Shown here piece by piece: positions 1 through 64,000 of a stretch of 64,000 nt of DNA. Location of the stretch: contig JBAYIT010000001.1 in the NCBI GenBank assembly GCA_041665485.1, positions 73,884 to 137,883 on the forward strand, written 5' to 3'. The position numbers and the translations under genes were made by a program. Under the pieces are notes generated by a model. The model made no database searches. It was given only the letters and a program-made list of their open reading frames with translations, and had not been told where the DNA came from. Each line of letters opens with the position of its first letter. Within the stretch, counting starts at the first letter, position 1. This stretch comes from Candidatus Shapirobacteria bacterium. GTDB lineage: Bacteria > Patescibacteriota > Microgenomatia > UBA12405.

Positions 1-123
1 ATCATTGCAACACTGTTTCATTTGTGAGACAATGTATTATCTCGGCAGGTGGACATGAGAATTTGTAAATAGCGCTAACTTGGACACCCCCTTGAGAATA
101 TTATTTTTTACGAATAAATCAAT

Positions 124-315
124 ATGCCAAAAACATATAAACCCGGTGAAATATCACCAAAATCATCCCAAGCAGAAATTATTGGTCCGCGAGGTGGGCG
201 TAGCGGAGTCGAAAGGACAGTCACAAAAGGCGAACCATTCCCTCCCGGAAGAAAGTCAGGAGAAACTTATCTGATAGTCGACCCGACTAAACATGGGCAA
301 AGGAGGGATAAATAA
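124..315 (+). CDS. small conserved hypothetical protein (63 aa)
   Basis: ORF directly upstream of, and abutting, the MBL gene. Pro/Gly-rich motif 'GPRGGRSGVERTVTKGEPFPPG...DPTKH'. No recognisable RBS was checked. Confidence 0.35.
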   Translation: MPKTYKPGEISPKSSQAEIIGPRGGRSGVERTVTKGEPFPPGRKSGETYLIVDPTKHGQRRDK

Positions 316-316
316 T

Positions 317-1372
317 ATGGCATTTGAAATTGATTATATCCCGGTGGGAAACGGAGAAAGCAGCGGTGATGCAATCGCACTTCGATATGGAAATCTTTCC
401 GGGCCAAGGGAAGAACAGACAATCGTCGTAATTGATGGAGGTTATAAAGAGTCAGGAGAAGCTCTTGTCCAACATATTAACAAGTATTACGGCACCAATT
501 TGGTAAATATGGCCATTTCAACACACCCAGACGCAGACCATGCGTCTGGCTTAGCTGTGGTTCTGGAAAAGTGTAAAGTTAACCAGTTGCTGATGCATAA
601 GCCATGGAATCATGCTCAGGACATCAAAAACATGTTTTTCGACGGAAGGATAACAGCATCTGGGCCAGAGGAAAGGTTGGAAAAGTCACTTCAGGACGCA
701 AGTGACTTGGAAAAATTGGCAAATAAAAACGGTATAGAAATATTGGAGCCATTCCAAGGTGTTGGAACAAGCGATGGCAGTATGAGGATATTAGGTCCAT
801 CCTTAGAACTATACGAATCACTTCTGTTATCTTTTAAACCATGCCCTGAATCGAAAGGATTGGATATAGCCTCACTCTTTAAGCAGGTAGCGTTAAAAGT
901 CGACGAATGGGTAGAAGATAACTTGGGGATCGATCTGTTGGATGATGATAATGACCAAACCTCCGCCGAAAACAACACGAGTACGATTGTCTTATTTACG
1001 ATTGAAGGACATAAATTACTATTTACCGGTGATGCCGGAAAAACTGGATTGCATTATGCCATTTCTTACGCTGAATCTCTAGGGATTCCATTAACTGACC
1101 TCAACTTTTTGGATGTTCCTCACCATGGGAGTAAGAATAACTTAAACAGTAAGATTTTGTTGAAAATAAGGGCACAAACAGCTTTTATTTCGGCTTCACC
1201 AAATGATCCAAAACATCCATCTAAAAAAGTGACAAATGCGTTGAAGAAACTTCGGCACGCGGTCTACGTTAATAGAAGCGGCATAATCTGCCACAACTTT
1301 AACTCACCCGTTCGAGAAGGGTGGGTTCCGGTGACTGAAGAACCGTTTCACGATAAATTCAAAGATGATTAA
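317..1372 (+). CDS. metallo-beta-lactamase-fold hydrolase
   Basis: HxHxDH-type motif 'STHPDADHASG' and later 'DVPHHGS'. Start ATG at 317 is preceded by AAGGAGGG, a Shine-Dalgarno sequence. The ORF track begins 24 nt upstream. Confidence 0.7.
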   Translation: MAFEIDYIPVGNGESSGDAIALRYGNLSGPREEQTIVVIDGGYKESGEALVQHINKYYGTNLVNMAISTHPDADHASGLAVVLEKCKVNQLLMHKPWNHAQDIKNMFFDGRITASGPEERLEKSLQDASDLEKLANKNGIEILEPFQGVGTSDGSMRILGPSLELYESLLLSFKPCPESKGLDIASLFKQVALKVDEWVEDNLGIDLLDDDNDQTSAENNTSTIVLFTIEGHKLLFTGDAGKTGLHYAISYAESLGIPLTDLNFLDVPHHGSKNNLNSKILLKIRAQTAFISASPNDPKHPSKKVTNALKKLRHAVYVNRSGIICHNFNSPVREGWVPVTEEPFHDKFKDD

Positions 1373-1395
1373 AAATTTGTTAGAATTAGCCTAAC

Positions 1396-2142
1396 ATGTC
1401 AGAAGATTTGAATAGTTTAAAACTAACAATTTTTGAGTTAATCAGCTATGTGTTCCCCGGCCTGTTGGTAATAATACTTGGGTTAGTATTTTTTCCGCCA
1501 GGGTTATCTATACTTAAAGACAACGTAATCTTGGTCTCATTCTTTTCCTACATAATCGGTAATTTGCTCCATCAACTAAGTGAGTCGAACCTTAATTTGA
1601 GACAGTATGGGTGGAAAATTTATCATTGGCTTAAAGAAAAAGATGAAAAAGGTCATGGAATTGAAAATCCGACAGGTCGGATAGGAAGATTAATGAAATG
1701 GTTTAGACATAAATGGTTGGAGAAAAAGAAGGACCCGATTAAAGATCTGTTGAATGTCACGGGGATCCTTAAAGAAAAGTGCAATGTAGACGAAGTCACC
1801 CCTTATGATCTGTATTTTTTAAAGGAGGCGTATCTGATAAACCAACCATCACTGGCTGGCTATTATCAATACCTTCTTTACCAAAAAATTTTTAATAAGT
1901 CATTGTCGTTGATATTTTTCTTAACCGCCGTTTTACTGATAATTTTGGATTACTTCAAAACTATTAGTGTCAATATTTATCCCGGATTATCATATTCAAT
2001 TGACGGTAAGGGATTGATCATTTCAGCAGGACTTATCTTGCTTTCCTTAGTCTTTAAAGACCGTTCTCGCTTTTTCAAAGATTATCGGGACAAAATATTG
2101 GATATGAATGTTTTAATGACTTTTGGAATGAAAAAAGCATAA
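1396..2142 (+). CDS. hypothetical integral membrane protein
   Basis: Multiple hydrophobic segments (several predicted TM helices). No recognisable catalytic motif. Confidence 0.45.
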   Translation: MSEDLNSLKLTIFELISYVFPGLLVIILGLVFFPPGLSILKDNVILVSFFSYIIGNLLHQLSESNLNLRQYGWKIYHWLKEKDEKGHGIENPTGRIGRLMKWFRHKWLEKKKDPIKDLLNVTGILKEKCNVDEVTPYDLYFLKEAYLINQPSLAGYYQYLLYQKIFNKSLSLIFFLTAVLLIILDYFKTISVNIYPGLSYSIDGKGLIISAGLILLSLVFKDRSRFFKDYRDKILDMNVLMTFGMKKA

Positions 2143-2235
2143 CCCTGGAAAGAAATCGTAGGCTTTCATTGAAGTTTATTGCTAGCAAATGTACACTCAA
2201 ACTCGTGGATCTGTCAGTAAAAAGACAACTATCTA

Positions 2236-3042
2236 TTAGTTTTCAAACACTCTCGATATCTCCCCGTAAACCTTAACCGACAGAGCCTCTTCCAAAAACT
2301 CGGAATCAAACTTTTTTACCTCGATCAACCGTCTTGCCTCATTTTTTGTCATCGATTTATTTTCGGTTAATCGATAATAGATAATTAGCCCTTCCACCAG
2401 TGAATTCTTGAGCTTTTGACTGCTATGCTGATATACGTACTGACGTAAAAATAAAGCCAAATCTTTAGTGTCAATCGGATCTGATAGCTTAATTAAATCA
2501 ATTAACACCGAGTTCGTTCTGGGAACGGGGTAGAATTTTTCTTTCCCCACTTCCATTAGCACTTTAACTTTAAAAAACGAACTAAAAACCCCATGTTCGT
2601 TGATAGTAGCCACCAGTTTCTTTGGTACCATTAGTACCACCCGGTCATAATTAATAAACGTCAAATGACCAAGCAATTGTTCGGCAAAAGAATATGGTAA
2701 ATTAGATACGATTTTGTTAAAGTCTTTCCCTTGTTTCCATCTTCCTCTTGGCAGAACGTGACCTCTGGCACTCTCAAAGTGGATTTCAACGTTGGTTGGC
2801 AAACCACTCAATATTGGCTCAAAATGCCTGTCTACCTCATAGGTAATAACCTTGCCCGCTTTAGTCGCCAACTCCCGGGTTAAATTACCAATTCCTGCTC
2901 CAATTTCCAATACCACATCATTCGAATTAATCTCTGCCATTTCAACTGTTTTCTTTATGATTTGGCTATCAGTCAGGAAAAACTGATCCAGCAAAGCATC
3001 GGGTGTAATTTTCCATTTACTTAATAACCTCTTTGCATCCAT
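2236..3042 (-). CDS. rRNA adenine N6-dimethyltransferase family (KsgA/Erm-like) paralog A
   Basis: SAM motif 'VLEIGAGIGNLT'. 'SNLPYSF' (NLPY-type motif IV). 'FYPVPRTNSVLIDL' (KsgA FxPxPKVDS-like). 'DQFFLTD' stands in place of the canonical GQNFL. Confidence 0.65.
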   Translation of the reverse strand: MDAKRLLSKWKITPDALLDQFFLTDSQIIKKTVEMAEINSNDVVLEIGAGIGNLTRELATKAGKVITYEVDRHFEPILSGLPTNVEIHFESARGHVLPRGRWKQGKDFNKIVSNLPYSFAEQLLGHLTFINYDRVVLMVPKKLVATINEHGVFSSFFKVKVLMEVGKEKFYPVPRTNSVLIDLIKLSDPIDTKDLALFLRQYVYQHSSQKLKNSLVEGLIIYYRLTENKSMTKNEARRLIEVKKFDSEFLEEALSVKVYGEISRVFEN

Positions 3043-3068
3043 ATCTAATTTTACTCTATTTTACCCTG

Positions 3069-3097
3069 TTTACAAAAGCCCTATAATAATATAAAAT
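3069..3097 (+). promoter_or_regulatory. sigma70-like promoter in divergent intergenic region
   Basis: TTTACA-17 nt-TAAAAT upstream of the 3121 start. The 78-bp intergenic region is shared with the divergently transcribed paralog. Confidence 0.35.
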
Positions 3098-3120
3098 AGA
3101 CCTATTGTTATAAACACCAT

Positions 3121-4224
3121 ATGTCTAGAACAAGAAGCCCTGAAACTCGCGAACTACCCCAAGAACCCCGTAGGACTAGACACGCCAGAATTGTTCCTAG
3201 TGTGGCCCTTGAACCTAGATTTTCGGAAGCAAATGGCGACGACGCCCCAATACTTTGGCAACCCGGCACCCCCATGGATGAAACTTTCTTAAGAGCGGCA
3301 GGAGTAATACCTAGTGAGGCAATTGGCCAAAATTTTCTCGTTGACCCTGAGCTTGTTGCCCTTGTCGCTTCCCAAATTATTCCTAACGCTCAAGTTGTAG
3401 AAATAGGCGCCGGCCCTGCCAATATGACCGCCGTTATTGCCCCAATCGTCCAAGAGGTTGTCGGTTTGGAAATCGATCCCGCCAGTTACCGACCTATTCA
3501 TGATGCCGTCTTGCCACAATTGGGTAATGCCCGCATCCTCTATCAAGACGCACTTAGTTTTAAATTTGAAAAATGGGTTGAATCACAGAGAGATGCCATT
3601 TATCAGGTGTTTGGCAATATTCCCTTTCACATTGCCGAGCCGCTTTTGGTTAAACTGGCTCGATTAGGGGATAGGGTTGACAGGATTACTTTGTTGGTGG
3701 GCGATAATTTTGCTCAAATTATGGCGATTCGGGATCCGCAAGATATTCGCTATGGCCGAATGTCTTTTGTGGCTAGCCTTTTCCAAGTCGATACTGTCGC
3801 CCAAATTCCTCGAGAGGGATTTTGGCCGGTTCCCCGCACCGATGCCACTCTTATTAACCTTACCCCCCTAGAACACGATTTAGACGGACGAGATTTGACT
3901 TTACAACTTCGTGGGCAAATTATAAATCAACCCGATCTAACGATAATTAAAGTATTAAATGGTTTTTCGCCCCGCCAAGCATCCGGCAAAATGTCGAAGG
4001 AACAAGCCCGTCGCCGTGACCGTCGACAAACTCGAGATGAACTTCGTGGTCTAACCCGACAACTTAAGCCCCAAGACGGTTATGCTTCAGGCGATAACCA
4101 ATCCCGTGTTGGTATTAGTCTTGTTACCCGTCTAGGCCTACCCCCAGAGATACTTAGCCAGCCCTTTAGTCGCTTAAATAATCAACAAGTCAGAATTCTA
4201 GCCCAAGCTATTGAAAAGTTGTAA
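3121..4224 (+). CDS. rsmA: 16S rRNA (adenine1518/1519) dimethyltransferase RsmA/KsgA-like, with N- and C-terminal extensions
   Basis: Canonical 'GQNFLVD', 'VVEIGAGPANMT', 'GNIPFHIAEP' and 'FWPVPRTDATLINL'. Noticeably more GC-rich than the flanking genes. Confidence 0.6.
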   Translation: MSRTRSPETRELPQEPRRTRHARIVPSVALEPRFSEANGDDAPILWQPGTPMDETFLRAAGVIPSEAIGQNFLVDPELVALVASQIIPNAQVVEIGAGPANMTAVIAPIVQEVVGLEIDPASYRPIHDAVLPQLGNARILYQDALSFKFEKWVESQRDAIYQVFGNIPFHIAEPLLVKLARLGDRVDRITLLVGDNFAQIMAIRDPQDIRYGRMSFVASLFQVDTVAQIPREGFWPVPRTDATLINLTPLEHDLDGRDLTLQLRGQIINQPDLTIIKVLNGFSPRQASGKMSKEQARRRDRRQTRDELRGLTRQLKPQDGYASGDNQSRVGISLVTRLGLPPEILSQPFSRLNNQQVRILAQAIEKL

Positions 4225-4237
4225 TATACAAATTTCG

Positions 4238-4882
4238 TCACTTAGTTTTTTTGGCTAGAATATAGTATCGACCTAAAGAATCCGGATATGATTTACGAGC
4301 TTTAATAATAGTAAAAAAACGCCCGATGATATGATCAACATCTTCGTTAGTAATACCAAATATTTGATCAAGCCTGTCTGGAATTTTCTCACTTTTTTTA
4401 GTTAGCGGGCAAGATAATAGGGTATTTGGTGGTCGAATGAACATTTCCAAAATAATATGTCCATCATTTTTTAATAGTCTATTAAATTCTTGATAGATCT
4501 TAGGCCAAAGGCGGGGACGGCATGAGGAAGTCATCGTTAAATCCATAATCAGATCAAAAGTGTTGCCGGGAATCGGTAAACCTTTGACAATATCTGCCTT
4601 AAATATGGTTGAATTCCTGTTCTGATTTTTAGCATATTTGACAGCCACGCTTGATATGTCGACGCCAGTAGTGTTGGTGAATCCGAGTTTTTCCAGCTTA
4701 ACCAATAACCGCCCTCGTCCACAACCGACATCCAGTATGGATGAATTCTTCTTCAAGACACCTTTTGATAATAGAGTTTTGACAAAACCAACAATATCTT
4801 CGGAAATTGGATAACATGACCAAGATGGTATGTCGTACGAGTAACGATATATTTTATTAAACCGTTTTTGATAGTCCAGCAT
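4238..4882 (-). CDS. class I SAM-dependent methyltransferase
   Basis: Motif I 'ILDVGCGRGRLL'. Overlaps the upstream aminotransferase gene by 26 nt (same-strand operon). Confidence 0.6.
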   Translation of the reverse strand: MLDYQKRFNKIYRYSYDIPSWSCYPISEDIVGFVKTLLSKGVLKKNSSILDVGCGRGRLLVKLEKLGFTNTTGVDISSVAVKYAKNQNRNSTIFKADIVKGLPIPGNTFDLIMDLTMTSSCRPRLWPKIYQEFNRLLKNDGHIILEMFIRPPNTLLSCPLTKKSEKIPDRLDQIFGITNEDVDHIIGRFFTIIKARKSYPDSLGRYYILAKKTK

Positions 4883-5987
4883 GTTTTAGCAGGATCTCTT
4901 TTAGGATTAAAACCCTTTCGACCTCGAGGAAATCTGTAGCATAGAGCTGGATGATGTTTTTTTGGATGATGCTCTCGGCATTAGCAAACTCCTCTTTTAC
5001 TTTAATATGATAAAAATCGGTTAGGATCTTATTTTTACTTAAAACAGTTTCATAGTTATGTTTTTGAGCATGGAAACCACTATTAATCAAATCTTCAATC
5101 AGATCCTTGGTATTTATATCCACCGACAACTCAATCACCGGCATATGAAAAACTCTATCTGCCTCCGGGTATGCAAGCTGAAAACTTATTTGATCAGTCG
5201 TCGACGACACCTCCCGCTGGAAGTTTAAAATATTAGTCTTTATCGTCAAACGTCGATTTTTGTTATTTTTCAAATCATGTAAGGCTAGCAATAAGGCAAA
5301 TAGGTGTGGTCTAAACTTAATGCCAACATTATTAGGAATATGTTTATAGTGGTTGGTTATTAAATCACTTGGGACTCTATTAGAGTGAGAAAAAAGCAAC
5401 GCCCTGTCGCGAAATACCGGATTATCGGTAGTTAATGCGCCAAGTTCACCTCCGCTAATCAGTTTACCTAAACCAAACGAAACACAATTAATGTCAAAAA
5501 ACTCTCCTATGGGTTTACCTCTCCACCGCGATTCATGGGCATGTGACGAATCAGAAATTATAAAGATTTTATGTTTTTTCTGTAATTGAGAAATTTTATT
5601 CAAATTGGTCAAGTTTCCCCAAGGCTGTAGAACCATTATCGCCAGAGTATTGTCATTGACAAGTTTGTCACACTTATCGACATCTAAAGCATAAGTTGCC
5701 GGATCAACATCACAAAAGACTGGTTTTAATCCAAAGGCGCAAATAACACTAATACTGACATGAAATCCGTAAGTTGGAATAATCACTTCCTTTTTATCAC
5801 TTTCCAGAGAAAGACAAAAAAGGGCTAGATACAGCGCCGAAGTGCCATTACATGTCGAAACACCAAACTTGTTGCCAAATAGTTTAGCCGCCTCGTTTTC
5901 AAACTCCTCCATGTAACCACCCTTAACTGTCGATAGCCAATTATCTTTAATACAGCGATCTATCTGTTCGAGATAGCTACTTGTCAT
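4857..5987 (-). CDS. DegT/DnrJ/EryC1/StrS-family PLP-dependent sugar aminotransferase
   Basis: N-terminal 'FGVSTCNGTSALYLAL' motif typical of DegT-family aminotransferases. Size about 376 aa. Confidence 0.7.
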   Translation of the reverse strand: MTSSYLEQIDRCIKDNWLSTVKGGYMEEFENEAAKLFGNKFGVSTCNGTSALYLALFCLSLESDKKEVIIPTYGFHVSISVICAFGLKPVFCDVDPATYALDVDKCDKLVNDNTLAIMVLQPWGNLTNLNKISQLQKKHKIFIISDSSHAHESRWRGKPIGEFFDINCVSFGLGKLISGGELGALTTDNPVFRDRALLFSHSNRVPSDLITNHYKHIPNNVGIKFRPHLFALLLALHDLKNNKNRRLTIKTNILNFQREVSSTTDQISFQLAYPEADRVFHMPVIELSVDINTKDLIEDLINSGFHAQKHNYETVLSKNKILTDFYHIKVKEEFANAESIIQKNIIQLYATDFLEVERVLILKEILLKHAGLSKTV

Positions 5988-5991
5988 GTTT

Positions 5992-7020
5992 TTATCGGTA
6001 ACATTGATATAATTTTAAAACTACCGTCAATGTTTTAAGCGCATCTTCTGGCTCCATAAACAATGACTTCGATTTTCCACAAACGACATTGAAAAAGTCT
6101 CCCATCTGCTCACGATGTTTAGTTCCATAGTAACTTACTGGTGGCGGTTCCGTAAATTTATCCGCATATGATTCCAATAACTCGCCCAACGTTTTAGCTA
6201 CTTCCGGATCCTCGTGGATAAGATGGATTACTTTAACGGGATAATCGGCCGAGAAAGTAATGGTTCCTTTGGTGCCAATTACTTCAATTTTTGAATCCCA
6301 GATATCGATAGAGGTGTTGGTTGTCGACAATATTGCCAAGCTCTCATCGGCAAATTTCATAATTGAAGCAAAAGTATCTTCTGTTTCAATAATCCCTTTA
6401 AATTTTAAATTAGAGCCAAAGGCTCCGACATCAACCGGCAAGCCTTTGATCCAAAGCAATAAATCTAAGGTATGGATAGCTTGGTTAATTAGAGTAGAAC
6501 CGCCCTCTTTGTCCAGTTTCCCTTTCCAGTAACTATTGGTGTAATACTCTTTATTTTTTTGGCTGTTTAGAGTTGCATTTACCATGGTGATGGCGCCGAA
6601 GGTGCCGGAATCAATCGCCTTTTTAATTTCCATGATTACCCGGTTGTACCGGTGCTGTGAAATCACCGTCAAAACATTGTGGTGCATTTTGGCCGTGGCA
6701 ATCATTCTTTCCGCATCTTGAACACTTAAGGCCATTGGCTTCTCAACAATAACATTTTTACCCGATTCCAACGCCCTGATTGCTAAATCAGCATGGCTTT
6801 TATGATCTGTACAGATCGAAACGGAATCAATTGAGCTATTAGCCAAGACTTCTTCAAATGAATTTGCTACCGATGCTATTTTGTGAGTGTCAGCAAATTT
6901 TTTGGCTTTTTCAATATCAAGATCGCAACAAGCGGCAATGGTTATGTTGTTGTGGATACATCCGTCAACATGGCTTGGAGCAATATGTCCGCAACCGATA
7001 ATGGCGTGCTTAATGTTCAT
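5992..7020 (-). CDS. Gfo/Idh/MocA-family NAD(P)-dependent oxidoreductase
   Basis: N-terminal Rossmann 'IGCGHIA' motif and typical family length. It pairs with the DegT aminotransferase in the manner of WbpB/WbpE-type sugar 3-oxidation and transamination. Confidence 0.7.
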   Translation of the reverse strand: MNIKHAIIGCGHIAPSHVDGCIHNNITIAACCDLDIEKAKKFADTHKIASVANSFEEVLANSSIDSVSICTDHKSHADLAIRALESGKNVIVEKPMALSVQDAERMIATAKMHHNVLTVISQHRYNRVIMEIKKAIDSGTFGAITMVNATLNSQKNKEYYTNSYWKGKLDKEGGSTLINQAIHTLDLLLWIKGLPVDVGAFGSNLKFKGIIETEDTFASIMKFADESLAILSTTNTSIDIWDSKIEVIGTKGTITFSADYPVKVIHLIHEDPEVAKTLGELLESYADKFTEPPPVSYYGTKHREQMGDFFNVVCGKSKSLFMEPEDALKTLTVVLKLYQCYR

Positions 7021-7028
7021 TTTTTTGT

Positions 7029-7943
7029 TTATAAATTAGTATTAGAATTAACTTCGTTAATTAAAATTTGAGCCCAAACGTCAGTTTTGTTTTGAGCCAG
7101 GTGAAGTATTTTTACCCCCGCCAAACTCTCTCTGATCTCTTGCGGACTGGGATTTGTTTTCTTCATTATTTCTTCAAGTGCATGTCCCGGCATAAAATTC
7201 CACGCCAGTGGTAATTCTCTTACTGTCAACTCGTTCTCCAATTGGTCGATGGCTAGCCATAAACAAAGTTGGTCATTGGGGATAAAACTATTTTTGTTTT
7301 TTCCGGTTAACATTTGTAAATAGAATTTTTTCCACAATCCAGCTAGGATGCGGATACCATCAGAAGAGCCGTAGATTATTCCTCCGTTCCAACATCTAAT
7401 ATTTAGTAACCTTTCCGCTGAGTAGTTGGTTTCAAAAGTGTTATTAACCAAATCAGCCATTTGTTGAGCCGATAATTGTGAACTGTCTTTAAAATACAGC
7501 CAACTAATGTCTGTTATGGATAATCTTCCCGGTCGACGTAATAATAAATAAACTACCGGTTTGTTGCTGTCACCAACTTCTAATTCTGTCGTTATCTTGT
7601 CCACATCTTCTAGGGCTAGAATATCGCTGTCGATGTACATTAGAGAATTAAAATTCTCGTCACTCATCGACTCTAATTTTGCGATTCTGGTGAGTGAGTG
7701 TTCGAGCTCACTGGTCGCACCAAGTGATTCTTTTAAATCTTGAGGCACTTTCACTTTCTTTATCTGGCAATATTGATCTCCCTGATCGGTTATATTTTTT
7801 ATATTACTACAGCTATAAACGTGGATAGGTAAATGGCTGTTAAGTTTTCTTATACTTCGAATGGCTGTTTTAAGGTAGGTTGTATATTTCTCGTCACTTG
7901 CCATCACTAGGCCAAAGGGTTGTTTTACTTTTTTGGGAATCAT
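7029..7943 (-). CDS. nucleotide-diphospho-sugar transferase, GT8-like glycosyltransferase (tentative)
   Basis: N-terminal 'VMASDEKYTTYL', DxD-like 'YIDSDILALEDV' and 'WNGGIIYGS' resemble the glycogenin/LPS galactosyltransferase family 8 layout. Confidence 0.45.
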   Translation of the reverse strand: MIPKKVKQPFGLVMASDEKYTTYLKTAIRSIRKLNSHLPIHVYSCSNIKNITDQGDQYCQIKKVKVPQDLKESLGATSELEHSLTRIAKLESMSDENFNSLMYIDSDILALEDVDKITTELEVGDSNKPVVYLLLRRPGRLSITDISWLYFKDSSQLSAQQMADLVNNTFETNYSAERLLNIRCWNGGIIYGSSDGIRILAGLWKKFYLQMLTGKNKNSFIPNDQLCLWLAIDQLENELTVRELPLAWNFMPGHALEEIMKKTNPSPQEIRESLAGVKILHLAQNKTDVWAQILINEVNSNTNL

Positions 7944-7976
7944 GAATATGTTTTATGAATAATTAATAATTTACCT

Positions 7977-8696
7977 TTAATTATCTTTTGTTGTTTCAAT
8001 AAAATTAGCTTCAAGCAGAAACTGCATCACTTTAATGGCAGTTTCCGAATATTTACCGTTGTTGTCAATGATGACATAGGAGCCATTTGGTAACAACCGA
8101 CTTTGTCGAAGAATTTCATCCTGGATTGCAAGCAGTTTGTCGTTCGAATATCGCTTTCTTAAAGTTTGATTATCACCAAAAAGTTTCTTTTCATTTGAAT
8201 TGAGTTTTGTCTCGTTGACCGTTAGTATGATTAGCTTACTATTTTTCTTTAGATATGGAGCAATAATTGTTGGGTTAAGCTGGACTCCCTCAAAAAGAAC
8301 GTTTTGAGCGCCTTGAACTTCTAGTTTGGGAATAATACTATCTAACAAAGAACACACCCCTTCAGAATAACGGTTATAACCCTTGATTAGATTATTTTTG
8401 GAATACAGACCATCTCCAATTAGTTTATAACTATCACAAGATCCAAGGAAAACATAAGGGTTTCTCATCTCTTTAACTTTTAGGTTTTCTATTTCTTGAG
8501 ACACGAGGCGCAGGACGTCCATCGACTGGAGGACACAACTTTCAATAGAACCCGATATTAGTGGGGCAATTGTTGACTTTCCTGATAGGGGAACCCCGGT
8601 CATAAAAAGAGCCGTATTGGGTAAGGTAAATTTATACTTTGGCTTAAGTATCGTAAAATGTGTTTTTATTGTATTATTCTTCATCTTTCCAAACAT
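7977..8696 (-). CDS. P-loop NTPase / putative kinase
   Basis: Walker A 'GVPLSGKST'. No further family assignment is possible by eye. Confidence 0.5.
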   Translation of the reverse strand: MFGKMKNNTIKTHFTILKPKYKFTLPNTALFMTGVPLSGKSTIAPLISGSIESCVLQSMDVLRLVSQEIENLKVKEMRNPYVFLGSCDSYKLIGDGLYSKNNLIKGYNRYSEGVCSLLDSIIPKLEVQGAQNVLFEGVQLNPTIIAPYLKKNSKLIILTVNETKLNSNEKKLFGDNQTLRKRYSNDKLLAIQDEILRQSRLLPNGSYVIIDNNGKYSETAIKVMQFLLEANFIETTKDN

Positions 8697-9969
8697 CCTT
8701 CTCTCTTTTGAGCTTTAATAAATGAACCAGTCTGTCTTTTGATTTTTTCTGCAGACCATTGTCGTTTGGTCTATTTAGGTTTTCAAGAACAATCTCGGCG
8801 ACGGTTTGAGTTTCGGTTTCGGTGTAGCCCCTCGCGGTTATCCAAGATGTTCCCAGCCTGATGCCGCTGGCCACATAAGGCTTTAATGTTTCGCCCGGCA
8901 CTACCTGTCTGTTGGTCAAAATTCCAATATTTTCCAAGTTAGTTTCCGCCTCTTTTCCGGTCAGATTAAAAGTCTTTAGGGTATTTAAAACCATTAAATG
9001 AGTGTCACTTCCGCCCGTAACCATAAGTTCGGGGTATTGTCCAAACACCTTTTCAAAAACTTTAATATTCGTTATCACCCTGGAAACATAGTCCTTAAAC
9101 CAAGGCTTACCAGAATCTATCAAGCATTGGGCTATTTCATAAATACGCCTTAATGGCACGCTTGATTGAACGCCGGGATGGACAGCTCTGTCAATATCCT
9201 CTTTCAGAGATTCTTTGCACAAAATAATGCCGCCATGTGGCCCCAACATGGTTTTATCAAGAGTTAACGTGACCACATCACAATAAGGAAATGGCTTTGG
9301 AAATTTTTCACCCACGATCAAACCGGCAGGGTGCGATAAATCAGCCATTAAATAAGCTCCAACCCGCCTTGAGATATCCGCCAATTTGCCAAAGTCTATT
9401 GTTCTTGGATATGAAGACGCTCCGCAGACAATTAGTTTAGGTTTAAATTCTTTTGCTTGCTTCCTGATGGCGTCATAATCTATCCACCCGTCATTTCCAA
9501 CTCCATAAAAATCAAAATTAAAGAATCTTCCTGAGAAGTTTTTCTTCATTCCATGGGTTAAATGTCCTCCGGCTTCAAACTTCATCGCCAAAACCCTGTC
9601 TCCGTTCTCCAGTAGCCCTTGATACACAGCCTGATTTGCCTGGCTAACCGAATGTGGCTGCACATTGGCATGTTCTGCCCCAAATAATTCACAAGCCACC
9701 TCGGTGGCTATTCTTTCAATCCGGTTAAATCCTTCAGCTCCGGCATAAGGTCTGTGTTCAAGAAGACCTTCGGCAATACTGGCATGCCTAAGGGGAATGT
9801 CGATATATTTTCGAAGAGTCGGGCTGGCCGGAGCAATCAGATTTGTCGTTATTAGGTCATACTGATCCTGCATCTTAGCCGCTAAAACCAACTCCTTTTC
9901 TTTTTCCTGATAATATTTTTTATTATTTTTCACTCTTGGATTAAGCCTAAGATTCTGACTTATAAGCAA
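8674..9969 (-). CDS. glyA: serine hydroxymethyltransferase
   Basis: Strong collinear similarity to SHMT: 'NVQPHSVSQAN', 'GGHLTHG', 'ADLSHPAGLI', PLP-lysine region 'TLDKTMLGPHGG' and 'GSDTHLMVLN'. The N-terminal 'ENY' region is diverged. Confidence 0.85.
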   Translation of the reverse strand: MLISQNLRLNPRVKNNKKYYQEKEKELVLAAKMQDQYDLITTNLIAPASPTLRKYIDIPLRHASIAEGLLEHRPYAGAEGFNRIERIATEVACELFGAEHANVQPHSVSQANQAVYQGLLENGDRVLAMKFEAGGHLTHGMKKNFSGRFFNFDFYGVGNDGWIDYDAIRKQAKEFKPKLIVCGASSYPRTIDFGKLADISRRVGAYLMADLSHPAGLIVGEKFPKPFPYCDVVTLTLDKTMLGPHGGIILCKESLKEDIDRAVHPGVQSSVPLRRIYEIAQCLIDSGKPWFKDYVSRVITNIKVFEKVFGQYPELMVTGGSDTHLMVLNTLKTFNLTGKEAETNLENIGILTNRQVVPGETLKPYVASGIRLGTSWITARGYTETETQTVAEIVLENLNRPNDNGLQKKSKDRLVHLLKLKREKDVWKDEE

Positions 9970-10642
9970 TCGGGTCTTTCATCAGATTCAGCTCAAAGGC
10001 TTCAATTCTGGCCTTACAGTTACTACAATGGCCGCAAGCAACCTCTGTTCCGTTATGGCAGGACCAGGTAAATTCAAACGGAACCTTCATGTTGTTACCC
10101 AATTTTATTGCCCCGGTTTTATCCGTTTCGGTCAGTGGGTGAAAAATCTTAATGTCTTTCTTCAACATCGTTCCCTTTTCAACTACTTTTTGGTAAGCAT
10201 CAATAAATTCAGGACTATTGTCTGGGCATATGTGGTCGCCTCCGGTTGACCCAACTACAATTATGTCCGCACCTTGGACCTCCGCCAAAGCCGTAGCTAC
10301 CCCAAGGAATATCGAATTTCGAAAAGGAACATATTCCAATCGAAAGTTTCTCTCATCAAGCGGTATATTTTTATCCAGCAATGCCGAACCGCCAAAATTT
10401 TTGATCCAAGGAAGATCTACTTTGTAAACTTGTTTAACTTTCCAATGTTTGACTAATTGATCCAAGCACCACTCTTCTTTTTCTGCTGTTTTTTGTCCAT
10501 ATCTAAGAAATAAAAAAATCGGCTGATAACCCTGCTCGATGGCCATCGCCGTCGCCACTGTGCTGTCTAAACCACCACTAATTAAACAAACTGCCTTTTT
10601 TTGTTCAGTTGTCATTATGTCCTCCTTTTTGGACCAAACCAT
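9947..10642 (-). CDS. queC: 7-cyano-7-deazaguanine synthase
   Basis: PP-loop 'LISGGLDST' and C-terminal zinc motif 'CGHCSNCKAR'. Confidence 0.85.
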   Translation of the reverse strand: MVWSKKEDIMTTEQKKAVCLISGGLDSTVATAMAIEQGYQPIFLFLRYGQKTAEKEEWCLDQLVKHWKVKQVYKVDLPWIKNFGGSALLDKNIPLDERNFRLEYVPFRNSIFLGVATALAEVQGADIIVVGSTGGDHICPDNSPEFIDAYQKVVEKGTMLKKDIKIFHPLTETDKTGAIKLGNNMKVPFEFTWSCHNGTEVACGHCSNCKARIEAFELNLMKDPIAYKSES

Positions 10643-11430
10643 ATTAATTGATTTCTCTCAATAATTCTCCACCCTCGGCTATTTGTGTCTTTTTGAACCA
10701 ACGTCTGATGTTCGGTCACTGCCTCTTTAGTTAATCCTTCCGGCATTATTAAGACCCTTTTGGGGTTTAAGTTACAACTTTCAACTATTTCTTCGATTTC
10801 CTTCAGATCTTCAACTCGGCTGACGACAAATTTAAACCATCCAACTGGCCACCCATTAATCAGACTTAAAACCTCGGGCCTAAATCTCAATTTTTTCTCA
10901 TTACCACTGTTGGCTAATTTGGGTGAACAGTTTATTTGACATTGAATCAATTCTGGACTCGGTTTGATCGTGCCATTGGTTTCAATTTCCACTTGCCAAT
11001 CTTTCATTTGGTTTAACAACTTAACAATCAAGTCTTGTTGTAACAAGGGTTCACCGCCGGTTATGACCACCCTTTTTTGGATATTTTTATCCAGCCCAAA
11101 TTTATCCACCCAAGCTTTTTCAATTTCTATTTTTGTTTTTTCTATACTCCAATCTTCTGGTTCCTGCCAGTATTCCGCTCTTTTGGTGTCCCACGTATAT
11201 CCTGTGTCACACCTCCATCCGTTTGGAAAACCACAATGAAGGTTACAAAACTGTAATCTTAAAAACACTGCCGGGCAACCAGCGGTACCTCCTTCAGATT
11301 CCAGTAGACCTTCTCCCTGAAGGGTAGCAAACACTTTATCTCCCGACACTTTAAAAAAATCGAGCTTCCGAGCTGACTTTAACAAGTCACCCTTAGTGGG
11401 TTTATAAACAACGCTAGATTGTTTTTTCAT
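10615..11430 (-). CDS. queE: 7-carboxy-7-deazaguanine synthase (radical SAM)
   Basis: QueE-type cluster motif 'CNLHCGFPNGWRCDTGYTWD' and 'ITGGEPLL'. Confidence 0.8.
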   Translation of the reverse strand: MKKQSSVVYKPTKGDLLKSARKLDFFKVSGDKVFATLQGEGLLESEGGTAGCPAVFLRLQFCNLHCGFPNGWRCDTGYTWDTKRAEYWQEPEDWSIEKTKIEIEKAWVDKFGLDKNIQKRVVITGGEPLLQQDLIVKLLNQMKDWQVEIETNGTIKPSPELIQCQINCSPKLANSGNEKKLRFRPEVLSLINGWPVGWFKFVVSRVEDLKEIEEIVESCNLNPKRVLIMPEGLTKEAVTEHQTLVQKDTNSRGWRIIERNQLIWFGPKRRT

Positions 11431-11550
11431 TTGCAGGTTTTATTGGCTCACCTTCGTGAGGTCCTGCTACCGCTGTAGGTTTTAATGGTCCGCCCATTAA
11501 GAGCGGGACACCTACCACCGTAGTTGGGAGAATCTTAGCTAATTGCAATA
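11431..11550 (-). promoter_or_regulatory. promoter (TTGACA-17-TAAGAT) plus roughly 95-nt structured leader of the queE operon
   Basis: Read on the minus strand: 'TTGACAAAGATATTGCAATTAGCTAAGAT', then leader hairpins CUACGGUGGUAG, CCGCUC-UUAAU-GGGCGG, CUACAGCGGUAG and CUCAC-GAAG-GUGAG before the ATG. Confidence 0.5.
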
Positions 11551-11603
11551 TCTTTGTCAAGATACATGTTTTTTACGAACAGAGAGATGATCGCCCTATG
11601 TTT

Positions 11604-11801
11604 TTATGAGATAATCCAGCGATCTAACAATGTATTTGGTGAAACTCCAGCCTTTCTGGCATTAATTGTTGTCTGATTTATTGCTCGACCGTTTGGTGTT
11701 TGAGGTGTGCCCTTTCGATAAATTTTATCTATTGTTTCTCGGCTCATTCTTTTTAAAAATATTTCGGGATTGTCTTGAAAACCGAGGGAAGTGGAGAACA
11801 A
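11604..11801 (-). pseudogene. ORF fragment / gene remnant downstream of the disrupted helicase
   Basis: A 65-aa ORF with an HTH-like tail 'ARKAGVSPNTLLDRW'. Neighbouring frames contain only short broken ORFs. Confidence 0.25.
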
Positions 11802-11919
11802 AAATTTTGTTTCTGGGGAAAAATCATAAAACGATTTTAAAACTGCCTTTTGTCTGTCTTTTGGGAGTGTAAAAAAGTGCTGATCAACTTGGAAAATGGC
11901 GTGATCATTTCATATTTTA

Positions 11920-14097
11920 TCAAAAAAGTCCCAACTGGTTTTCACAATTAATTTTCTTTTTAGCTGGACTAAAAATTTTATTTAGTCCCAAAGTTCGGTA
12001 AGTTCGTAAACGTTTGAAATACATAATTTTAAGCATTGGTACTTGATCATCAAAATAGTCATAAATCGTAGCGTTGGTTTTTCCCTCAAAACTTCGTTGA
12101 ACTCTACCCACATATTGGATTAGTTTTCCTTTCCACGAAAACGGAAAAGCTAAAAATAGATGTGACACTGCCGGCCAATCAAAACCTTCGCCGATTAATT
12201 TACCCGTAGCAATTAGTAGTTAAAATTGTTTTTGGTTAATTCGTTTAGCAATTCGTTCTCTCTGCTTTTTAGTCATCACTCCAGTAGCTATGGCAGCCTG
12301 AACACCTTTAGTTTATTGTCGAATGAGATCCAGTAGTGTGTGACAGTGGTCGAGACGTTCAGTTAATACTAAGCACTTAGCTCCGGTATTTAACGCATCG
12401 ATAATATCGTCAGTAATTTGATTGTTACGATCAGGGTCGGATATAACTAATCGACAGGCTTCTTGAAAATCTTCTAATTTTACATTAGCTTTAAACTGTG
12501 TTTTTCGAGTGATTAAATCGGTTTTTACGATTTGGTTGGAGTTTTCACTGTTATCAATATTTTCCGTAGTTGCTTTGACTATTTGATAGCTAACATACAA
12601 AAACATCAGTTTTTCTAATTTATCTTTACGATAAGTGGTGGCGGTTAATCCTAAAACATGTTTAGAAGGGAATTGTCTGACGACAGTACTAAAAGTATTG
12701 GCCGGGGCATGATGGCATTCGTCAATAATAATTAACCCAAAATCATTTTTAATTTCATCAACCCCTCGTCTGGATAAAGTCATGTAGGAAGCAATGGTTA
12801 CTTTTTTACCAACACTCCATTTGTTATCGCCAATAATGCCTATATCAAGTTTTGAAAGAGAAAAATAATCAGTAATTCGTTTTTGCCATTGATGGAGCAG
12901 AGTGTTAGTGTGAACAATAATTAAAGTTTTTTGACCCAGTTTTTTCATTAACGCTAGAGCGACCATAGTTTTACCAAAACCAGGTTGAGCTTCCAAAATA
13001 ACTCGGTCATGAGGTAGTAACTGATGTAAAACTTGTTTTTGATCTTTACGAAGGATCAGTTTAGACGGGAAACGTACTTGTTTTGTAGTTACTCGATTAT
13101 CAACAGCCTCGATTTTTATCTGTTCTTTTTGACAAAATTTATTTAGTTTTTCCAAAAATCCCAAAGGAACTCCTATTCCATCTGGCAATCTCTCGAGGGT
13201 TTTAATAAATCGAGGGGTGTTCCAAGTGGAATAACCAAATCGTTCTTTGGTGTAAAAGTCAGGGTTGGGAAAATTTAATTCTTTTTTGAGGTATTTATAC
13301 AGTTTGTCGGGTAAATGAGTGCTAGGAATAAATATGTTTGACCCTAAAATCAATTTAGTTTCTTGATTTTGAGTTGTGGTAACAGGTAGCTCTTCAACAT
13401 TTTCATCGGGCTGGTTAGGCAGATCGTCGATTGTTTTATTGCTGGATAGTTGAAGATATTGATTGATTTCTTGTAAAGATGTTCTTCGAATTGACTGTAG
13501 ATATTGCCATTGATCAGGAATCTCTTGACCATCTGAGTTAATAAAAACGGTTGTGTTGTTTGTGACAAATTTCCCATTAAGTGGCAAACAAATTAAATTT
13601 CCATAACCTTTACCGGTATGTTCATCTTGGCTGGGAAACATTCGATCAAATGTTTTTCGATCTTGGACTCCTGCCTGGTTTAATAGTAATTTACCCATTT
13701 GTCGGGCTAGATGAGCCGGAATTTGCCCGTTAAAGAAAAACCAGACATGACCACCATTGCCCGATTTTGACCGTTCTATGGCACAAAATAGATCATTGTT
13801 AAAAGCTTTAATGGTTACTTTTTGAGCCAAAATCAACCAATCTGGTCCGTCAAAATCGATGGCTAAAAAAGTAGTGGTGTTGTCTGGAAATAATGGATAA
13901 ACGCCAATTACCTGTTTTCCGTCTAAGTGTGATTGAATAACCGAATCTGTCAATGCTAAGGGGCTTTGATTTAGTCGAAAAACTGGAGCGTAACCAGACT
14001 TCTTCTTCGGTAAATCTTCCCAATAACGGGCAAAGACATCGTCTCGGGTGTCAAAGAGAGAACGATAAAGTTTAATATTTTCAGCCGAAATGCTCAT
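11920..14097 (-). pseudogene. primase-polymerase (AEP) / SF2 DExH helicase fusion, disrupted by two in-frame TAA codons
   Basis: N-terminal AEP motifs 'LAIDFDG', 'SKSGNGGHVWFFF' and 'ICLPLNGK'. Helicase motif I 'QPGFGKTM', motif II 'DECHH', motif VI 'QYVGRVQR' and 'LLIATGKLIGEGFDWP'. A single frame runs from 14097 to 11920 and is interrupted only by TAA at 12313-12315 and 12220-12222. Confidence 0.6.
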
Positions 14098-14278
14098 AAA
14101 TCTCTAGTATTTTACCTCTTAAAGAGCAATAATCCAACAATCTCCCTACAGATTGGCAGTTTCGTGCTTCTATATATCAAACAGTATCACTGTTTTAAGA
14201 CACTCCTTTTTTATGGTGTCTCATTTGTCTCGTTTAGCTTCAAAACTTTAATAGAATGAGACAGTGGGGAAGAGGGTG

Positions 14279-14326
14279 TTATAAGGACAGAAAGGTTCCA
14301 GACCCTAATGCTCCGCCAGATGAATA
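14279..14326 (+). repeat. copy 1 of the conserved intergenic motif of about 45 nt
   Basis: See the copy at 27010-27055. Confidence 0.55.
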
Positions 14327-14514
14327 AAAAAAATCAAGCCATAATTCGTATGAAAGAATTAGATGGCGATACTCCTGAAAGAATTAACGAACTAAAGACT
14401 CTTCTTGAAGACTCAGAAAAAGGTGAGAGGATAGATTCTATTAAGTCTTGGCTTACTATTGGAATTTCTATTGTCGCTTTGATAATTAGTGTTTTAGTTG
14501 CTGTTTTTAAGTAG
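14308..14514 (+). CDS. small membrane-anchored protein
   Basis: C-terminal TM segment 'WLTIGISIVALIISVLVAVF'. The start may be the ATG at 14320. Its 5' region is a repeated motif also found at 27010. Confidence 0.4.
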   Translation: MLRQMNKKNQAIIRMKELDGDTPERINELKTLLEDSEKGERIDSIKSWLTIGISIVALIISVLVAVFK

Positions 14515-14600
14515 TTAATTCATACGTATAAATAGCTTCCAAACCCGCCTGTTTCGAGCCTGCTGAGAGAAGTGCAATGGGGTGGTGATAAAATTGTCGC

Positions 14601-15002
14601 ATGGAAGACTGTATTTTTTGTAAAATTATTGCTGGTCAAGCAAGATCTTGGAAAGTTTTTGAGAACAATTTCGTATATGCATTTTTAGATATTCATCCAG
14701 CAAATAAATACCACGCCCTAGTTGTCCCCAAAAAACATTATAAAAATATTTTTGATATTCCTGAAGAAGAATTCCTGGAAGTAATGAAAGTAGTGAAAAA
14801 ATTAACAACTTTATATAACACCAAATTAGGAATAGAAAATGTTCAAATAATTAATAGTTCTGGGTCGGAAGCTCAACAGGATGTATTCCACTGTCATTTT
14901 CATATCGTTCCAAGAAGGCTGGGGGATGGACAAGATGTCAAATGGATCACCCACCCAGAATGGGTTGAAGAATATGACCGAATGTTGTTAGATATTCGAT
15001 AG
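14601..15002 (+). CDS. HIT-family (histidine triad) nucleotide hydrolase
   Basis: Histidine triad 'HCHFHIVPR' and N-terminal 'CIFCKII'. Confidence 0.8.
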   Translation: MEDCIFCKIIAGQARSWKVFENNFVYAFLDIHPANKYHALVVPKKHYKNIFDIPEEEFLEVMKVVKKLTTLYNTKLGIENVQIINSSGSEAQQDVFHCHFHIVPRRLGDGQDVKWITHPEWVEEYDRMLLDIR

Positions 15003-15053
15003 GAGTTAATAAGGGTGGAACGAAAAACAAAGAATTTATGCTAAGATGGAGAT

Positions 15054-15593
15054 ATGAAGGAGAAAACAGGAAGGGTGGAAGTGACTAATTTGGAGGACTT
15101 AAACGAAGAGAAGGTTTTAGTGGAATGGGAGGCGGTGGAGCGGTCGTATCAGGAGAGGGATCGGGATTTTTGGGTGACGGCAATTGCCCTCCTTGTTTTA
15201 GTATCGGTAATTTTGTTTTTCATTAAGGAATTCTTTTTAATTATCGCTTTGGGGTCGGTATTATTTTTGTATTATGTCCTGTCGACAGTACCCCCTGGAA
15301 AAGTAAAGAATAAGTTGACTAACCGAGGGGTTTATTTTGGCGAATCAAGATATGAGTGGGGGTGGCTGGAGCGGTTCTGGTTTGGAAAAAGTTTGAGTAG
15401 CAAAATGGTCCATTTTGAGACAAAACTACGTTTTCCCAGGCAAATTTCGTTGGTTATAAATCCGGAGGATGAGGAGGAAATTAAGGCTGTGGTGGTAAAA
15501 AGGATTCCCCTTTTGGAGGCTTCGCCAACATTTGTGGATAAAGTAACGAAGTGGTTTGGAGAAAGATTGCCTTTGGAGAATCGGAATAAGTAA
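15054..15593 (+). CDS. hypothetical membrane protein
   Basis: Two adjacent hydrophobic helices. No recognisable motif. Confidence 0.4.
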   Translation: MKEKTGRVEVTNLEDLNEEKVLVEWEAVERSYQERDRDFWVTAIALLVLVSVILFFIKEFFLIIALGSVLFLYYVLSTVPPGKVKNKLTNRGVYFGESRYEWGWLERFWFGKSLSSKMVHFETKLRFPRQISLVINPEDEEEIKAVVVKRIPLLEASPTFVDKVTKWFGERLPLENRNK

Positions 15594-15607
15594 AACAGGC
15601 TTGACTT

Positions 15608-15616
15608 TGGTATAAT
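15608..15616 (+). promoter_or_regulatory. extended -10 element (TGGTATAAT) upstream of the tRNA
   Basis: A TGnTATAAT match 10 nt upstream of the tRNA 5' end. Confidence 0.35.
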
Positions 15617-15625
15617 TTCGCTGTT

Positions 15626-15697
15626 GCGCCCATAGTTCAATGGATAGAATGGTTGTTTGCGGAACAATTGATCCAGGTCCGATTCCTGGTGGGCGTA
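15626..15697 (+). tRNA. tRNA-Arg(GCG): tRNA-Arg (anticodon GCG as read)
   Basis: Manual cloverleaf. Acceptor GCGCCCA/TGGGCGT, D-stem GTTC/GAAT, anticodon stem GTTGT/ACAAT, loop TTGCGGA, T-stem CCAGG/CCTGG with T-loop TCCGATT (C at position 55), discriminator A. Confidence 0.7.
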
Positions 15698-15698
15698 C

Positions 15699-16712
15699 AT
15701 GGAAAACAATACTTTGACGTCGTTGGCTGGAGTATTAGTTGGACAGACTGAGGACTTAAAAAGTTTAACTGGGTGTACGGTGGTGGCATTTGAAAGACCG
15801 ATTAATGTGGCTTGTGTCTCCTTGGGAGGAGCGGCAACAACGTACAACACCGAAAGTTTAAAACTCGATAAAAACTATTACCAGAAACACGCGATTTTTA
15901 TGACTGACGGGGCGATGTCTGGCCTAGAAGCTAGCTACTGGATTGCAAAAGGTTTAAGAGAAAAGAATGTGGGATGGAAAATGGGAAAGACTATAAACCC
16001 ATCAATGACTGGTGTTTGTATAATGGGATTCGAAAATAGTAGATTTGATCCAGAATTGGGATACAGGGCGGTAATTAGTTTGTCAAAAAACACGGTGGAA
16101 AGTGGAAATGTCGGAGTAGGAATAGGGGCGGGGGTAGGAAAATTTTCATGGACTGATTCGGGAAAGTGTTTGGGGATGAAGGGTGGAATTGGGTCGGCGA
16201 AAATTGATTTGGGTAAGGGGGCAGTGGTGTGTGCCTTAACAGTAGTTAATGCTCTGGGAAATGTGGTTGATAAAAACGGGGAAATAATGGCTGGAAATAG
16301 GAACGACAATAAAGACGGTGGATTTAAATTTAGGACTTTTGAAGGATTGTCAAAATGGGCAATAGAAAATCAAAATACGACGATATCGGTAGTCGGGACA
16401 AATATTAAGTTGCCACTGTTGCAACAAGATTTAACAAAAGTGGCTCAAATTGCCACTCATGGCCAGATTCGAGCAATTAAACCAGTTAATACTTCGCTTG
16501 ATGGCGATACTGTGTTTGCTTTTTCGACCCAAGAAATTGATATCGAGGGAATAAACTTTGGAGATGAATGGTGGAAGTTGTCGGCAGATATTGTTGGTCA
16601 GGCGGCGGCAGATGCAGTCCAGGAAAGTATATATGATGCCTGTAAGTCGGCGAAAACAGTTAAGTGGGGAAAGGGGTATCAAGGAATTATTCCGGCAATT
16701 GGCGATTATTGA
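15699..16712 (+). CDS. peptidase family S58 (DmpA / L-aminopeptidase-like)
   Basis: 'LTGCTVVAFE' N-terminal region and Gly-rich core typical of the DmpA/P1 aminopeptidase family. The ATG lies 2 nt after the tRNA 3' end. Confidence 0.6.
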   Translation: MENNTLTSLAGVLVGQTEDLKSLTGCTVVAFERPINVACVSLGGAATTYNTESLKLDKNYYQKHAIFMTDGAMSGLEASYWIAKGLREKNVGWKMGKTINPSMTGVCIMGFENSRFDPELGYRAVISLSKNTVESGNVGVGIGAGVGKFSWTDSGKCLGMKGGIGSAKIDLGKGAVVCALTVVNALGNVVDKNGEIMAGNRNDNKDGGFKFRTFEGLSKWAIENQNTTISVVGTNIKLPLLQQDLTKVAQIATHGQIRAIKPVNTSLDGDTVFAFSTQEIDIEGINFGDEWWKLSADIVGQAAADAVQESIYDACKSAKTVKWGKGYQGIIPAIGDY

Positions 16713-16714
16713 GA

Positions 16715-16951
16715 ATGAAAATAAAAGACAAAACCAAAGAACTATTGACCGAGGCGAAGAGATTGGAAGAAAAGATCAAGAAACTTGATGAAAAGTATCA
16801 GGAGTTAGAAATGGATAATGAGGATACCTGGGGCGGACACGATGGGCCAATGGCTTTGGGTTATGAAAATGAAAGAAAGCTTTGGGAGGCGCAATTGAAG
16901 GAAATAGCTCTGGAATTGGAAAAAATGGGATATCAGGATAAAATAGGATAG
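16715..16951 (+). CDS. small coiled-coil protein
   Basis: Lys/Glu-rich heptad-like sequence. Starts at an internal ATG of the 16664 ORF. Confidence 0.35.
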   Translation: MKIKDKTKELLTEAKRLEEKIKKLDEKYQELEMDNEDTWGGHDGPMALGYENERKLWEAQLKEIALELEKMGYQDKIG

Positions 16952-16962
16952 TTTCTAGAAAT

Positions 16963-17046
16963 GGAGGGTTGGCCGAGTGGTTCATGGCGCACGCCTCGAA
17001 AGCGTGTGGGTGAAAGCCCGCAGAGGTTCAAATCCTCTACCCTCCG
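16963..17046 (+). tRNA. tRNA-Ser(CGA): tRNA-Ser (anticodon CGA)
   Basis: Acceptor GGAGGGT/ACCCTCC, anticodon stem CACGC/GCGTG with loop CTCGAAA, long variable arm, T-arm AGAGG-TTCAAAT-CCTCT. Confidence 0.8.
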
Positions 17047-17048
17047 CC

Positions 17049-17090
17049 TTCGTCCCGACAAAGTCGGGACTTCGGCGGACAATGTCCGCA
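17049..17090 (+). terminator. two consecutive GC hairpins after the tRNA
   Basis: GTCCCGAC-AAA-GTCGGGAC followed by GCGGAC-AAT-GTCCGC. Confidence 0.4.
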
Positions 17091-17097
17091 TAACAAG

Positions 17098-17340
17098 ATG
17101 ATTACCAGACAAAAATACCCTATACCCGACTTTGTTCGGCAGACGTTAGAAAAAGAAGTTTTGTGGACAAAATATCAGGAAAGGCCGGAATATCAAAGAA
17201 ACGACTATGTTGGTTGGATTGCTAGAGCAAAACGAGAAGAAACAAAACAAAAGAGATTAGACCAAATGATTGAGGAGTTAAGAGGCGGGGACAGATATAT
17301 GAAAATGAAATGGAAAGTGAGAAAATTAAAATATGAATAA
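17098..17340 (+). CDS. hypothetical protein (80 aa)
   Basis: ORF with basic and acidic C-terminal helix. No motif recognised. Confidence 0.4.
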   Translation: MITRQKYPIPDFVRQTLEKEVLWTKYQERPEYQRNDYVGWIARAKREETKQKRLDQMIEELRGGDRYMKMKWKVRKLKYE

Positions 17341-17785
17341 CCAAACAATAAAACCAACTGGGTGTTGTCCAGTGTTTGATCCAAAGCTTTGGGATGGCAA
17401 AGAAGTTGTCTGGAAAGACAAAAAATTTATAAAAGATCAGGTTTTAACGGTGTTTTATATACCAGTGAATTTTGGGGCAGTGATGACCCGAGCAACTAAA
17501 AAAGTCGAAGAGGCGGGAGGTAACTTTGTTGATGGATTAGTTTTGTCGGAGTCGGTTTCAAAATGGAAAATGGATGTATGTTTGGCGGTGGATAAGGAAA
17601 TCGCCGGGGCGGAAAATGTTAAAATTTCGGGAAAATTTATAAGTAAAGTTTATGAGGGTGACTTTAAAGATATGGGCAAATGGATGGCCCAACAACCAAA
17701 AAGCCGGTATGTGTGGTACACAACTTGCCCGAAGTGCGCCAAAGTGTATGGTAAAAATTATGTGGTGATTTTTCGAGAAGTGTGA
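17333..17785 (+). CDS. hypothetical protein
   Basis: ORF overlapping neighbours by 8 nt and 4 nt. Cys pairs 'GCCP' and 'CPKC'. Confidence 0.4.
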   Translation: MNNQTIKPTGCCPVFDPKLWDGKEVVWKDKKFIKDQVLTVFYIPVNFGAVMTRATKKVEEAGGNFVDGLVLSESVSKWKMDVCLAVDKEIAGAENVKISGKFISKVYEGDFKDMGKWMAQQPKSRYVWYTTCPKCAKVYGKNYVVIFREV

Positions 17786-18051
17786 AAAAGTTAACTGATT
17801 TACCAAATATTGGGAAAGTAACGGCGGAGAAGCTTGAGAAAATCGGAATAAAAACTCCTGACGATTTTTTAGCCCACGACCCATATCGGATTTTTGACGA
17901 ACTTTTAGAAAAAGTTGATCCAACTTTGTGCCGATGTGCCTTGGCGGGAATTATTGGCGCCCATAAGGGGAAAAAATGGAACTTGGTGATGAAGGAGGCG
18001 GTGGCTAAATTTGAAAAAGATCATCCCGGCCATAAATGGATTAGTTGCTAA
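17782..18051 (+). CDS. TfoX C-terminal-domain-like HhH protein
   Basis: 'LTDLPNIGKVTAEKLEKIGI' helix-hairpin-helix typical of the TfoX/Sxy C-terminal domain. Confidence 0.5.
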   Translation: MKKLTDLPNIGKVTAEKLEKIGIKTPDDFLAHDPYRIFDELLEKVDPTLCRCALAGIIGAHKGKKWNLVMKEAVAKFEKDHPGHKWISC

Positions 18052-18060
18052 TAAATATTT

Positions 18061-18873
18061 ATGGACATAAAAACAATATTGGATAAATATGGGATTAAGC
18101 CGGATCCGCAGAAGGACCAGTTCTTTTTGACTGATGAGGAAATAATTGAAAAGACGGTGAAGGTGGCTGATATTAATGAAGATGACACAGTGCTAGAAAT
18201 TGGTGCAGGACTGGGAAACTTAACGACCGAATTGGCAAAAAAGGCTAAAAGAGTAATAAGTTTTGAAATTGACAGAGCGTTTGAGCCAATATTGAGCCAA
18301 CTACCCAAAAACGTAGAAACACATTTCGAAAATGCCTGGGAATATGTGCAACTTCATGGTAAATGGAGGAAAACTAAAGAATACAACAAGGTGGTGGCTA
18401 ATATCCCCTATTCTTTTGCCGAACAATTGTTACATAATTTCACCTTTTTGATGTATGACAAAATAGTTTTGTTGGTGCCAAAAAAATTTTTGGGGAGTGT
18501 TAAAAGACATGGTATTTTTAGCTCGTTTTTTGAACCAAAACTGATACTGGAGGTGGATAGAACAAAATTTTTCCCGGTGCCACGAACCGATTCGGTTTTG
18601 ATTGATTTGGTTAAATTGCCCGACCCTTTGAAAAACAGGGATTTGGCCTTATTTTTAAGGCAGTATGTATATCAACACGAAGATCAAAAAGTTAGAAATT
18701 CATTAATGGAGGGAATAATTACTTACAAATGGTTAGCGTTGGAAGAAACAATGACGAAAAACGAGGCGAGAAAAATGGTTAAAGATAGTGGAATTGATTT
18801 AAATTTATTAGAAACTCAACCCGGTGATAAAATTTATGAAGAAATTAGTAGGGTTAAGTGGATGGTAGACTAA
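18061..18873 (+). CDS. rRNA adenine dimethyltransferase family (KsgA/Erm-like) paralog B
   Basis: Roughly 60% identical by eye to the protein at 2236-3042. Shares 'DQFFLTDEEII', 'VLEIGAGLGNLT', 'ANIPYSFAEQLL' and 'FFPVPRTDSVLIDL'. Confidence 0.65.
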   Translation: MDIKTILDKYGIKPDPQKDQFFLTDEEIIEKTVKVADINEDDTVLEIGAGLGNLTTELAKKAKRVISFEIDRAFEPILSQLPKNVETHFENAWEYVQLHGKWRKTKEYNKVVANIPYSFAEQLLHNFTFLMYDKIVLLVPKKFLGSVKRHGIFSSFFEPKLILEVDRTKFFPVPRTDSVLIDLVKLPDPLKNRDLALFLRQYVYQHEDQKVRNSLMEGIITYKWLALEETMTKNEARKMVKDSGIDLNLLETQPGDKIYEEISRVKWMVD

Positions 18874-18876
18874 ATT

Positions 18877-19218
18877 ATGAAGAAATTTTTGAAAGGATTT
18901 GAATATGCAGGGAAAGGAGTAATGGAGGGATTTGGAGGGAGAAATATGAAGATTCACGGAATAATCGGAGTATCGGTGATATTGGTTGGATTAGCGATGG
19001 GGCTGGAGAGGTGGGAGTGGGTGGCAGTATTTTTGGCGATTGGATTGGTGATGGGGGCAGAGCTCTTTAACAGCAGTATTGAGGAATTAGCCAACGTGGT
19101 GAGAGACGAAAACAAATTGGCTTACGAGGCAACCAGAAAAGTCCGAGATTTGGCGGCGGGGGCAGTGCTGGTGGCGGCAATTATGGCGGGTATTGTGGGT
19201 ATAGTAGTCCTTCTTTAA
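18877..19218 (+). CDS. dgkA: diacylglycerol / undecaprenol kinase
   Basis: 'GAELFNSSIEELAN' DgkA signature and three TM segments. 113 aa. Confidence 0.75.
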   Translation: MKKFLKGFEYAGKGVMEGFGGRNMKIHGIIGVSVILVGLAMGLERWEWVAVFLAIGLVMGAELFNSSIEELANVVRDENKLAYEATRKVRDLAAGAVLVAAIMAGIVGIVVLL

Positions 19219-19280
19219 ACAACTTGTTGACAACTAAAGGCGCGTGTTTATAATTAATCTATTACAGCTGTAGTAGATAT

Positions 19281-20297
19281 ATGACACTATCAATCTGGAA
19301 AATAAAAGAAGAAAAATTTCCTCAAAAAGGAAAGTTGGAGGCCAAGATAAAATTTTTGTTAAATTACGCTATTTTGGCACCGTCGGGGCATAATTCCCAA
19401 CCATGGAAATTCAAAATTGAGGATAATACCCTATCGGTTTACGCCGATTTAACCAGAGAAAGGAAAGGAGTTGACCCGAATAATCGCGAACTTTATATAA
19501 GTGTGGGGTGCGCTATTGCCAATATTGAGGTGGCAGCTAAGCATTTTGGGCTAATATGGGAAGAAGAGTGGTGGCCAAAAGCGGTGGAACCAACACTAGT
19601 GGTTGTTTATAAATTTGTTGAGGGAAAAAAAGTTTGGGGCCAGAAAAAAGAACTTTTAAAAGCCATAAGTCAGCGGTCAACTTTTAGAGAAAAATTTGAG
19701 CCAAAAAAGTTAAAAGTTTCAGACAAGCAAAAATTAATGAAATCTGGCCGTGGCGATGGAGCGGAAATAGTTTGGACGAACAATAGTAATAAAGAAAAAT
19801 TGGCGGATTTGATTGAACGAGCCCAAAAAATATGGTTCAGAAGCCGAAAACTAACAGAGGAATTAGAACTTTGGATCAGAAAAGATTTACACGGATTAGG
19901 AGCGGATAAAAAGAAACGAGATATTATAAACCTAAGTAATTTTTCCAATGGATTGAAAGATTTTTTAAGTCATGATTTTGCTGATATAGACAGGAGGGCG
20001 GGGAGAGATAAACAGTGGGCACTGGAAGCCCCAGTATTGGGAGTATTGGTGACAACTAAAGATCACAGAAGGGCGTGGGTGGAGGCGGGAGTGCTGTACC
20101 AAAAAGTAGCATTAGAGGCTGTTGGGCTGGGAATTCAAATTGGGTTTTTCAACTCGGTGGCCGAATTGCCAAAAAAGAGGGCGGAATTGGCACTACTTCT
20201 GAAGAAAAACTGGTGGCCGCAGTTGGTGCTCCGCGCCGGTTATGCAAAGTCGGCTCCCCATAGTCCGAGGAGGGTGGTGGAGGAGGTGTTGGTGTAG
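19281..20297 (+). CDS. nitroreductase-family protein (two-domain)
   Basis: 'ILAPSGHNSQPWKF' nitroreductase motif. 338 aa. Confidence 0.55.
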   Translation: MTLSIWKIKEEKFPQKGKLEAKIKFLLNYAILAPSGHNSQPWKFKIEDNTLSVYADLTRERKGVDPNNRELYISVGCAIANIEVAAKHFGLIWEEEWWPKAVEPTLVVVYKFVEGKKVWGQKKELLKAISQRSTFREKFEPKKLKVSDKQKLMKSGRGDGAEIVWTNNSNKEKLADLIERAQKIWFRSRKLTEELELWIRKDLHGLGADKKKRDIINLSNFSNGLKDFLSHDFADIDRRAGRDKQWALEAPVLGVLVTTKDHRRAWVEAGVLYQKVALEAVGLGIQIGFFNSVAELPKKRAELALLLKKNWWPQLVLRAGYAKSAPHSPRRVVEEVLV

Positions 20298-20309
20298 TAG
20301 ACTAATGTA

Positions 20310-20957
20310 ATGTTGTATGTATTGCTTCTTGTTGTTTGTGGGTGGTTCATCTGGAGAAATAGAAGGACGAAATTTACAAGGCTTGTCTTACTTATCTGGT
20401 TATTACTTTGGATATTATTCTTCAGCTTTTTGTTTTTATTTAAAAAAAATATCTTAATGAGGTGGCAACCTGACCGTAAGTGTGAGCCTACACCAGTACC
20501 CGGGGCGTTGATAATTGAGTTTTATGACAATACTAGTTACGAAGAAGTGAAAAGTTTATTGCAATCATTCGAAATTTCTACAAAAGATATTGAAAGGGAA
20601 ACATTTATGAATGTGACAGTTAAGGCAAATTTTGTCAGCGAAACTAATATAGGAACAGATTTTGAAAGGGTAGTGAGTGAAATAGAAAGAGACGAAAGGG
20701 TGGAGAGAACAATCGGGAATGCTTCTATTTCAAATGAACTAACAGTAGTTTTTAAACCTCAGGCTAAGGTAACCAGACGTGAGACTGATTTGTTTTTGGA
20801 AAGCTTGGGTTTTAAGGTGATTGATTTTATGCGTGATAATTTTGCAGGAATCAATGTTCCCATCGGGAAAGAGGAGCAGTTTACGAACACTTTTAGAGCT
20901 AATAGCATGGTCAAGTCAGTCTCGAATGATATGTATTTATGTTTAGATTTTAATTAG
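20310..20957 (+). CDS. hypothetical membrane-anchored protein
   Basis: N-terminal TM helices followed by a soluble domain. No motif recognised. Confidence 0.4.
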   Translation: MLYVLLLVVCGWFIWRNRRTKFTRLVLLIWLLLWILFFSFLFLFKKNILMRWQPDRKCEPTPVPGALIIEFYDNTSYEEVKSLLQSFEISTKDIERETFMNVTVKANFVSETNIGTDFERVVSEIERDERVERTIGNASISNELTVVFKPQAKVTRRETDLFLESLGFKVIDFMRDNFAGINVPIGKEEQFTNTFRANSMVKSVSNDMYLCLDFN

Positions 20958-20998
20958 CAGTCGTTGACAGAGAGTGCTAAGTTGGTTAAAATAGTGGC

Positions 20999-23476
20999 AT
21001 GAACCAGCCACAATTTAGCCAACTAACACAGGAGACATTAGTAAGGGCGATGGAAAAAGCCCGAGAGTTAAAAAACTCGAATGTTGAGGAAATTCATCTA
21101 GTATGGGCACTAAAAAATGCCGAAGGAGTGGGGCAGGAATTGTTGAAAGAAATTGATGGAGAGAAGGTTGAAGAAAAATTAAAATCTCTGCCAGTGGTTG
21201 AGAACCAAGTTGAACCACAGATGTCCCCTGCCCTACAAAAAATAATCGGAGTGGCGGTGAGAAAATCTCAAGAACTGGGTGATAATTATGTGCCACAGGA
21301 AATGCTGGTGTGGGGACTAGTGGAAAGCGGAGGCGAGAGTCTTGACAAAGAAAAAGTCAAGAATGCAATAATGGATATGAGAGGAGGCAAAAAAATGGAA
21401 AGCGAAAATGGCGAGTCAAGCTATAAAGCACTGGAAAAATATACGACTGATTTAACGGCCTTGGCCAAAAGTGGCAAAGTGGACCCGGTAGTGGGAAGAG
21501 AAGAGGAGATTAGAAGGGTAACCCAAGTTTTATCGAGGCGAACAAAAAACAACCCGGTGTTGGTGGGCGAGCCGGGGGTGGGAAAAACAGCGATTGTAGA
21601 AGGACTAGCTTACCGAATAATTAATGGCGACGTGCCGGAATCGCTAAAAAATAAAAAGATAGTGGCGCTGGAAATGTCGTCCTTGCTAGCCGGGGCCAAA
21701 TACCGGGGGGAGTTTGAAGAAAGATTGAAAAATGTAATCAATGAAGTGGTTAAAGCCGAGGGTAAAGTGATTTTGTTTATCGATGAATTGCACACTCTAG
21801 TGGGGGCAGGGGGAGCAGAGGGGGCGGTGGATGCGGCCAACATGCTAAAGCCGGGCCTGGCCCGGGGAACATTGCGAGTGATTGGAGCAACAACATTAAA
21901 TGAATATCGGAAATATATTGAAAAAGATGCGGCGTTGGAGAGAAGATTTCAACCGGTGTTAGTAGGCGAGCCGACAGTGGAGGACACGATTTCAATTTTA
22001 CGAGGGATTAAGGAAAAATACGAAGTTCATCATGGAATAAAAATTACCGATAGTGCCCTGGTGGCGGCAGCTAAATTGTCGGAGAGATACATTCGGGATA
22101 GATTTTTACCAGATAAAGCAATTGATTTGGTAGATGAGGCGGCCTCGGGATTAAGGATTCAAATGGAGAGTAGCCCGACAGAAATTGATGGCCTAGAAAG
22201 GCTGGCCAGACAGCTGGAAATTGAGGAAAAGGCGATAAGCAAGGAAAAGAGTGACGAATCAAAAAAAAGATTAGAGGAAATTAGAAAAGAACTAGGAGAA
22301 AAACGAGAAGAGCTAAATAAATTAATGACAAGATGGAAAGAGCAAAAAGAAAAATTAACACTAGTGAAGGAAAGCCGGGAAAAACTTGATCAACTAAGGG
22401 GAAAATTAGAAGAGGCGGAGAGAAATTTAGAGCTTGATAAGGCAGCGGAAATTAAATATGGGGAAATTCCGGCGGTAGAAAAAAAATTAAAGGAGGCGGA
22501 GGAAGGGTGGAAACAGATCAAAGAAAGTGAGCGGTTAATTAAACAGGAGGTGGGGGAGGAAGAAATAGCCAAAGTGGTGGGAAGATGGACAGGAATTCCA
22601 GCATCGAGAATGATGGAGACAGAAAATCAAAAACTTAGAAACCTAGAAACAGAGATGGAAAAACGGGTGGTGGGGCAAGAAGAGGCAGTTAAGGCGGTGG
22701 CCAACGCAGTGCGAAGGTCGAGATTACATCTTGGGGAAAGCAATAAGCCGGCGACTTTTTTGTTTTTAGGGCCAACCGGAGTGGGAAAGACGGAAACTGC
22801 CAAAGCGCTGGCAGAAGAGTTGTTTAACGACGAAAAAGCCTTAATTAGGGTGGATATGAGTGAATATGGCGAGCAACACAGCCTAGCAAGAATGATCGGG
22901 TCGCCCCCGGGGTATGTTGGTTATGATGAGGGCGGGCAATTAACCGAGGCAGTAAGGCGAAAACCATATAGTGTAATACTGCTTGATGAAATTGAAAAAG
23001 CGCATCCGCTGGTTTTTAATATATTTTTACAGGTATTTGATGACGGACGATTAACCGATGGTAAGGGAAAAACGGTCGATTTTTCCAACTGTGTCATTAT
23101 AATGACCTCAAACTTAGCCGAAGACGAGGTGGATAAGGTGTTGCGACCGGAATTTATTAACCGGATTGACAGAATAATTGTCTTTAACAGTTTGAGTGAA
23201 AAAGATTTGGTGAAAATTGTGGAGATTCAAATAAAAAGACTAATGGAAAGACTAAAGGAGCAGGGAGTGGTGCTAACAATAACTGATGAAGTAAAAAAAT
23301 ATTTAGCAAAAAATGGATTTGACAAGGTGTTTGGAGCCAGACCATTAAAACGATTGATTGAAATGGAAATTACCGATAAAGTGGCAATGCTATTGTTGGA
23401 CAAGGAAGAGAGTGAAATTAGTGGCATGGTGGCGGAGATTAAAAACGGGAAAATTGTGGTGGAGTTGGGGGATTGA
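20999..23476 (+). CDS. clpB: ATP-dependent chaperone ClpB
   Basis: Two AAA+ modules ('[15 protein letters not shown]' and '[15 protein letters not shown]'), a coiled-coil middle domain and a Clp N-domain. Confidence 0.9.
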
Positions 23477-23478
23477 TT

Positions 23479-23513
23479 CAGTTAACAGTTACGAGTTATC
23501 GGTTACGAGTTGA
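23479..23513. repeat. heptamer tandem array (CAGTTAA CAGTTAC GAGTTAT CGGTTAC GAGTTGA)
   Basis: Five degenerate 7-mers directly after the clpB stop. A near-identical array lies at 63362-63389. Confidence 0.6.
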
Positions 23514-23544
23514 TCTAGTTTGCGATAAAATAGCGAGTAGTTTA

Positions 23545-23632
23545 GTCTCCGTAGTTCAATGGACCCGCCTACGTTGAAACTTCGGCGGGCAAGTAGAATA
23601 GACTACAGAGGCAGAAGCTAACTTGGACAAGT
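23545..23632 (+). other. partial duplicate of the 5' 28 nt of tRNA-Arg(CCG), interrupted by a 30-nt GC hairpin
   Basis: GTCTCCGTAGTTCAATGGA-[CCCGCCTACGTTGAAACTTCGGCGGGCAAG]-TAGAATAG matches the tRNA 5' end at 23633 (GTCCCCGTAGTTCAATTGGATAGAATAG), then diverges. Confidence 0.55.
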
Positions 23633-23706
23633 TGTCCCCGTAGTTCAATTGGATAGAATAGTGGCCTCCGAAGCCATTGATTCGGGTTCAACTCCCGACG
23701 GGGATA
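23633..23706 (+). tRNA. tRNA-Arg(CCG): tRNA-Arg (anticodon CCG)
   Basis: Acceptor GTCCCCG/CGGGGAT, anticodon stem GTGGC/GCCAT with loop CTCCGAA, T-arm TCGGG-TTCAACT-CCCGA. Confidence 0.8.
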
Positions 23707-23709
23707 CTG

Positions 23710-24912
23710 ATGAAAAAATTATTGTTGATGTGGTTTCCGGGGGCAGAAAGAGAACAGGTGAGGTGGTATTATCTGACCTCAATTTTGTTGGATGTTTGGT
23801 TTGTAGAGGCAATTTGGTATTTTTATTGGGGAAAATTTGGCAGTTATCAGAGTGTGGGCTTGGTTTTTTCGGTATTGACGGCAATTTGGGTGATATTAGA
23901 AATTCCAACTGGATTATTTGCTGACAGATTTGGAAGGAGAAAGTCGACAGTTCTGGGGGCGGGTATTATGGCAGTCGGAGCGGTGGTGGTGGCTGGTGCT
24001 CAGAATATGGCTTGGTTGGCGGTTGGTGGCCTAATGGAAAACGTGGGTAGAGCCTTTATCTCTGGGGCGATTGACGCCTTGGTCTACGAAGATATAAAGG
24101 CGGGGGGCGGAGATTATGACAAACTCTATGGCAAAGTTGCAGCAGCAAAGGTAAGGGGACAAATAGCAATATATAGCTTATCGGTAGTGACTGGTGGATT
24201 TTTGTTTTCGGTTTATTTTAGATTGGCTCATATCTTGCAGGCAATTGTAATTGCGGCAGCCTTCTTGGCCAGCCGGCAACTGAAAGAAGTGGAAACCAAA
24301 TTAAGCTCGGGAGAGAGGATAGATTATGTAGCTGGGTTTAAACAATTGGCAACTAAAAAAATGAGGGGGTATCTCTTACCATTATTGGGGACAGCGATTT
24401 TGGTGTATTTCTACGATTGGGGGTTATCAAAACCGAATATTGCCCTGAAGTTTGGGTATGGTTACGAGGCCCAGGGTGTAATTTTTGGAATGATGGCAGT
24501 AATTAATGTGATCTTGCTAGGGCAGTTTGGTCGATGGCGAGAAAAGGTTGGTGATTATTGGAACACATACATGACAAATTTTCTTGTTGCCGGTTGTCTG
24601 GTGATGGTGGGGGTAGTAACTGGATATATCGGAATAATTCTGGTTTTATTAATGGAGTTGGCGACTGCTTGGGGAGCAACTATCCAAACAACTGTTATTA
24701 ATAGGCACATTGATTCTAAATATCGGGCAACAACTCTTTCGACATTAGAGTTTGTAACAAAAATTCCTTTTATCTTAACAACGACGATGGTGGGGAGGCT
24801 TATCGATACGGGGAAAATTGACTATTTTCATTTAGCAATTGGTGGAATGGGGTTGGCGGTGGGGTTAATATCACTTATTATTTACAAATCAAATGAGCCG
24901 AACAAAATTTGA
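23710..24912 (+). CDS. MFS-type transporter (paralog 1 of 4)
   Basis: 'LFADRFGRRK' MFS loop motif and about 12 TM segments. Start moved to the ATG after the tRNA. C-terminal 'SKYRATTLSTL' is shared with the paralogs. Confidence 0.6.
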   Translation: MKKLLLMWFPGAEREQVRWYYLTSILLDVWFVEAIWYFYWGKFGSYQSVGLVFSVLTAIWVILEIPTGLFADRFGRRKSTVLGAGIMAVGAVVVAGAQNMAWLAVGGLMENVGRAFISGAIDALVYEDIKAGGGDYDKLYGKVAAAKVRGQIAIYSLSVVTGGFLFSVYFRLAHILQAIVIAAAFLASRQLKEVETKLSSGERIDYVAGFKQLATKKMRGYLLPLLGTAILVYFYDWGLSKPNIALKFGYGYEAQGVIFGMMAVINVILLGQFGRWREKVGDYWNTYMTNFLVAGCLVMVGVVTGYIGIILVLLMELATAWGATIQTTVINRHIDSKYRATTLSTLEFVTKIPFILTTTMVGRLIDTGKIDYFHLAIGGMGLAVGLISLIIYKSNEPNKI

Positions 24913-25351
24913 TGAGGTACTAAAAAATTTGGGGGTAAAATCGGAAATTGTGAGATTTGAGAAGTTGACGCGGACGGCGGTGGAGGCGGCGGAGGCTTTG
25001 GGATGCGAAGTGGCCCAAATTGCTAAATCATTGATTTTTAAGACAAAGGGAAGTGATACTCCCCTGCTTATCATTACCTCTGGGGTAAATAGGGTGGACG
25101 AAAAGGTAATTGCCGGCTTGGGATATGAAATTGAGAAAGCAGATGCCGATTTTGTGTACGAAAAAACGGGGTATGTAATTGGCGGAGTGCCGCCATTTGG
25201 ATTCAAAAGCCCCATAAAAACATTATTTGATAAGGACTTGCTGAAATTTGATGAAGTCTGGGCGGCGGCGGGAGAAAATAACGCGGTGTTTAAAATTGGG
25301 ACAGAAGAACTTATAAAAGTAACCCAAGCAGAGGTGAGTGCGATACAATAA
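24893..25351 (+). CDS. YbaK/ProX-family aminoacyl-tRNA deacylase domain protein
   Basis: 'AKSLIFKTKG' and 'GYVIGGVPPFG' typical of the YbaK/EbsC editing domain. Confidence 0.65.
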   Translation: MSRTKFDEVLKNLGVKSEIVRFEKLTRTAVEAAEALGCEVAQIAKSLIFKTKGSDTPLLIITSGVNRVDEKVIAGLGYEIEKADADFVYEKTGYVIGGVPPFGFKSPIKTLFDKDLLKFDEVWAAAGENNAVFKIGTEELIKVTQAEVSAIQ

Positions 25352-25354
25352 GCA

Positions 25355-25825
25355 ATGGATTATGATGAGAGATCTGCCGGCGGGATCGTTTTTAAAAAGA
25401 GTGATGGACAAATAAAATGGCTTTTAATTAAGACGGCAAATTTTAGACGTGGCAACGACCGAAACTATCAGCCACAGAAAAAGGCGGTGTTTAAGTTTCC
25501 CAAGGGCCACCTACAAAAAGATGAGTTTTTAAAAGAAGCAGCACTAAGAGAGGTGGAGGAAGAGGGGCGAGTGAAAACTAGAATTGTGGCCAAAATCGGG
25601 TCTAATAATTACTTTATTTCCGACAAGCTGACCAAAAAGAAAATAGTTAAAAAAGTGACGTTCTTTTTGATGGAATATGTGGGAGACAGTGAACTTCGCC
25701 ATTTCGATAAGGAAATGGTGATTGACCGGCAATGGCTTGACTATGAAACGGCCTTGGAATTATTGGCATATGATTCGGAAAAAACACTTCTTCGCAAAAC
25801 CAGGCAAAAGCTGGAATCCTTATGA
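25355..25825 (+). CDS. NUDIX hydrolase
   Basis: Nudix box 'GHLQKDEFLKEAALREVEEEGRV'. Confidence 0.75.
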   Translation: MDYDERSAGGIVFKKSDGQIKWLLIKTANFRRGNDRNYQPQKKAVFKFPKGHLQKDEFLKEAALREVEEEGRVKTRIVAKIGSNNYFISDKLTKKKIVKKVTFFLMEYVGDSELRHFDKEMVIDRQWLDYETALELLAYDSEKTLLRKTRQKLESL

Positions 25826-26001
25826 AAATAATAAAAAATAAGGCAAGATCCCCGAGAGAGGGTGTTTTGTCTTTAGCAGGTAGGTTCAAGGTTAAGAATC
25901 CGCTACGAGCCGAAGAAATCAGAAGTCAAGTTGATTGTCTTTGGTTTGAAAAATACAAGACTAATTAGCCTAAAGATTTGATAAAATAGGCTACATCTTT
26001 G

Positions 26002-26077
26002 GAGAAGTCGCACCCGCCTTCGCCAATGGCTTCGGCCGGGCGCAGTAGTGATTCATTGCAAGATGGTTTAACAATTT
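26002..26077 (+). other. partial duplicate of the 5' 27 nt of tRNA-Ser(GGA), interrupted by a 33-nt GC hairpin
   Basis: TTTGGAGAAGTCGCA-[CCCGCCTTCGCCAATGGCTTCGGCCGGGCGCAG]-TAGTGATTCATTGCA, where the tRNA at 26078 reads TTTGGAGAAGTCGCATAGTGGTTCATTGCA. Confidence 0.55.
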
Positions 26078-26165
26078 GGAGAAGTCGCATAGTGGTTCAT
26101 TGCACAGACCTGGAAAGTCTGCGTCCCACAAGGACTCGCGAGTTCGAATCTCGCCTTCTCCGCCA
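26078..26165 (+). tRNA. tRNA-Ser(GGA): tRNA-Ser (anticodon GGA), CCA encoded
   Basis: Acceptor GGAGAAG/CTTCTCC, anticodon stem CAGAC/GTCTG with loop CTGGAAA, long variable arm, T-arm CGAGTTCGAATCTCG, 3' GCCA. Confidence 0.8.
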
Positions 26166-26169
26166 AATT

Positions 26170-27012
26170 ATGTCAAATTCTCAAGGAATTGATTTTTGTT
26201 TATCTCTAAAATTCGGTATGTCATTGAGCATTGTTGCTCGTAAACTTGATCATTTACATGCTGATATAGAATCCTCCTTGATGATGCATAACTTATACGA
26301 GTCATTTAATCCAGAAAACAACAAAACCTACTTTGATGGAAACAAAGAAAGATTAACACAGAGACTACACGATCAGATAACAGACATAAATAGTTTGATT
26401 CGTTTTAATAACAAGTTTATTGCGTTCATTCCGCTAAAACAAAGAATCGTCGTATTGAGTTGGAAGACATTTAGAGAAGTAATAAATGAAAGATTCGAGA
26501 ACAAACTAAGAGATCAAAAGTCTCAAGAATTAGCAAATGAAAATTTAAGATTAAAACTTCAACAACTAGTACAGTTTACACAGAAATCTGTCACAGATTT
26601 TATATCGCATTTAGATGAAGAGAAAAGATTCGAAAAAATTAAATCAATAGGCAAGAAATATGTTAACGGAGTTGATGAATCAATTGATCTATTTTCTTGT
26701 GGATTTTACAATATTTCAATTTTTATAATGGGAAAGACAATTGAATCTGTGATAAATGATCTGCTAAAAAAACTAATAAAAACAAGGAAGATTGAAAATC
26801 TCAATTTAGACGAAGTGAAATATAAAGACAAAATAGGAATATTAAAAGGTTCTAAGTTAATAAATGAAAAGCTATTTCTTGACCTGAATGTAGTCAGGAT
26901 TGACCGCAATTATATTGGTCATCCGTCTCGTAAAAACTTCTCGAGGAATGAGAATAAAATAGCAATAAGCAAAGGATTGTTATTGATAAATGAATTGCAA
27001 AAGAAATTATAA
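26170..27012 (+). CDS. hypothetical protein (coiled-coil rich)
   Basis: The ORF continues upstream through the tRNA. The plausible start is ATG 26170 ('MSNSQGIDF'). No motif recognised. Confidence 0.45.
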   Translation: MSNSQGIDFCLSLKFGMSLSIVARKLDHLHADIESSLMMHNLYESFNPENNKTYFDGNKERLTQRLHDQITDINSLIRFNNKFIAFIPLKQRIVVLSWKTFREVINERFENKLRDQKSQELANENLRLKLQQLVQFTQKSVTDFISHLDEEKRFEKIKSIGKKYVNGVDESIDLFSCGFYNISIFIMGKTIESVINDLLKKLIKTRKIENLNLDEVKYKDKIGILKGSKLINEKLFLDLNVVRIDRNYIGHPSRKNFSRNENKIAISKGLLLINELQKKL

Positions 27013-27055
27013 GGACAGAAAAGTTCCAGACTCATCTGTTCCGCTAAATAAATAT
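27010..27055 (+). repeat. copy 2 of a conserved intergenic motif of about 45 nt (TATAAGGACAGAAARGTTCCAGAC...)
   Basis: About 80% identical to 14279-14326 (TATAAGGACAGAAAGGTTCCAGACCCTAATGCTCCGCCAGATGAATAAA). Both lie just upstream of small genes. Confidence 0.55.
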
Positions 27056-27090
27056 TCAACTTAATTTTACGTATTTTTTTATTATTATAA

Positions 27091-27438
27091 TTGTTTATGG
27101 ACAATAAAGTTTCTGAATATATTGCAAAACAAAAATCGCCGCAGAGAGAAATCTTGATGAAAATAAGAGAATTAATTGCGAGATTGATTCCAGATGCGGA
27201 GGAAAAAATGAGTTATGGAGCCCCGGCTTTTAAATTAAGCGGAAAAACTATTTTATATGCGGCATTTAAAGAACATGTGGGAATTTATCCTGAACCGGAA
27301 ATAATTGAATACTTTAAGAAAGACTTGAAAAATTATAAAACTGCAAAAGGAACCATTAAATTTGATTTAGACAATCCAATTCCTTATGCTTTAATAGAAA
27401 AAATTATTAGTTATAAATACAAAAATGAAATATTGTAA
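27091..27438 (+). CDS. DUF1801 (YdhG-like) domain protein
   Basis: 'SYGAPAFKLSGKTILYAAFKEHVGIYPEPE' is typical of the DUF1801 family. Confidence 0.5.
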   Translation: MFMDNKVSEYIAKQKSPQREILMKIRELIARLIPDAEEKMSYGAPAFKLSGKTILYAAFKEHVGIYPEPEIIEYFKKDLKNYKTAKGTIKFDLDNPIPYALIEKIISYKYKNEIL

Positions 27439-27733
27439 TGCTTGTGGAATGCCCCTTAATAAAAAGGAAGATTTTGCTAATGGTGATGAAAATTCTGATT
27501 TTTGTCTTTATTGTGTAAATGAGGATGGAAGTGTTAAACCCGTTGGAGAAATTTTTGAAGGCGGAGTTCAATTTTTTATGAGCCAATTTGGTGACGATAG
27601 AAATATGGCTGAAAAAATTACTCGAAAAAATATGAATCAACAACCATATTGGCAAGGAAAGGATTGTGGGTGTTTGAAAGGTGAAACGGCAACAGATGAA
27701 GAATTCGCAGAAATGATGAAAAAAGTGGCTTAA
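27425..27733 (+). CDS. zinc-ribbon domain protein
   Basis: 'CNACGMP...CLYC' and a C-terminal 'CGC' cysteine pattern. Confidence 0.45.
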   Translation: MKYCNACGMPLNKKEDFANGDENSDFCLYCVNEDGSVKPVGEIFEGGVQFFMSQFGDDRNMAEKITRKNMNQQPYWQGKDCGCLKGETATDEEFAEMMKKVA

Positions 27734-27829
27734 GAAAGAACAAAATAAGTTCTAACTGCGATAATGGTTCTATATCCAAGTATTTTGGGTTTTGAAAAAC
27801 ATAAGTTTGCCAACAAAGAGGGGGTATAA

Positions 27830-28360
27830 TTGGCTATGAAAAATGCTGTGATATTGCACGCGATGGATGACTCCCCTAACAACCATTGGTATCCGTGGTT
27901 AAAGACAGAATTAGAGAAAAAAGGATACGAAGTTTGGTTGCCACAATTACCGAATGATAAAGATCCACAATTAAACGTATGGGTGCCATTTATTTTGGAT
28001 GGGGGTAAGTTTACTGAAGAAACAGTGATTATTGGCCACTCGGCCGGAGCGGCGGTAATTTTTTCGGTCTTAGAAGAATTGAAAATTAAAATCAAACAAG
28101 CGATTCTGGTAGCTGGATTTTCATTTTACCCGGGTGGTGATGGAATTTTGAAACCAGCCTATGATTGGCGAAAAATAAAAAATAATGTTGGCGAGATTAT
28201 TTTTATTAACTCTGACAATGATCCGTATGGCCACAATGATGTTCGAGCCAGAATAATGCTGGAAATGCTGGATATGCCGGGAAGTGTTCAAATTACGGTA
28301 AAGGGACAAGGTCATTTTTGCGAAAATGAACTTCCATTATTGGCGAGACTGGTTGTATAG
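27830..28360 (+). CDS. alpha/beta hydrolase, RBBP9/YdeN-like serine hydrolase
   Basis: 'HWYPWL' and nucleophile elbow 'GHSAG'. About 176 aa. Confidence 0.6.
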   Translation: MAMKNAVILHAMDDSPNNHWYPWLKTELEKKGYEVWLPQLPNDKDPQLNVWVPFILDGGKFTEETVIIGHSAGAAVIFSVLEELKIKIKQAILVAGFSFYPGGDGILKPAYDWRKIKNNVGEIIFINSDNDPYGHNDVRARIMLEMLDMPGSVQITVKGQGHFCENELPLLARLVV

Positions 28361-28362
28361 AA

Positions 28363-29553
28363 GTGAAAAAAAATATAAAAATTGCCTATTTTTTGTCTTT
28401 TCTTAGTGAATTATACTTTCCAATATCGGTATGGTTGTTTTACTACCTTAGGTTTTTAGATTTTAAACAAATTGGTGTTTTGACGGCGGTAAAACTAATT
28501 TCATCAAATTTGTTTGAAGTGCCAACCGGGGTGTTTGCCGATGTGTTTGGGAGGAAAAAGGCAATAGTGATATCTTTTTTTCTATACGGATTGGTAATGC
28601 TTGGCTTTGCTAATGTGTCGGTATTTTGGATGTTTATAGTGCTTGATGTGCTAAAAGCGCTTAGTAACGCTTTCTTTTCGGGAAGTTTGGAGGCCTTAAT
28701 TTACGACTCATTAAAAAATGAAGGGAAAGAGAGTCAATACGACAAAGTGGTGGCAAACATGGAATCAATGGCGTGGGTGGGATTATTTATTTCAGCGATT
28801 GGTGGCGGATATTTATATTATTATTGGTTTAGGTCCCCATATATTGTTCAGGGTGGATTATATTTGGTAGCGGCGGTGATAGCCTTGAGGTTAGTGGAAC
28901 CAAAAATTGATTCGCAAAAATTTAAGTTATCGGAGGCAATTAAATTTAATCTTGTTGGTTTTAAGGAACTTTTTGCCAATTCGAAGGTTTCACAGCTATC
29001 AACGATCTTTATTACTTTGGGCGCCGGGTATTTTATTGCTTCGGAAATGCTAGGGATCTCGCAAGCCAAGGAATATGGAATGGATTCAAGAGGGGTTGGA
29101 TTTTTGTTTGGAACCGGTTATATTGTTTCGGCGATTGCCTCACAGTTTTACCCGAGATTAAAAAGGTGGTTAGGGGTAGAGAGATTACTATTGATTGCGG
29201 CTGGGATTTTATTAGGATCATTTTTGCTGGCCAAATGGGTTGGGGTGGTCGTTGGTTCATTATTAATAATTGGGAGAATTTCAAGTTCAACGACCTTTAG
29301 AAATACAAGATCAAGCGTGATAAACGGACTAGTTAATTCAAAAAGTCGAGCAACAACAATTTCAACATTAGTTTTGTTGTCACAATTACCCATGGCTCTG
29401 ATGGCCTATTTTATGGGTGATTATATTGATAAAAATTCTCCTAATTCTTTGGCTTGGGTATTGGGATTAGTAATGATCGGCCTTTTGGTCGGTCAATTAA
29501 TAGTTTTTAGGAGAAAAGGGGGTTTGCAATATCCACCTTGCATTATTGGGTAA
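28363..29553 (+). CDS. MFS-type transporter (paralog 2 of 4)
   Basis: 'GVFADVFGRKKAIV' and a C-terminal 'SKSRATTISTL' motif shared with the paralogs. Confidence 0.6.
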   Translation: MKKNIKIAYFLSFLSELYFPISVWLFYYLRFLDFKQIGVLTAVKLISSNLFEVPTGVFADVFGRKKAIVISFFLYGLVMLGFANVSVFWMFIVLDVLKALSNAFFSGSLEALIYDSLKNEGKESQYDKVVANMESMAWVGLFISAIGGGYLYYYWFRSPYIVQGGLYLVAAVIALRLVEPKIDSQKFKLSEAIKFNLVGFKELFANSKVSQLSTIFITLGAGYFIASEMLGISQAKEYGMDSRGVGFLFGTGYIVSAIASQFYPRLKRWLGVERLLLIAAGILLGSFLLAKWVGVVVGSLLIIGRISSSTTFRNTRSSVINGLVNSKSRATTISTLVLLSQLPMALMAYFMGDYIDKNSPNSLAWVLGLVMIGLLVGQLIVFRRKGGLQYPPCIIG

Positions 29554-29572
29554 TGTGTTTTTAGATTAGAGT

Positions 29573-30970
29573 GTGTTTCATGAAAAATGCGCAGTGTTTG
29601 GAATCTATGGAACTGATCCGTCAATTGAGGCGGCCAGGTTGGTCCACACTGGTTTGTGGGCACTGCAACACCGAGGCCAAGAAAGTTCGGGAATTGTTAG
29701 TTCAGATGGAAGTAGTTTGTCGGTCCATAAAGGGATGGGATTAGTGGCTCATGTTTATGATGAAAAATGTTTTGACTCACTGGCCGGGGAGTTGGCAATT
29801 GGCCATAATCGTTATGCAACCTCCGGACCGTCGGAAATAAGCCATGTTCAACCGGTGATTTCCCAAGATCGCAATTTGGCAATGGCCCACAATGGAAACT
29901 TGCCAACCACAACTCGATTAAGCAGATTTTTAATCAGCAAAGGAATTAGCCCCCGCTTTAATAATGATTCGGAATTGATGTACAAAGCAGTGGCGTATTA
30001 TTTTGTAAAGGGGCTGGGATTACCAGAGGCGGTGGCCAAGGCTTTTCCACTGTTTACGGGAGTATTCTCGACACTTTTTATGTCAGTAGACACGATGGTA
30101 GCGGTGCGAGACAGGAGAGGAATCAGGCCATTATCACTTGGGAAGATAGATGGAATCGGGCATGTAATTTCATCAGAAACATGTGCGATTAATACGGTTG
30201 GCGGGGAATATGTGCGGGATATTAAACCAGCAGAAATGGTGGTTATAAACAAATCGGGGATTTCCTCCCAACTGCTGACAAAAGGGAAAGAGATGTTGGA
30301 TGCATTTGAATTTGTCTACTTTTCCCGGCCAGATAGTTACCTGGCGGGAAAAAGCGTAAATGAAGTGCGGAAGGAATCGGGCCGGCAGTTGGCAAAAGAG
30401 AATCCAAACATAAAGGCTGACCTGGTGATTCCTGTCCCTGATTCCGGCATTCCGGCGGCGATTGGTTTTTCCCAGGCCTCGGGCATTCCTTTTGACATGG
30501 GATTGATAAAAAATCGCTATATTCACCGAACATTCATTCGACCAGCCCAAAGTTTAAGAAAAAATGACGTCAGGTTAAAATTAAATCCATTGCCTTCGGT
30601 GCTAAAGGATAAACGAGTGATACTGATTGACGATTCAATAGTTCGAGGAACTACCAGTGAAGAAATAGTTAGCCTGTTAAGGCAGGCGGGGGCCAAAGAA
30701 GTCCATTTTCTGATCAGTTCACCGCCAGTTAAATACCCTGATTTTTACGGCATTAATACCCCGAATCAAAACGAATTAATCGCGGCAACGAAAACAATTC
30801 CGGAAATTAAAAAATTTATTAAGGCTGATAGCCTGGCGTATTTGTCTTTGAAAGGCCTAGTAAAAGCAATTGGCCTACCACAAAGGGATATTTGCACATC
30901 TTGCTTTACCGGTAAATACCCAGTTAGTATCGGCTTAAATAAAAAGACGATCAAGTTCTTGGGTACTTAA
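29573..30970 (+). CDS. purF: amidophosphoribosyltransferase (glutamine PRPP amidotransferase)
   Basis: Ntn-type 'CAVFGIYG' N-terminus, 'GHNRYATSG' and a PRTase motif 'VILIDDSIVRGTT'. Confidence 0.85.
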   Translation: MFHEKCAVFGIYGTDPSIEAARLVHTGLWALQHRGQESSGIVSSDGSSLSVHKGMGLVAHVYDEKCFDSLAGELAIGHNRYATSGPSEISHVQPVISQDRNLAMAHNGNLPTTTRLSRFLISKGISPRFNNDSELMYKAVAYYFVKGLGLPEAVAKAFPLFTGVFSTLFMSVDTMVAVRDRRGIRPLSLGKIDGIGHVISSETCAINTVGGEYVRDIKPAEMVVINKSGISSQLLTKGKEMLDAFEFVYFSRPDSYLAGKSVNEVRKESGRQLAKENPNIKADLVIPVPDSGIPAAIGFSQASGIPFDMGLIKNRYIHRTFIRPAQSLRKNDVRLKLNPLPSVLKDKRVILIDDSIVRGTTSEEIVSLLRQAGAKEVHFLISSPPVKYPDFYGINTPNQNELIAATKTIPEIKKFIKADSLAYLSLKGLVKAIGLPQRDICTSCFTGKYPVSIGLNKKTIKFLGT

Positions 30971-31678
30971 ACCGTGGCAGTCGATAGTTTTTTGTAAAAA
31001 TGTGACTTTATCTCCAAACCTATCTCCAAAGGCTTTAGTTACTCTTTCTGAATTGACCAAGCCATCGTTGGGGGCAGTGATAATGGTAAACGAAATACCC
31101 TTTTTGATGAAAAGGTAGTAAGCGTCAAGAGATTGAGAAGTAGTGGGGTAGTTAACCAGCCCACCCAAACGATTGATGCTTGGAGAAATGACGTCGAGGC
31201 TAATGGCCGGGCAAACGAGGGTTACTGTTTTAACCCGATTAAGCCATTCCAGTTGGCAACCGGAAGCAGCAAGGGACAAAGAAGCAGCACCGACTGAATG
31301 AGCGATGATATTAATGTCCCCTTTTGTATAAGACAATGGTTTTCCTAAATTCCAGGAATAAGGGAGGGTTGGTCCAAGATATGAATGAATAAAAGCCGTG
31401 TTGGGATGATTTTGATGAAATCGAACAATTGTTTTTTCGAGACGGGAGCCAATGCTTTGTGATAATTCCAATAGTTTTTCCGGCCAACCAGTAGCAAGAA
31501 CAGAATTACTTGTTGCCTTTCCAATATTGTCGGTGCCAGCCCAGTGATTTTCACGATCATGAATCATGTTAATATCGCCGACAGTTAATATTTCAGTGTA
31601 GTGAGGTGGTTGAGCAAGGACGGCGCCGGCGGTGGCAAGTGCAGTAGCTCTCAAAAAACCTCTACGGTCAATACTCAT
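30935..31678 (-). CDS. Tat-signal secreted alpha/beta hydrolase (esterase/lipase-like)
   Basis: Twin-arginine signal 'SIDRRGFLRATALATAGAVLA' and GxSxG 'AHSVGA'. The start was chosen at the second Met. Confidence 0.55.
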   Translation of the reverse strand: MSIDRRGFLRATALATAGAVLAQPPHYTEILTVGDINMIHDRENHWAGTDNIGKATSNSVLATGWPEKLLELSQSIGSRLEKTIVRFHQNHPNTAFIHSYLGPTLPYSWNLGKPLSYTKGDINIIAHSVGAASLSLAASGCQLEWLNRVKTVTLVCPAISLDVISPSINRLGGLVNYPTTSQSLDAYYLFIKKGISFTIITAPNDGLVNSERVTKAFGDRFGDKVTFLQKTIDCHGLSTQELDRLFI

Positions 31679-31796
31679 ATACTGATAATACCTCACCAGT
31701 TTTGGCTTTGGTAAAGAAAAATTTTCTTAATTAAAATGCTAGACTAATTTAAGATGGGCGAAGCTTTATCTATTAGAGGTTGTATCCTTTTATAAA

Positions 31797-33227
31797 ATGT
31801 GGCTAGAGAAGAAAAGTTTGAAGGATAAAGTATTTCTTTTGGCAATATTGGGGCTGTGTTATTTGACATTTTTTCATCATTTAGATGAGTTTACGATCAG
31901 GCTGTGGGATGAGGGGCGAAATGCAGTCAGTGCTCTAGAAATGATTAAAAATGGAAATCCGATAGTTACCTACTTTAACGGCATTCCCGATACCTGGAAC
32001 ACTAAACCGCCATTGCAAATATGGATAGTGGCGATAATGTATAAAATTTTTGGGGTTAATGAATTGGCACTAAGGTTGCCTTCGGCAATAGCGGCATCTC
32101 TGGTGGTGATATTAATATTTGGATTCGGACTGAAAATATTAAAAAATAGATGGATAGGTTTGTTGGGAGCACTGATTATTTTATCGAGTATGGGTTTCCC
32201 AGATATTCATATTGGCCGAACGGGTGATTATGATGCTTTATTGGTGTTGTTTATATCTCTGGGTAGTTTGTCTTTTTTTGGCTATTTGGAAAACAAGGCA
32301 AATAAATGGATGTACTTTAGTGGCTTGTTTTTTGTATTGGCGGTTTTGACGAAAGGAGTGGCGGGGTTATTAATATGCCCGGGAATAGTATTGTATGTAT
32401 TGTTTTCGGGCAATTTGATTTGGTTGGCAAAGAAGAAAGGCTTTTGGGAAACGGTATTATTAGCTTTATTAGTTATTGGTAGTTACTATTTGGGGCGGGA
32501 GGCATTAAATCAGGGATATTTGGCGGAGGTGTGGCGGGAGGAGGTTTGGAACAGGTCACAAAATAATCTGGGGGCGAATAGTAGTGATTTTTGGTATTAC
32601 TGGAAACTGTTGGCGAGTTTCAGATTTCAGAAATGGATATATTTCGTGCCCTTGTCAATTGTTGCCGTGCTTCTGACTAAAAATAAGGTAATTAAAAGAT
32701 TTGTTGTGTTTGCGTTTTTAATTACTGTTTCTTATTTTTTAATAATTTCGAAGACCGAGACTAAACAGATGTGGTATGACGCTCAACTATATCCATTTAT
32801 GTCGCTATTGGTGGCAATTTTTATTATTGAGATGATTAATAGAGTTCCGCTTTTACTAAGACTCGCACCAATTTTAATAGTTTGTTTTTACATGCAAAGG
32901 TATATTCGGACGAATATTGCCTACATAAATCGGCCGGATTTGGAAAAGTCGGAGGCGTGCTTGAAATATGGTTATTTGTTTCGGGATAAATCAATTAATA
33001 AGAGTGGATTTGTTGGCGTTCATAAGGCCAGCTGGTGTAATCCAATATATTTTTATTTGGAAAGAGAAGGGCTCAAAAGAAAGGAAATCTCACAATTAAC
33101 TGTTGGCGACAAAGCCTTAACTTGCGACAGTATTACTTTTAATGAAATTAAGGAGAGGTACGAAATTGGAATGATTTTTGATAATCGGGATGGATGTTTG
33201 GGGTTTGAGATTAGGGGGATAAAATAA
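31797..33227 (+). CDS. GT39/GT83-like (ArnT/PMT-family) membrane glycosyltransferase
   Basis: N-terminal 'RLWDEGRNA' loop and more than 10 TM segments, typical of undecaprenyl- or dolichyl-phosphate-sugar transferases. Confidence 0.55.
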   Translation: MWLEKKSLKDKVFLLAILGLCYLTFFHHLDEFTIRLWDEGRNAVSALEMIKNGNPIVTYFNGIPDTWNTKPPLQIWIVAIMYKIFGVNELALRLPSAIAASLVVILIFGFGLKILKNRWIGLLGALIILSSMGFPDIHIGRTGDYDALLVLFISLGSLSFFGYLENKANKWMYFSGLFFVLAVLTKGVAGLLICPGIVLYVLFSGNLIWLAKKKGFWETVLLALLVIGSYYLGREALNQGYLAEVWREEVWNRSQNNLGANSSDFWYYWKLLASFRFQKWIYFVPLSIVAVLLTKNKVIKRFVVFAFLITVSYFLIISKTETKQMWYDAQLYPFMSLLVAIFIIEMINRVPLLLRLAPILIVCFYMQRYIRTNIAYINRPDLEKSEACLKYGYLFRDKSINKSGFVGVHKASWCNPIYFYLEREGLKRKEISQLTVGDKALTCDSITFNEIKERYEIGMIFDNRDGCLGFEIRGIK

Positions 33228-33262
33228 TGGTTTTGGACCTCCTTTCTTTATTAAGTTAGGTG

Positions 33263-34948
33263 TTAAGTTTCTTCTAATAGCAAAGTTGTGTCGGCGTCTA
33301 AGCCGTTTTTCTTATAGACAATTACTCCCATGCTTTTGGCAACTTCGACAATAACTTCTGGCTCGTTGGCCCCTTGAGAAATTTGTTTTAAAACCTGTTT
33401 GGCTAATCTAAACCTGGCTGAAATTGTAGGCGGTTTGATTTCGTTTGGACCAGGTTTCACTAAAGCATAGATGCCGTCGGTGGAGCGAACAACGGATAAA
33501 AATATAAACGGGTCTGATAAAAAGTTAAAGAGATCGGCAAGACCGTGCCCGCAAAAATCGGCCACTTGATGGGTGTGGATTAGCCCGACCCGTTCTTTTA
33601 TCGGCTGGGAATAAACCCGAGGCAGAGAGCAAAAGGCGGATCCGGCCCTAGCACCAACGACATAGGCTGTTGGAATATTGGTTTTACCTGGAAAGATCAT
33701 AATATTGGCCGCCCACTCCTGACCAGAGTCTTGAGCGACTTGATTGAGATGGTCTGCGTGGGGTTGAATTTCACTTAGATCCAAAAACCGACCACCAGTG
33801 GCAGTGTTAACGACACAATGAGGGGCTGACCATTCATCAAATATTTGCCGAGAGGTTGCCAGATTTTCTGGGTCGGGTTCGCTTTGGATTCTTTGAAAGG
33901 ACCTAATTAAATCGCGAACAAAGGCGAGACTGTTTTGGCCTTGATGCAGAAGTTTCCTTAAGCGAGTGGGTAGATTAATTTTTGCTTGTTGTTCTTCAAG
34001 ACCAATTAATTCATCCTTGCTTAGTTTAATGTCACCAAAGAGCTCTTCATATTGGGCCATTTCTGCAACCTTGGTGGGGTCTAAGGGTTGATAATTAAAT
34101 TTATCTAACTCATTCTTTAAATAAGCGGTAACAACTGTTTTTTCGGCAACCTCAAAAGCCATTCCCTGAGAGTGGAGCCACAGAACCGTCCAGGCGTTTT
34201 CAGGATTGTTGGTGAAATAGCCAACAGCAAAGGCTCTGTTGGCGCGAGCAGAACCAACATTGGCCATGGTTTGATATGGATTAGGGTCGCCCAGAAACTC
34301 GCCAATATTTAATTCTCCGCGTTGAGCAAACATGGCATTAAAGTCCGATTCGTGCTGAAGGTAGGTTGCAAACCGCCTCAAAAGTGGATCGTTTGTCTCT
34401 TCTGGGCCTAAAATCCAGGGGGCAATTAGATAATCTGCGGCTCTGCCAGAGAGAACGGCCTCAAGATATGCTTCTGGGGTGACAGCGGCGGTTAGGATTC
34501 GGTCGCCATTGTCATGATCTACAAATGGGCGAGATCCAGATTCAATTTCAAGTAAACGGTTAACAGTGTATGTTAAGGCGTTGTTTAGTGGCAAAATTCC
34601 GGTTTCTTGAAGGTAATGAGTGTCTTCGTGGGCCAAAACTGGTTCATCAAAACCACCACGAGGAATATCAATATCGTTCGGGAAAAGACCTAAGGAGTCT
34701 TTAACGATACTTCCAGCACTGGCGTCGCGACCGTCTTCCCAAGAAAGCCGATAGATGGTGTGTCGAGCGATTTGCTGAACTAGGTGGGCTCTTTGGGTTA
34801 GGGGACGATCTCGTAATAGCCGGTCAGTCAAACGAGCGCCAACAGCCGTGACAGTGTCCCTATCGGCTGGTTCAAGTTCGGTGACGAAAGCTCTTCTTAA
34901 AGCATCTCTGGTTCCCGGTTTGGTGTTTTGATCAACGGTGTGTGGCAT
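33263..34948 (-). CDS. large hypothetical protein with HExxH (zincin-like, DUF4157-like) motif, GC-rich
   Basis: 'PVLAHEDTHYLQETG' resembles the DUF4157 'LAHELTHVVQ' zincin motif. The nucleotide composition is visibly GC-richer than the neighbours. Confidence 0.45.
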   Translation of the reverse strand: MPHTVDQNTKPGTRDALRRAFVTELEPADRDTVTAVGARLTDRLLRDRPLTQRAHLVQQIARHTIYRLSWEDGRDASAGSIVKDSLGLFPNDIDIPRGGFDEPVLAHEDTHYLQETGILPLNNALTYTVNRLLEIESGSRPFVDHDNGDRILTAAVTPEAYLEAVLSGRAADYLIAPWILGPEETNDPLLRRFATYLQHESDFNAMFAQRGELNIGEFLGDPNPYQTMANVGSARANRAFAVGYFTNNPENAWTVLWLHSQGMAFEVAEKTVVTAYLKNELDKFNYQPLDPTKVAEMAQYEELFGDIKLSKDELIGLEEQQAKINLPTRLRKLLHQGQNSLAFVRDLIRSFQRIQSEPDPENLATSRQIFDEWSAPHCVVNTATGGRFLDLSEIQPHADHLNQVAQDSGQEWAANIMIFPGKTNIPTAYVVGARAGSAFCSLPRVYSQPIKERVGLIHTHQVADFCGHGLADLFNFLSDPFIFLSVVRSTDGIYALVKPGPNEIKPPTISARFRLAKQVLKQISQGANEPEVIVEVAKSMGVIVYKKNGLDADTTLLLEET

Positions 34949-35010
34949 ATTTTAGTGCCTGGCGCTTAGGATTAGTCTCGGTAAGTTTAACAGTTTGTTA
35001 GAATAGATTT

Positions 35011-35409
35011 ATGAATGAAACATATAATTGGTATCAGCAGTTAATTAAACCAAGTTGGGCACCGCCAAGCTGGCTGTTTGGGCCGGTGTGGTCGGTGCTT
35101 TATTTAATTATTGCCATTTCTTTTGGCTATGTTTTTTATTTGGCAATTAAGGGAAGAATTTCGTGGGTAATGGCCTTACCTTTTATTTTGAATCTGGTTT
35201 TTAATTTGATTTTTACCCCAATTCAATTTGGGTTGAGAAATAATTTATTAGCGGCAGTTGATATCTTGGCGGTGTTAGTGACAATGATTTGGAGTTTTGT
35301 AGCGATTTTGCCGGTGGCGAGGTGGGTAGTAATAGCCAACGTCCCCTATCTTATTTGGGTGTCGTTTGCGACAGTGTTGCAATTTACGATTACATATTTA
35401 AACAAATAA
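35011..35409 (+). CDS. TspO/MBR family protein
   Basis: 'WYQQLIKPSWAPPSWLFGPVWSVLY' signature and five TM segments. Confidence 0.75.
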   Translation: MNETYNWYQQLIKPSWAPPSWLFGPVWSVLYLIIAISFGYVFYLAIKGRISWVMALPFILNLVFNLIFTPIQFGLRNNLLAAVDILAVLVTMIWSFVAILPVARWVVIANVPYLIWVSFATVLQFTITYLNK

Positions 35410-35410
35410 A

Positions 35411-35809
35411 ATGTTTTTAAAGGCTTATCTTGTTTCCCTGGTTACTTTTTTAATGATTGACGGAGTGTGGCTGACAGTGGTGGCGAAAGATTTTTATGCC
35501 AAACATTTGGGATTTTTGATGACCAAAACGCCAAATTTGGCGGTGGCGGGGATATTTTACTTAATTTATATTTTGGGAATGGCGGTATTGGTGTTAATGC
35601 CGGCGATAGAAAAAGGGTCTTTGGCTAGAGCAATTTTAACTGGGGCACTGTTTGGGCTTTGCGGATACGCCACCTATGACTTAACTAACTTGGCGACCAT
35701 AAAAGATTGGCCAATTTTAGTGACGATAGTTGATTTGATCTGGGGGACAGTCTTGTCGGCAACAGTGGCAGGGGTGAGTTATCTGGTACTGACACGATGG
35801 TTGAAATAA
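35411..35809 (+). CDS. DUF2177-like membrane protein
   Basis: Four TM segments. No catalytic motif. Confidence 0.4.
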   Translation: MFLKAYLVSLVTFLMIDGVWLTVVAKDFYAKHLGFLMTKTPNLAVAGIFYLIYILGMAVLVLMPAIEKGSLARAILTGALFGLCGYATYDLTNLATIKDWPILVTIVDLIWGTVLSATVAGVSYLVLTRWLK

Positions 35810-36527
35810 ATAGCTTTGTTGTTGGCGGGTTTTTGATTTGGATTTACATGACAGGGTGGTTTGTAATTTCGAAAGTGGCCAAAAGAAATGATGTGGCTGA
35901 TATTGCTTGGGGATTGGGGTTTATTTTGGTAACGCTGGCTAACTTGACTATTTATCCGAACAGCAAATTGCTGGTATCACTCTTGTTAATTTCTACTTGG
36001 GGAATAAGGTTGGCTTACCATATTTACAATCGTAACAAAAAGAAAAAGGAGGACTATAGATATGAACAGTGGAAAAGTGGGACATATTTTAAGGTGTTTA
36101 TAACACAGGGGGTTTTATGTGGCTTATTTGTTGGCCAATTTTTTGGTCGGTTGGGGAAATAGAACAATTAAATTTAGTGGGGGTTTTAGTTTGGCTGGTT
36201 GGTTTTTACTTTGAGGCAGTGGGGGATTGGCAACTGAAAAAGTTTATTAAAAATCCGGAAAACAAGGGAAAGATTATGCAGTCTGGTTTATGGGCCTATA
36301 GCCGGCACCCTAATTATTTTGGCGAGGTAACAATGTGGTGGGGAATATGGCTACTTAATTTTAGCCAAAATTGGTGGACTGTGGTTGGGCCAATGACGAT
36401 AACTTTTTTGATTTTAAAGGTGTCGGGAGTTCCTCTATTGGAAAAAAAATATGAGGGAAATAAGGAATTTGAAGACTACAAAAAGAGAACTAGTATTTTC
36501 TTACCATTGCCACAAAGAAAAAAATGA
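35797..36527 (+). pseudogene. DUF1295 / steroid-5-alpha-reductase-like membrane methyltransferase-fold protein, split by a frameshift near 36117-36162
   Basis: Two overlapping ORFs in different frames jointly span a roughly 250-aa DUF1295-type protein. The 'GLWAYSRHPNYFGE' signature is in the second ORF. Confidence 0.5.
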
Positions 36528-37027
36528 TGAGACGAGTAAAAGTAATCGATTTGATGCAAAAGGGTTATGGCTACTACCTGACAGAATTGCAGGGTAAAAA
36601 TTTTGATCCGGTTTTTAAACCGGATCTAACACCAAAAGAAATGCTTGAAATGGGAGTGTTTGGAGGGAAATACATGACTGATTGCCGAAAAGAGTTTCCA
36701 AAGGACTGGTTTGAGAAGGCCAAACTGTGCCACGAGTTTCATGATCCAAGTATAAATTTTTTTGGAGTTAATGCTAGTCAGCCGTTATTTGTTTGGCGCA
36801 AAAATGGCTGGATTCATCCTGACGACCCACGAGGTTGGTTTCAATGGTATTGCCGATATTTTATGGGGCGAAGACATGAGGATGATCAAAGACAGATTCG
36901 CCGGTGGAGAGCAATGAAACGCCACATTACTCAAATCAGACTTAACTGCCAAGCGGGTGATTTAAACTGCCGAAAGAGGCAAAGACAGGCGGTGTTGCAC
37001 TGGGGGTATGATAGTAGGAGGATTTAA
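36524..37027 (+). CDS. hypothetical protein
   Basis: ORF with Trp and Arg-rich C-terminus. No motif recognised. Confidence 0.35.
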   Translation: MMRRVKVIDLMQKGYGYYLTELQGKNFDPVFKPDLTPKEMLEMGVFGGKYMTDCRKEFPKDWFEKAKLCHEFHDPSINFFGVNASQPLFVWRKNGWIHPDDPRGWFQWYCRYFMGRRHEDDQRQIRRWRAMKRHITQIRLNCQAGDLNCRKRQRQAVLHWGYDSRRI

Positions 37028-38028
37028 GAGATTGGCAGTGTGACGGTGACGGTGGTGCCGTGATGAAGACGGCTGTAAACAACAATGGAACCATGGTGAG
37101 AGTCAACAATGTTTTTGGCGATAGAAAGCCCGAGTCCGTAACCAGGGGTGTCAGTGTGAGAACGGGCGGAATCGGCGCGATAAAAACGATCAAAGATGTG
37201 GGGTAGGTCTTTTTTACTAATACCGATACCGTGATCCTTAAAGAGGATTGACACGGATTTTGGGGACGGATTAACACGGATATTAATAGTCTTACCCGAG
37301 TGGCTGTACTTAATGGCATTATCGAGAAGGATAGTGAAGAGGTCGGTTAATTTATCGGTATCACCAGTGATTTTAACCGAAGAAATTTTGGTGACGATTT
37401 TTATTTTTTTGGCTTCGGCTTGAGGTTTAAGGCGAATGATAGAGCGGGAGATCATAGTTTTGAGAGGAAGCGAATTTTTAGGAATGTTTTTGGGATTTTG
37501 ATAGCGAGAAAGGTCGAGAAGATAATTAGAAAGCTGTTGAAGTTGGTCAACTTGGGATAAGCTACCAGCAATTAGACTTTTGGCTTCGGAAAGGGTTAGT
37601 TTGGGATCGCGAAGACTAACTTCAAGGGAAGTTTTAAGAGAGGTTAGAGGGGTGCGGAGTTCGTGGGAGGCATCAGAAACAAAACGATTTTGATCATCAA
37701 GCATGGTTTGAATAGGTTTGAGGGTGCGGCCGGCAAGAAAATAACCAAAACCGCCGGAAATTAGCAGGATACCGCCATTAATACTGATTAAGATCACCAG
37801 GAGACGATGGCGGATATCTTCAACTAATTCAATGTCGAGAGTGGAGAGTGGGGGTGGAGGTTCTTGTCGCCAATTAAATGGACGCTCAAGTCTAATGCGT
37901 TGAATACGGGTGACCCGCTCAAGTTCGACTGACAGAAGCCTGTAGATGAAAGTGCTAAAAAATAAACAAACCAACATAATGATAAACAAGTACCAAGCGG
38001 TAAGTTTGAGACGGGCGATTTCAAACAT
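37024..38028 (-). CDS. sensor histidine kinase
   Basis: H-box 'SHELRTPLTSL' and G2 box 'GYGLGLSIAKNIV'. Two N-terminal TM segments. Confidence 0.8.
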   Translation of the reverse strand: MFEIARLKLTAWYLFIIMLVCLFFSTFIYRLLSVELERVTRIQRIRLERPFNWRQEPPPPLSTLDIELVEDIRHRLLVILISINGGILLISGGFGYFLAGRTLKPIQTMLDDQNRFVSDASHELRTPLTSLKTSLEVSLRDPKLTLSEAKSLIAGSLSQVDQLQQLSNYLLDLSRYQNPKNIPKNSLPLKTMISRSIIRLKPQAEAKKIKIVTKISSVKITGDTDKLTDLFTILLDNAIKYSHSGKTINIRVNPSPKSVSILFKDHGIGISKKDLPHIFDRFYRADSARSHTDTPGYGLGLSIAKNIVDSHHGSIVVYSRLHHGTTVTVTLPIS

Positions 38029-38033
38029 GGTGA

Positions 38034-38690
38034 TTATTTCTCCCCTATTTTATAACCAAAACCACGGACAGTGTGAATTAAATTGGGAATCTTATGACGA
38101 AGATTTTTAATATAAACTTCGACAGTGTTGGGGAGAACATTGGCATCATAATTCCAGACTTGTTGAATAATTTGGTCTTTAGTAAGAATTCGATTTTGAT
38201 GGCGCATTAAACATTCAAGTAGGGCAAATTCTTTACTGGATAGACGAACGGATTTGTTGCCATGTTTAACTTCGAAAGAGACAGTATTAAGAGAAAGATT
38301 GCCAAGAATTAGAACGGGGTCACTGGTTTGGTGAGGACGGCGAGTGAGAGCACGAAGGCGGGCTAAAAGCTCTTCAAAAGCAAAAGGTTTGGTTAAGTAG
38401 TCGTCAGCACCTTGGTTTAAAAGAGTGACTTTGTCTTGGGTCTGGCTTTTAGCGGTGAGAATTAGAATCGGAGTATGAATATTCTGCCGACGTAATTTTT
38501 GGCAAATTTGGAGGCCATCTAACCCGGGAAGCATTAGGTCGAGAATGAGACAGTCAAAATCCCCGGTTGAGGCGAGATCGTAGCCGTCAGAGCCAGTATG
38601 GGCGACGTCGACAGCATAATGCTCAAGTTCGAGGCCTTTTTTAATGGAATTAGCAATTAAACGCTCATCTTCAACAATCAAGATTCTCAT
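38034..38690 (-). CDS. OmpR-family response regulator
   Basis: Receiver 'MRILIVEDE...LDLMLPGLDG' plus a C-terminal winged-helix 'trans_reg_C'. 4-nt gap to the kinase gene. Confidence 0.85.
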   Translation of the reverse strand: MRILIVEDERLIANSIKKGLELEHYAVDVAHTGSDGYDLASTGDFDCLILDLMLPGLDGLQICQKLRRQNIHTPILILTAKSQTQDKVTLLNQGADDYLTKPFAFEELLARLRALTRRPHQTSDPVLILGNLSLNTVSFEVKHGNKSVRLSSKEFALLECLMRHQNRILTKDQIIQQVWNYDANVLPNTVEVYIKNLRHKIPNLIHTVRGFGYKIGEK

Positions 38691-38742
38691 GATACTTGTA
38701 TTTTACGCTTGAAGCTGAATTCTGGCTGAAAAAATCCGTTCT

Positions 38743-39021
38743 TTAGTCTCTTTCGACTTTGATGGTGCACTCGGTAAGGATGGCGGCCAGAGCACCAACA
38801 ACAATTAGGGGCGGAGAAAGAATGGCGCCGATGATACCTAGATTTAGGGGAATATTGAGAAGGTTCTTGCCATTTTTGTTGATAATGGAAATTTTGCGGA
38901 CGTTGCCCTCGGCAATGAGCTCTTTGACTTTTTTAACTAACTCTCTGCCCTCAACTTTAAAGGTTTCGGTTTTGGGAGCGGATTTTGGGGTACTGGTTTT
39001 AGCTTTAGTTTTAGTTGGCAT
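38743..39021 (-). CDS. small DUF4342-like protein
   Basis: Pro/Lys-rich N-terminus and C-terminal hydrophobic hairpin 'LGIIGAILSPPLIVVGALAAIL'. Confidence 0.4.
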   Translation of the reverse strand: MPTKTKAKTSTPKSAPKTETFKVEGRELVKKVKELIAEGNVRKISIINKNGKNLLNIPLNLGIIGAILSPPLIVVGALAAILTECTIKVERD

Positions 39022-39043
39022 AATTTAGTGTAACATACGATGG

Positions 39044-40498
39044 ATGATAAGAGTTAGCAATCTAAAATTTAGATATGGAGGTGAGCCGGTATTTGACGGA
39101 GTTAGTTTTTTTGTAAATAAAGGAGAAAAAGTAGGTTTGGTGGGGCAAAATGGGAGCGGAAAATCGACCTTGTTTCGAATACTGGCGGGAATTGAAGCCC
39201 AGGACGAGGGGCGAATTGAAATGGGAGGAAAAATTTGGTTGGTGCCCCAAGAGATCAGACAAGATATGTTGATTGACGGAGCGGAAAGTATTAGCGACTA
39301 TCTTGATTTGGAAAAACAACATCCGGAATTTGAGTTGAAGCAAATGCTTGCCGGCATGGAAATGAAAAGGGTGAAACTAACAGATTTGCCAATCAATTTA
39401 AGTGGCGGACAAAAAACGAAGTTAGCCATAATTAAAGCATTGTTGGCCCAGCCGGAGATATTGTTGCTTGATGAACCGACGAATTTTTTGGATGTAAATG
39501 GTAAAAGGTGGATGTTTGAAACACTGGCAAAATACCCCAAAACACTGTTGGTCGTTTCCCACGATCTGCCTCTACTCAATAAAACAATTACTAAGGTGCT
39601 ATATATAAACCCCCAGTTTAGAAAGATTGACGAATATGTTGGCAACTATGATAAATTTCTAAAACAAAAGGCGGAAAAAGAAGCGCTTATAAAGAGGCAA
39701 ATTGAAACAGAGAAAAAACATATCGCTCAAATGAAGGAGAGTTTGGTGAAATCGGCCGGAGTGAAATCAAGCAAGGGGGTAAGACAAAGAATGAATGTAA
39801 AAAGGAGATTAGAAAAAATGGAGGAGATGTTACCGCCGATGCCGGCTGAAGCCAAAAAAATAAAAGTGGTGTTGCCGGAACCAATTTGGGTGGGCGAATT
39901 ACCGATATTTTGTGAAAATATAAGTAAAAGTTTTGGTGAAAATAAGGTGCTGTCGGGAGTTAACTTAACCATTAGGCGGGGCGAAAGAGTGGTGTTTCTA
40001 GGACCAAACGGGGCGGGAAAAAGCACGTTAATTAAAATACTTTTAGGAGTATATGAAGCGGACAGTGGCCGGGTGGTGAGGGACGCAAAATTGAAAACTG
40101 GCTATTACACCCAAGAACTGGAAAATTTTGATTATGGAATGAAGGTTTTAGAAACGGTAAGAATAAAAACTAGTAAATCAGAGGCGATGATTCGGCCGAT
40201 TTTAGCAAAATTTTTATTTCCCTTTGACAAACTCGAACAAAAAGTGGGGACGCTATCGGGAGGAGAAAAGACGAGACTGTCGATTGCTTGTCTGCTGTTA
40301 TCTGATTTTAATTTGTTGGTATTGGATGAACCAACAACTTACCTTGATGTGCTGTCGCAAAGACTAATCCTTGAAGGCTTAAAAGAATACAAAGGGGCGA
40401 TGATTTTGGTGTCGCACAACCCGGAATTTGTTGACGAAATCGCCCCACGGCAAAGACTGTATCTGCCGGAAAATAGGATTGAGGTAACTACCACTTGA
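39044..40498 (+). CDS. ABC-F family ATPase (two ABC domains, no TM domain)
   Basis: Walker A 'GQNGSGKST' and 'GPNGAGKST'. Signatures 'LSGGQKTKLAI' and 'LSGGEKTRLSI'. A charged inter-domain linker is present. Confidence 0.8.
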   Translation: MIRVSNLKFRYGGEPVFDGVSFFVNKGEKVGLVGQNGSGKSTLFRILAGIEAQDEGRIEMGGKIWLVPQEIRQDMLIDGAESISDYLDLEKQHPEFELKQMLAGMEMKRVKLTDLPINLSGGQKTKLAIIKALLAQPEILLLDEPTNFLDVNGKRWMFETLAKYPKTLLVVSHDLPLLNKTITKVLYINPQFRKIDEYVGNYDKFLKQKAEKEALIKRQIETEKKHIAQMKESLVKSAGVKSSKGVRQRMNVKRRLEKMEEMLPPMPAEAKKIKVVLPEPIWVGELPIFCENISKSFGENKVLSGVNLTIRRGERVVFLGPNGAGKSTLIKILLGVYEADSGRVVRDAKLKTGYYTQELENFDYGMKVLETVRIKTSKSEAMIRPILAKFLFPFDKLEQKVGTLSGGEKTRLSIACLLLSDFNLLVLDEPTTYLDVLSQRLILEGLKEYKGAMILVSHNPEFVDEIAPRQRLYLPENRIEVTTT

Positions 40499-40529
40499 CA
40501 CACCCTAGGGGGGTGTGTAGAATGGAGGA
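40494..40529 (+). promoter_or_regulatory. promoter TTGACA-17-TAGAAT with embedded GC palindrome (candidate CsoR-family operator)
   Basis: Within 'cTTGACAcaccctaggggggtgtgTAGAATgg', the spacer holds ACACCC-TAGG-GGGTGT. It lies directly upstream of the CsoR-like gene. Confidence 0.5.
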
Positions 40530-40766
40530 GTGAAGACGATAAGTCAGAGGCTAAATAATATTGCCGGACAAATTGAAGGGGTAAAAAAACTGATTGACAA
40601 AAAAGAAGATTGTCTGTCGGTTTTAACCCAATTAAAGGCAGTTAAGTCGGCAGTTTCTAGCGTAATTGGCCAAGTGGTTGAAGAACAGTTTGACAACTGC
40701 TTAAATGATTTGTCGCCAAAACAAAAAAAATTATTGATTGAAATTAAAAAATATGCAACTAATTAA
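40530..40766 (+). CDS. CsoR/RcnR/FrmR-family metal- or persulfide-sensing repressor (CstR-like Cys...Cys pattern)
   Basis: Family fold 'RLNNIAGQIEGVKKLIDKKEDCLSVLTQLKAVKSA'. Cys is at the x and z positions, with Gln where CsoR has His. Confidence 0.65.
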   Translation: MKTISQRLNNIAGQIEGVKKLIDKKEDCLSVLTQLKAVKSAVSSVIGQVVEEQFDNCLNDLSPKQKKLLIEIKKYATN

Positions 40767-41079
40767 TGTTGATAACCAAAATTTTGAGGCGGAAGTGCTA
40801 AAGTCCCCTATCCCGGTGTTAGTAGATTTCTGGGCGCCGTGGTGTGGGCCGTGCATGATGATGGGGCCGGTTTTAGAAGAAATTGCTAAGGAAATGGATG
40901 GCAAATTAAAAATTGCCAAATTAAATACTGATTTGGCAGAGAACCAACAGCTGGCAATTCAATACCAAATTCAAAGTATTCCCAACATGAAACTGTTTAA
41001 GGGCGGAGTGGTGGTAAAAGAAGTCATCGGCTTTAAACCAAAAGAGGCCCTGATGGCAGAAGTTAAAGAATTTATTTAA
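40753..41079 (+). CDS. trxA: thioredoxin
   Basis: Active site 'WAPWCGPC'. Overlaps the repressor gene. The start was chosen at the internal ATG ('MQLINVDNQNF'). Confidence 0.85.
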   Translation: MQLINVDNQNFEAEVLKSPIPVLVDFWAPWCGPCMMMGPVLEEIAKEMDGKLKIAKLNTDLAENQQLAIQYQIQSIPNMKLFKGGVVVKEVIGFKPKEALMAEVKEFI

Positions 41080-41086
41080 TAAAAAA

Positions 41087-41581
41087 TTGAGTGAATACCT
41101 TGGGCTGACTGATGGAGTATTATTCGAAATAGATAATAGTGCCTATAGGCCACTTCGTGTGATTGGAGGTGAAAAATTTGATTTTTCCCCAAAAACACCA
41201 CCTGAAAAATCAAGGGGGATGGCTTTGGTGGTCGGATTAGAGGAATTACCACCACCAAGCGACAGCGAAGGAGATAGGGTTGATTTGAGACTATCAGCCC
41301 CAACAAGTTGGTATAATGTTTTTTTGGAAGAGTTTGAAAAACGATTGAGAACCTATGTGCCAAGATCGGCAAAGATTAATGGGGTGTGGATTTTGAGATC
41401 AAGCCAACAAATTAGCGAAGGTGGTTATTGGCCGATTTGGTTTGATCATAGACTAACTGGACCCGGGGAAATGATAACCTTGGGAATTCCCAAGGGCAGG
41501 AATATATTTCCAACAACCGAAGACCTAATTAGATCTTCATTATTTGCGGTGGCAAGGGCCTCAGTAAACGCAGTACAATGA
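41087..41581 (+). CDS. hypothetical protein
   Basis: ORF with no recognisable motif. Confidence 0.35.
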   Translation: MSEYLGLTDGVLFEIDNSAYRPLRVIGGEKFDFSPKTPPEKSRGMALVVGLEELPPPSDSEGDRVDLRLSAPTSWYNVFLEEFEKRLRTYVPRSAKINGVWILRSSQQISEGGYWPIWFDHRLTGPGEMITLGIPKGRNIFPTTEDLIRSSLFAVARASVNAVQ

Positions 41582-41608
41582 AGATTATTACTAAGTAAGT
41601 AAAAAATC

Positions 41609-42760
41609 ATGGATTACAACCAAGCGTCGCTTGATAAGCATAAGCAATTTAGGGGGAAGATTGAAATTAGGTCGAAGTTTGGGGAAGTTAAAACGAGGGA
41701 TGATTTGAGCACGGCCTATACTCCGGGGGTGGCGGCGGTGTCAAAACTTCTGGCAGAGAAACCGGAAGAGGCAAAAAACTATTCGATTAAGGGTAATACT
41801 ATCGCTGTGGTATCGGACGGATCAGCAGTGCTGGGGTTGGGAAACATTGGGCCACTGGGAGCATTGCCAGTAATGGAAGGAAAAGCATTGCTGTTTAAGG
41901 AATTTGGCGGGGTGGATGCTTACCCGATTGTGTTGTCGACCCAAGAAACGGAAGAAATCATTAAAACGGTGGTGGCGATTGCCCCAACATTTGGAGGAAT
42001 AAACCTGGAAGATATAAGTGCGCCGAGGTGTTTTGAAATTGAAAAAAGATTACAGGAACAACTTGATATCCCGGTATTCCACGATGATCAACATGGGACG
42101 GCGATAGTAGTGCTGGCAGGGCTAATAAACAGTTTTAAATTAACGGATAGATCTAAAGAAGCAGTAAAAGTGGTAGTAAGTGGGGCTGGAGCGGCCGGAG
42201 TGGCAGTAACAAAATTACTGCTGGCTTTTGGAATTAAAAATGTAATCATGATTGATTCCGTAGGGATAATTTCTAAAGACAGGGCGGATTTAAATTGGAT
42301 TAAAAAAGAAATGGTGGAAGTGACTAACCCGGAAAACAAGCACGGGGGATTGGCGGAGGCAATAATTGGTGCTGATGTGTTTGTTGGAGTAAGTGCCCCG
42401 GGAATATTGACCGGTGAGATGGTGAAAAGTATGGCGGAAAGGTCGATTGTGATGGCCATGGCTAATCCGGTGCCGGAAATTATGCCTGAGGTAGCGTTGA
42501 CGGCCGGAGCTTATATAGTAGGAACCGGTAGAAGCGATTACCCTAATCAAATAAATAATGTGTTGGCATTTCCGGGAATTTTTAGAGGGTTGCTGGATTC
42601 GGGGGTGAAAAGGGTGAACGATGAAATAAAATTGGCGGCAGCAGAGGCGATTGCAACATGTGTTAATGAAGCGGACTTGGGGCCAGAAATGATTATCCCC
42701 TCACCTTTTAATAAAGAGGTGGCCCTAAAAGTGGCTCAAAGTGTGAGAAAATTGGGATAA
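41609..42760 (+). CDS. NAD(P)-dependent malic enzyme (short form)
   Basis: 'AYTPGVA', '[16 protein letters not shown]' and 'SGAGAAGVA' malic-enzyme motifs. Confidence 0.8.
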
Positions 42761-43977
42761 TGAAAAGATGGATAATTGTTGTTGGCTTGAGTGTTTTGTA
42801 TTTGGGGGTAAGGCTGTGGCATTTTGAAGAAGCGATGACGTTTCACTTGGACCAAGGATTGCACTTGCTAGAGGCAAAGGATATGGTCGACTCGGGGAAA
42901 ATTAGATTAATTGGGCCAATGGTGTCTTCAAAAACGTTTTTGGATCGTGGATTTTTTATCGGACCGCAATATTATTATGTCTTGGCAGTTTTGGGAATAT
43001 TAACCAGTTGGAACGCATTGGCGATAACAATAATTTTACTGGTAGTTGAATTTGGAGCAGTGTTGTTATTGATTAGGTGGATAAAGAGGAAATTTTCATT
43101 TGAAATAGCAATGATAGTAATGGCGTTAGTTACCCTGTCGCCTTATTTAATAATTCATAGCCGTTTTATTTGGAACCCGCATTTTTTGTGGCCACTGGGA
43201 ACAGTTGGATTAATAACAGCAGAAAAGGCAATTAAAAATAAAAAATGGTGGGTGGTTTTGGGAATTTTGTGGGGAGTGGCGTTCGGTTTTCATTACAGTG
43301 CCGTATTGTGGATGTTTTGGGTGGCGATATTTTGGTGGAAGCAAAAAAACAGAAAGTTAACCGATTGGTTAATAATGGGAGTGGGGGTGGGGTTAGGCAA
43401 TCTCCCCTATTGGCTATTTGAATTGCGACATAGTCTTTATAATTTAAAAACTTTGGGGTGGGTAATCAGTAACAGTAATGGCGGTTTTAGACTTGAGCCG
43501 CATTATGTTATTTACCCTCTTTTACCCCTTTTTGTTTATTTATTAATTGAATGGCTTAAAATAAAACCCAACAAAGTATTAATAATAGTGGTGGGACTAA
43601 TGTTAGTAATTGGACAGAGTTTAATTTTTAGGGACAGATTGCCACTTGGGCACCCACCGGGGTGGAATCTTCTAATAGAAAGATTGGTGGTGAATAAAAT
43701 TTTGGACAAGGGGTGTCCAAAAAACTACAATGTGGCTAGCACGGTTTCGGGGGATACCAGGGCTTATGATTTGAGGTTTTTATTGACGGCCAGGGGTTGC
43801 CCACCAATGGGAGTAACCGAATACCCTAGAGCAGAAAAATTATTTTTAGTGGCGCCGCCGACTAGGCCGCCAGAAAACGAGGAGGTGTGGGAGGTGAACA
43901 GCTTGGGTAAAATTAAAGTTGTAGAAAGGTTAGTAATTAATGATAAAGTGGTGTTTTATGAACTGGAAAAAAATTAA
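42760..43977 (+). CDS. polytopic membrane protein, GT39/GT83-like (tentative)
   Basis: About 11 TM segments. Architecture is similar to the neighbouring PMT/ArnT-like proteins. Confidence 0.35.
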   Translation: MKRWIIVVGLSVLYLGVRLWHFEEAMTFHLDQGLHLLEAKDMVDSGKIRLIGPMVSSKTFLDRGFFIGPQYYYVLAVLGILTSWNALAITIILLVVEFGAVLLLIRWIKRKFSFEIAMIVMALVTLSPYLIIHSRFIWNPHFLWPLGTVGLITAEKAIKNKKWWVVLGILWGVAFGFHYSAVLWMFWVAIFWWKQKNRKLTDWLIMGVGVGLGNLPYWLFELRHSLYNLKTLGWVISNSNGGFRLEPHYVIYPLLPLFVYLLIEWLKIKPNKVLIIVVGLMLVIGQSLIFRDRLPLGHPPGWNLLIERLVVNKILDKGCPKNYNVASTVSGDTRAYDLRFLLTARGCPPMGVTEYPRAEKLFLVAPPTRPPENEEVWEVNSLGKIKVVERLVINDKVVFYELEKN

Positions 43978-45691
43978 CCCGTATTTTTGGATAATTACAC
44001 TGGCCTTGGTGTTAAGAGTGTGGGGATATGATAAAAATCCAGTGGGGCTGGTGCATGACGAAATTCATCAATTGGTTAATGCCAAATCGTTATTGTTAAC
44101 CGGAAAAGAGGCAGCAGGGACCGGAGCTGGAGTATTTAACAATAATCCATACTGTGAGGGAAATTGTGTTTTTGGTGAATTGCCAAGTTATTTGTTGGTG
44201 CCCTTCGCTTTATTGCCAACAAATTTTCCCTGGCTTAAATTACCGTTTATTATCCTGTCGTTGGCGATGGTTTATCTGGGAGGAAAGTTTTTTGAAAATT
44301 TGACTGGGAACAAAAAAATTGGAATGTTGGTTGGTTTAGTAACGGCAATTAACCCGTGGTCGGTAAATTTTGGAAGGACGGCTTATGAAAATCTTTTTTC
44401 GTTTATGTTTTATTTCTGGAGTCTGTATTTATGGACAAAAAAACCAGTAAAACTAACGAACAAAATTGGGGCGATAGTGACTGGTTTGGCGGCATCGTTG
44501 TGTTATTTCGGAGCCAAACCTATTTTTGTGCCAATAATGTTACTAGGGTTGGGGTATAGCTGGTTTGAGGAAAAGAAAAACATAAGGAAATATTTAATTT
44601 TGGGAATGGTGGTAGTGATTCTGATGGCAGGATACGGATTGATTTTGAAAAATTCTTATGCCGGAGTACGGCTTAAAGAAACTAATTTAATAAATCGAGA
44701 GGTGGTGGAACAGGTGAATGAGGAGAGAAGAATGTCGCTTGAGATACCGATTTTTAGGGATGTTTTTATCAATAAATACACAGTGTTGGCCAAAATCTTA
44801 ATAAAAAAGTATTTTGCGGTTTTAGCGCCTAACTATCTATTTAATGAGGGTGAATTGGGCTATGACCACTTTATGATTGCCAACCATCCATTTTTATATT
44901 TGATTGATTTACCACTAATACTTTTAGGGTTATATTTTTTGGCGGTTAACAACGCCAGAGCGTTGGTTTTAATTGGAGGATTATTGTTTGTTTTACCGAT
45001 AACGCCGACACTAAGTAACTTTGCTTCGACTTATGCATTAAGGGCAGGTTTAGTCTTTCCGATTTTAGCGGGAGTTTCGGGGGTGGGAATTTATGAACTT
45101 AATAAATTGTTAGGAAATAAAAAAAGGTGGATGGTGGGGCTAGTGTTTTTAGGATACTTGGTATCGATAATCAATTTTTTGGTAATGTATTGGTTTAGAA
45201 CACCCTTTGAAAAGAGTGCTGGGTGGGTATTTTTTGAGAGAGAAACGGCGAGGTATATAAGTTTGGTTCAGGATATTAACAAAACAACTAAGATTGAATT
45301 GACTACTAAAGACCCGGTGGATGTGATTTATGAATATGCTTTATTCACAGGAAAAATTAATAATAAGATTTTTGTTGAAGAAATGAATCGGGCAATAACC
45401 AGCAGGACTTATATGGTGAATGGAATTAAATTTTCTAAATTGTGTCCAACAGAGATTGATGACAAAACGGTGTATTTATGGGAGAGAGAGCAGGGTTGCG
45501 TTAAAGAACCGAATAGACTGGCCCGAATATCGGAACCAAGGGATGGAGGGGCAAGATATTTCATCCCCAACGAACAGTTGTGCGAAGGCGTAACTTTGGG
45601 CGCTTACCCGTTCCCAAGAAAAGTTGAAGATTTTATGATTGAGAAGATGGATAGAAATGAATTTTGCCAAAAATGGATTAGTAAACCGTAG
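43940..45691 (+). CDS. PMT/ArnT-like membrane glycosyltransferase (tentative)
   Basis: N-terminal 'VHDEIHQLVNAKSLL' loop, many TM segments and a large C-terminal soluble domain. Confidence 0.4.
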   Translation: MIKWCFMNWKKINPYFWIITLALVLRVWGYDKNPVGLVHDEIHQLVNAKSLLLTGKEAAGTGAGVFNNNPYCEGNCVFGELPSYLLVPFALLPTNFPWLKLPFIILSLAMVYLGGKFFENLTGNKKIGMLVGLVTAINPWSVNFGRTAYENLFSFMFYFWSLYLWTKKPVKLTNKIGAIVTGLAASLCYFGAKPIFVPIMLLGLGYSWFEEKKNIRKYLILGMVVVILMAGYGLILKNSYAGVRLKETNLINREVVEQVNEERRMSLEIPIFRDVFINKYTVLAKILIKKYFAVLAPNYLFNEGELGYDHFMIANHPFLYLIDLPLILLGLYFLAVNNARALVLIGGLLFVLPITPTLSNFASTYALRAGLVFPILAGVSGVGIYELNKLLGNKKRWMVGLVFLGYLVSIINFLVMYWFRTPFEKSAGWVFFERETARYISLVQDINKTTKIELTTKDPVDVIYEYALFTGKINNKIFVEEMNRAITSRTYMVNGIKFSKLCPTEIDDKTVYLWEREQGCVKEPNRLARISEPRDGGARYFIPNEQLCEGVTLGAYPFPRKVEDFMIEKMDRNEFCQKWISKP

Positions 45692-45716
45692 GGCAGATAA
45701 GATGGTAAAATAGGAA

Positions 45717-46901
45717 ATGTTGTATAAAAAGCGACTGGAAAGAAATATCTTTCTGTCTTATGTCTCGACTTTTTTAGTGTCGTGGTTGTTCTTCATTCCC
45801 ATATGGTTCTCCTTTGAAACACAATTTGCCAACCCCGGGTTACTTTCAGTAATTTACGCTTTGACTTATGTGATAACAATTATTTTAGAGATTCCAACAG
45901 GGGCTTTGGCTGATCTTATTGGTAGAAAAAGTACAGTAATAACTGGGTCAATTATTCAAGGATTGGGGTGGATTTTAATTTCACAGTCAAAAGGAGTTGA
46001 ATGGTTGTGGTGTGGTTATGGAATAGGAGCGATAGGAGGAGCTTTGATTTCTGGCGCCAATACAGCATTGGTATATGACTCATTAAAGGAATTGGGGAGA
46101 GAACGATATTTTGCCAGATTTTCGAGTCTTAGCGGTCTACTTTTTAGAGTAGGAATGATATTTTCGTCTTTTTTAGGTGGATACATTTATTTGATCAATA
46201 AGGGATTGCCTTATATCTTAGTAGGAGTCAATTATATTTTAGCTGGAATAGTGACTTTTCTAATAATTGAACCAAAAATTGATTCGGAGAAGTTTAGTTT
46301 CCAAAATTATTTACGACAGACAGGTCTGGGGGTAAAGCATCTTTTGGCCAATGAAAAAATTAAATGGTACTCGGTTTATTACATGATTATTGGAGGAACA
46401 ACTTGGTATTTTCAATATTTCTTAAATCAAAGTTACGCCACACTGATGGGATTTGACGAAATTCAAAGGAGCTGGCTGTTTTCTAGTGTTTTTTTAATAA
46501 TCGGAGTTTTGGGGTTGTTTATCGCTAAACATGTAAGTAAGTACAAATTTTTTATCGTGATGTTGCCGGTGTTGACAATTGTCGGTTATTTTTCCGGAGC
46601 GGTGGCAAATAGTTTGGTGGCAATAGTTGCCATATTTTTGGTTCAATTTACGGGAACGTTGCGTTTTTCCATTTTAGATCAATATGCTAATGATCAAATT
46701 GAGTCAAGATATAGAGCAACGGCGTTATCGGTTTTGAATATGTCAGTTAGCTTGGTATTTGTGGTTTTATCTCTCGGATTAAGCTCGGTTATAGATTCTC
46801 ACGGCGCTAAAATAGTTATGGGAATAATGGGGATGATTACATTAATAGCGGGAGTGCCGGCAACAATTAAAGTATTGGTTAATGAAAGAAATGGAAAATA
46901 G
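45717..46901 (+). CDS. MFS-type transporter (paralog 3 of 4)
   Basis: 'ALADLIGRKSTVI' and 'SRYRATALSVL'. Confidence 0.6.
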   Translation: MLYKKRLERNIFLSYVSTFLVSWLFFIPIWFSFETQFANPGLLSVIYALTYVITIILEIPTGALADLIGRKSTVITGSIIQGLGWILISQSKGVEWLWCGYGIGAIGGALISGANTALVYDSLKELGRERYFARFSSLSGLLFRVGMIFSSFLGGYIYLINKGLPYILVGVNYILAGIVTFLIIEPKIDSEKFSFQNYLRQTGLGVKHLLANEKIKWYSVYYMIIGGTTWYFQYFLNQSYATLMGFDEIQRSWLFSSVFLIIGVLGLFIAKHVSKYKFFIVMLPVLTIVGYFSGAVANSLVAIVAIFLVQFTGTLRFSILDQYANDQIESRYRATALSVLNMSVSLVFVVLSLGLSSVIDSHGAKIVMGIMGMITLIAGVPATIKVLVNERNGK

Positions 46902-47463
46902 ACAGGAGAAGATTGAGAGGGTGATTGGGAATAGGAGAGAGGGGGTGGTGGTGCTGGAAGATATTCATGACCCACATAATGCGGCGGCGGTATGGAGAAG
47001 TTGTGATGCTTTTGGCTGGCAAAAAGTCTATTTGATTTTTGATAAAGAAATCCCTTTTAATCCAAAAAAGGTTGGTAAAGCCAGTTCGTCATCGGCCAAT
47101 AAATGGCTAACTTTTAAGATTTTTAAGTCGACAAAAGAATGTTTTGAAGAACTAAAAAAGGATGGCTTTGAAATTTACGCCACAGTACTTGATGAGGGAT
47201 CGAAGGGCTTGTGGGAAACAAAATTTAGAAACAAGAAAACAGCCATAGCTTTGGGAAACGAGCATAGAGGATTGTCGGAAACGGCAGTGAAATTGGCTGA
47301 CCGAAAAATTTATATTCCAATGAGAGGAATGGTGCAGAGTTTGAATTTGTCGGTGACGGCGGGGATAGTGTTGGCAGAGGCCGAAAGACAGAGAAATTCA
47401 GATCCTAGATCTTGGATGTTAGATCTTAGGGAAAAAGAAGAGTTGTTGAAGAGGTGGAGATAG
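46882..47463 (+). CDS. SpoU/TrmH-family RNA 2'-O-methyltransferase
   Basis: 'LEDIHDPHNAAAVWRSCDAFG', 'ALGNEHRGLS' and 'IPMRGMVQSLNLSV' SPOUT motifs. The C-terminus overlaps a heptamer array. Confidence 0.7.
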   Translation: MKEMENRQEKIERVIGNRREGVVVLEDIHDPHNAAAVWRSCDAFGWQKVYLIFDKEIPFNPKKVGKASSSSANKWLTFKIFKSTKECFEELKKDGFEIYATVLDEGSKGLWETKFRNKKTAIALGNEHRGLSETAVKLADRKIYIPMRGMVQSLNLSVTAGIVLAEAERQRNSDPRSWMLDLREKEELLKRWR

Positions 47464-47487
47464 GAAGGGAACTGTATAATAGGGCTT

Positions 47488-49266
47488 ATGGTTAGCAAAA
47501 AACAAATAAGCTGGAACCTGGATGGTTTGTATAAAGCGGAGGAGTTTGAAAAGAAATTGAAAGAGACGGAAGAAGAATTAAAAAAGTTTGATGAGTGGTG
47601 GGAGAAAATAAGCCCGGAAATGGCGGAGGAGGAATTTAAAAAATTGTTGGTATTTTTGGAAGAATTTTCAGATAAGCTGGCTATTTTGGGAGGGAGGCCG
47701 GGGTTGGCCGAATCGGTTGATCAAAAAGATAGAGAAGCAAAACTACAAAGGGCAAAAATAGAAGAATTGGGATTAAGAATTGCCGATAAAACTAGAAAAT
47801 TTGATCATTGGATAAAAGGGCTACCACTAGAAAGCAGAAAAACACTTGATGACAAAAATGCCAAAAGACTGTTTGGAGTAATTGCCGATTTAAAATATGG
47901 ATTGGAAAAAGGGAGAGAAGCGGCCAAACATACTTTGAGCCAAAAAGAGGAAAGAATAATTGATTATAAAGATACTTTTGGAATTGGGCCATTAAATGAT
48001 CTTCGAGAAATGGTGGTGACAGAGTGGGATTTTGACTTAAAAATTGGCAAAAAGATTAAAAAGATTAAAACACAGTCGGATTTGATGGCGCTTGTCCATA
48101 GCCCAAAAAGAGAAATAAGAAAGGCGGCATATAAAGCTTTATGGCAAAAATATGGAAAAAATATTGATAAGCTATTTTTGGTTTATAGCAATGTGGTCAA
48201 AGATTGGGGTTTTGAGGCTAAGGCGAGGAATTACAAAAGCCCAATTGGTGTGAGAAATTTTGGTAATAATATACCCGATGAAGCCGTAGAAACATTGATG
48301 GAAGTGTGCCGAGAAAAAAAGCCGATATTTGAGAGATATTTTAAAACCAAGGCAAAGATATTGGGACTAAAAAAACTGTCGCGATGGGACGTTTATGCCC
48401 CAACGGGGGTGGAGGTGGATAAAAAAATTGATTATACCCACGCCAAAGAAATAGTTCTGGAAAACTTTAATAAATTCGGGCCGAAATTTTTTGAATATGC
48501 AAAAGAGATTCTTGATAAAAAGCACGTCGACGTGTTTCCAAGACCAAGTAAAAGAAGCGGGGCGTTTTGCGCCACTATTAGCCCAAGAATTGCCCCATAT
48601 GTGATGCTTAATCACACCAATAAATTACGAGATGTGATGACACTGGCCCATGAACTGGGGCACGGAGTTCATTCGTTATTTGGGCAAAACCATTATCCTT
48701 CGGCTCAACATGCCGGGTTGCCACTGGCGGAAACAGCCTCGACTTTGGGAGAAATGATGGTGTTTGAAGAAATTTACAAAAACAGCGATAAAAAAACGAA
48801 AAAGGCCTTGTTGGTGGAAAAAATGGCTGACAGCTATGCCACTATTTTGAGGCAAAATTATTTTGTGATGTTTGAGAAAGAAGCCCACGAAAAAATTCCC
48901 GGAGGAATAAGGGTGGAAGAGTTAAATAAAATGTATCTAGATAATTTGAAAGATCAGTTTGGGGGGAGTGTGGTAGTTTCTGACGACTTTAAATACGAAT
49001 GGGCGTATGTGTCGCATATTTTTGAAACGCCGTTTTATTGTTATGCCTACAACTTTGGTCAATTGGTGTCGTATTACTTGTATTCAAGGTATAAAAATGA
49101 AGGAAAAGGGTTTGTAAAAGTAATCGAAAAGATACTGGAGGCAGGTGGATCAAGAGATCCGGATCTGGTTTTAAAGGAAGTTGGGATTGATATGAGGGAT
49201 AGAAATTTTTGGGTAAACGCTTTTGGGGTAGTAGAAAGTTGGCAAAAAGAATTAGAGGGGCTTTGA
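47488..49266 (+). CDS. pepF: oligoendopeptidase F (M3 family)
   Basis: Zinc motif 'HELGHGVH' and M3B family length. Confidence 0.8.
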   Translation: MVSKKQISWNLDGLYKAEEFEKKLKETEEELKKFDEWWEKISPEMAEEEFKKLLVFLEEFSDKLAILGGRPGLAESVDQKDREAKLQRAKIEELGLRIADKTRKFDHWIKGLPLESRKTLDDKNAKRLFGVIADLKYGLEKGREAAKHTLSQKEERIIDYKDTFGIGPLNDLREMVVTEWDFDLKIGKKIKKIKTQSDLMALVHSPKREIRKAAYKALWQKYGKNIDKLFLVYSNVVKDWGFEAKARNYKSPIGVRNFGNNIPDEAVETLMEVCREKKPIFERYFKTKAKILGLKKLSRWDVYAPTGVEVDKKIDYTHAKEIVLENFNKFGPKFFEYAKEILDKKHVDVFPRPSKRSGAFCATISPRIAPYVMLNHTNKLRDVMTLAHELGHGVHSLFGQNHYPSAQHAGLPLAETASTLGEMMVFEEIYKNSDKKTKKALLVEKMADSYATILRQNYFVMFEKEAHEKIPGGIRVEELNKMYLDNLKDQFGGSVVVSDDFKYEWAYVSHIFETPFYCYAYNFGQLVSYYLYSRYKNEGKGFVKVIEKILEAGGSRDPDLVLKEVGIDMRDRNFWVNAFGVVESWQKELEGL

Positions 49267-49272
49267 AAGTAG

Positions 49273-49833
49273 TTATTCGCGGCAACAGTCAAGAACTTTA
49301 CCGATAACACCACTTATTTTGCCCATAAAGTCGGATTTTTTGTAAGTGATGGGTGTTTCTTTGGGATCCAATCCCTCTAAATCTCCCTTTGACCCGTCGG
49401 GTGCCCGGGCAAGCGAGGGAGACTTAATCATGCCCAAATTAATACCCCAAAAGAGATTGTAGAGGTCGTAGGACTTTTTGAAGTAATCATAGGCCTTGGC
49501 GTTATCCCCTTTTGTTTGATGTTTAGTACCAACTTCCATTAAGCGCATCGAGGCGGCCAGGAGGTGTTTACTAATGCACCATTCTTCACCACCATAGTCT
49601 TTGATAATTTCCTTAAGAAGGTCGACTCGCATGCGACGAATGTCATTGATTAGGTCGTAATATTTGTTGTCACCAGTTTTGCCACCGGAAAAAAATAAGT
49701 GTTCTTCAATAGAAATCAAATTCATAATACCAATGGAGAGGTCCTCCCCGGAAGATAGGTCAAGTTTTTGGCCGGCTTCGGCACTTTTAACTTTATCCAT
49801 GAATTGCTGAAGGTCGAGGGTTTTTGGTTTCAT
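49273..49833 (-). CDS. hypothetical protein
   Basis: ORF convergent with pepF. No motif recognised. Confidence 0.4.
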   Translation of the reverse strand: MKPKTLDLQQFMDKVKSAEAGQKLDLSSGEDLSIGIMNLISIEEHLFFSGGKTGDNKYYDLINDIRRMRVDLLKEIIKDYGGEEWCISKHLLAASMRLMEVGTKHQTKGDNAKAYDYFKKSYDLYNLFWGINLGMIKSPSLARAPDGSKGDLEGLDPKETPITYKKSDFMGKISGVIGKVLDCCRE

Positions 49834-49899
49834 GGGAGAATTATATCAGCCGGGATTATAATTAAGGTAGTGAAGACAAACAGACAGATAACAGAGTTG

Positions 49900-50250
49900 A
49901 TGGTGGATGATGTTGGTCAGTCAGTTGATTTTTATAGTAAATTTTTGGGGTTTAAACTAAAAAATAGGGTAGAGGAAACTTGGGCGGAGGTAGAAAACGA
50001 AAGTGTTGTTATTCAGTTTTTAGCAAGAAAGGCATTTGAAAAAGAAGTAAATGAGTTTGGAGGAAGAGAGAAAGGAGGAACTTTTTTGTTGCTATTTGAA
50101 ATTGAAGAGGTGGAGGAAATATACAAGAAAATAATGAATCTGGTGGAAATTGTTGACAGGTTAAAAAAGACTGATTATGGAACGAAGGAGTTTAAATTTA
50201 AAGATAACAGTGGTTATATAATTCAATTAACAGAGAGAGTTAGAGATTAA
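49900..50250 (+). CDS. VOC / glyoxalase-bleomycin-resistance family protein
   Basis: 'MVDDVGQSVDFYSKFLGFKL' beta-alpha-beta-beta-beta N-terminus. The start is uncertain (ATG 49900 or GTG 49869). Confidence 0.5.
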   Translation: MVDDVGQSVDFYSKFLGFKLKNRVEETWAEVENESVVIQFLARKAFEKEVNEFGGREKGGTFLLLFEIEEVEEIYKKIMNLVEIVDRLKKTDYGTKEFKFKDNSGYIIQLTERVRD

Positions 50251-50255
50251 TAGCT

Positions 50256-51074
50256 ATGAAACAAATGGTGGTGAGAACAAAGATGGGTTTGGAGGAGATC
50301 GGGAAGACGAAGAATGATTTTGAGTATTGGTCGGCGAGGGAGTTGATGACAGTGCTGGGGTATATTGAATGGAGGAAATTTTGGGGTGTAGTGAAAAAAG
50401 CGAAGGTGGCTTGTAAAAATAGCGGATATGAGCCGAAAAACCATTTTGTCGGAGCCGCCAAAATGGTAGCAATTGGATCTGATACCATGAGGCGGTTAAG
50501 TGACTATTGGTTAACCCGTTATGCCTGTTATTTAATAGCCCAGAATGGGGATAGCCGGAAACCAGAGATTGCTTTTGCCCAAACTTATTTTGCGGTACAA
50601 ACAAGAAAACAGGAAATCAGGGAGGCGGATGAGAAACTGGTAAAAAGAATTGAAGCTAGAGAGAGGTTAAAAGAAACAGAAAGAAAAATTGAGGGAACGG
50701 TATATAAAAGAGGAATTCGAAGTTCGGCTGATTTTGCTAGCTTTAAAGATAAACATATTCGAGGTCTGTATGGAGGGATAGGGATTGCTAGTTTAAAAAA
50801 GAAAAGAAAGATTCCTAAAAATCGGGCCCTGGCAGACTTCGACAGCTTTTTGGAGTTAAGGGCGAAAGATTTTGCCCTAGCGATGACTGATCACAATATT
50901 AAAGACAAAAATTTGACTGGGAAGCCAAAACTAGAAAAAGAGGTTTATGAGAACAGCGTGGCAACTAGAAGAACAATGCTAAAACGTGGAATAATGCCGG
51001 AAAACTTAAAGCCGGAAAAAGATATCAAGGAGATTAAAAGCAGACTAGAGATTAAAGGCGAACTTGAAGGCTAG
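50256..51074 (+). CDS. DNA-damage-inducible protein D (DinD) homolog
   Basis: Collinear with E. coli DinD: 'YWSARELM..LGY', 'KMVAIGSDTMRRLSDYWLTRYACYLIAQNGDSRKPEIAFAQTYFAVQTR'. Confidence 0.6.
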   Translation: MKQMVVRTKMGLEEIGKTKNDFEYWSARELMTVLGYIEWRKFWGVVKKAKVACKNSGYEPKNHFVGAAKMVAIGSDTMRRLSDYWLTRYACYLIAQNGDSRKPEIAFAQTYFAVQTRKQEIREADEKLVKRIEARERLKETERKIEGTVYKRGIRSSADFASFKDKHIRGLYGGIGIASLKKKRKIPKNRALADFDSFLELRAKDFALAMTDHNIKDKNLTGKPKLEKEVYENSVATRRTMLKRGIMPENLKPEKDIKEIKSRLEIKGELEG

Positions 51075-51584
51075 GGTTAGCAAAAGAACAAGACTGACGG
51101 GGAAAACGACTTTGGCATAGGGAAAAGGAGCGTAGCCTAGCTTCTTTTTAGTGTTGAGATAGGTGATGTTGCCAATAAGCATGCCTAGGAAACCCAGGAC
51201 TTGGCCGAAAATAATTTTGTCAATGCCAAGCAGTTTATTAGCGGAGTGGCCAGTTTGGCCGGTGGTAATAAAATAAGCAAGGGTGGTTAGAAGTAAGATT
51301 AGAGAAAGAAATATGGGTTTGGAAAAAATTTCCAATTTCCAATTTCCAATTTCTAATTTATTCAGTTTGGGAGCCAGCCAGAAGGCGAGGGCGGTGTTGA
51401 GGGCGGAGATCCAGATACTAACTAGAAGATCGTCAATGCCGAGTTTTTTGGCAATTAACATTCCCCCACCGACAGTAACGATACATACGGGGCACTGCGC
51501 CCCTACGGGGGGCGCAAGAAATAAGAAATAAGAAATAAGAAATAAGAATGAAAACAAAAATATCATAGAGTTATTGTAATACAT
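51045..51584 (-). CDS. hypothetical membrane protein (start uncertain)
   Basis: Several TM segments. The N-terminal 50 codons run through simple repeats and GC hairpins, so the real start may be an internal Met. Confidence 0.35.
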   Translation of the reverse strand: MYYNNSMIFLFSFLFLISYFLFLAPPVGAQCPVCIVTVGGGMLIAKKLGIDDLLVSIWISALNTALAFWLAPKLNKLEIGNWKLEIFSKPIFLSLILLLTTLAYFITTGQTGHSANKLLGIDKIIFGQVLGFLGMLIGNITYLNTKKKLGYAPFPYAKVVFPVSLVLLLTLAFKFAFNL

Positions 51585-51600
51585 GTTCCCGAAGGCGCCT
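51573..51600. terminator. perfect 28-nt palindrome ATGTTCCCGAAGGCGCCTTCGGGAACAT (hairpin)
   Basis: Perfect inverted repeat 15 nt downstream of the Cys-rich mini-ORF stop, read on the minus strand. Confidence 0.5.
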
Positions 51601-51614
51601 TCGGGAACATCTGG

Positions 51615-51698
51615 CTACTTACCGCATTTACATGCTTTACCTTTTTGGCAGTCGCAGGAACAACTGGAGTCACAGGAACAATTTTTGCTGTCGTCCAT
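51615..51698 (-). CDS. metallothionein-like Cys-rich peptide (27 aa: MDDSKNCSCDSSCSCDCQKGKACKCGK)
   Basis: Not in the supplied ORF track. Has its own promoter (TTGCAT-17-TACACT) and a downstream perfect palindrome. 9 Cys in 27 residues. Confidence 0.4.
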   Translation of the reverse strand: MDDSKNCSCDSSCSCDCQKGKACKCGK

Positions 51699-51719
51699 GG
51701 TTTGTTTAACTGATAACTA

Positions 51720-52271
51720 CTACGAGTGTAGTACTTTATTTAAGATGATGCAAGAGGCAAACCAAAGGGAACCGAGAAGGTAACCACCAAGAATGTCGGT
51801 GGGGTAATGAACTCCGAGGTAGATACGGCTAAAACCAATAAGAAGAACAACAATCACAGCAAACATAAAAGAAATTAAACTTAAACGTCTGTTTTTGGTG
51901 AGACGGTAAATTAAAAAAACTAGGGTGAAATAAAAAACTAGAGAATTCATGGCGTGGCCGGAGGGGAAGCTGGTAGTGGATTCAAAAATTAGCGGAGAAA
52001 TATTGGGCCGAGGCCGGGCAATAAGTGATTTAAGCAGTAAGTTAATAGGGAGACTTAGGGAAGCAAATAAACCAAAGGAGAGAAGATGTTTGGCCCGTTT
52101 AAGCCGGACAACAAGGGCGAGAACTAAAAAGAGAGCAGAAAAAACATACTCGGAACCGAGATTGGTGACGAATAACATAAATTCTGTTAAAGCCGGGGTG
52201 CGAAAAGTGTAGATGAATTGGGAAATAACAAGATCAAAAGGAAGAATAAGATTAATAATATTGTTGACCAC
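51720..52271 (-). CDS. PAP2-family phosphatase (undecaprenyl-diphosphate / lipid phosphatase-like)
   Basis: PAP2 motifs 'KSLIARPRP', 'SFPSGHA' and 'SRIYLGVHYPTD'. Confidence 0.75.
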   Translation of the reverse strand: MVNNIINLILPFDLVISQFIYTFRTPALTEFMLFVTNLGSEYVFSALFLVLALVVRLKRAKHLLSFGLFASLSLPINLLLKSLIARPRPNISPLIFESTTSFPSGHAMNSLVFYFTLVFLIYRLTKNRRLSLISFMFAVIVVLLIGFSRIYLGVHYPTDILGGYLLGSLWFASCIILNKVLHS

Positions 52272-52277
52272 AAACGA

Positions 52278-52787
52278 TTATAAGTTATCTTTAATCCATT
52301 TTTCGATTGGAATGGAAGGATTGATGGTTAAAAAAACTTCAGGAAAAATGGGTGGCTCTAACTCTTTTATGGTGGCTTTAAATAATTCATTACTAACATC
52401 AAAACGAATTTGGTGTTGACGATTGTGAAGCAATCTTTGGCGGGCGAGCGAGGGTGGAGTGTCGACAAAAATAGTAATGGCTTCTAAACCGAGATTGTCG
52501 ACAATGGCCCTGACTAATCCCCTTTCATAACGAGTAAAGTTACCAGCATCTTGAACGACTGACTGCCCGGAAAGTAGGGCATTTTTGACTTTCTGATACA
52601 TAGATTGATAAATTTGGTCCCATTCCGGCTCTGTGACTTTTTCGTCGGGTAAATCTGGCCCGACAATTTCGACCTTAACTTCATCAAGATCAACACGAAC
52701 AAAACCTTTTATTTGGGAAATGAGTTTTGAAATAGTGGTTTTACCAGAAAAAGAGATACCACACATTATGTAGAGTTTAGGAAGCAT
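52278..52787 (-). CDS. P-loop kinase (AAA_33-like)
   Basis: Walker A 'CGISFSGKTT'. 169 aa. Confidence 0.5.
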   Translation of the reverse strand: MLPKLYIMCGISFSGKTTISKLISQIKGFVRVDLDEVKVEIVGPDLPDEKVTEPEWDQIYQSMYQKVKNALLSGQSVVQDAGNFTRYERGLVRAIVDNLGLEAITIFVDTPPSLARQRLLHNRQHQIRFDVSNELFKATIKELEPPIFPEVFLTINPSIPIEKWIKDNL

Positions 52788-52799
52788 AGTTTATTATAC

Positions 52800-52855
52800 T
52801 TGACAACAGTGTTAGAAGGGTCTAACATATGAGTGTTAGAAGAATCTAACTTATG
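52800..52855 (+). promoter_or_regulatory. promoter TTGACA-17-TAACAT overlapped by two tandem 24-nt palindromic operator repeats
   Basis: AGTGTTAGAAGGGTCTAACATATG and AGTGTTAGAAGAATCTAACTTATG. Each contains TGTTAGA-N4-TCTAACA. The second overlaps the XRE start codon. Confidence 0.6.
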
Positions 52856-53047
52856 AAAACGAAAATTAAAGAGATGAGGACCAAACTTGGGCTGACCCAG
52901 GAGCAATTGGCCGACAAGACGGGAGTGAGGCGGGAAACGATAGTGTTTCTGGAGCAGGGAAAATATATCCCCTCTTTAAAGTTGGCACATGATGTAGCGA
53001 AAATATTAAAGACAAAAATTGATTATTTATTTATTTTTGAGGATTAA
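52853..53047 (+). CDS. XRE-family HTH transcriptional regulator (64 aa)
   Basis: '[26 protein letters not shown]' HTH_3 motif. Confidence 0.7.
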
Positions 53048-53049
53048 AA

Positions 53050-53472
53050 ATGCTAGCAAAAACAGAATGGTTTAATAGTAGAAAGTTTGGCGGATGGGGA
53101 TTAACACCCAGAACTTGGCAGGGGTGGGTGTATGTGTTGGTTTTGACGGCACCGTTGGCCCTGATCCCCTATTTGCCCATTGAACAAAAATGGCAGACAC
53201 CGTTAATGTTGGGGTGGGGAGCAGTAGTAGTGATTGATGTTATGGGAATAATGTATCGAATTAAAAAAGATGAGCGGGAAGTGGCTCATGAGGCGCTGGC
53301 GGAGCGAAATGCGATGTGGTTTATGGTGACGGCACTGGGAATTGGAGTGGCCTATCAGGCAATGATGAGCGCTACGGCCGGGACAAACCAGGTGGACCCA
53401 GTAATAATTATTGCCCTAGCGGGATCAACGATAGTCAAGGCCACTAGCCATTGGTGGTTGAGGGATAAATAA
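53050..53472 (+). CDS. small membrane protein (partner of the XRE regulator)
   Basis: Three or four TM segments. 3-nt gap after the HTH gene. Confidence 0.4.
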   Translation: MLAKTEWFNSRKFGGWGLTPRTWQGWVYVLVLTAPLALIPYLPIEQKWQTPLMLGWGAVVVIDVMGIMYRIKKDEREVAHEALAERNAMWFMVTALGIGVAYQAMMSATAGTNQVDPVIIIALAGSTIVKATSHWWLRDK

Positions 53473-53475
53473 AAA

Positions 53476-54630
53476 ATGACAGATTGGAAGAAAAACGTAC
53501 TGGTCTATAAGATTGATTCGTTCTTAAATTGGTTCTATGTGCCGATTGGAGTCTGGGTGCTGATTTGGAATCATTTTTTTAGCTTTAGCCAAATATCGTT
53601 ATCGATGGGAATAAGTTTGTTGGCGGGGGTGGCTTGCGAACTACCATCGGGGGCATTGGCAGACATGATTGGACGGAAAAGGACGGTAATGCTAGGGAGA
53701 TTAATTTTGTTTCTGGGGTATGTATGGTTATTTTTCAGGCACGATTTTGTTGGTTTTTTAGTCTGGCAAATTGCTTACCAAATTGATGGAGCCTTTACAT
53801 CTGGGGCTAATTCGGCTCTACTTTACGACTCACTTAAGGAAAACGGACAAGTGGAGAAACATTACAAAAAAGTTGAGGCGGACACTTTTATGTACAACAC
53901 TATCGGCATGGCAGTGGGAGGAATCTTTGGGGGATTATTGTACGAAATTACCCCAATGGGGCCATATAATTTTATGATTTTAGTAACAGGGCTGGGGTTG
54001 TTGGCCTCGTGTTTTTACCAAGAGCCAGCAATGGAAAAAATTGGGTGGAGCGTTAAATCTTATTTAAAGCAAAATTATGATGGTTTTATGCACATTTTTA
54101 GCAATGAAAAGATTAAAGCAGTGTCGCTGTTTTCAATTGCAGTGAGTGTGGTGACATATACCGGACTTTGGTATCTGTATGAACCGAGGCTGACGGCGGG
54201 AGGGTTTGACCCAAAAATTTTGGCAATACTAATTTCTGGAACGTACGCCATCAGAGCGGTGGGGACAAGATTTAACCCAACTCCTTTAGTAATGGCGATT
54301 TCTCAAACCGTGGGAACAGCATTATCGTTTGCTGGGGGGAAATTTGGAGCAGTGAGTTCGGTTTATCTCAGAAAATTTGTAGATGGTTGCCGACAACCGA
54401 GTTTAATTGCCTGGCAAAATGATCAAATAGAATCGAAATACCGAGCGACGTCATTGTCGGCGATATCTTTGCTAACAAATTTAATAGTCGGAGGGGTGGG
54501 GCCATTATTAGGAGTGGGAATTGATAGGTTCGGAGCGGAAACTACTTTGGGGATATGGACTATTTTTGGGGTAGTAGTGGTAATACCGTTGGGGTGGAGG
54601 TTGGGAGTTATAATGAAAAATAAGACATGA
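53476..54630 (+). CDS. MFS-type transporter (paralog 4 of 4)
   Basis: 'ALADMIGRKRTVM' and 'SKYRATSLSAISLL'. Confidence 0.6.
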   Translation: MTDWKKNVLVYKIDSFLNWFYVPIGVWVLIWNHFFSFSQISLSMGISLLAGVACELPSGALADMIGRKRTVMLGRLILFLGYVWLFFRHDFVGFLVWQIAYQIDGAFTSGANSALLYDSLKENGQVEKHYKKVEADTFMYNTIGMAVGGIFGGLLYEITPMGPYNFMILVTGLGLLASCFYQEPAMEKIGWSVKSYLKQNYDGFMHIFSNEKIKAVSLFSIAVSVVTYTGLWYLYEPRLTAGGFDPKILAILISGTYAIRAVGTRFNPTPLVMAISQTVGTALSFAGGKFGAVSSVYLRKFVDGCRQPSLIAWQNDQIESKYRATSLSAISLLTNLIVGGVGPLLGVGIDRFGAETTLGIWTIFGVVVVIPLGWRLGVIMKNKT

Positions 54631-54834
54631 AAAGTAAAAAGATTAGACCAACTAAAAAGTACTCCTTTCGAGATTTGGGAACAAAATGGGTGATAAAAAA
54701 TGGCCCAACTGAAGGATCAATTAATCATGATAGAGACATGTACGAATTTGAGGAAAATAAAATAAAGAAGCAATTAAAAAAGTCTTGACTTTTGATAGCG
54801 ATTTTGAGAAGGCGGGATTTGAGATAATTAATGG

Positions 54835-55893
54835 CTAAATAGCCTCGAGGGTGCCGGAGACCATGCCCATCCAACAGGAGAAGTTGTAGACGCCTGGTTT
54901 GGTGACAGAGAACTCGCGAACAGAAGTGGTGCCGGGGACTAAATTGACGGGGCCGTCGAACAGTTGGCGGGCAATAACGGCGTTGGTGCAACCGCCGGTG
55001 CCAGTGTCAGTAATTTCCCAACGAACGGGAACATTGGCGCGGACTTTAAGACGAGAGGGAGAGTAGCCACGGGAAGAGGCGGACATTTTGAGGACTTGGA
55101 CGCCGTTGACGATGGGGGGTAAACCTTTGTTAGATCCTAGATTTTGGATGTTAGATCCTAGATTAATTTGTGGAGAAAAACCGAGGACTTTTAGTTGAGA
55201 AGAGAGATTAAAAAAGGCAAAGGCAATGACCAAAAGCCCGACAACTTGGGAGACAGAAGGCTTGGAGCTAAACTTTGAGCCTGAATAGCCGATGAGAAAA
55301 AGCGGAATAGCCGTGCCTAGGGCAAAAAAGCCCATAATTAGGGCGCCGGTAACAAAAGAGCCGGAGGCGAGGGCGAGAGATTGAGAAGTGAGAGTAAAAC
55401 CGCAAGGAAGAAAAAATGTTAGAGCGCCGATAAGAAAACTATTTTTGGTTAGTGATTGAGGAGAAAAAGACAAGCGGATAACTCTTAGACCAAGAATTTG
55501 GAGACCAAAAAGAATCATGGCAAGAGATACGATAATAGTTAGGATTGAACCAAGAGTAAAAGAAAGTCGGATAGACTGGCCAAGAAAACCCAGAAGACCG
55601 CCAAGAAGAAAAAAAGAAGTGAGCCTTCCGGTGTTAAATGAAAAACGATGGTGAGAAAGAGAAAGGGCAATGCCGCCAATTAGTCCGGCGCAAGTGGAAA
55701 AGCCAGCTAAGAGACCAAAGGGAAAGAAGGCTAGGGGGAGAGAATCTGGGGTGACACTAAAAAGAGAAAACAAGCTTGTTTGACTTAAAAAATAAACGGT
55801 AGTTAGAATTATTCCAACAATAATAAAAGAATTTATTAGATTGGCTGGTTTGGAGGGAGTATTTGAATGACAACAATCGCCTTGTGAAGACAT
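54835..55893 (-). CDS. polytopic permease with C-terminal cupredoxin-like (Cu-binding-like) domain
   Basis: N-terminal 'DCCHS'. TM Cys motifs 'FSTCAG' and 'LPCGF'. C-terminal 'TGGCTNAV...GVYNFSCWMGMVSG' resembles cupredoxin_1-type domains. Confidence 0.45.
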   Translation of the reverse strand: MSSQGDCCHSNTPSKPANLINSFIIVGIILTTVYFLSQTSLFSLFSVTPDSLPLAFFPFGLLAGFSTCAGLIGGIALSLSHHRFSFNTGRLTSFFLLGGLLGFLGQSIRLSFTLGSILTIIVSLAMILFGLQILGLRVIRLSFSPQSLTKNSFLIGALTFFLPCGFTLTSQSLALASGSFVTGALIMGFFALGTAIPLFLIGYSGSKFSSKPSVSQVVGLLVIAFAFFNLSSQLKVLGFSPQINLGSNIQNLGSNKGLPPIVNGVQVLKMSASSRGYSPSRLKVRANVPVRWEITDTGTGGCTNAVIARQLFDGPVNLVPGTTSVREFSVTKPGVYNFSCWMGMVSGTLEAI

Positions 55894-55923
55894 ACTACAA
55901 GTGTAGTACTTAAGAAGGATTTG

Positions 55924-56232
55924 TCAAGTGAAGTTTATTTCCAATTTGGTATTAGTAGCCTTGGCGATACGTTCCAACATAGAAAAGTTAGGTTTTGAAT
56001 TGCCCGATTCCAGCCGTGAGATGGCTGGCTGTTGAGAACCGATTTTTTTAGCCAATTGAAGTTGACTTAGTTGATGTTTTAGCCTCAATTCAATAAGTTT
56101 TTGGGTGAGTTGAAATTGAAGATCGAGACAACTAGAGGCCCGTTTAAAAGCCTTGTCTTGGGATAATTTTTTGTCAAGTTGGGTGAGAGTGGTTAATTTA
56201 TTGATATTTCTAGCCATGGGTAAATATAACAT
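55924..56232 (-). CDS. HigA-like XRE HTH antitoxin
   Basis: 'LSQLQLAKKIGSQQPAISRLESG'. Immediately downstream of the toxin gene. Confidence 0.6.
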   Translation of the reverse strand: MLYLPMARNINKLTTLTQLDKKLSQDKAFKRASSCLDLQFQLTQKLIELRLKHQLSQLQLAKKIGSQQPAISRLESGNSKPNFSMLERIAKATNTKLEINFT

Positions 56233-56242
56233 TTTTGGTATA

Positions 56243-56584
56243 TTATGTAAACTCCTTGGTGCGCTTGATGGCTAAATCCAACTCAGATCGGGGAGTTTTT
56301 TGACTTTTTTTGACAAAAACATTGGTAATCAAATAACGAGACTTGATAATTGAGAAAAATAATCTGAAATTAAACTTACCAACAATACGTAGTTCGTAAA
56401 TGGCTGGGTTAGCATAAATTTTTTTAACCCATTTGGTTTGCAGTAGTTGTAATTCATAAATATTTAGCAATTTAAGGCCGTTTCGAACTTTAACCTGATC
56501 TTGAGTGCCTAATTTCTCTATTTGATTAACGATAATTTCTTTACCGGAAACTGATTTATAAAAGACGATTTTGTCGTAGGACAT
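56243..56584 (-). CDS. RelE/ParE-superfamily toxin (HigB / phage Gp49-like)
   Basis: 'IYELRIVGKFNFRLFF' and a C-terminal 'KKSQKTPRSELDLAIKR' pattern typical of the Gp49/HigB family. Confidence 0.55.
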   Translation of the reverse strand: MSYDKIVFYKSVSGKEIIVNQIEKLGTQDQVKVRNGLKLLNIYELQLLQTKWVKKIYANPAIYELRIVGKFNFRLFFSIIKSRYLITNVFVKKSQKTPRSELDLAIKRTKEFT

Positions 56585-56636
56585 AATTTAATATACCGAA
56601 TAAAAGGCGAAGTGGCAATAATGATAAAATTGGATT

Positions 56637-57367
56637 ATGAAGAAAATGGAGAAAGTGAAAAAGATTTTGGAGAAGACGGGAAAATATTGGATTGGATTTG
56701 TGGGAGATTCGATAACCAGTTGCGAATGGGTGCATCCAAACTGGCGAGAGATTGTGGAGTATGTGCTGAAAGAAGAATTACAACCGAAGTTTGCTGATTG
56801 GCGGGTTCCCTCCTGGGGAATTAGATGTTTTAATTATGGGTTTGACGGAGCAACAACTGGAGATATATTAAAACTAATTTCCAATTACCAATTACCAATT
56901 TCCAACCTCAACCTAGTGATTAGTTTAATGGGAGGAAATGACAGATTGTTTGGAATAAAACCGGAAGAATCAAAAAAAATATTGAGAAAATAATTAAAAA
57001 ACTTGATGAGAGTGGTGTTGAAGTGGTGTGGTGTACTTCAATTCCGGCTTATTATCGGGCAGACAAAAACAAAGAATACGAGCCTTATGCTAAGGCAACT
57101 ATGGCAATTGAAAAATCAATGGGTGTTCAGATAATTAATATGTTTGAAAAATACAAACAATTTGACCTAGATCGTTTTTTTACGTTTAAATCGGAGGAAA
57201 ACCCAGAAGAGAGAGTAAAGGAGGGAGATTTAGATTTTTGGCATCCGAATCAGCTGGGAAATGCTTATATTGCCAAAATAATTTTGGGAGAAGTGTTTGG
57301 GGTGGAATTTGACCCGGAAAAATATATTAAAGAAAATTTGGCAGGAGAAAAATATCCGGGGTATTAA
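56637..57367 (+). pseudogene. SGNH/GDSL hydrolase split by a frameshift at an A8 homopolymer (56976-56983)
   Basis: Block I 'GFVGDSIT' and block III 'GGND' are in the first ORF. Block V 'DFWHPN' is in the second. Adding one A in the A8 run fuses the frames (PEESKKNIEKIIKKLDESGVEVVWCTS). Confidence 0.6.
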
Positions 57368-57720
57368 AGCTTGATGCCGGCTTGAGCGGCAGATTTTTTG
57401 AAAGAAGTGATGGCAAGTTCGCCATAGGCACAAAAAATACGTTCGAAAAGATCATCAAGAGCGGAAGCGGCGAAGTCTTCTTTGGAAAAAGACGGGCTGT
57501 AGGTGTAGGTGTTGCCCTGCATTATCCGTTTGACTATTTTTTTATCGGCCATACGTTTAAGGACAGTCATGATGGTGGTGTAGGCGTGTTTGCCTTCAAT
57601 TTTTTTTAAAACTTCGGCGGGTTTAAGGGCGGTTTTACTTTCCCAAAGAACTTCCATTATTTTTTGTTCAAGACCGCCTAAAAGCTGGCATTTACCGTTG
57701 CAGTGACATTCGCAGTTCAT
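57364..57720 (-). CDS. BlaI/MecI/CopY-family winged-helix repressor with Cys-rich N-terminal tag
   Basis: 'LEQKIMEVLWESKTALKPAEVLK...AYTTIMTVLKRMADKKIV', preceded by 'MNCECHCNGKCQ'. Confidence 0.55.
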   Translation of the reverse strand: MNCECHCNGKCQLLGGLEQKIMEVLWESKTALKPAEVLKKIEGKHAYTTIMTVLKRMADKKIVKRIMQGNTYTYSPSFSKEDFAASALDDLFERIFCAYGELAITSFKKSAAQAGIKL

Positions 57721-57739
57721 AAGTACTACTATTGTAGCA

Positions 57740-58003
57740 TTAATAGACTTCTTCGTGTTTGCCGAAATTTAAGAGCAAAATTCCGTCGGGAACATAAGTG
57801 AAAGTTAAGCGGAGACTACGGTTGAGGCTAATGCTCCAAACGTCACCGTTTTTACCAGACAACTTATGGAGACGAAGAGAATTGGTGTTGGGATTGTCTG
57901 TAAGATCATCGAGAGACTGGCGGATTTTGGCGGCTAATTTAGGTTGAGAACGACGAGATTTGTGAAGCTTTTTTAGGAAAATAGGAGTGAAGTAAAGTTT
58001 CAT
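57740..58003 (-). CDS. RelE/StbE-family toxin
   Basis: 87 aa. 'LRLTFTYVPDGILLLNFGKHEEVY' is a typical RelE/YafQ-type C-terminus. Overlaps the antitoxin gene by 4 nt. Confidence 0.55.
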   Translation of the reverse strand: MKLYFTPIFLKKLHKSRRSQPKLAAKIRQSLDDLTDNPNTNSLRLHKLSGKNGDVWSISLNRSLRLTFTYVPDGILLLNFGKHEEVY

Positions 58004-58248
58004 AGGTCAAACAACTCATCGACGGAATCAACCGAAGACAGTTTACCCTGTTGATATTGAGCGAGAGAGTCGCCCAAAAGCCGGTCGGCTTTAGTGCTTA
58101 AATGGGTAGATCTTTGGCTAACAACGCTGTCAACGGACTTGGAAATGAGGTATTTAACATAGCGGGTAATATCGTAACCAAAACGACTGGCAAGAAAAGA
58201 GAGGGAGGTGGCTTCGGCGGGAGTAAGAGTGATTTGTAGTTTAGTCAT
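58000..58248 (-). CDS. antitoxin (RelB/DinJ or Phd/YefM-like)
   Basis: 82 aa and upstream of the toxin in the same operon. Acidic C-terminus. Confidence 0.45.
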   Translation of the reverse strand: MTKLQITLTPAEATSLSFLASRFGYDITRYVKYLISKSVDSVVSQRSTHLSTKADRLLGDSLAQYQQGKLSSVDSVDELFDL

Positions 58249-58312
58249 GAATGAATTATAAATGTTTACTCAATGACTTGTCAAGTTTTGAAGATGGTGT
58301 TAGGATTAATCT

Positions 58313-58870
58313 ATGAAACAAACACAACAGAATCTTCTTAAGGCCTTTGCCGGTGAGTCACAGGCAAGGAATAAATATACAACTTTTGCCAAGATTGCCA
58401 GAAAGGAGAATTTGGAATGGGTGGCGAGGATTTTTGAGGAGACAGCTGATAACGAAAGAGTTCATGCGGAGGAATTGTTTGAAATGATCAATGAGCCGGT
58501 AGTAGTGCCGGGAGACTTGGCGATTGCCCCGTTTAGCAAAACAAGCGATAACCTAAAAATGGCGGCGGAGGGGGAAAAATATGAATGGACGCAAATGTAT
58601 CCTGACTTTGAGGCAATTGCCAAGGAAGAAGGCGAGACCGAGCCAACAAGACTGTTTGGAGAATTAAAAGAAGTTGAGGAGAAACACGAGGAAAGATATA
58701 TTATAATTGCTCGGAAACTTGATAGTAATACCCTTTACAATTCGGAGGCGGAGTTGGAATGGAAATGTTTAAATTGTGGCTATATTCACAAGGGGACAAC
58801 TCCCCCACCGACTTGTCCAGTCTGTAAAAAACCGTTGACATGGTATGCGGGGTTGGGATTGATAAGGTAA
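58313..58870 (+). CDS. rubrerythrin with C-terminal rubredoxin-like domain
   Basis: Ferritin-like 'LLKAFAGESQARNKY' with 'ERVHAEE' diiron ligands, and a C-terminal 'CLNCGY...CPVC'. Confidence 0.85.
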   Translation: MKQTQQNLLKAFAGESQARNKYTTFAKIARKENLEWVARIFEETADNERVHAEELFEMINEPVVVPGDLAIAPFSKTSDNLKMAAEGEKYEWTQMYPDFEAIAKEEGETEPTRLFGELKEVEEKHEERYIIIARKLDSNTLYNSEAELEWKCLNCGYIHKGTTPPPTCPVCKKPLTWYAGLGLIR

Positions 58871-58873
58871 TCG

Positions 58874-58908
58874 TAGATCCTAGATGCTAGATCTTAGATC
58901 CTAGATAC
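58874..58908. repeat. heptamer tandem array (TAGATCC TAGATGC TAGATCT TAGATCC TAGATAC)
   Basis: Five 7-mers between the convergent rubrerythrin and HAD genes. Related arrays lie at 47401-47430 and 55134-55168. Confidence 0.6.
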
Positions 58909-59501
58909 TTTTTTAAGTCGGAAAGGAGGCGGGGGTAGTTTTGATAAAGAATAGTGTTGAGGCCGAGGGGTTGGGCGGCGAGAATATTTTCTAAACCGTC
59001 GTCAATATATAAAACTTCCTTGAAGTTATAACCAGTGTGTTTGGGGATCTGCTGATAAAACTCTGGTTCGGGTTTACGAACACCAACTTGCCAAGAAATA
59101 ATTGAGCGGTGAAACAGTGAGGTGAGAGGTTGATTAATGTAGGGAAAAAGGAAGTTTTCAGCATTGGAAACCATAATTAGAGTAAATTTTGGTTTTAGTT
59201 GTTTTAGAAGTCTGATTAATCGGTGATTGAGATGTTTTTCAAACCGAGTTTGGCTAAGTGAATTTTTGAGGCAATTATCGATTTGCTGAGGGGTAATTTG
59301 AGGATTAATGGAGCGAGACCATTGGTAAATGTCGAGGTGATTGGTTTCAAAGTCACGATAAACCTCTTGATATTTTTGCCAATACGGGGCAAATTTGATA
59401 CCAAGCAAGGAAGCGTGGCGATGACGAAAATAGGTTAGGGGTTTTTTAAAATACCAAATGACATTGCCAACATCAAAGGCAAGACAACGGATCATGGCCA
59501 A
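58887..59501 (-). CDS. HAD-superfamily hydrolase
   Basis: Motif I 'LAFDVGNV' and motif IV 'YIDDGLENI'. Confidence 0.6.
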   Translation of the reverse strand: MAMIRCLAFDVGNVIWYFKKPLTYFRHRHASLLGIKFAPYWQKYQEVYRDFETNHLDIYQWSRSINPQITPQQIDNCLKNSLSQTRFEKHLNHRLIRLLKQLKPKFTLIMVSNAENFLFPYINQPLTSLFHRSIISWQVGVRKPEPEFYQQIPKHTGYNFKEVLYIDDGLENILAAQPLGLNTILYQNYPRLLSDLKKYLGSKI

Positions 59502-59518
59502 TGATAGTGGAAATTATT

Positions 59519-60751
59519 TTAGAGGTCTACAGGGCGGGAACAAATGTAAGTGATTAGTTTAGGTTTAGAGGTCAATTTGGCAAGTAATTGCCGAATGCTT
59601 GATTCTCGGAACCGCTGAGATAGCTTTAGATATTCTTCGGGCTTAATCCACCGGCCGTCATTGAGGAGGTAGCCGGATAAGCTACTAGCAATTTTGTCGG
59701 GAGAATCGTAGACATTGTTGATTTGAAGGTTAAGATAATTGATGGCGCGGGAGAACTCGGCCTCCGGAATGGGGGTGGAGACAAATTTGGCAATTTCGGC
59801 ATTAATCAGATCGCGGATTTGGAGATACTTAGTGGGATCGGCGGAAAAAAATAAACCAAAGTAGCCGGCCAACGGATACATACCAGTAACGGTTTCGAGG
59901 CGATAAACCAAACCGTTGGCGGTGCGGAGGAGTTTGAATAAGCGAGAGCTTTGACTGTCACCAAGAAGGGTGCGAAGTAATGAGTATTCCATTTGTTGAA
60001 AAATAGTGAGTTTGGCATCACCATGGTTTGGCCAAAACCAATGGAAAACACTACTGTCACTGTGGGCTTCGGAAAAATAGAGGGTGGAGGGGTCGAAATG
60101 GGTAGGAGGAATGGTCTCTTGGACAGCTGATCCAAGATGATTGGACAAAATTTGGTCGATGTGTTTAAGTACTGTTTCGGTGGGTACATTGCCTGAAGCT
60201 CCAATAAAAATGTTTGGTTTAACAAAATAGTGGCGGTGGAGGTTTTGGAGGTCGGCGGAGGTTAAAGTTTTAACGTAGTCAGGTTGGCCCAGGCCATCGC
60301 GAATGTACGGGTGTTCGGGGCCGTAAAGTTTTTGGTCAATTTGCCGATGGTATTTAACGTAAGGGGAAGACCACTTGTCTTGATATTCTTGATCAATAAC
60401 TTTAATTTCGTTGGCTAAGTCCGGCGAATCAAGAAGGGGATGGAAAAGAAGTTCGTCGATTAGTTCGAGGACCTGGCTAAGAGATTGGTCTGGAGCCTTA
60501 AGGTGAATGTTGATTTCGGAGTTAGAGGTGCTAAGGCCGACGTTGATGCCATGGTCTTCAAGGTGCTGACGAAACAGCTCTGAAGATGGGTATTTAGCAG
60601 TACCAAAAGCAGAAATGGCGTGCTCCAAGAGATGAAAAGCCCCCCAAGAAGGACCGGGTTCATAGCGGGAGCCGGCTTTAACTCGAATACTAACGGCGAT
60701 AGTTTTAACTCCGGACAAAGGATAAACAACTAGGTGGCGATTGGCTGACAT
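59519..60751 (-). CDS. M16-family (pitrilysin/insulinase-like) zinc peptidase
   Basis: Inverted zinc motif 'HLLEH'. About 410 aa. Confidence 0.65.
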   Translation of the reverse strand: MSANRHLVVYPLSGVKTIAVSIRVKAGSRYEPGPSWGAFHLLEHAISAFGTAKYPSSELFRQHLEDHGINVGLSTSNSEINIHLKAPDQSLSQVLELIDELLFHPLLDSPDLANEIKVIDQEYQDKWSSPYVKYHRQIDQKLYGPEHPYIRDGLGQPDYVKTLTSADLQNLHRHYFVKPNIFIGASGNVPTETVLKHIDQILSNHLGSAVQETIPPTHFDPSTLYFSEAHSDSSVFHWFWPNHGDAKLTIFQQMEYSLLRTLLGDSQSSRLFKLLRTANGLVYRLETVTGMYPLAGYFGLFFSADPTKYLQIRDLINAEIAKFVSTPIPEAEFSRAINYLNLQINNVYDSPDKIASSLSGYLLNDGRWIKPEEYLKLSQRFRESSIRQLLAKLTSKPKLITYICSRPVDL

Positions 60752-60759
60752 GACTTATT

Positions 60760-61617
60760 TTAACGCATTTTTTGGCAACTAGGGCAAAAGAAGGTGCCAC
60801 GGCCGCCAAGAGTAAAACGCTCGATCTTGGCATTACAAACCAAACAAGACTCCCCTGCTCGTTGGTAAACACGAAATTGAAATTGATTTTCCCCAGGAGA
60901 ACCGTCGGGACGAACATATTTATTGTCTTTGGCGGTGGAGCCGCCGGCGAGGATTGATTGGTTGATAACAAGTAGAACAGACTTATGGAGCGCTAGTGCT
61001 CTAGTTCGCTGGATTTGATTTGCTGGATTCTTTGGGTGGATTTTGGCTAAAAAGAGGGCGTCGTTGGCATAAATGTTGCCTATACCAGCAAAGACTGATT
61101 GGTCAAGAAGAACTGATTTGATTGGTGCCCTAGTTCGCTGGAGCGCTAGGTAAAAATAGTTAAAAATGAACTTAGGATCGAGGACGTCAATGCCAAGATG
61201 GTGTTGGAATTGTGTGAGCGAATCCTTGGTAAAAATTTTTATCCAACCAAATTTGCGCTGATCGTTAAAGAAAAGAATGGATTTGTCGGAAAAATGAAAA
61301 ATGACGCGAGTAGATTTATTAGGGAGGTTTTGGGAAAGAGAATCTTTAGTTGGATGGCCTAAAACGGTACGCGACTGGCTTTGATAAATAAGTTGGCCGG
61401 TCATTTTGAGGTGGAATAATAGAATTAAATTATTGGAAAGATGGACGGATAATTGCTTACCATGGCGAGTGAATTTAGTAATTTTTTGGCCTTCGACGAA
61501 CTTAGGGTCGCCATCAAAAGATTTGGGGGTGAGAATGTCAAGAGAAATAATTTTTTGATTGAGAACAGCGACTTCTAAAAAGCGTTTGACGGTTTCGACT
61601 TCGGGTAACTCGGGCAT
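60760..61617 (-). CDS. mutM: formamidopyrimidine-DNA glycosylase / endonuclease VIII family
   Basis: N-terminal 'MPELPEVETV' and C-terminal zinc finger 'CLVCNAKIERFTLGGRGTFFCPSCQ'. Confidence 0.8.
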   Translation of the reverse strand: MPELPEVETVKRFLEVAVLNQKIISLDILTPKSFDGDPKFVEGQKITKFTRHGKQLSVHLSNNLILLFHLKMTGQLIYQSQSRTVLGHPTKDSLSQNLPNKSTRVIFHFSDKSILFFNDQRKFGWIKIFTKDSLTQFQHHLGIDVLDPKFIFNYFYLALQRTRAPIKSVLLDQSVFAGIGNIYANDALFLAKIHPKNPANQIQRTRALALHKSVLLVINQSILAGGSTAKDNKYVRPDGSPGENQFQFRVYQRAGESCLVCNAKIERFTLGGRGTFFCPSCQKMR

Positions 61618-61685
61618 AAATTAGTATAAAGTTATAAAATAAAAAGTTGAAAGCAAAGGTAGATTATAGACTGTATTGCGAAGTT

Positions 61686-62606
61686 TTATGTTAAATCGTC
61701 GAGGGAGAGGACGGAAATGAATTTGTTGCGAGCTAGATGACCCAGAGCGACAGACATATCGTCGAGACCGTAGACAATATCAGTAAAAGAGTTAAGAAAG
61801 GCTTGAGTTTGGGTGACATAACCAATAATAAGGATTAGGTCGGAAACATGGATGGTTCCGGAAAATACCTGAGATACTTGAAAAAATAGAAAAATGAAAT
61901 AAAAGACGACGGCGGTGTTTTGAAGAAAAAACCACTCAATAAAGGTCCAATTAGTAAGGCGATGAAAATGGCGGGTGTAGGTGGACTGTTCGAGATCGAT
62001 GTCGTTGCTTTCTTGAAGTTTGGCATAATAGTCTTCGGTCTTGGTGTTTTGATAATCGCGAAGTTCTTTATAACGCTGACTAGTGTAGTAATTAACAAAA
62101 GAGTAAATAGTAATATAGCTAATAATTAGGATAAAAGAACGAAAGTCAACAAAAAAAAGAGCAACAGGAATAAAGAGGACGGAAACAATACTGTCAACTC
62201 CGGGTTGTTTGAAAGAAGTGAGAGCTTTGATAGTGGCATCGGCAAAATTACGAATAGCCTGAATGCTGGCGTGGCGATCTTCTTTGGTTTCGGGCTTAAA
62301 GTCAACTAAAAAGAAATTATGGATATCAAAAGAGAGATTGCTGATGAGGTAGTCGATCTGGGTGGTGGAGCGAAGACGGAGAAAATTGTCGAGAAGACGA
62401 ACTGCCAGTATAGAGACCAAATAGACGAACAAGGAATGAAAATCGGTTTTGTTTTCAATGAGCTTGATGAGATGGGAAAATTGGTAAATGGTTACCAGAG
62501 GTAAGGTGGCGGAAACGAAGCGAACGAAAAGCCAGAAAAATAACTCCCCTTTTTGCTTTGAGGTATTAAGGATGAAGATAACTGATTTAATGGTTTTGGA
62601 TGTCAA
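61686..62606 (-). CDS. ABC exporter transmembrane-domain-only protein (no NBD; possibly truncated)
   Basis: Six-TM ABC_membrane-like layout. The ORF stops where an NBD would begin, and the next gene (fpg) starts 69 nt later. Confidence 0.4.
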   Translation of the reverse strand: MTSKTIKSVIFILNTSKQKGELFFWLFVRFVSATLPLVTIYQFSHLIKLIENKTDFHSLFVYLVSILAVRLLDNFLRLRSTTQIDYLISNLSFDIHNFFLVDFKPETKEDRHASIQAIRNFADATIKALTSFKQPGVDSIVSVLFIPVALFFVDFRSFILIISYITIYSFVNYYTSQRYKELRDYQNTKTEDYYAKLQESNDIDLEQSTYTRHFHRLTNWTFIEWFFLQNTAVVFYFIFLFFQVSQVFSGTIHVSDLILIIGYVTQTQAFLNSFTDIVYGLDDMSVALGHLARNKFISVLSLDDLT

Positions 62607-62685
62607 TGATTTAGTATATAAGAAACAAGGAACTTGGTACTAGGAGCTAGGGACAAGAAGTAAGAAATAAGATAAAATACAGCCT

Positions 62686-63696
62686 ATGCAGGATAATGTT
62701 TACGATACGATCATTGTCGGATCAGGACCGGCGGGATTAACGGCGGCGATATATAATGTCCGATCGGCACTGAAAACAATTGTGGTTGCCGGAAACCAGC
62801 CAGGGGGACAATTGACACTAACAACAACGGTGGATAATTTTCCAGGATTTCCAGAAGGGGTTGGCGGGGTTAAGTTGATGATGGATACCCAGCAACAGGT
62901 GAGGAATTTAGGAGTGACTATTCGTAACAACTCTGTTACGAAAATAACCAATAACCAAAAAACAATTTCCAAACAAGTTCCAATAACCAATTTTCCAAGT
63001 TCCAAACTATTTGAAGTTGAATTGGATAATGGGGAAAAATTGCAGGCAAGGGCGGTGATTGTGGCAACGGGAGCGAGGGCAAAGTGGCTCCAGATTCCAA
63101 AAGAAAGAGAGTTAGTTGGGAAAGGAGTATCGGGATGCGCTACTTGTGATGGGATGTTTTTTAGGGACAAAACGGTAGTGGTGGTGGGCGGTGGAGAAAC
63201 AGCGGTAGAGGACGCGGAGTTTTTAGCTAGAATGGCAAAAAAAGTTTATATAATTCACCGAAGAGATGAATTAAGAACCAGCGCCTCGGCACAAAAAAGA
63301 GTGTTTGCAAATCCAAAAATTGAAATGGTGTGGAATAGTGAAGTGGTGGAAATCAATTGTCAGTTATCAGTTACGAGTTACGAGTTAGAAAAGTTACAAA
63401 ATATAAAAATAAAGAACAACAAAACTGGGGAAGAAAAGATAATGGAAATTGAGGGATTGTTTGTGGCGATTGGGAGGCAACCGGAGACGGAGTTTGTTAA
63501 GGATTTAGTGGAATTAAGAGATGAGGGTTATGTAGTGACTGGGAAAAATCCAGAATATCCGATGATGACAACACTGGAAGGAGTTTTTGCCGCCGGTGAC
63601 TGCATGGATTCTATATACAGACAGGCGATTGTGGCGGCAGGAGCGGGGGCAAGGGCGGCACTGGATGCGGAGAGATGGCTGAAGAATGGAAGTTAG
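62686..63696 (+). CDS. trxB: thioredoxin reductase
   Basis: 'IVGSGPAGLTAAIY', redox-active 'CATCDG', 'VVGGGETAVEDA' and 'GVFAAGDCMD'. Contains two embedded heptamer arrays. Confidence 0.85.
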   Translation: MQDNVYDTIIVGSGPAGLTAAIYNVRSALKTIVVAGNQPGGQLTLTTTVDNFPGFPEGVGGVKLMMDTQQQVRNLGVTIRNNSVTKITNNQKTISKQVPITNFPSSKLFEVELDNGEKLQARAVIVATGARAKWLQIPKERELVGKGVSGCATCDGMFFRDKTVVVVGGGETAVEDAEFLARMAKKVYIIHRRDELRTSASAQKRVFANPKIEMVWNSEVVEINCQLSVTSYELEKLQNIKIKNNKTGEEKIMEIEGLFVAIGRQPETEFVKDLVELRDEGYVVTGKNPEYPMMTTLEGVFAAGDCMDSIYRQAIVAAGAGARAALDAERWLKNGS

Positions 63697-63736
63697 GTAT
63701 GTGGTACGTGGAACGAGGAACTAGAAGTAGGTGTTT

Positions 63737-64000
63737 AGACAAGGGTGATTTGGAGTTTTTTGCCGAGGGCGGTGGCGACCTTGGTTAGAAGGGCTAGTGA
63801 GGGGTTGAAGGACATGGCTTCGAGGCGGGAAACGACCGCTTGAGTGGTGTTAGCTTTTTTGGCCAGTTGGCTTTGAGAGAGTTTTTGGGCGAGGCGAGTT
63901 TCAATAAGCTGACAAGTAAGACAATATTCAGGCTCCCCTTCTTCCCAAATATGTTTGAATTCGGGATTTTTGAGGGATTCTTTAAGGTGTTGGCGGAAAG
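63737..64000 (-). CDS. XRE-family HTH protein (HigA-like), 5' end outside the window
   Basis: 'LSQSQLAKKANTTQAVVSRLE' HTH. The stop is at 63737. The ORF runs off the window edge. Confidence 0.4.

What the first reader, a model, noticed from the sequence alone, without database searches (positions are those of the whole stretch)
2236..4224. Three KsgA/Erm-family rRNA adenine dimethyltransferase paralogs, two of them divergently arranged
The protein at 3121-4224 has canonical RsmA/KsgA motifs (GQNFLVD, NIPF). It is markedly GC-richer than its surroundings and carries N- and C-terminal extensions. Two further paralogs at 2236-3042 and 18061-18873 are about 60% identical to each other. They share non-canonical DQFFLTD and a conserved PVPRTxSVLIDL motif. 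A small genome carrying three members suggests either extra rRNA/tRNA m6A modifications or Erm-like resistance functions. The GC-rich copy may be horizontally acquired.
Basis: partly seen in the sequence, partly recalled or inferred. Interest (0 to 1): 0.5.

Follow-up and report, generated by a model that had tools for sequence, protein, structure and literature searches.

The report
Three divergent KsgA-like methyltransferase paralogs
A tiny candidate-phyla-radiation bacterium carries three intact relatives of the universal ribosomal RNA methylase KsgA; they belong to a lineage-specific branch that has lost KsgA's usual ribosome-contact residues, and one of them is normally the last gene of a conserved 7-deazaguanine (preQ0) operon, so what they methylate is an open question.

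Summary
ORFs A (2236-3042, -), B (3121-4224, +) and C (18061-18873, +) are intact PF00398 methyltransferases. A and C are 58% identical; B is about 30% identical to either. None reaches the curated RsmA or Erm cut-offs, and none groups with Erm. B's GC excess comes from amino-acid composition: GC3 and codon usage are ordinary, and B is syntenic with Shapirobacteria orthologs, so it is not a recent import. A is the relocated copy. All three fall in a Patescibacteria-specific clade marked by a P-x-P-R-T motif. That clade lacks most canonical 30S-contact residues and split long ago into a short and a long lineage that co-occur in the same genomes. B is a long-lineage member. In 36 of 39 distinct loci this lineage sits beside preQ0 synthesis or transport genes, often as the last gene of a co-directional array. 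A and C belong to a large 'DQFFL' branch that shares a C-domain motif with the short lineage and lies in variable regions. Targets are unproven. My best guess is that B performs the 16S helix-45 dimethylation and A and C methylate another RNA adenine.

The parts
2236..3042 (-). Gene A, 268 aa: KsgA-like methyltransferase of the 'DQFFL' (A/C) branch of the short lineage. It is the extra, more divergent copy.
   Evidence: PF00398 92 bits. 58% identical to C. 92% ortholog P0084 sits in an unrelated context between alaS and ftsK. Deviates at 4 of 60 family-conserved positions, yet shows 45 synonymous against 23 nonsynonymous codon differences from its ortholog.
3043..3120 (.). 78-bp AT-rich intergenic region shared by A and B, with back-to-back promoter-like hexamer pairs.
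   Evidence: on the + strand, TTTACC-16-TATAAT (3060-3087) and TTTACA-17-TAAAAT (3069-3097), both 10/12. On the - strand, 3114->3086 and 3075->3048, both 9/12. These are consensus matches only.
3121..4224 (+). Gene B, 367 aa from ATG 3121 (340 aa if GTG 3202): long-lineage KsgA-like methyltransferase. It has a disordered N-terminal extension and a basic insertion in the C-domain (residues 288-316, window 3982-4068).
   Evidence: PF00398 101 bits. Orthologs at 41-50% identity in Shapirobacteria. Synteny. AF2 core pLDDT above 90, with residues 1-40 and 287-331 at low confidence. Top fold matches are bacterial KsgA.
18061..18873 (+). Gene C, 270 aa: KsgA-like methyltransferase of the 'DQFFL' (A/C) branch. 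It conforms to the family consensus more closely than A.
   Evidence: PF00398 98 bits. 878 related clusters in Woesebacteria, Levyibacteria, Shapirobacteria and unclassified Patescibacteria. Deviates at 1 of 60 conserved positions. AF2 pLDDT 96, closest folds are archaeal Dim1/KsgA. Lies between tRNA-Ser and ClpB, an interval where relatives carry other genes.
4238..11430 (-). Neighbouring minus-strand array that corresponds to the conserved cluster found next to long-lineage genes elsewhere: QueE-like radical SAM (10615-11430), QueC (9947-10642), SHMT (8674-9969), P-loop kinase-like 'unk239' (7977-8696), GT8 (7029-7943), GFO/IDH/MocA (5992-7020), DegT (4857-5987), class I methyltransferase (4238-4882).
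   Evidence: Pfam and NCBIfam. The same genes in the same order occur in L040 and L048, and the wider cluster in 36 of 39 distinct long-form loci.

Best explanation
The window comes from a Candidatus Shapirobacteria genome (Patescibacteria/CPR). It encodes three functional SAM-dependent RNA adenine-N6 methyltransferases with the two-domain KsgA/Dim1 fold. Shown here: all three keep the SAM-binding GxGxG motif, the acidic residue after strand 2, and the catalytic N-(L/I)-P-(Y/F) loop. They belong to a Patescibacteria-specific clade marked by F-x-P-x-P-R-T-(D/E/N)-(S/A). This clade has replaced most residues that canonical KsgA uses to grip 16S helices 24, 27 and 45. It split long ago into a short lineage (about 250-300 aa) and a long lineage (about 320-360 aa, with a basic insertion in the C-domain), and the two co-occur in the same genomes. 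B is the long-lineage member: vertically inherited, syntenic, and in most relatives the terminal gene of an operon-like array of preQ0 synthesis or uptake, sugar-modification and polyamine-type genes. A and C belong to the large, highly conserved 'DQFFL' branch, which shares a C-domain motif with the short lineage. C is the member closer to the family consensus. A is an extra, faster-evolving but selectively maintained copy placed back-to-back with B. Inferred: each enzyme flips an adenine in a structured RNA into the active site and mono- or dimethylates N6. The two lineages have different targets. B most likely performs the universal 16S helix-45 m6,2A1518/A1519 modification, with its basic insertion compensating for the lost C-domain contacts. 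A and C would then methylate another adenine in rRNA or another RNA. My estimates: family and lineage placement about 0.9; B carrying the KsgA function about 0.4; A/C carrying it about 0.25; none of the three (a canonical RsmA elsewhere in the genome) about 0.2.
For: Family and fold: PF00398 92-101 bits. AF2 models at pLDDT 96 (C) and 79 (B, core above 90), matching KsgA/Dim1/TFB1M, with N-domains superposing on truncated B. subtilis KsgA (6ifv) at 2.3-3.6 A. Motifs intact. Separate clade: all Patescibacteria types are monophyletic at 76% bootstrap, A/C at 100%, B-type at 100%. The PRT motif appears in about 125 of the top 150 representatives of an exhaustive profile search, against PKVDS in canonical RsmA. 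Ancient short/long split and co-occurrence: pairs in the window, L023/L052, L029, L040, L048 and L069. Long against long is 35-54% identical, short against short 33-51%, and short against long from the same genome only 26-38%. A and C share KNSL(R/M)EG(L/I)I.Y..TKNEAR with the short forms. B is vertical: synteny with L001-4, L019, L020 and normal GC3 and codon usage. B is the more KsgA-like of the types: it keeps GQNFL, the YGR(L/M)S loop with the Arg159 equivalent, and the terminal 'LS..E...LA' helix. It scores higher against bacterial KsgA (E. coli 66 bits against 24 for A; local RsmA profile 111 against 76-78). Operon link: 36 of 39 distinct long-form loci carry FolE, QueD, QueE, QueC or Vut_1, and the gap to the upstream co-directional gene is -53 to +60 nt in 14 loci. 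A is functional: 45 synonymous against 23 nonsynonymous codon differences from its ortholog.
Against: No target is demonstrated, and there is no rRNA gene in the window. All three are below the curated RsmA cut-off (106-113 bits against 171). B has lost Gln141, Arg147, Lys155, Arg221-Lys223 and Arg248 equivalents, so it is no better than A/C at the canonical contacts (K/R fraction 0.12 against 0.25). The A/C family is much larger among close homologs (878 clusters against about 21 for B-type) and more conserved in sequence, which fits a housekeeping role for A/C. Deep branches of the tree are saturated, only neighbour-joining was used, and the A/C-to-short link rests on a motif rather than on the tree (AC+short recovered in 1% of bootstraps). 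Only 64 kb of a roughly 411-kb contig was seen, so a canonical RsmA elsewhere is not excluded.
Confidence: 0.5

Rival explanations
1. The A/C ('DQFFL') family is the housekeeping 16S helix-45 dimethyltransferase of Microgenomates, so C is the KsgA of this genome and A is a spare copy. B and the long lineage have a different job tied to the preQ0 operon they sit in.
For: The A/C family is very large and widespread (878 clusters at E<=1e-3, in Woesebacteria, Levyibacteria, Shapirobacteria and unclassified Patescibacteria) and strongly conserved (typical mean identity 63%). IMG annotates members as the 16S dimethyltransferase. C's model is closest to archaeal Dim1/KsgA. The NLPY catalytic loop is canonical, whereas B has NIPF. 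B is operon-linked to non-ribosomal genes.
Against: A/C proteins lack the 11-residue loop that carries Lys155 and Arg159, which hold G1516 and helix 45, and they replace the invariant Gln141 with Pro. They score worst on the RsmA models (106-111 bits; E. coli KsgA only 24 bits). Their genomic positions are variable and surrounded by accessory genes, and neither A nor C is syntenic with relatives. In E. coli, rsmA (ksgA) likewise lies next to unrelated metabolic genes such as pdxA and apaG, so B's operon context does not argue against a KsgA role.
Confidence: 0.25
2. A and C are accessory, horizontally mobile resistance or immunity methyltransferases. Like Erm, they would methylate an rRNA adenine at a drug- or toxin-binding site to protect the ribosome, and they are gained and lost with variable islands.
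For: Contexts are variable, among NUDIX, HIT, GNAT, GrpB, AbiEii-like and 'aminoglycoside resistance' genes, and some family members are fused to NUDIX or GrpB. A recurs at 91% nucleotide identity as a single-gene segment in an unrelated context. A lies next to a candidate defence gene (PDC-M48B, 281 bits). C lies in a tRNA-flanked interval that differs between relatives. Identity is flat at 55-64% whatever the source taxon. Like A/C, Erm proteins are shortened in the same loop region.
Against: The Erm model scores 78-86 bits against a cut-off of 212 and is always below the RsmA model. A and C do not group with Erm(A/B/C). The fold is closer to Dim1/KsgA, with ErmC' at rank 21. There is no room for a leader peptide or attenuator upstream (78 bp shared with B; 9 bp before C). 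Codon usage is fully native (z=-1.1 and -1.2). So large and conserved a family across a whole class looks more like a core gene.
Confidence: 0.12
3. B and the cluster-associated short forms are functionally part of the preQ0-sugar-carbamoyl pathway. One option is ribosome self-protection against a 7-deazapurine nucleoside made by the operon. The other is modification of an RNA or small molecule that carries the 7-deazaguanine derivative.
For: 36 of 39 distinct long-form loci carry preQ0 synthesis or transport genes, although the proteins have a median identity of only 35%. Arrays are co-directional with gaps of -53 to +60 nt. Short and long forms bracket the cluster in L029, L069 and L094. FolE-QueD-QueE is replaced by the Vut_1 precursor transporter while downstream genes are kept. 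No TGT or QueA is present to put the base into tRNA. SHMT-like, aminotransferase, glycosyltransferase and carbamoyltransferase genes recall nucleoside-antibiotic clusters (my own knowledge, not tested).
Against: Conservation of the array across a very broad lineage fits primary metabolism or RNA modification better than a secondary metabolite. The SHMT passes the ordinary GlyA-type cut-off (369 bits against 335). rsmA (ksgA) lies next to unrelated metabolic genes in E. coli too. A TGT could be encoded elsewhere. In the window B is inverted relative to the array, and FolE, QueD, carbamoyltransferase and GT2 are absent. No literature supports such a product.
Confidence: 0.1
4. One or more copies are decaying, redundant duplicates without function.
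For: A deviates at 4 of 60 family-conserved positions against a family median of 0. B's relatives vary at SAM-contact positions (QNAL for QDAL, EIxP for EID).
Against: All three ORFs are full length with intact SAM and catalytic motifs. A shows purifying selection against its ortholog (45 synonymous, 23 nonsynonymous). The models are confident. Promoter-like sites lie upstream.
Confidence: 0.03

Closest known systems
Bacterial RsmA/KsgA (16S rRNA A1518/A1519 N6-dimethyltransferase; TIGR00755; E. coli b0051; PDB 1QYR, 7O5H, 6IFS)
   Same: Same two-domain fold, SAM motif I, acidic strand-2 residue and N-(L/I)-P-(Y/F) catalytic loop. It is the best-scoring curated model for all three proteins. 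B also keeps GQNFL, the YGR(L/M)S loop and the terminal C-domain helix motif.
   Different: Scores are 106-113 bits against a cut-off of 171. The proteins form a separate clade (76% bootstrap). PRT replaces PKVDS. Gln141 and Arg147, invariant in canonical enzymes, are replaced. Only 12-27% of the eight basic 30S-contact positions are K/R, against 79%. B has a basic insertion of about 45 residues. A and C have an 11-residue loop deletion and a 6-7-residue insertion before motif IV. There are three copies instead of one.
Archaeal KsgA/Dim1 (M. jannaschii 3GRR; P. horikoshii DIMT1 8X3W)
   Same: These are the best sequence and fold matches for A and C (84 and 77 bits; Foldseek ranks 1-12). The start of the C-domain is similar (FQHR.K / YQHE.Q.vKNSL).
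   Different: No phylogenetic affinity (A/C plus archaea recovered in 0.5% of bootstraps). The archaeal enzymes keep Gln141, Arg147, the Lys155/Arg159 loop and the basic C-domain patch that A and C lack.
Erm 23S rRNA A2058 methyltransferases (NF000499; ErmC' 1QAM, ErmB, ErmA, ErmE)
   Same: Same superfamily and fold. Like A and C, Erm proteins are shortened in the KsgA 'YGRLSV' loop region. NIPF, as in B, also occurs in an actinobacterial Erm (P0038).
   Different: The Erm model scores 78-86 bits against a cut-off of 212. Erm(A/B/C) form their own 100%-supported clade outside the Patescibacteria group. No leader-peptide region is present. The fold ranks below KsgA/Dim1.
Mitochondrial TFB1M / eukaryotic Dim1 (PDB 6AAX, 4GC9, 1ZQ9)
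   Same: These are KsgA-family members with added segments, a precedent for family members that gain extensions and for paralog pairs with divergent roles (TFB1M and TFB2M). They appear among B's fold matches.
   Different: No specific sequence affinity. B's insertion is a low-confidence, Arg/Lys-rich segment with no counterpart in those structures.

Membership tests
RrnaAD superfamily (Pfam PF00398: KsgA/Dim1/Erm) | Score above the Pfam gathering cut-off over most of the domain | tested here: met
   A 92.3, B 101, C 97.8 bits against a cut-off of 24.
RrnaAD superfamily (Pfam PF00398: KsgA/Dim1/Erm) | Two-domain fold: Rossmann-like N-domain plus helical C-domain | tested here: met
   AF2 models for C (pLDDT 96) and B (core above 90). 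Top Foldseek hits are all KsgA/Dim1/TFB1M, E 1e-18 to 1e-21. A was not modelled, but it is 58% identical to C.
RrnaAD superfamily (Pfam PF00398: KsgA/Dim1/Erm) | SAM motif I (E-x-G-x-G-x-G), acidic residue after strand 2, catalytic N-(L/I)-P-(Y/F) | tested here: met
   A: VLEIGAGIGNLT, YEVD, NLPY. B: VVEIGAGPANMT, LEID, NIPF. C: VLEIGAGLGNLT, FEID, NIPY.
RsmA/KsgA equivalog (TIGR00755) | Score at or above the curated equivalog cut-off (171 bits) | tested here: not met
   A 110.7, B 113.5, C 105.7. Bona fide RsmA controls score 232-281.
RsmA/KsgA equivalog (TIGR00755) | Phylogenetic placement among bona fide bacterial RsmA | tested here: not met
   All Patescibacteria types form a separate clade (76% bootstrap). 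The tree is neighbour-joining and its deep branches are saturated.
RsmA/KsgA equivalog (TIGR00755) | Conservation of residues that contact 16S h24, h27 and h45 in the KsgA-30S structure (Gln141, Arg147, Lys155, Arg159, Arg221, Arg222, Lys223, Arg226, Arg248; PMC8216452) | tested here: not met
   K/R at the eight basic sites: canonical 0.79, archaeal 0.88, B-type 0.12, A/C 0.25. Gln141 becomes Gly or Pro. Only the Arg159 equivalent is kept, in B. C-domain alignment is less certain.
RsmA/KsgA equivalog (TIGR00755) | Dimethylation of A1518 and A1519 of 16S rRNA | not testable with these tools
   Needs biochemistry or complementation. There is no rRNA gene in the window.
Erm 23S rRNA methyltransferase (NF000499 and allele models) | Score at or above the curated cut-off (212 bits) | tested here: not met
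   A 77.9, B 80.6, C 86.3. The Erm control P0038 scores 228.
Erm 23S rRNA methyltransferase (NF000499 and allele models) | Clade with known Erm proteins | tested here: not met
   Erm(A/B/C) are monophyletic at 100% and lie outside the Patescibacteria clade.
Erm 23S rRNA methyltransferase (NF000499 and allele models) | Regulatory leader peptide or attenuator upstream (common, not universal) | tested here: not met
   Only 78 bp, shared by A and B, and 9 bp between the upstream ORF and C. pT48 ermC shows ermCL for comparison.
Erm 23S rRNA methyltransferase (NF000499 and allele models) | Methylation of 23S A2058 and macrolide-lincosamide-streptogramin B resistance | not testable with these tools
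   Needs experiment.
Patescibacteria 'PRT-motif' KsgA-like clade, long lineage (defined here) | F-x-P-x-P-R-T motif, LLVGD in place of MLQKEV, basic insertion in the C-domain, about 320-360 aa, next to preQ0-cluster genes | tested here: met
   B has FWPVPRTDA, LLVGDN, insertion at residues 288-316, 340-367 aa, and QueC, QueE, SHMT and unk239 nearby.
Patescibacteria 'PRT-motif' clade, short lineage / DQFFL branch (defined here) | PRT motif, no C-domain insertion, KNSL.EG.I.Y..TKNEAR motif. For the branch: invariant DQFFL and the loop deletion | tested here: met
   A and C carry all of these. The tree does not itself join A/C to the other short forms (1% bootstrap), so the assignment to the short lineage rests on the motif and on size.

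The most novel reading that the evidence does not exclude
Patescibacteria may have no canonical KsgA at all. Instead they would carry an ancient pair of re-engineered KsgA-like enzymes that work together with a conserved preQ0 (7-deazaguanine)-sugar-carbamoyl operon. The long enzyme (B here) and its short partner would methylate the ribosome, or another RNA, in a way coupled to a so far undescribed 7-deazaguanine-derived product. Possible couplings are self-protection against a 7-deazapurine nucleoside or maturation of an RNA that carries the modified base.
Probability: 0.15. Interest if true: 0.85.

Novelty: new variant of a known kind. Interest (0 to 1): 0.55.

Why it matters
KsgA/Dim1 is among the few RNA-modification enzymes regarded as universal, and it also acts as a checkpoint in small-subunit assembly. 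A whole bacterial radiation appears to have replaced most of its ribosome-contact residues and split it into two co-occurring lineages. It has also wired one lineage into a conserved 7-deazaguanine operon. If so, either ribosome recognition by KsgA is far more plastic than the solved structures suggest, or these ultra-small symbionts carry additional, unknown m6A or m6,2A sites. It would also mean that 'rsmA' and '16S dimethyltransferase' labels on such proteins in CPR genomes are unreliable. The operon link gives a concrete experimental entry point (heterologous expression of the array with or without the methyltransferases) into CPR RNA-modification biology, which is almost unexplored.

Tried and rejected
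(1) Recent horizontal transfer of B. Rejected: GC3 and length-corrected codon bias are ordinary, the GC excess is due to amino-acid composition, and synteny with Shapirobacteria is conserved.
(2) Erm identity for any copy. Rejected on model scores, tree and fold ranking.
(3) Archaeal origin of A and C, suggested by the best PDB hits. Rejected: A/C plus archaea was recovered in 0.5% of bootstraps.
(4) A and C as a recent in-genome duplication. Not supported: they are sisters in only 15-35% of bootstraps, and C has closer relatives elsewhere at 63-64% identity.
(5) B's N-terminal extension as an ORF-calling artefact starting at Met52. Rejected: conservation with P0002 continues upstream of Met52.
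(6) Using KsgA-30S contact residues to decide which paralog is the true KsgA. Inconclusive: every Patescibacteria type has lost most of them.
(7) Organism names from cluster look-ups. Almost none were available.
(8) Literature on CPR KsgA paralogs or on a preQ0/carbamoyltransferase/KsgA cluster. Nothing relevant found.
(9) Replication-origin signals at the GC-skew switch. DnaA boxes are not enriched (27 found, 20 expected) and there are no notable repeats.
(10) A TGT or QueA in the cluster loci. None found with E. coli probes.
(11) Identity of 'unk239' by profile against the PDB. Only P-loop-level similarity.
(12) Whole-genome paralog counts for other Patescibacteria could not be obtained.
Full report
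OBSERVATION. The three ORFs are real: A = 2236-3042 (-), 268 aa; B = 3121-4224 (+), 367 aa; C = 18061-18873 (+), 270 aa. Each matches Pfam RrnaAD (PF00398) at 92-101 bits against a cut-off of 24. An hmmsearch of all window ORFs of at least 150 aa finds no fourth member. A and C are 58% identical, and B is 30% identical to C. Every quoted motif is present at the expected place. A and B are divergent across a 78-bp AT-rich spacer that holds back-to-back promoter-like hexamer pairs. Source names for identical proteins, and the synteny described below, identify the organism as a Candidatus Shapirobacteria bacterium (Patescibacteria/CPR, Microgenomates). The source contig is about 411 kb.

COMPOSITION AND THE HGT CLAIM. 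B is GC-richer than the window (47.4% against 40.2%, z=+1.9 among 71 ORFs). Its GC3 is 0.375, below the window mean of 0.394. The excess sits in codon positions 1 and 2 along the whole gene. The cause is amino-acid composition: Gly, Ala, Arg and Pro make up 0.32 of B, the highest of any window ORF, against 0.17 for A and C. Length-corrected synonymous codon bias is unremarkable for all three genes (A z=-1.07, B z=+0.65, C z=-1.18). B's orthologs in other Shapirobacteria (41-50% identity) lie in the same neighbourhood: an unknown P-loop gene, SHMT and QueC follow B both there and here. B is therefore vertically inherited.

The copy with signs of relocation is A. A contig from another sample (L005) shares only the gene itself with the window (window 2245-3054, 91% nucleotide identity). 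There it lies between alaS and ftsK. In other Shapirobacteria the position divergent to B is taken by a BpsA_C-like gene and an AdoMet decarboxylase, and both are absent from the window. C lies between tRNA-Ser and ClpB, an interval that holds different genes in Shapirobacteria UBA12405.

It is predicted with low confidence. The canonical last helix (ILSQPFSRLNNQQVRILAQAI) follows it at high confidence. The N-terminal 40 residues are predicted to be disordered. Conservation with P0002 (PI(L/V)W(Q/K)PG..M.E.FLR.AG) begins upstream of Met52, so at least part of the extension is translated.

FAMILY PLACEMENT. For all three proteins the best curated model is RsmA/KsgA (TIGR00755, 106-113 bits), but the cut-off is 171. 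The broad Erm model gives 78-86 bits against a cut-off of 212. Controls behave as expected: seven proteins from the homolog search score 232-281 bits on TIGR00755, and an actinobacterial Erm scores 228 on the Erm model. PDB sequence searches put archaeal KsgA/Dim1 first for A and bacterial KsgA first for B. AlphaFold models (C pLDDT 96; B 79 overall, core above 90) match KsgA/Dim1/TFB1M. No Erm structure appears in B's top 50, and ErmC' appears at rank 21 for C.

Reference sequences came from the E. coli genome, from plasmid erm genes and from PDB-verified archaeal sequences. Neighbour-joining trees with bootstrap gave two pictures.
- Sparse sampling: the A/C family is monophyletic (100%), but deep nodes are unresolved.
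- After adding intermediate sequences from the genome scan: all Patescibacteria types form one clade (76%), apart from bacterial plus archaeal KsgA and from Erm(A/B/C). A/C (100%) is sister to a group of B-type plus other 'B-like' proteins (80%).

A shared derived motif supports this clade: F-x-P-x-P-R-T-(D/E/N)-(S/A), where KsgA and Erm have P-x-P-K-V-D-S.

TWO ANCIENT LINEAGES. The B-like proteins come in two forms. The short form is about 250-320 aa. The long form is about 320-360 aa and carries the same basic C-domain insertion as B. An exhaustive HMMER search of 1.84 billion cluster representatives with a B-type/B-like profile returned about 75 long-form and about 50 short-form representatives (50% identity clusters) before canonical RsmA sequences appeared.

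Short and long genes co-occur on the same contig:
- in tandem in L023/L052, L040 and L048;
- 7-8 kb apart in L029 (Ca. Microgenomatus) and L069;
- divergently in the window, as A and B.

Long proteins from different contigs are 35-54% identical, and short proteins are 33-51% identical. Short and long from the same contig are only 26-38% identical. The duplication is therefore old, and the two lineages are presumably not redundant. A and C share with the short forms the C-domain motif KNSL(R/M)EG(L/I)I.Y...TKNEAR, which long forms lack. I therefore regard the A/C family as a derived branch of the short lineage. Its features are an invariant DQFFL, a 6-7-residue insertion before motif IV and an 11-residue deletion of the KsgA 'YGRLSV' loop. 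The tree itself does not show this link (1% bootstrap).

The A/C family is large: 878 clusters at 90% identity for C, with source names from Woesebacteria, Levyibacteria, Shapirobacteria and unclassified Patescibacteria. It is unusually conserved, with a typical mean identity of 63%. A is its most divergent member here. It shows 4 deviations at 60 positions that are at least 95% conserved, against a family median of 0, and these deviations are shared with its 92% ortholog. It is still under purifying selection, with 45 synonymous and 23 nonsynonymous codon differences.

THE OPERON LINK (not part of the original finding). Using window, L001 and L048 proteins as probes, I found a conserved block of about 10 kb next to the long-lineage gene. 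Its typical co-directional order is BpsA_C, AdoMetDC, FolE, QueD, QueE, QueC, NodU-like carbamoyltransferase, GT2, SHMT, a P-loop kinase-like protein ('unk239'), then the long RrnaAD as last gene (L063, L065, L079). Variants exist:
- the Vut_1 precursor transporter replaces FolE-QueD-QueE (L034, L042, and the Shapirobacteria loci);
- DegT/GFO/GT8 replace carbamoyltransferase/GT2 (L040, L048, and the window);
- a short RrnaAD stands at the start of the array or just before the long one (L029, L069, L040, L048, L094).

After removing near-duplicates, 36 of 39 long-form loci with at least 4 kb of flank carry at least one preQ0 synthesis or transport gene. The long proteins in those loci have a median pairwise identity of only 35%. 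In 14 loci the long gene starts within -53 to +60 nt of the preceding co-directional gene. None of the five A/C-type loci outside this neighbourhood has any of these genes. No TGT or QueA homolog occurs in any locus.

Read on the minus strand, the window runs QueE-like, QueC, SHMT, unk239, GT8, GFO, DegT, a class I methyltransferase, then B (inverted), then A. This is the L040 layout with B flipped and an A/C-type gene beside it. The window lacks FolE, QueD, carbamoyltransferase, GT2, Vut_1, BpsA_C and AdoMetDC. I found no description of this cluster, or of CPR KsgA paralogs, in the searchable literature.

WHICH ONE IS 'THE' KsgA? I took the E. coli KsgA residues that contact h24, h27 and h45 from the cryo-EM paper PMC8216452 and mapped them onto 155 aligned sequences. 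At eight basic contact positions the K/R fraction is as follows:

| Group | K/R fraction |
|---|---|
| Canonical RsmA | 0.79 |
| Archaeal Dim1 | 0.88 |
| B-type | 0.12 |
| Other long forms | 0.27 |
| Short forms | 0.25 |
| A/C | 0.25 |

Gln141 and Arg147 are invariant in bacteria and archaea. Gln141 becomes Gly in the B, long and short groups, or Pro in A/C. Arg147 is lost in the B, long and short groups and is mostly Lys in the A/C family, though A and C themselves carry Thr and Ser there. Only the Arg159 equivalent survives, as R/K in B-type and long forms. In A/C the whole loop carrying Lys155 and Arg159 is deleted. The entire clade must therefore bind its substrate differently from known KsgA/Dim1, and this test does not single out one paralog.

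On balance B looks more KsgA-like. It has GQNFL, the YGRMS loop, the terminal helix motif and better scores against bacterial KsgA. It has core-like synteny, and its new basic insertion could replace the lost C-domain contacts. The A/C family, on the other hand, has the breadth and conservation expected of a housekeeping enzyme. My estimates are: B performs the helix-45 dimethylation about 0.4; A/C does about 0.25; neither does, because a canonical RsmA lies elsewhere in the unseen 85% of the contig, about 0.2. The remaining probability goes to accessory-resistance and pathway-coupled roles.

MECHANISM. Shown: the fold, the SAM-binding and catalytic motifs, purifying selection, lineage structure and gene neighbourhoods. 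Inferred: each protein binds SAM, flips a target adenine of a structured RNA onto the aromatic residue of the N-(L/I)-P-(Y/F) loop and methylates N6 once or twice. The co-occurring lineages act on different adenines. The close A/B spacing with facing promoter-like sites suggests possible coordinated expression.

VERDICT. They belong to a Patescibacteria-specific, two-lineage radiation of the KsgA family whose long lineage is tied to a conserved 7-deazaguanine operon. That wider pattern, rather than the three copies as such, deserves follow-up.

Noticed in passing
window 4238-11430 (-); loci L001-L004, L009, L018-L109: A conserved array of about 10 kb lies next to the long KsgA-like gene in 36 of 39 distinct loci: BpsA_C, AdoMetDC, FolE, QueD, QueE, QueC (or the Vut_1 transporter), carbamoyltransferase, GT2 (or DegT/GFO/GT8), SHMT and a P-loop kinase-like protein. 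No TGT or QueA is present. Its product is unknown, and I found no description of it.
   Followed up: partly
window 7977-8696 (-): Conserved 239-aa protein with a Walker A motif (GxPLSGKST) and an invariant GSCDSY motif. It is often immediately upstream of the long methyltransferase (gaps of 8-51 nt). It shows only weak similarity to mevalonate-3-phosphate 5-kinase and 2-phosphoglycerate kinase, and it has no Pfam family.
   Followed up: partly
window 293-2142 (+): The metallo-beta-lactamase-fold protein (293-1372) matches the PADLOC candidate defence component PDC-M48B at 281 bits, and also LmuA-like and RT-associated MBL models. A 248-aa membrane protein without family follows it. The pair looks like a defence-type module directly beside gene A.
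   Followed up: partly
window 11920-14097 (-): Archaeo-eukaryotic primase (AEP-TOTE, 216 bits; PADLOC PrimPol 178 bits) fused to a ResIII/DEAD helicase. An 82-aa ORF at 11920-12168 looks like the missing helicase C-terminal piece, so the gene may be split or frameshifted.
   Followed up: no
window about 11400-14600: GC skew changes sign and gene orientation switches from minus to plus here. The ClpB/tRNA-Ser/DUF5673 block is inverted across this point relative to Shapirobacteria UBA12405. DnaA boxes are not enriched and no repeats stand out, so whether this is a replication origin or terminus is open.
   Followed up: partly
proteins P0067, P0122, P0124, P0171, P0181 (homologs of A and C): Some A/C-type proteins are fused to NUDIX, GrpB or a second methyltransferase domain (406-438 aa). 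A/C-type genes elsewhere sit among NUDIX, HIT, GNAT, histidine-phosphatase and AbiEii-like genes.
   Followed up: no
L018, L021-L023 (genome scan); P0071: Contigs carrying Shapirobacteria-type genes are deposited in MAGs labelled Candidatus Methanoperedens, uncultured Gammaproteobacteria or Methanofastidiosa. This is probably mis-binning. If it reflects physical association, it could hint at hosts.
   Followed up: no
window 2236-3042, 3121-4224, 18061-18873: All three proteins weakly match the methyltransferase region of PADLOC 'mad2' (MADS defence system) at 55, 27 and 60 bits. These scores are lower than their RrnaAD scores, and the match is probably generic domain similarity.
   Followed up: no
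window 15626-15698, 16963-17048, 23634-23707, 26078-26165: Four tRNA genes (Arg-GCG, Ser-CGA, Arg-CCG, Ser-GGA). The interval between tRNA-Ser-CGA and ClpB that contains gene C differs in content from the same interval in a related Shapirobacteria genome.
   Followed up: partly

What the first reader, a model, noticed from the sequence alone, without database searches (positions are those of the whole stretch)
4238..11550. queE-queC-glyA co-operonic with sugar aminotransferase, oxidoreductase, GT8-like transferase, kinase and SAM methyltransferase
Eight same-strand genes, each overlapping or separated by less than 35 nt, sit behind one strong promoter (TTGACA-17-TAAGAT at about 11545). The 7-deazaguanine (preQ0) biosynthesis genes queE and queC are followed by glyA. 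A P-loop kinase, a GT8-like nucleotide-sugar transferase, a Gfo/Idh/MocA oxidoreductase, a DegT-family aminotransferase and a SAM methyltransferase complete the set. The oxidoreductase and aminotransferase resemble the WbpB/WbpE pair that makes 3-amino sugars. No queD, folE, queF or tgt gene is visible in the window. Coupling deazapurine synthesis to sugar tailoring is unusual. It recalls glycosylated or tailored 7-deazapurine pathways (preQ0-derived nucleoside natural products, or DNA/tRNA deazaguanine modification). Alternatively it may be an accidental fusion with a glycan locus.
Basis: partly seen in the sequence, partly recalled or inferred. Interest (0 to 1): 0.6.

Follow-up and report, generated by a model that had tools for sequence, protein, structure and literature searches.

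The report
Deazapurine–sugar gene cluster of CPR bacteria
The eight genes are a real operon from a gene cluster conserved in many ultra-small (CPR) bacteria; it most likely makes a sugar-decorated 7-deazaguanine compound, always sits beside an rRNA methyltransferase gene, and is preceded by an RNA element that looks like a new riboswitch.

Summary
Eight intact minus-strand genes (4238-11430) overlap or lie at most 33 nt apart, behind TTGACA-17-TAAGAT (11560-11532).

The coupling of que genes to sugar genes is not accidental. The same core recurs in at least 12 different cluster variants from Candidatus Shapirobacteria, Daviesbacteria, Levybacteria and other CPR bins. The core is:
- a divergent QueC;
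- a GT-A glycosyltransferase;
- a divergent SHMT ("glyA");
- an NMP-kinase-fold kinase;

Most relatives also carry folE-queD-queE. The window lineage appears to have lost folE-queD by an in-frame deletion. Tailoring modules differ between variants: 3-dehydrogenase plus aminotransferase here, carbamoyltransferase, diaminopropionate or aminopropyl modules elsewhere.

"queC" and "glyA" are cluster-specific subfamilies that lack signature residues of the canonical enzymes.

A covarying pseudoknot-like RNA sits between promoter and start codon in 10 loci and is tandem in the window. It matches no Rfam family.

Best reading: an accessory biosynthetic cluster for a glycosylated or aminated 7-deazaguanine metabolite, probably ribosome-directed, with methyltransferase self-protection. 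The product, the target and the RNA's ligand are inferred, not shown.

The parts
11532..11560 (-). Sigma-70-like promoter TTGACA-17-TAAGAT
   Evidence: Found. A promoter of the same type lies directly upstream of the RNA motif in L004, L019, L021, L028, L030, L031, L033 and L034.
11475..11520 (-). RNA motif, copy 1: CGGT / GTAGGT / hairpin CCGCTC-GGGCGG / ACCA / TTAAA / ACCTAC
   Evidence: It matches no Rfam family.
11433..11472 (-). RNA motif, copy 2: CGGT / GCAGG / hairpin CTCAC-GTGAG / CCA / ATAAAA / CCTGC. It ends 2 nt before the queE start codon.
   Evidence: The covariance model hits it at 50.7 bits, E = 1.7e-10. Helix S2 is 100% paired with compensatory changes at all 5 pairs.
10615..11430 (-). 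Radical-SAM QueE-like gene (7-carboxy-7-deazaguanine synthase type). The first 6 codons, MKKQSS, resemble the start of folE in relatives.
   Evidence: Searches give 80 bits to TIGR03963, below its cut-off. It is 45-63% identical to the gene that follows folE-queD in relatives.
9947..10642 (-). Divergent QueC-family ATP-dependent enzyme (QueC*)
   Evidence: It scores 140.8 bits to TIGR00364, below the cut-off of 150.3. SGGLDS, VPFRN and the Zn cysteines are kept. YxQxH is changed to YGQKT, YPDC to CPDN and SCY to SCH in all 8 variants aligned. The canonical signature comes from PMC13329287.
8674..9933 (-). Divergent SHMT-fold PLP enzyme (SHMT*), annotated glyA
   Evidence: It scores 368 bits to NF000586. 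TTTTHK is changed to TLTLDK and GPRGG to GPHGG, and the first ~50 residues are not canonical. Nearly all of the 120 best homologues share these changes. All 7 that were sampled lie in que clusters.
7977..8696 (-). P-loop kinase with an NMP-kinase fold; the family is specific to this cluster
   Evidence: It has no Pfam hit. The family has only 143 members among 5.8 billion proteins. The model has pLDDT 91 and resembles adenylate, thymidylate and UMP/CMP kinases.
7029..7943 (-). GT8-like retaining GT-A glycosyltransferase
   Evidence: PF01501 is a weak hit. DxD and H..K..W are invariant. LgtC is the best fold match. Only 16 homologues were found.
5992..7020 (-). Gfo/Idh/MocA oxidoreductase, probably a sugar 3-dehydrogenase
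   Evidence: The best solved relatives are WlbA (3q2k, 3q2i), DgpA and glucuronide 3-dehydrogenase. It is 68-70% identical in L004 and L019.
4857..5987 (-). DegT-family PLP sugar/cyclitol aminotransferase
   Evidence: PF01041 scores 183 bits. The best solved relatives are Gln:scyllo-inosose aminotransferase, perosamine synthase, BtrR, NtdA and WbpE.
4238..4882 (-). Class I SAM methyltransferase; tailoring gene specific to this variant
   Evidence: No homologue was found in the other cluster variants.
3121..4224 (+). Long KsgA/Erm-family methyltransferase (RrnaAD_b). It is a core cluster member, convergent on the operon end. The true start may be Met52 (about 316 aa).
   Evidence: PF00398 scores 101 bits. 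It is below both the KsgA and the Erm cut-offs. Every complete cluster has one member of this clade. Its C-terminal 110 residues have pI 11.3.
2236..3042 (-). Second KsgA/Erm-family methyltransferase (RrnaAD_a), a possible accessory member
   Evidence: It is 58% identical to a third paralogue at 18061-18873. Second RrnaAD genes also flank the clusters in L004, L019, L032 and L033.

Best explanation
The operon is one variant of an accessory biosynthetic gene cluster family specific to CPR bacteria. It probably converts a 7-deazaguanine precursor into a glycosylated, tailored small molecule.

**Inferred route**
1. In relatives, FolE, QueD and QueE make 7-carboxy-7-deazaguanine. Other variants import a queuosine precursor through a YhhQ-type transporter instead.
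2. The divergent QueC* activates the 7-carboxylate with ATP. It forms either the nitrile or, like the amide-forming QueC homologues, an amide.
3. A GT-A glycosyltransferase (GT8-like here) attaches a hexose from a nucleotide sugar.
4. In this variant the Gfo/Idh/MocA enzyme oxidises a ring hydroxyl, probably C3. The DegT enzyme transaminates the resulting ketone to an amino sugar, and the methyltransferase methylates the product.
5. The conserved SHMT* and the NMP-kinase-like enzyme add or process a Gly/Ser-derived unit and a phosphate. Their exact steps are unknown.

**Protection and control**
- The long KsgA/Erm-family methyltransferase, always present, most likely methylates the producer's rRNA. 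This implies that the product targets the ribosome.
- Transcription starts at the TTGACA promoter. A tandem pseudoknot-like leader that abuts the start codon probably senses a 7-deazaguanine and controls translation.

**Shown:** gene content, conserved co-occurrence, subfamily signatures and RNA covariation.

**Inferred:** every chemical step, the target and the ligand.
For: **Conserved synteny across variants that share only 45-72% protein identity**
- The window and L001-3.
- L004, L019 and L021 carry folE-queD-queE-queC-SHMT-GT8, followed in L004 and L019 by GFO and DegT with two RrnaAD genes; L021 ends at the GT8-like gene.
- L006.
- L028-L034.

**Cluster-specific families**
- The kinase family has 143 members in all.
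- The GT8-like family has 16.
- Nearly all of the 120 best SHMT hits carry the T[LF]T[LP]DK and GPHGG variant motifs.
- 50 of 119 SHMT* entries share a longest-contig length with a kinase-family entry.

**QueC***
- It lacks H39, Y131 and Y189 of the canonical signature. Y131 and Y189 are essential for Q formation.
- Amide-forming QueC homologues exist: RoyL and Cap9/QatC.
- QueC* is kept even in the variants that import a precursor.

**Sugar chemistry**
- The GT has a GT-A fold.
- The oxidoreductase is closest to sugar 3-dehydrogenases.
- The aminotransferase is closest to sugar and cyclitol aminotransferases.
- Other variants replace this module with a NodU-type O-carbamoyltransferase, SbnA/SbnB-like proteins plus a racemase, or AdoMet decarboxylase plus BpsA_C. 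Such variation in tailoring genes is usual for secondary metabolites.
- Distant GT8-like homologues lie in BGC-like Streptomyces loci.

**Accessory character**
- Decayed remnants exist.
- Recombinase or integrase genes flank some clusters.
- In the window the neighbourhood is a defence island.

**Methyltransferase**
- One b-clade RrnaAD occurs per cluster. The SAM-binding motif is recognisable in all but the window copy (EIGAGPA, third glycine replaced) and the NxP[FY] motif in all but three of the eleven; every copy has a basic C-terminal domain.

**Leader RNA**
- 13 instances occur in 10 loci. Helix S2 is fully paired in all of them, with 9 different helix sequences.
- The covariance model hits only upstream of que operons in 368 kb.
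Against: - No product is known, and no step has been tested.
- No exporter lies in the operon. MacB-type ABC genes flank only L032 and L033.
- folE and queD are absent from the window. This variant therefore needs CPH4 or a deazapurine from elsewhere, or it is partly disabled.
- The RrnaAD proteins pass neither the KsgA nor the Erm cut-off. They could be tailoring N-methyltransferases or RNA-modification enzymes rather than immunity proteins.
- SHMT* still passes the NCBIfam SHMT cut-off and keeps the Glu, Asn and His residues used with folate. It may therefore still be a true SHMT.
- CPR genomes are small and rarely carry secondary metabolism.
- The S1 pairing of the RNA is mostly invariant, so the pseudoknot is not proven.
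Confidence: 0.55

Rival explanations
1. It is a nucleic-acid hypermodification system. The deazapurine-sugar unit would be built for, or on, rRNA, tRNA or DNA. The KsgA/Erm-like protein would be the RNA-targeting component rather than an immunity factor.
For: - An RrnaAD_b gene lies beside every complete cluster, and its C-terminal domain is basic, as expected for nucleic-acid binding.
- No exporter lies in the operon.
- From general knowledge of phage thymidine and deazaguanine systems, kinase + glycosyltransferase + PLP enzyme + radical-SAM sets are typical of DNA hypermodification.
- One variant class uses a queuosine-precursor transporter.
Against: - No TGT or DpdA-type transglycosylase appears in the gene tables of the ten variants that have them, or in the 29 window ORFs scanned.
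- The cluster is accessory and decays in some lineages.
- Tailoring modules vary widely between close relatives. That fits a diffusible metabolite better than a conserved macromolecular mark.
Confidence: 0.15
2. It is an anti-phage or conflict system that makes a toxic deazapurine nucleotide analogue inside the cell on infection.
For: - The window cluster lies among defence-type genes: a TOTE AEP-helicase, SLFN/AlbA_2 and HTH-Peptidase_M78.
- QueC homologues act in Qat and CBASS defence.
- The kinase has an NMP-kinase fold.
- NUDIX genes lie beside some variants.
Against: - QueC* scores far better against canonical QueC than against QatC: 141 versus 38 bits.
- No QatA, QatB, QatD or CD-NTase partners are present.
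- The operon is controlled by a metabolite-type leader RNA, not by an infection sensor.
- The adjacent TOTE gene is broken, and the defence context is not conserved in other variants.
Confidence: 0.1
3. The metabolite is not an antibiotic. It would be a cofactor, a signal or a cell-surface glycoconjugate component, and the RrnaAD proteins would be tailoring N-methyltransferases acting on its exocyclic amine.
For: - The NxP[FY] motif is typical of exocyclic-amine methyltransferases, and none of the proteins reaches the KsgA or Erm cut-off.
- GT8 and GT2 enzymes and O-carbamoyltransferases also occur in glycan pathways.
- The cluster is widespread in organisms with minimal genomes.
Against: - To my knowledge no member of the RrnaAD family methylates a small molecule.
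- The basic C-terminal domain is retained.
- No lipid-carrier, flippase or polymerase genes are present.
Confidence: 0.12
4. It is a chance juxtaposition of housekeeping queuosine genes and glyA with a glycan locus.
For: Each gene belongs to a common family.
Against: - The juxtaposition recurs in at least 12 divergent variants.
- QueC, SHMT and the kinase are cluster-specific subfamilies.
- The genes overlap in a single operon.
Confidence: 0.02

Closest known systems
Huimycin and dapiramicin-type pathways (glycosylated preQ0 natural products of actinomycetes)
   Same: Both combine a preQ0/CDG core (FolE, QueD, QueE, QueC) with a glycosyltransferase and SAM methyltransferases that decorate the free 7-deazaguanine base (bioRxiv 10.64898/2026.04.15.718813).
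   Different: - The glycosyltransferase here has a GT-A fold (GT8-like, GT2 or Nucleotid_trans). HuiG is a PF13439-type enzyme.
- QueC is a divergent subfamily.
- SHMT*, the NMP-kinase-like enzyme and an rRNA methyltransferase are added.
- The hosts are CPR bacteria, not actinomycetes.
- That survey of about 900 BGCs mentions no Patescibacteria, hydroxymethyltransferase or rRNA genes.
Peptidyl-deazapurines (roseomycin; RoyL) and protein deazaguanylation (Cap9/QatC)
   Same: QueC homologues with altered specificity join the 7-carboxylate of CDG to an amine instead of ammonia. QueC* here also departs from the canonical catalytic signature.
   Different: No sequence comparison with RoyL was possible. 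QueC* scores poorly against QatC (38 bits) and no better against Cap9 than against B. subtilis QueC. Amide formation by QueC* is a hypothesis.
Hexopyranosyl nucleoside antibiotics (blasticidin S, mildiomycin, gougerotin)
   Same: A glycosyltransferase-like synthase (BlsD/MilC) couples a free nucleobase to a UDP-sugar (PMC3715490). From general knowledge, the sugar is then oxidised and aminated, an amino-acid unit is added, and the products bind the ribosome.
   Different: The base here is a 7-deazaguanine, not cytosine. Homology of the GT-A enzymes to BlsD/MilC was not tested. Self-protection in those producers does not use KsgA/Erm-type methyltransferases.
WbpB/WbpE (WlbA/WlbC), NtdC/NtdA, KanD2/KanS2 and Pur10/Pur4 dehydrogenase-aminotransferase pairs
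   Same: All are an adjacent Gfo/Idh/MocA dehydrogenase and DegT aminotransferase that together install an amino group on a sugar ring. WlbA is the closest solved relative of the oxidoreductase. NtdA and WbpE are among the relatives of the aminotransferase.
   Different: Scores are far below every equivalog cut-off. The other genes of those pathways are absent. The substrate (nucleotide sugar, glycoside or cyclitol) is unknown.
Erm and KsgA rRNA adenine dimethyltransferases, including Erm-type self-resistance genes of antibiotic producers
   Same: They share the Pfam family and a basic C-terminal domain; the SAM and NxP[FY] motifs are recognisable in most members. Like Erm-type resistance genes, these genes sit beside a biosynthetic cluster.
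   Different: They score below both the KsgA (171) and Erm (212) cut-offs. They are 60-100 residues longer. The target nucleotide is unknown.
preQ1-I riboswitch
   Same: The order of elements is the same: stem 1 5' strand, short loop, stem 2 5' strand, loop, stem 1 3' strand, A-rich loop, stem 2 3' strand next to the start codon. Both sit upstream of que biosynthesis or transporter genes.
   Different: There is no match to RF00522 or any other Rfam family at E <= 10 or E <= 1 in relatives. A GC-rich hairpin is inserted in loop 2, and stem 2 is 5-6 bp long. The conserved nucleotides differ (CGGT... ACC... TAAA). The motif is tandem in three loci.

Membership tests
Canonical QueC (preQ0 synthase, TIGR00364) | HMM score above the trusted cut-off | tested here: not met
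   It scores 140.8 bits against a cut-off of 150.3.
Canonical QueC (preQ0 synthase, TIGR00364) | SGGxDS P-loop, VPxRN motif and C-terminal Zn cysteine motif | tested here: met
   SGGLDS, VPFRN and C(x)7CxxCxxC are present. The first cysteine spacing is one residue shorter than the consensus given in PMC13329287.
Canonical QueC (preQ0 synthase, TIGR00364) | YxQxHxxE, YPDC and Tyr189 (Y131 and Y189 are essential in E. coli) | tested here: not met
   The corresponding sequences are YGQKT, CPDN and SCH, in all 8 cluster variants aligned.
preQ0 pathway operon (folE-queD-queE-queC) | All four genes present | tested here: not met
   No FolE or QueD homologue is found in the 64 kb window. All four genes are present in L004, L019, L021, L028, L029, L032, L033 and L034.
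Serine hydroxymethyltransferase GlyA | HMM score above the cut-off and a PLP lysine | tested here: met
   NF000586 scores 368.6 bits against 335. The Schiff-base Lys is kept within DKT.
Serine hydroxymethyltransferase GlyA | Conserved TTTTHK(T) active-site stretch, GPRGG and the N-terminal substrate/folate region | tested here: not met
   The sequences are TLTLDK and GPHGG. Residues 1-50 do not align, and KYAEGYPG..RYYGG is replaced by SIAEGLL..RPYAG. The same changes occur in nearly all of the 120 best hits.
Serine hydroxymethyltransferase GlyA | Folate-dependent Ser/Gly interconversion; sole glyA of the genome | not testable with these tools
   This needs an enzyme assay and the whole genome.
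Glycosyltransferase family 8 | Pfam PF01501, DxD motif and retaining GT-A fold | tested here: met
   PF01501 scores 25.7 against 24.3. D105-x-D107 and H281..K286..W290 are invariant. LgtC is the best fold match at E = 1.7e-11.
WbpB/WbpE (UDP-GlcNAcA 3-dehydrogenase and aminotransferase) | Equivalog-level similarity and the partner genes wbpA, wbpD and wbpI | tested here: not met
   WlbA (3q2k) is the best solved relative at 112 bits, but WbpE scores only 66 bits. No other Wbp genes lie in the cluster.
KsgA/RsmA | TIGR00755 score above the cut-off | tested here: not met
   The three window paralogues score 105-114 bits, and cluster relatives score 138-151, against a cut-off of 171.
Erm 23S rRNA methyltransferase | NF000499 score above the cut-off | tested here: not met
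   Scores are 78-111 bits against a cut-off of 212.
KsgA/Erm superfamily (PF00398) | Pfam domain, SAM motif, NxP[FY] motif and a C-terminal RNA-binding domain | tested here: met
   PF00398 scores 92-101 bits. NIPF or NLPY is present in the window copies. The C-terminal domain is basic. The rRNA substrate itself was not tested.
Known 7-deazapurine natural-product BGCs (toyocamycin, tubercidin, huimycin, roseomycin) | Deazapurine core genes clustered with tailoring genes, conserved across genomes | tested here: met
Known 7-deazapurine natural-product BGCs (toyocamycin, tubercidin, huimycin, roseomycin) | An isolated product containing a 7-deazapurine | not testable with these tools
   This needs chemistry.
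preQ1-I riboswitch (RF00522) | Match to the covariance model | tested here: not met
   No Rfam match at E <= 10 in the window leader or at E <= 1 in L004, L028 and L031.
Riboswitch (generic) | Conserved structure with covariation in 5' UTRs of functionally related genes | tested here: met
   13 instances occur in 10 loci. S2 is fully paired, and all 5 pairs show compensatory changes, with 0 of 500 shuffles reaching the score.
Riboswitch (generic) | Direct ligand binding | not testable with these tools
   This needs in-line probing or ITC.

The most novel reading that the evidence does not exclude
CPR bacteria, thought to be nearly devoid of secondary metabolism, widely carry a private family of antibiotic clusters. 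These would make hexosyl (amino- or carbamoyl-sugar) 7-deazaguanine compounds that hit the ribosome. The clusters would use repurposed QueC and SHMT enzymes, be protected by a new clade of KsgA/Erm-like rRNA methyltransferases, and be switched by a new class of deazapurine-sensing pseudoknot riboswitch.
Probability: 0.3. Interest if true: 0.85.

Novelty: new variant of a known kind. Interest (0 to 1): 0.72.

Why it matters
- If the reading is right, organisms with genomes under 1 Mb, known mainly as episymbionts, invest about 8-12 kb in a diversifying small-molecule weapon or signal built on the queuosine precursor scaffold.
- That would open a new source of deazapurine chemistry.
- It would define two new enzyme subfamilies for study: a QueC lacking residues essential in the canonical enzyme, and an SHMT with Asp in place of the conserved His next to the PLP lysine.
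- It would add a new clade of rRNA methyltransferases of possible relevance to resistance.
- It would provide a compact RNA element, absent from Rfam, that can be tested directly for ligand binding.
- It also shows that automatic "glyA" and "queC" annotations in CPR genomes can be misleading.

Tried and rejected
- **Phage origin.** I suspected this from the strong GC skew. It is rejected: there is no DNA match in the phage collection, and the window carries ClpB, tRNAs and other housekeeping genes.
- **Aminocyclitol (scyllo-inosamine) pathway.** IolG is the best NCBIfam hit for the oxidoreductase, and a Gln:scyllo-inosose aminotransferase is the best PDB hit for DegT. This is not excluded. I ranked it lower because the closest solved oxidoreductases are pyranose 3-dehydrogenases and a glycosyltransferase always accompanies the pair.
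- **Puromycin-like 3'-amination (Pur10/Pur4/Pur7).** This remains only an analogy. No sequences were available for comparison.
- **SHMT* as housekeeping glyA.** This is unlikely, given the variant motifs and 7 of 7 cluster contexts. The whole genome could not be searched.
- **Known riboswitch in the leader.** None was found.
- **Alignment of the RNA.** MAFFT alignments of the hairpin region were not structurally coherent. I therefore modelled only helix S2 and parsed the rest by hand. The model misses the L030, L031 and L034 subtype at E <= 1.
- **Literature.** Searches for this cluster or RNA in CPR found nothing.
- **Streptomyces loci** with distant GT8-like genes contain no other cluster genes.
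- **Kinase.** A sequence search against the PDB gave only noise.

Full report
**1.

Eight ORFs lie head to tail on the minus strand between 4238 and 11430.

| Gene | Coordinates |
|---|---|
| QueE-like | 10615-11430 |
| QueC-like | 9947-10642 |
| SHMT-like | 8674-9933 |
| P-loop kinase | 7977-8696 |
| GT8-like | 7029-7943 |
| Gfo/Idh/MocA | 5992-7020 |
| DegT | 4857-5987 |
| SAM methyltransferase | 4238-4882 |

- Neighbouring genes overlap or are separated by 4-33 nt.
- Pfam and NCBIfam support each family assignment, though QueE and GT8 are weak hits.
- TTGACA-17-TAAGAT is at 11560-11532. Promoter-like sites are no more frequent than in shuffles, and neither are terminator-like sites. None lies between the SHMT and kinase genes, which overlap.
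- The window is cellular, not viral. It carries four tRNAs, ClpB, PurF and Fpg and has no phage DNA match.
- NCBI names the GT8-like protein as coming from Candidatus Shapirobacteria, a CPR lineage.
- The same locus, with identical or near-identical proteins, occurs in three independent assemblies.

**2. The coupling is conserved, so it is not an accidental fusion**

The GT8-like protein has only 16 homologues among 5.8 billion proteins. I fetched their contexts and further loci from genome and metagenome scans, then compared them by tblastn.

| Locus | Gene order |
|---|---|
| L004 | RrnaAD, RrnaAD / folE, queD, queE, queC, SHMT, GT8, Gfo/Idh/MocA, DegT, NUDIX |
| L019 | folE, queD, queE, queC, SHMT, GT8, Gfo/Idh/MocA, DegT, RrnaAD, RrnaAD |
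| L021 | folE, queD, queE, queC, SHMT, GT8 (contig end) |
| L006 | queD, queE, SbnB-like, SbnA-like, queC, alanine racemase, GT2-like, carbamoyltransferase, methyltransferase, SHMT, GT8, kinase, hydrolase, BpsA_C, RrnaAD |

Protein identities to the window are 45-76%, so these are distinct lineages. It comes out in favour of a functional link.

**3. The family is much larger than the GT8-like gene suggests**

- The SHMT-like protein has more than 120 relatives at 68-81% identity.
- I sampled seven of them, chosen only for long contigs. All seven sit in clusters of the same kind.
- L028, L032 and L034 carry folE, queD, queE, queC, NodU-type carbamoyltransferase, GT2, SHMT, kinase and RrnaAD.
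- L029 (Daviesbacteria) is similar but uses a FolE2-type cyclohydrolase.
- L033 has DegT and another GT-A enzyme (Nucleotid_trans).
- L030 and L031 replace folE-queD-queE with a small T-fold protein and a transporter. The transporter passes the queuosine-precursor-transporter model at 122 bits against a cut-off of 51. Both loci still keep queC.
- The kinase family has only 143 members in all, with no Pfam domain. Source names include Shapirobacteria, Levybacteria, Daviesbacteria and "Patescibacteria group".
- 50 of the 119 listed SHMT entries share a longest-contig length with a kinase entry.

The invariant core is therefore QueC, a GT-A glycosyltransferase, the SHMT-like enzyme, usually the kinase, and one long RrnaAD protein. 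The tailoring genes around this core vary.

**4. "queC" and "glyA" are cluster-specific subfamilies**

*QueC.*
- It scores just under the TIGR00364 cut-off.
- It matches solved B. subtilis QueC no better than it matches Cap9.
- A 2026 study defined the canonical signature. It showed that Y35, R99, Y131 and Y189 of E. coli QueC are needed for queuosine formation (PMC13329287).
- All eight cluster QueCs that I aligned keep SGGxDS, VPxRN and the zinc cysteines. All have YGQKT in place of YxQxH, CPDN in place of YPDC, and SCH in place of SCY.
- QueC homologues with altered specificity are known to make amides from 7-carboxy-7-deazaguanine. Examples are RoyL in peptidyl-deazapurines and Cap9/QatC on protein N-termini.

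*SHMT.*
- It passes the NCBIfam SHMT cut-off.
- Against solved SHMTs it aligns only from residue ~52.
- It has TLTLDK in place of TTTTHK, GPHGG in place of GPRGG, and SIAEGLL..RPYAG in place of KYAEGYPG..RYYGG.
- Nearly all of the 120 best hits carry these changes.
- Its reaction cannot be deduced. The Glu of AEG, the Asn of the folate loop and the PLP-stacking His are kept.

**5. The sugar module**

- The predicted GT8-like structure (pLDDT 90) is most like LgtC, followed by UGGT, LARGE1 and XXYLT1. The DxD and C-terminal H..K..W motifs are invariant.
- The closest solved relatives of the oxidoreductase are WlbA (3q2k, 3q2i), the C-glycoside 3-oxidase DgpA and a glucuronide 3-dehydrogenase.
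- The closest solved relatives of the aminotransferase are Gln:scyllo-inosose aminotransferase, perosamine synthase, BtrR, NtdA and WbpE.
- This fits transfer of a hexose followed by oxidation and transamination to an amino sugar. Membership is not supported: scores are far below the cut-offs, and no other Wbp genes are present.
- In other variants a NodU-type O-carbamoyltransferase takes this module's place. This again points to a sugar hydroxyl as the site of decoration.
- Distant homologues of the GT8-like gene (29-32% identity) lie in Streptomyces loci. Those loci carry a B12-radical-SAM enzyme, a carbamoyltransferase, a sulfotransferase, an ATP-grasp enzyme and an MFS gene.
- The kinase model (pLDDT 91) has an NMP-kinase fold, with TM 0.45-0.53 to adenylate, thymidylate and UMP/CMP kinases. 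This hints weakly at a nucleotide-like substrate.

**6.

- Directly beyond the operon end, and convergent on it, lies a 367-aa (or 316-aa) KsgA/Erm-family protein at 3121-4224. A second lies at 2236-3042 and a third at 18061-18873.
- In a tree of 18 such proteins from the loci, every complete cluster contributes exactly one member to a single "long" clade of 323-367 aa.
- The extra copies are polyphyletic. The window's second copy is sister to its third, at 58% identity.
- The long-clade proteins mostly keep the SAM motif and NxP[FY]: the window copy has the third glycine of the SAM motif replaced, and three of the eleven lack a recognisable NxP[FY]. Their C-terminal 110 residues have pI 9.8-11.3.
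- None reaches the KsgA or Erm cut-off.
- A dedicated rRNA adenine methyltransferase beside a biosynthetic cluster is the classical mark of target-site self-protection. This is my main reason to propose a ribosome-directed product. It is an inference.

**7. A conserved RNA leader**

Between the promoter and the queE start codon lie two copies of a motif: 11520-11475 and 11472-11433. Its layout is:

CGGT, 1 nt, a 5-6 nt strand (S2), a GC-rich hairpin, ACC(A/G) or GCCG, an A-rich stretch (TAAA), then the complement of S2. The start codon follows within 2-5 nt.

- I found 13 instances in 10 loci, always directly upstream of the first que gene (folE, queE or the T-fold gene). The motif is tandem in the window, L021 and L032.
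- S2 is fully paired in all 13 instances, with nine different helix sequences.
- On the model-fitted alignment, all five S2 pairs show compensatory changes. Pairing is 100%, against at most 40% when the partner is slid, and 0 of 500 shuffles reach the score.
- A plain MAFFT alignment gives the same result for S2.
- The CGGT/ACCG pairing would make an H-type pseudoknot with the same strand order as preQ1-I. Its central GG/CC never varies, so it is unproven.
- A covariance model built from 8 instances finds L019, which was not in the training set, at E = 3e-5. It finds nothing elsewhere in 368 kb.
- No Rfam 15 family matches, even at E <= 10.

The position and context suggest a translational riboswitch for a 7-deazaguanine. 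Ligand binding is untested.

**8. The window variant is derived**

- No FolE or QueD homologue exists in the 64 kb.
- The window QueE begins MKKQSS followed by YKPT.
- QueE of relatives begins M..(I)YKPT. FolE of L004 and L033 begins MKKNSS.
- The simplest reading is an in-frame deletion from the start of folE to the start of queE. The deletion kept the leader and the start codon. The evidence is six residues, so this is tentative.
- All eight ORFs are intact in three assemblies. The lineage may obtain CPH4 or a deazapurine from elsewhere.
- Other lineages show outright decay. L012, L013 and L022-L026 keep only a truncated GT8 gene, the oxidoreductase, a DegT gene that is often frameshifted, and an RrnaAD gene.
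- Recombinase or integrase genes flank L032 and L034.
- The window cluster lies among defence-type genes, including a broken TOTE AEP-helicase.
- The cluster is therefore accessory, not housekeeping.

**9. Most likely mechanism and alternatives**

I rate at about 0.55 the model in which this is a biosynthetic cluster for a glycosylated 7-deazaguanine metabolite, further aminated and methylated in this variant, with rRNA-methyltransferase immunity and riboswitch-like feedback.

The nearest known systems are:
- the glycosylated preQ0 products huimycin and dapiramicin, and the peptidyl-deazapurines;
- the hexopyranosyl nucleoside antibiotics, for the logic of joining a free base to a UDP-sugar (BlsD/MilC, PMC3715490).

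The rivals are:
- a nucleic-acid hypermodification system (0.15), weakened because no TGT or DpdA was seen in the ten variant gene tables available or the window ORFs scanned;
- a defence system producing a toxic nucleotide (0.10);
- a non-antibiotic metabolite with the RrnaAD proteins as tailoring enzymes (0.12);
- chance juxtaposition (0.02), which the synteny refutes.

**10. Novelty**

The literature searches found no description of this cluster family, of the SHMT or QueC subfamilies, or of the RNA motif. A 2026 survey of about 900 deazapurine clusters was dominated by Streptomyces and mentions none of these features. I classify the finding as a new variant of a known kind (7-deazapurine natural-product clusters), in an unexpected group of organisms and with several new parts. 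Interest is 0.72.

Noticed in passing
window 11433-11520 (-); also L004 6167-6220, L019 748-805, L021 ~2425-2522, L028 1104-1167, L030 ~5743-5810, L031 ~5750-5813, L032 4271-4362, L033 5408-5459, L034 ~4224-4287: A conserved pseudoknot-like RNA motif sits directly upstream of the first que gene. It is tandem in the window, L021 and L032. Helix S2 covaries, and no Rfam family matches. It is a candidate new riboswitch class.
   Followed up: yes
window 11920-14097 (-): The TOTE-type AEP primase-helicase gene is broken. The ORF stops at 12313, and helicase motifs V and VI continue in other frames down to ~11920. The same 594-aa truncation is called in L001 and L002.
   Followed up: partly
window 2236-3042 (-), 3121-4224 (+), 18061-18873 (+): Three KsgA/Erm-family paralogues lie within 17 kb. 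None reaches the KsgA cut-off. The first and third are 58% identical to each other. Which one, if any, is the housekeeping KsgA is unclear.
   Followed up: partly
window 11413-11430 (-), compared with L004 6219 and L033 5458: QueE starts MKKQSS, like FolE of relatives (MKKNSS), and then continues with the usual QueE start YKPT. This suggests an in-frame deletion that removed folE and queD.
   Followed up: partly
window 3121-3273 (+): The first ~51 codons of RrnaAD_b encode an Arg/Pro-rich stretch that no relative shares. JGI calls the gene from a later Met (316 aa). The true start is uncertain.
   Followed up: no
L012, L013, L022-L026: These are decayed remnants of the cluster in a Shapirobacteria and a 'Berkelbacteria' MAG (L012, L013) and in five unassigned metagenome contigs (L022-L026). 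The GT8-like gene lacks its first ~112 codons, and DegT is frameshifted in several contigs. No que genes, SHMT or kinase remain, but an RrnaAD gene is retained.
   Followed up: partly
L014-L018 (Streptomyces spp., including S. griseocarneus): Distant homologues of the GT8-like gene (29-32% identity) lie in BGC-like loci. One type carries a B12-radical-SAM enzyme, a carbamoyltransferase, a sulfotransferase, an ATP-grasp enzyme and an MFS gene. Another carries an aminotransferase, a SIS-domain protein and a GluRS-like protein. None contains que genes.
   Followed up: partly
L008-L010: A 37%-identical GT8-like gene lies in a different cluster with DegT, Gfo/Idh/MocA, an APH-type kinase, three radical-SAM genes (one fused to FGE-sulfatase), a Ser/Thr kinase and a GT4. 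There are no que genes. The GT8/oxidoreductase/aminotransferase trio therefore also occurs on its own.
   Followed up: no
L006 924-4733: This cluster variant carries SbnB-like and SbnA-like genes (275 and 327 bits, just under the cut-offs) and an alanine/serine racemase. Together they form a 2,3-diaminopropionate / D-amino-acid module. The record is titled 'uncultured Gammaproteobacteria', which is probably a binning or naming error.
   Followed up: partly
L030 6835-7492: QueC is split by a frameshift in this salvage-type variant. It is intact in the closely related L031.
   Followed up: no
window 39044-40498 (+); 23677-24912, 28363-29553, 45717-46901, 53476-54630 (+): The same 64 kb holds an ABC-F type ATPase (two ABC domains plus the ABC_tran_Xtn linker; some members of this family protect ribosomes from antibiotics) and four MFS transporters. 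No link to the cluster was shown.
   Followed up: no
window 1-64000: GC skew is strongly positive from ~14 kb to the window end, where nearly all genes are on the + strand. It is negative from 2 to 12 kb, where the cluster is on the - strand. The cumulative minimum is near 12 kb. This may reflect strand-linked composition or a replication landmark.
   Followed up: no
L004 17571-19874: The 16S rRNA gene spans 2304 nt against a 1533-position model. It therefore carries a large insertion, as is known for CPR rRNA genes. A weak group II intron domain hit abuts its 3' end.
   Followed up: no

What the first reader, a model, noticed from the sequence alone, without database searches (positions are those of the whole stretch)
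11604..14097. Primase-polymerase/helicase fusion gene inactivated by exactly two in-frame TAA codons, next to degraded ORF fragments (decaying mobile-element replication module?)
A single reading frame of 726 codons (14097 to 11920, minus strand) encodes an N-terminal archaeo-eukaryotic-primase-type prim-pol domain (DxD 'IDFDG', 'SGNGGHVWFFF') fused to a DExH SF2 helicase with motifs I, II and VI. It is interrupted only by TAA at 12313-12315 and 12220-12222, with no frameshifts. Prim-pol/helicase fusions are typical replication initiators of plasmids, integrative elements and phage satellites. Downstream (11604-11900) lie only short broken ORFs, one with an HTH-like tail. No integrase or att-site tRNA is seen. 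This looks like a recently inactivated mobile-element remnant inserted beside the que operon. The less likely alternative is a helicase partner of a deazaguanine DNA-modification system.
Basis: seen in the sequence. Interest (0 to 1): 0.55.

Follow-up and report, generated by a model that had tools for sequence, protein, structure and literature searches.

The report
Recently broken primase-helicase defence-island gene
This is a recently inactivated copy of a known primase-polymerase/helicase fusion gene, together with its decayed small partner gene, in a horizontally acquired island of an uncultivated Shapirobacteria genome; it is an ordinary pseudogene, not a plasmid or phage replication module.

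Summary
On the minus strand, 14097-11920 is one 726-codon frame broken only by TAA at 12313-12315 and 12220-12222. Both codons are identical in four assemblies, so they are not assembly errors. [quoted passage not shown] Hundreds of intact 725-740 aa homologues exist in Patescibacteria (best 84% identity). The stops replace conserved Lys595 and Gln626 by single-base changes. No other decay is visible, so inactivation is recent. The truncated product lacks helicase motifs V-VI. The downstream 'broken ORFs' are a remnant of a conserved 177-179 aa partner gene, with a frameshift in a T-run and its 3' end deleted.

This architecture is AEP+SF2, not the AEP+SF3 of replication initiators. No full-length copy occurs in 50,697 phage records. 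Homologues on plasmids and chromosomes sit among toxin-antitoxin, restriction and abortive-infection genes. The que-like genes are never neighbours elsewhere. The whole region of at least 22 kb lacks the host's strong GC skew, so it is a foreign, variable island. This is a new member (a pseudogene) of a known kind, of low interest.

The parts
11920..14097 (-). Pseudogene of a 725-aa primase-polymerase / SF2 helicase fusion (whole conceptual frame, including the terminal TGA at 11920-11922)
   Evidence: Single frame. Intact homologues are 725-740 aa, best 84% identity.
13459..14082 (-). AEP primase-polymerase domain (aa 6-213). Catalytic motifs are intact: D81-x-D83, S112-G-x-G-G-H117, FPSQD158
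   Evidence: PF22548 at E 9e-64. PADLOC PrimPol PDLC01465 at E 8e-53. PDB CAPP 7nqd by sequence and by fold, TM 0.76-0.82. Invariant columns.
13078..13380 (-). XPB-type N-terminal (damage-recognition-like) domain of the helicase module, about aa 240-340. It follows a variable, low-confidence linker (about aa 217-240).
   Evidence: Phage helicase-only hits start at aa 240-264. XPB/UvsW alignments cover it. pLDDT profile of the model.
12631..13059 (-). SF2 helicase RecA1 lobe (aa 347-489): Walker A PGFGKT, motif II DECHH, motif III TAT
   Evidence: ResIII at E 6e-26 and DEAD at E 2e-13. Invariant G375, K376, D459-H462, T485-T487.
12094..12405 (-). SF2 helicase RecA2 lobe (Helicase_C, aa 565-668). 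It contains both premature stops; motifs V (ATGKLIGEGFD) and VI (QYVGRVQR) lie downstream of them.
   Evidence: Helicase_C at E 4e-11. Alignment.
12313..12315 (-). Premature stop 1: TAA at codon 595, replacing conserved Lys (AAA in the closest relative)
   Evidence: Present in four assemblies.
12220..12222 (-). Premature stop 2: TAA at codon 626, replacing conserved Gln (CAG/CAA in relatives)
   Evidence: Present in four assemblies.
11604..11908 (-). Remnant of the conserved 177-179 aa accessory gene. ATG at 11908-11906; frameshift in the T-run at about 11871-11876; only aa 1-101 retained. The called 65-aa ORF is 11604-11801.
   Evidence: tblastn of the L088 177-aa protein: aa 1-13 at 11908-11870, aa 12-101 at 11876-11607, 64% identity. 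The family is 28 Patescibacteria proteins of 177-183 aa. It is linked to the helicase in L088 and L096.
11600..11625 (.). Breakpoint: DNA homology with the closest intact locus (L088) ends at about 11,622. About 76 codons of the accessory gene's 3' end are missing and unrelated que-like genes follow.
   Evidence: blastn L088 1-2632 against window 14237-11622. L088 continues with different genes.
15000..15053 (.). Right edge of the compositionally foreign island. To the right, genes on either strand have GC3 skew +0.33 to +0.68. To the left, for at least 22 kb, they do not.

Best explanation
The locus is a recently pseudogenised, stand-alone 'conflict/defence-island' gene.

What it encodes (shown). 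The intact protein has a CAPP_A-type primase-polymerase domain (Pfam AEP-TOTE). It is joined by a flexible linker to an XPB/UvsW-like SF2 DNA translocase that carries its own N-terminal DNA-recognition domain.

How intact relatives probably work (inferred from the characterised relatives CAPP and XPB/UvsW). The translocase would open or remodel duplex or branched DNA. The prim-pol domain would then prime and extend DNA on the exposed strand.

What the gene probably does (inferred). Its genomic company suggests an action on invading or damaged DNA, not replication of an element.

What happened in this genome (shown). In this Candidatus Shapirobacteria genome the gene arrived with a foreign island of at least 22 kb. 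Two point mutations (AAA->TAA at Lys595; CAA/CAG->TAA at Gln626) now end translation inside the second RecA lobe. The only product is a 594-aa protein with a complete prim-pol domain but no helicase motifs V and VI, so the motor is dead. The adjacent 177-aa accessory gene has also decayed (frameshift plus 3' deletion). The AAA_14/DUF4143 ATPase gene that flanks the gene in several related CPR (Candidate Phyla Radiation, Patescibacteria) genomes is absent. The module is therefore being lost, and the loss is recent.
For: Domain identity.

Organism and family:
- The exact 594-aa ORF is annotated in a Ca. Shapirobacteria MAG on a 411,674-bp contig. Hundreds of intact homologues of 725-740 aa exist.
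- At least 589 loci occur across many phyla.

Nonsense substitutions at conserved Lys and Gln. Reproducible in four assemblies. TAA is the normal stop.

Recency:
- Only 3 of 299 columns invariant in the 10 closest homologues are changed, against 4-21 in intact homologues left out one at a time.
- dN/dS against the closest relative is 0.082 before and 0.043 after the first stop, with dS about 1.

Partner-gene decay and breakpoint. AAA_14/DUF4143 neighbour in L082, L085, L091 and L092 but not here.

Defence-island company.

Foreign composition of window 1-15,000 plus 7.3 kb to the left.

Prior description: the architecture is the 'CAPP-Helicase' type, and it is the most prevalent architecture of non-CRISPR CAPP homologues (PMC8211822).
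Against: - No experiment links this family to defence. PADLOC has no system built on it; the only hits are a cas-accessory PrimPol model and generic helicase models.
- Neighbours are variable and no partner is strictly conserved; the commonest family occurs in 8 of 145 neighbours. The 'defence' label is therefore guilt by association.
- Two nonsense mutations 31 codons apart with no other detectable damage is mildly unexpected under simple neutral decay: probability about 1-23% depending on assumptions.
- The 594-aa product keeps a complete prim-pol domain, so some residual activity cannot be excluded.
Confidence: 0.85

Rival explanations
1. One reading: this is a decaying replication module (replication-initiator primase-helicase) of a plasmid, integrative element or phage satellite that inserted next to a resident que operon.
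For: AEP-helicase fusions of other kinds are replication initiators (established knowledge; see PMC11724360). [quoted passage not shown] One relative (L087) has a tyrosine integrase and a serine recombinase within 4 kb. There are 98 full-length plasmid copies. The locus lies in foreign DNA.
Against: The helicase is SF2 and XPB-like, not SF3/D5/PriCT. None of 50,697 phage records holds a full-length copy. The two plasmid copies inspected lie in TA/RM/CBASS cargo regions of large plasmids, each of which carries a typed replicon. There is no integrase, no att-like repeat and no tRNA-derived repeat around the locus. The que-like cluster is itself part of the foreign region.
Confidence: 0.08
2. The gene is still functional. 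Either the two TAA codons are read through or suppressed, or the 594-aa prim-pol-only product (possibly together with a C-terminal fragment) retains a role.
For: The sequence after the stops is as conserved as the rest (dN/dS 0.043). There are no other lesions in the 726 codons. Two stops without other decay is mildly improbable by chance. The AEP domain is complete in the 594-aa ORF.
Against: dS to the nearest relative is about 1, so recent relaxation would be invisible. TAA terminates most genes in the window, and TAA is recognised by both release factors (established knowledge). Motif V lies between stop 2 and the first possible restart (GTG at 12168/12111), so it cannot be translated. The neighbouring accessory gene is frameshifted and truncated. 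None of the four tRNAs in the window is a suppressor.
Confidence: 0.05
3. The helicase is a partner of a 7-deazaguanine (Dpd-like) DNA-modification system encoded by the adjacent QueE/QueC-like genes.
For: It is adjacent and co-oriented with a QueE-like radical SAM gene and QueC. Dpd systems do contain SF2 helicases (PMC12458937).
Against: No QueC/QueE/SHMT homologue lies near the gene in 91 other loci. The junction is a deletion breakpoint. No TGT/DpdA, FolE or QueD was found among the adjacent genes. DpdE scores 18 bits against a cutoff of 500. QueE scores 80 bits against cutoffs of 200-300.
Confidence: 0.01
4. The stops are sequencing or assembly artefacts and the gene is intact.
For: The source is a metagenome-assembled genome. 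Three of the four contigs break within or just upstream of the gene.
Against: Four assemblies made with different assemblers, from at least three different runs or samples, are 100% identical over the region, including both TAA codons and the frameshift in the partner gene.
Confidence: 0.01

Closest known systems
CAPP_A 'CAPP-Helicase' type primase-polymerases and their non-CRISPR homologues (Zabrady et al. 2021, PMC8211822); Pfam PF22548 AEP-TOTE
   Same: [quoted passage not shown] PF22548 scores 215.7 bits. The PADLOC cas-accessory PrimPol model hits at E 8e-53. The fold matches the Marinitoga CAPP prim-pol domain at TM 0.76-0.82 and 24-25% identity. Homologues at 33-37% identity over the full length occur in Neobacillus, Bacillus and Paenibacillus, the group from which the type example comes.
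   Different: There are no cas genes or CRISPR array here. The NCBIfam type-A1 CAPP model is below cutoff (116.6 against 200). This copy is a pseudogene. It belongs to a well-separated Patescibacteria clade that is 50-84% identical within itself.
TOTE conflict systems (TPR, OB, TBP, Effector; Aravind, Iyer & Burroughs 2022, as summarised in PMC12458937)
   Same: The AEP domain belongs to the Pfam family named after these systems.
   Different: No TPR, cold-shock/OB or TBP-domain gene lies next to the gene in the window. None appears among the 25 commonest families in 145 immediate neighbours of 80 homologous loci. The original description could not be read.
XPB/Rad25, T4 UvsW and RadD SF2 DNA translocases
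   Same: These are the best sequence and fold matches for aa 240-700, including the N-terminal domain that precedes RecA1. Phage UvsW-like helicases align from aa 240-264 onward.
   Different: None of these is fused to a primase-polymerase. NCBIfam scores are far below the equivalog cutoffs (XPB 91 against 610; RadD 71 against 720).
Replication-initiator primase-helicases of plasmids, ICEs and satellites (pRN1 ORF904, P4 alpha-like, AgaPP with a PriCT-DUF3987 helicase)
   Same: An AEP prim-pol is combined with a helicase and carried on horizontally moving DNA.
   Different: Those use SF3/D5-type or PriCT-associated helicases and sit in replication modules (PMC11724360). Here the helicase is SF2, and the context is TA, RM and Abi genes.

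Membership tests
AEP primase-polymerase, CAPP_A / AEP-TOTE clade (PF22548) | Match to the family profile above the curated cutoff | tested here: met
   215.7 bits against a cutoff of 27, aa 6-213 covering profile positions 1-229 of 230.
AEP primase-polymerase, CAPP_A / AEP-TOTE clade (PF22548) | Catalytic motifs I (DxD), II (sxH) and III (hD) present | tested here: met
   D81/D83, S112...H117 and D158 all lie in columns invariant or more than 90% conserved in 19-38 homologues.
AEP primase-polymerase, CAPP_A / AEP-TOTE clade (PF22548) | Prim-pol fold like the solved CAPP domain | tested here: met
   The model of the closest intact homologue (84% identical, pLDDT 82.6) matches 7nqd/7nqe/7p9j at TM(target) 0.76-0.82.
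AEP primase-polymerase, CAPP_A / AEP-TOTE clade (PF22548) | Primase and polymerase activity | not testable with these tools
   Needs biochemistry.
CRISPR-associated Prim-Pol (CAPP) in the strict sense | Located in a CRISPR-Cas operon (cas1/cas2, array) | tested here: not met
   No cas domains in the flanking genes. No repeat array in the 64 kb.
CRISPR-associated Prim-Pol (CAPP) in the strict sense | NCBIfam NF040561 (type A1) above cutoff | tested here: not met
   116.6 bits against a cutoff of 200.
TOTE conflict system | Operonic TPR, OB/cold-shock and TBP-domain partner genes | tested here: not met
   The adjacent genes are a 68-aa ORF, HIT, the accessory-gene remnant and QueE-like. None of these domains is among the top families in 145 neighbours of 80 loci.
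SF2 XPB/UvsW-like helicase | Motifs I, II, III, V and VI in one polypeptide | tested here: not met
   All motifs are present in the conceptual read-through, but motifs V and VI lie downstream of the TAA codons, so no single ORF holds them.
MGE replication-initiator primase-helicase | SF3/D5/PriCT-type helicase partner or domain | tested here: not met
   Only SF2 families hit (ResIII, DEAD, Helicase_C, SNF2-rel; XPB, RadD, UvsW).
MGE replication-initiator primase-helicase | Residence in phage, satellite or plasmid replication modules | tested here: not met
   None of 50,697 phage records is full-length. The plasmid copies inspected lie among HigB, HipA, CBASS-like and type I RM genes.
Dpd / 7-deazaguanine DNA-modification system | DpdA (TGT-like) present, and conserved linkage of the helicase with que genes | tested here: not met
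   No TGT domain in the adjacent genes. None of 91 other loci has QueC/QueE nearby. DpdE scores 18 bits against a cutoff of 500.
Pseudogene | Reproducible in-frame stops at positions that are sense codons in orthologues | tested here: met
   Lys595 and Gln626 are conserved in 18 homologues. Both stops are identical in four assemblies.

The most novel reading that the evidence does not exclude
The Patescibacteria clade of this gene may be the core of an uncharacterised CPR-specific immune or DNA-damage module. It would comprise the prim-pol/XPB-like helicase, a divergently transcribed AAA_14-DUF4143 ATPase and a small 177-aa (marginally DUF6155-like) accessory protein. The module would be costly enough to be switched off again and again by clean nonsense mutations. 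Two independent cases were seen: two TAA codons here, and TGG->TGA at the invariant Trp198 in another lineage. The prim-pol-only truncation might keep a function.
Probability: 0.1. Interest if true: 0.45.

Novelty: new member of a known kind. Interest (0 to 1): 0.15.

Why it matters
It matters little on its own. It documents a recent loss of an accessory gene in a reduced-genome CPR bacterium. It also corrects an annotation: the public record calls the 594-aa fragment a 'DEAD/DEAH box helicase family protein'.

The wider family is more interesting than this copy. A prim-pol fused to an XPB-like translocase is widespread: at least 589 loci in GTDB (Genome Taxonomy Database) species representatives and 98 plasmids. 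It is consistently embedded in defence-island-like neighbourhoods. It has no experimentally established role. The intact CPR homologues, with their recurrent AAA_14-DUF4143 and 177-aa neighbours, would be reasonable candidates for a defence screen.

Tried and rejected
- Genome-wide TAA reassignment: rejected. TAA ends 34 of 56 long ORFs, and same-frame adjacent ORF pairs are ordinary gene neighbours.
- Gene-conversion or clustered-mutation origin of the two stops: rejected. The 93 nt between them differ from relatives only by the usual synonymous changes.
- Replication origin at the GC-skew switch near 12-14 kb: rejected. The left side does not show the mirror-image skew, and the neutral skew continues 7.3 kb beyond the window. 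This is a foreign island, not an origin.
- tRNA-Arg at 15626 as an att site: no tRNA-derived or boundary direct repeats were found, and a host-skew gene lies between it and the island.
- Homology of the window's downstream region to the Gottesmanbacteria downstream genes (240 aa, DUF6155 128 aa) or to the AAA_14 ATPase: none.
- Similarity of the 177-aa protein to DUF6155: marginal only (E 0.017), so not claimed.
- Homology between the 240-aa and 301-aa neighbours: not supported.
- Rfam: only the four tRNAs.
- The original TOTE description (Aravind et al. 2022) is not in the library, so TOTE features are taken second-hand from PMC12458937.
- L091's truncated copy was set aside as a likely long-read frameshift artefact, because neighbouring DnaG and BacA are also split.
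Full report
OBSERVATION.

Translating the minus strand from 14097 gives a single frame of 725 codons ending at TGA (11922-11920). It is interrupted only by TAA at 12313-12315 (codon 595) and 12220-12222 (codon 626), with no frameshift. The closest intact homologue aligns end to end in one frame at 84% identity.

Pfam places AEP-TOTE (PF22548) at aa 6-213 (E 9e-64), ResIII/DEAD at aa 347-489 and Helicase_C at aa 565-668.

The stops are not artefacts. Four assemblies are 100% identical across the region, including both TAA codons: a MEGAHIT contig in ENA ERZ27249449, Logan SRR6484324, JGI 3300037810 and Logan SRR18595301. TAA is the commonest real stop in the window (34 of 56 long ORFs), and nothing suggests recoding.

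WHAT THE GENE IS.

The exact 594-aa ORF is on record as a 'DEAD/DEAH box helicase family protein' of a Candidatus Shapirobacteria MAG, on a 411,674-bp contig. Hundreds of intact proteins of 725-740 aa with the same architecture occur in Patescibacteria (Shapiro-, Roizman-, Gottesman- and Andersenbacteria, Saccharimonadia) at 45-84% identity. More distant full-length relatives (33-37%) occur in at least 589 loci across Bacteroidota, Pseudomonadota, Bacillota, Acidobacteriota and other phyla.

By sequence and by fold, the N-terminal domain is closest to the prim-pol domain of the CRISPR-associated Prim-Pol of Marinitoga (7nqd and related entries; TM 0.76-0.82). For the fold comparison I used an AlphaFold model of the 84%-identical intact homologue (pLDDT 82.6). 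The C-terminal two-thirds is closest to archaeal and eukaryotic XPB, T4 UvsW and RadD, including the N-terminal domain that precedes RecA1.

This is the 'CAPP-Helicase' architecture. Zabrady et al. describe it as the third CAPP_A type and as the most prevalent architecture of non-CRISPR CAPP homologues (PMC8211822). The Pfam name refers to TOTE (TPR, OB, TBP, Effector) conflict systems (PMC12458937).

THE LESIONS.

- Codon 595 aligns with a conserved Lys (AAA in the nearest relative). Codon 626 aligns with a conserved Gln (CAG/CAA). Each stop is one substitution away, and the 93 nt between them look normal.
- Both stops lie in the second RecA lobe, upstream of motifs V and VI. The only long ORF therefore encodes a complete prim-pol domain with a dead motor. 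Motif V cannot be reached from any restart codon.
- Otherwise the gene is pristine. Only 3 of 299 columns invariant in the ten closest homologues are changed, fewer than in any intact homologue left out in turn (4-21).
- dN/dS against the nearest relative is 0.082 before and 0.043 after the first stop, at dS about 1. Inactivation is therefore recent.
- Under a simple neutral model, acquiring a second stop with so little other damage has a probability of roughly 1-23%. That is mildly unusual but not evidence for anything beyond chance.

THE DOWNSTREAM 'BROKEN ORFS'.

In the nearest relative (L088) the helicase gene is followed by a 177-aa gene. The window keeps its start (ATG 11908-11906) and aa 1-13 in one frame, and aa 12-101 in another (11876-11607, 64% identity). 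This implies a one-base change in the T-run at about 11871-11876. DNA homology ends at about 11,622, so roughly 76 codons are gone and unrelated genes follow.

The family is small: 28 Patescibacteria proteins, 27 of 137-199 aa (mostly 177-183) and one of 306 aa (P0135). It has no Pfam assignment, and its similarity to DUF6155 is only marginal. It is linked to the helicase gene in at least L088 and L096.

A divergently transcribed AAA_14-DUF4143 ATPase flanks the gene in four CPR contexts but is absent here. The module is therefore decaying as a whole. This argues against the idea that the stops are tolerated.

CONTEXT.

Genes to the right of 15,054 show an extreme replication-type GC3 skew (+0.33 to +0.68 on the plus strand, whichever strand they are on). 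Everything from the window start to about 15,000 lacks it, as does a further 7.3 kb to the left recovered from a JGI contig.

This region of at least 22 kb carries:
- an Eco57I-like restriction-modification gene;
- a Schlafen/AlbA_2 gene;
- an ImmA/IrrE-HTH pair;
- Erm/KsgA-like methyltransferases;
- a sugar/QueC/QueE-like cluster;
- at its right edge, the pseudogene.

It is a foreign, variable island, not a native que operon with an insertion. No integrase, att-like repeat, CRISPR array or Rfam element marks the locus.

MOBILE-ELEMENT REPLICATION MODULE?

The evidence is against it.
- The helicase is SF2, not the SF3/D5/PriCT type of replication initiators.
- No phage record out of 50,697 holds a full-length homologue. 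Phage hits are helicase-only, from aa 240-264 onward.
- The 98 plasmid copies are carried as cargo. The two inspected are on plasmids of 78 kb and 296 kb, next to HigB/HigA-like, HipA, CBASS-like, NYN, WYL and type I restriction genes.
- In 80 chromosomal loci the immediate neighbours are AbiEii (8), Fic (5), DUF6088 (4), AbiEi (3), DUF4143 (3), Schlafen/AlbA_2 (3), then RhuM, ParE, PIN, IS66 and resolvase (2 each). No partner is strictly conserved, and no TPR, OB or TBP genes appear.

This is the signature of a stand-alone defence-island gene. It remains guilt by association, because PADLOC has no system built on this protein.

DEAZAGUANINE PARTNER?

No. None of 91 other loci has QueC, QueE or SHMT nearby. 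The junction is a deletion breakpoint. No TGT/DpdA was found among the adjacent genes. The DpdE model scores 18 bits against a cutoff of 500.

MECHANISM.

Shown: the domain identities, intact catalytic motifs in the prim-pol domain, and loss of motifs V and VI from the only ORF.

Inferred from characterised relatives (CAPP is a DNA-dependent primase-polymerase; XPB and UvsW open or remodel duplex and branched DNA): intact family members couple ATP-driven DNA opening to priming and DNA synthesis. Given their neighbourhoods, they probably act on invading or damaged DNA. Here that function has just been lost.

VERDICT.

It is a new member (a pseudogene) of a known kind. Interest is low.

Noticed in passing
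window 15,054-64,000 versus 1-15,000; L094:1-7319: The host genome has an unusually strong replication-type skew: GC3 skew +0.33 to +0.68 on the plus strand for genes on either strand. A region of at least 22 kb ending at about 15,000 lacks it and has lower GC3. The left extension carries Eco57I-like RM, SLFN_AlbA_2 and ImmA/IrrE+HTH genes. The left boundary of the island was not reached.
   Followed up: partly
window 2236-11430 (mostly minus strand): There is a co-oriented cluster:
- QueE-like radical SAM (80 bits, far below the QueE cutoffs);
- QueC (140.8 bits against a cutoff of 150.3);
- an SHMT-like enzyme;
- a 239-aa kinase-like unknown;
- GT8;
- a GFO/IDH/MocA oxidoreductase;
- a DegT-type aminotransferase;
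- a SAM methyltransferase;
- two Erm/KsgA-like rRNA adenine methyltransferases.
No FolE, QueD or TGT/DpdA was seen. It resembles a modified-nucleoside or amino-sugar pathway with possible self-resistance genes, which is unusual for a CPR genome.
   Followed up: partly
L092:5146-7359 and L093:215-2435: An independent pseudogene of the same family in another Microgenomates lineage (six contigs). It has a single TGG->TGA change at the invariant Trp198 of the DQW motif, which splits the gene into a 197-aa AEP ORF and a 452-aa helicase ORF.
   Followed up: partly
L082:8603-9898, L085:8619-9902, L091:4616-5662, L092:3780-5066: A divergently transcribed AAA_14 + DUF4143 ATPase (348-431 aa) lies immediately upstream of the prim-pol/helicase gene in four CPR contexts. 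The same family is also a neighbour in several non-CPR loci. It may be a functional partner. It is absent from the window.
   Followed up: partly
L096:6483-10714: Here the 179-aa accessory gene follows a PD-(D/E)xK/Cas4-like nuclease gene and converges on an intact 729-aa prim-pol/helicase gene. They sit beside a type I restriction system, an HNH gene and a Phd/YefM antitoxin.
   Followed up: no
window about 13,294, 13,512 and 14,302: Three of the four assemblies of this strain break inside or just upstream of the prim-pol/helicase gene. This suggests graph tangles caused by related copies in co-occurring organisms, or strain variation at this locus.
   Followed up: no
window 18061-18873 (+): A third Erm/KsgA-like rRNA adenine dimethylase paralogue lies in the host-skew region. 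It is followed in the same frame by a 113-aa ORF (18877-19218) after a single TAA. This is probably just two adjacent genes.
   Followed up: no
L091:1-2645: This long-read-style contig (ERZ1286166 contig_3847) has DnaG and BacA split into fragments as well as the prim-pol/helicase. Its truncated copy is therefore probably an assembly frameshift artefact, not a pseudogene.
   Followed up: partly
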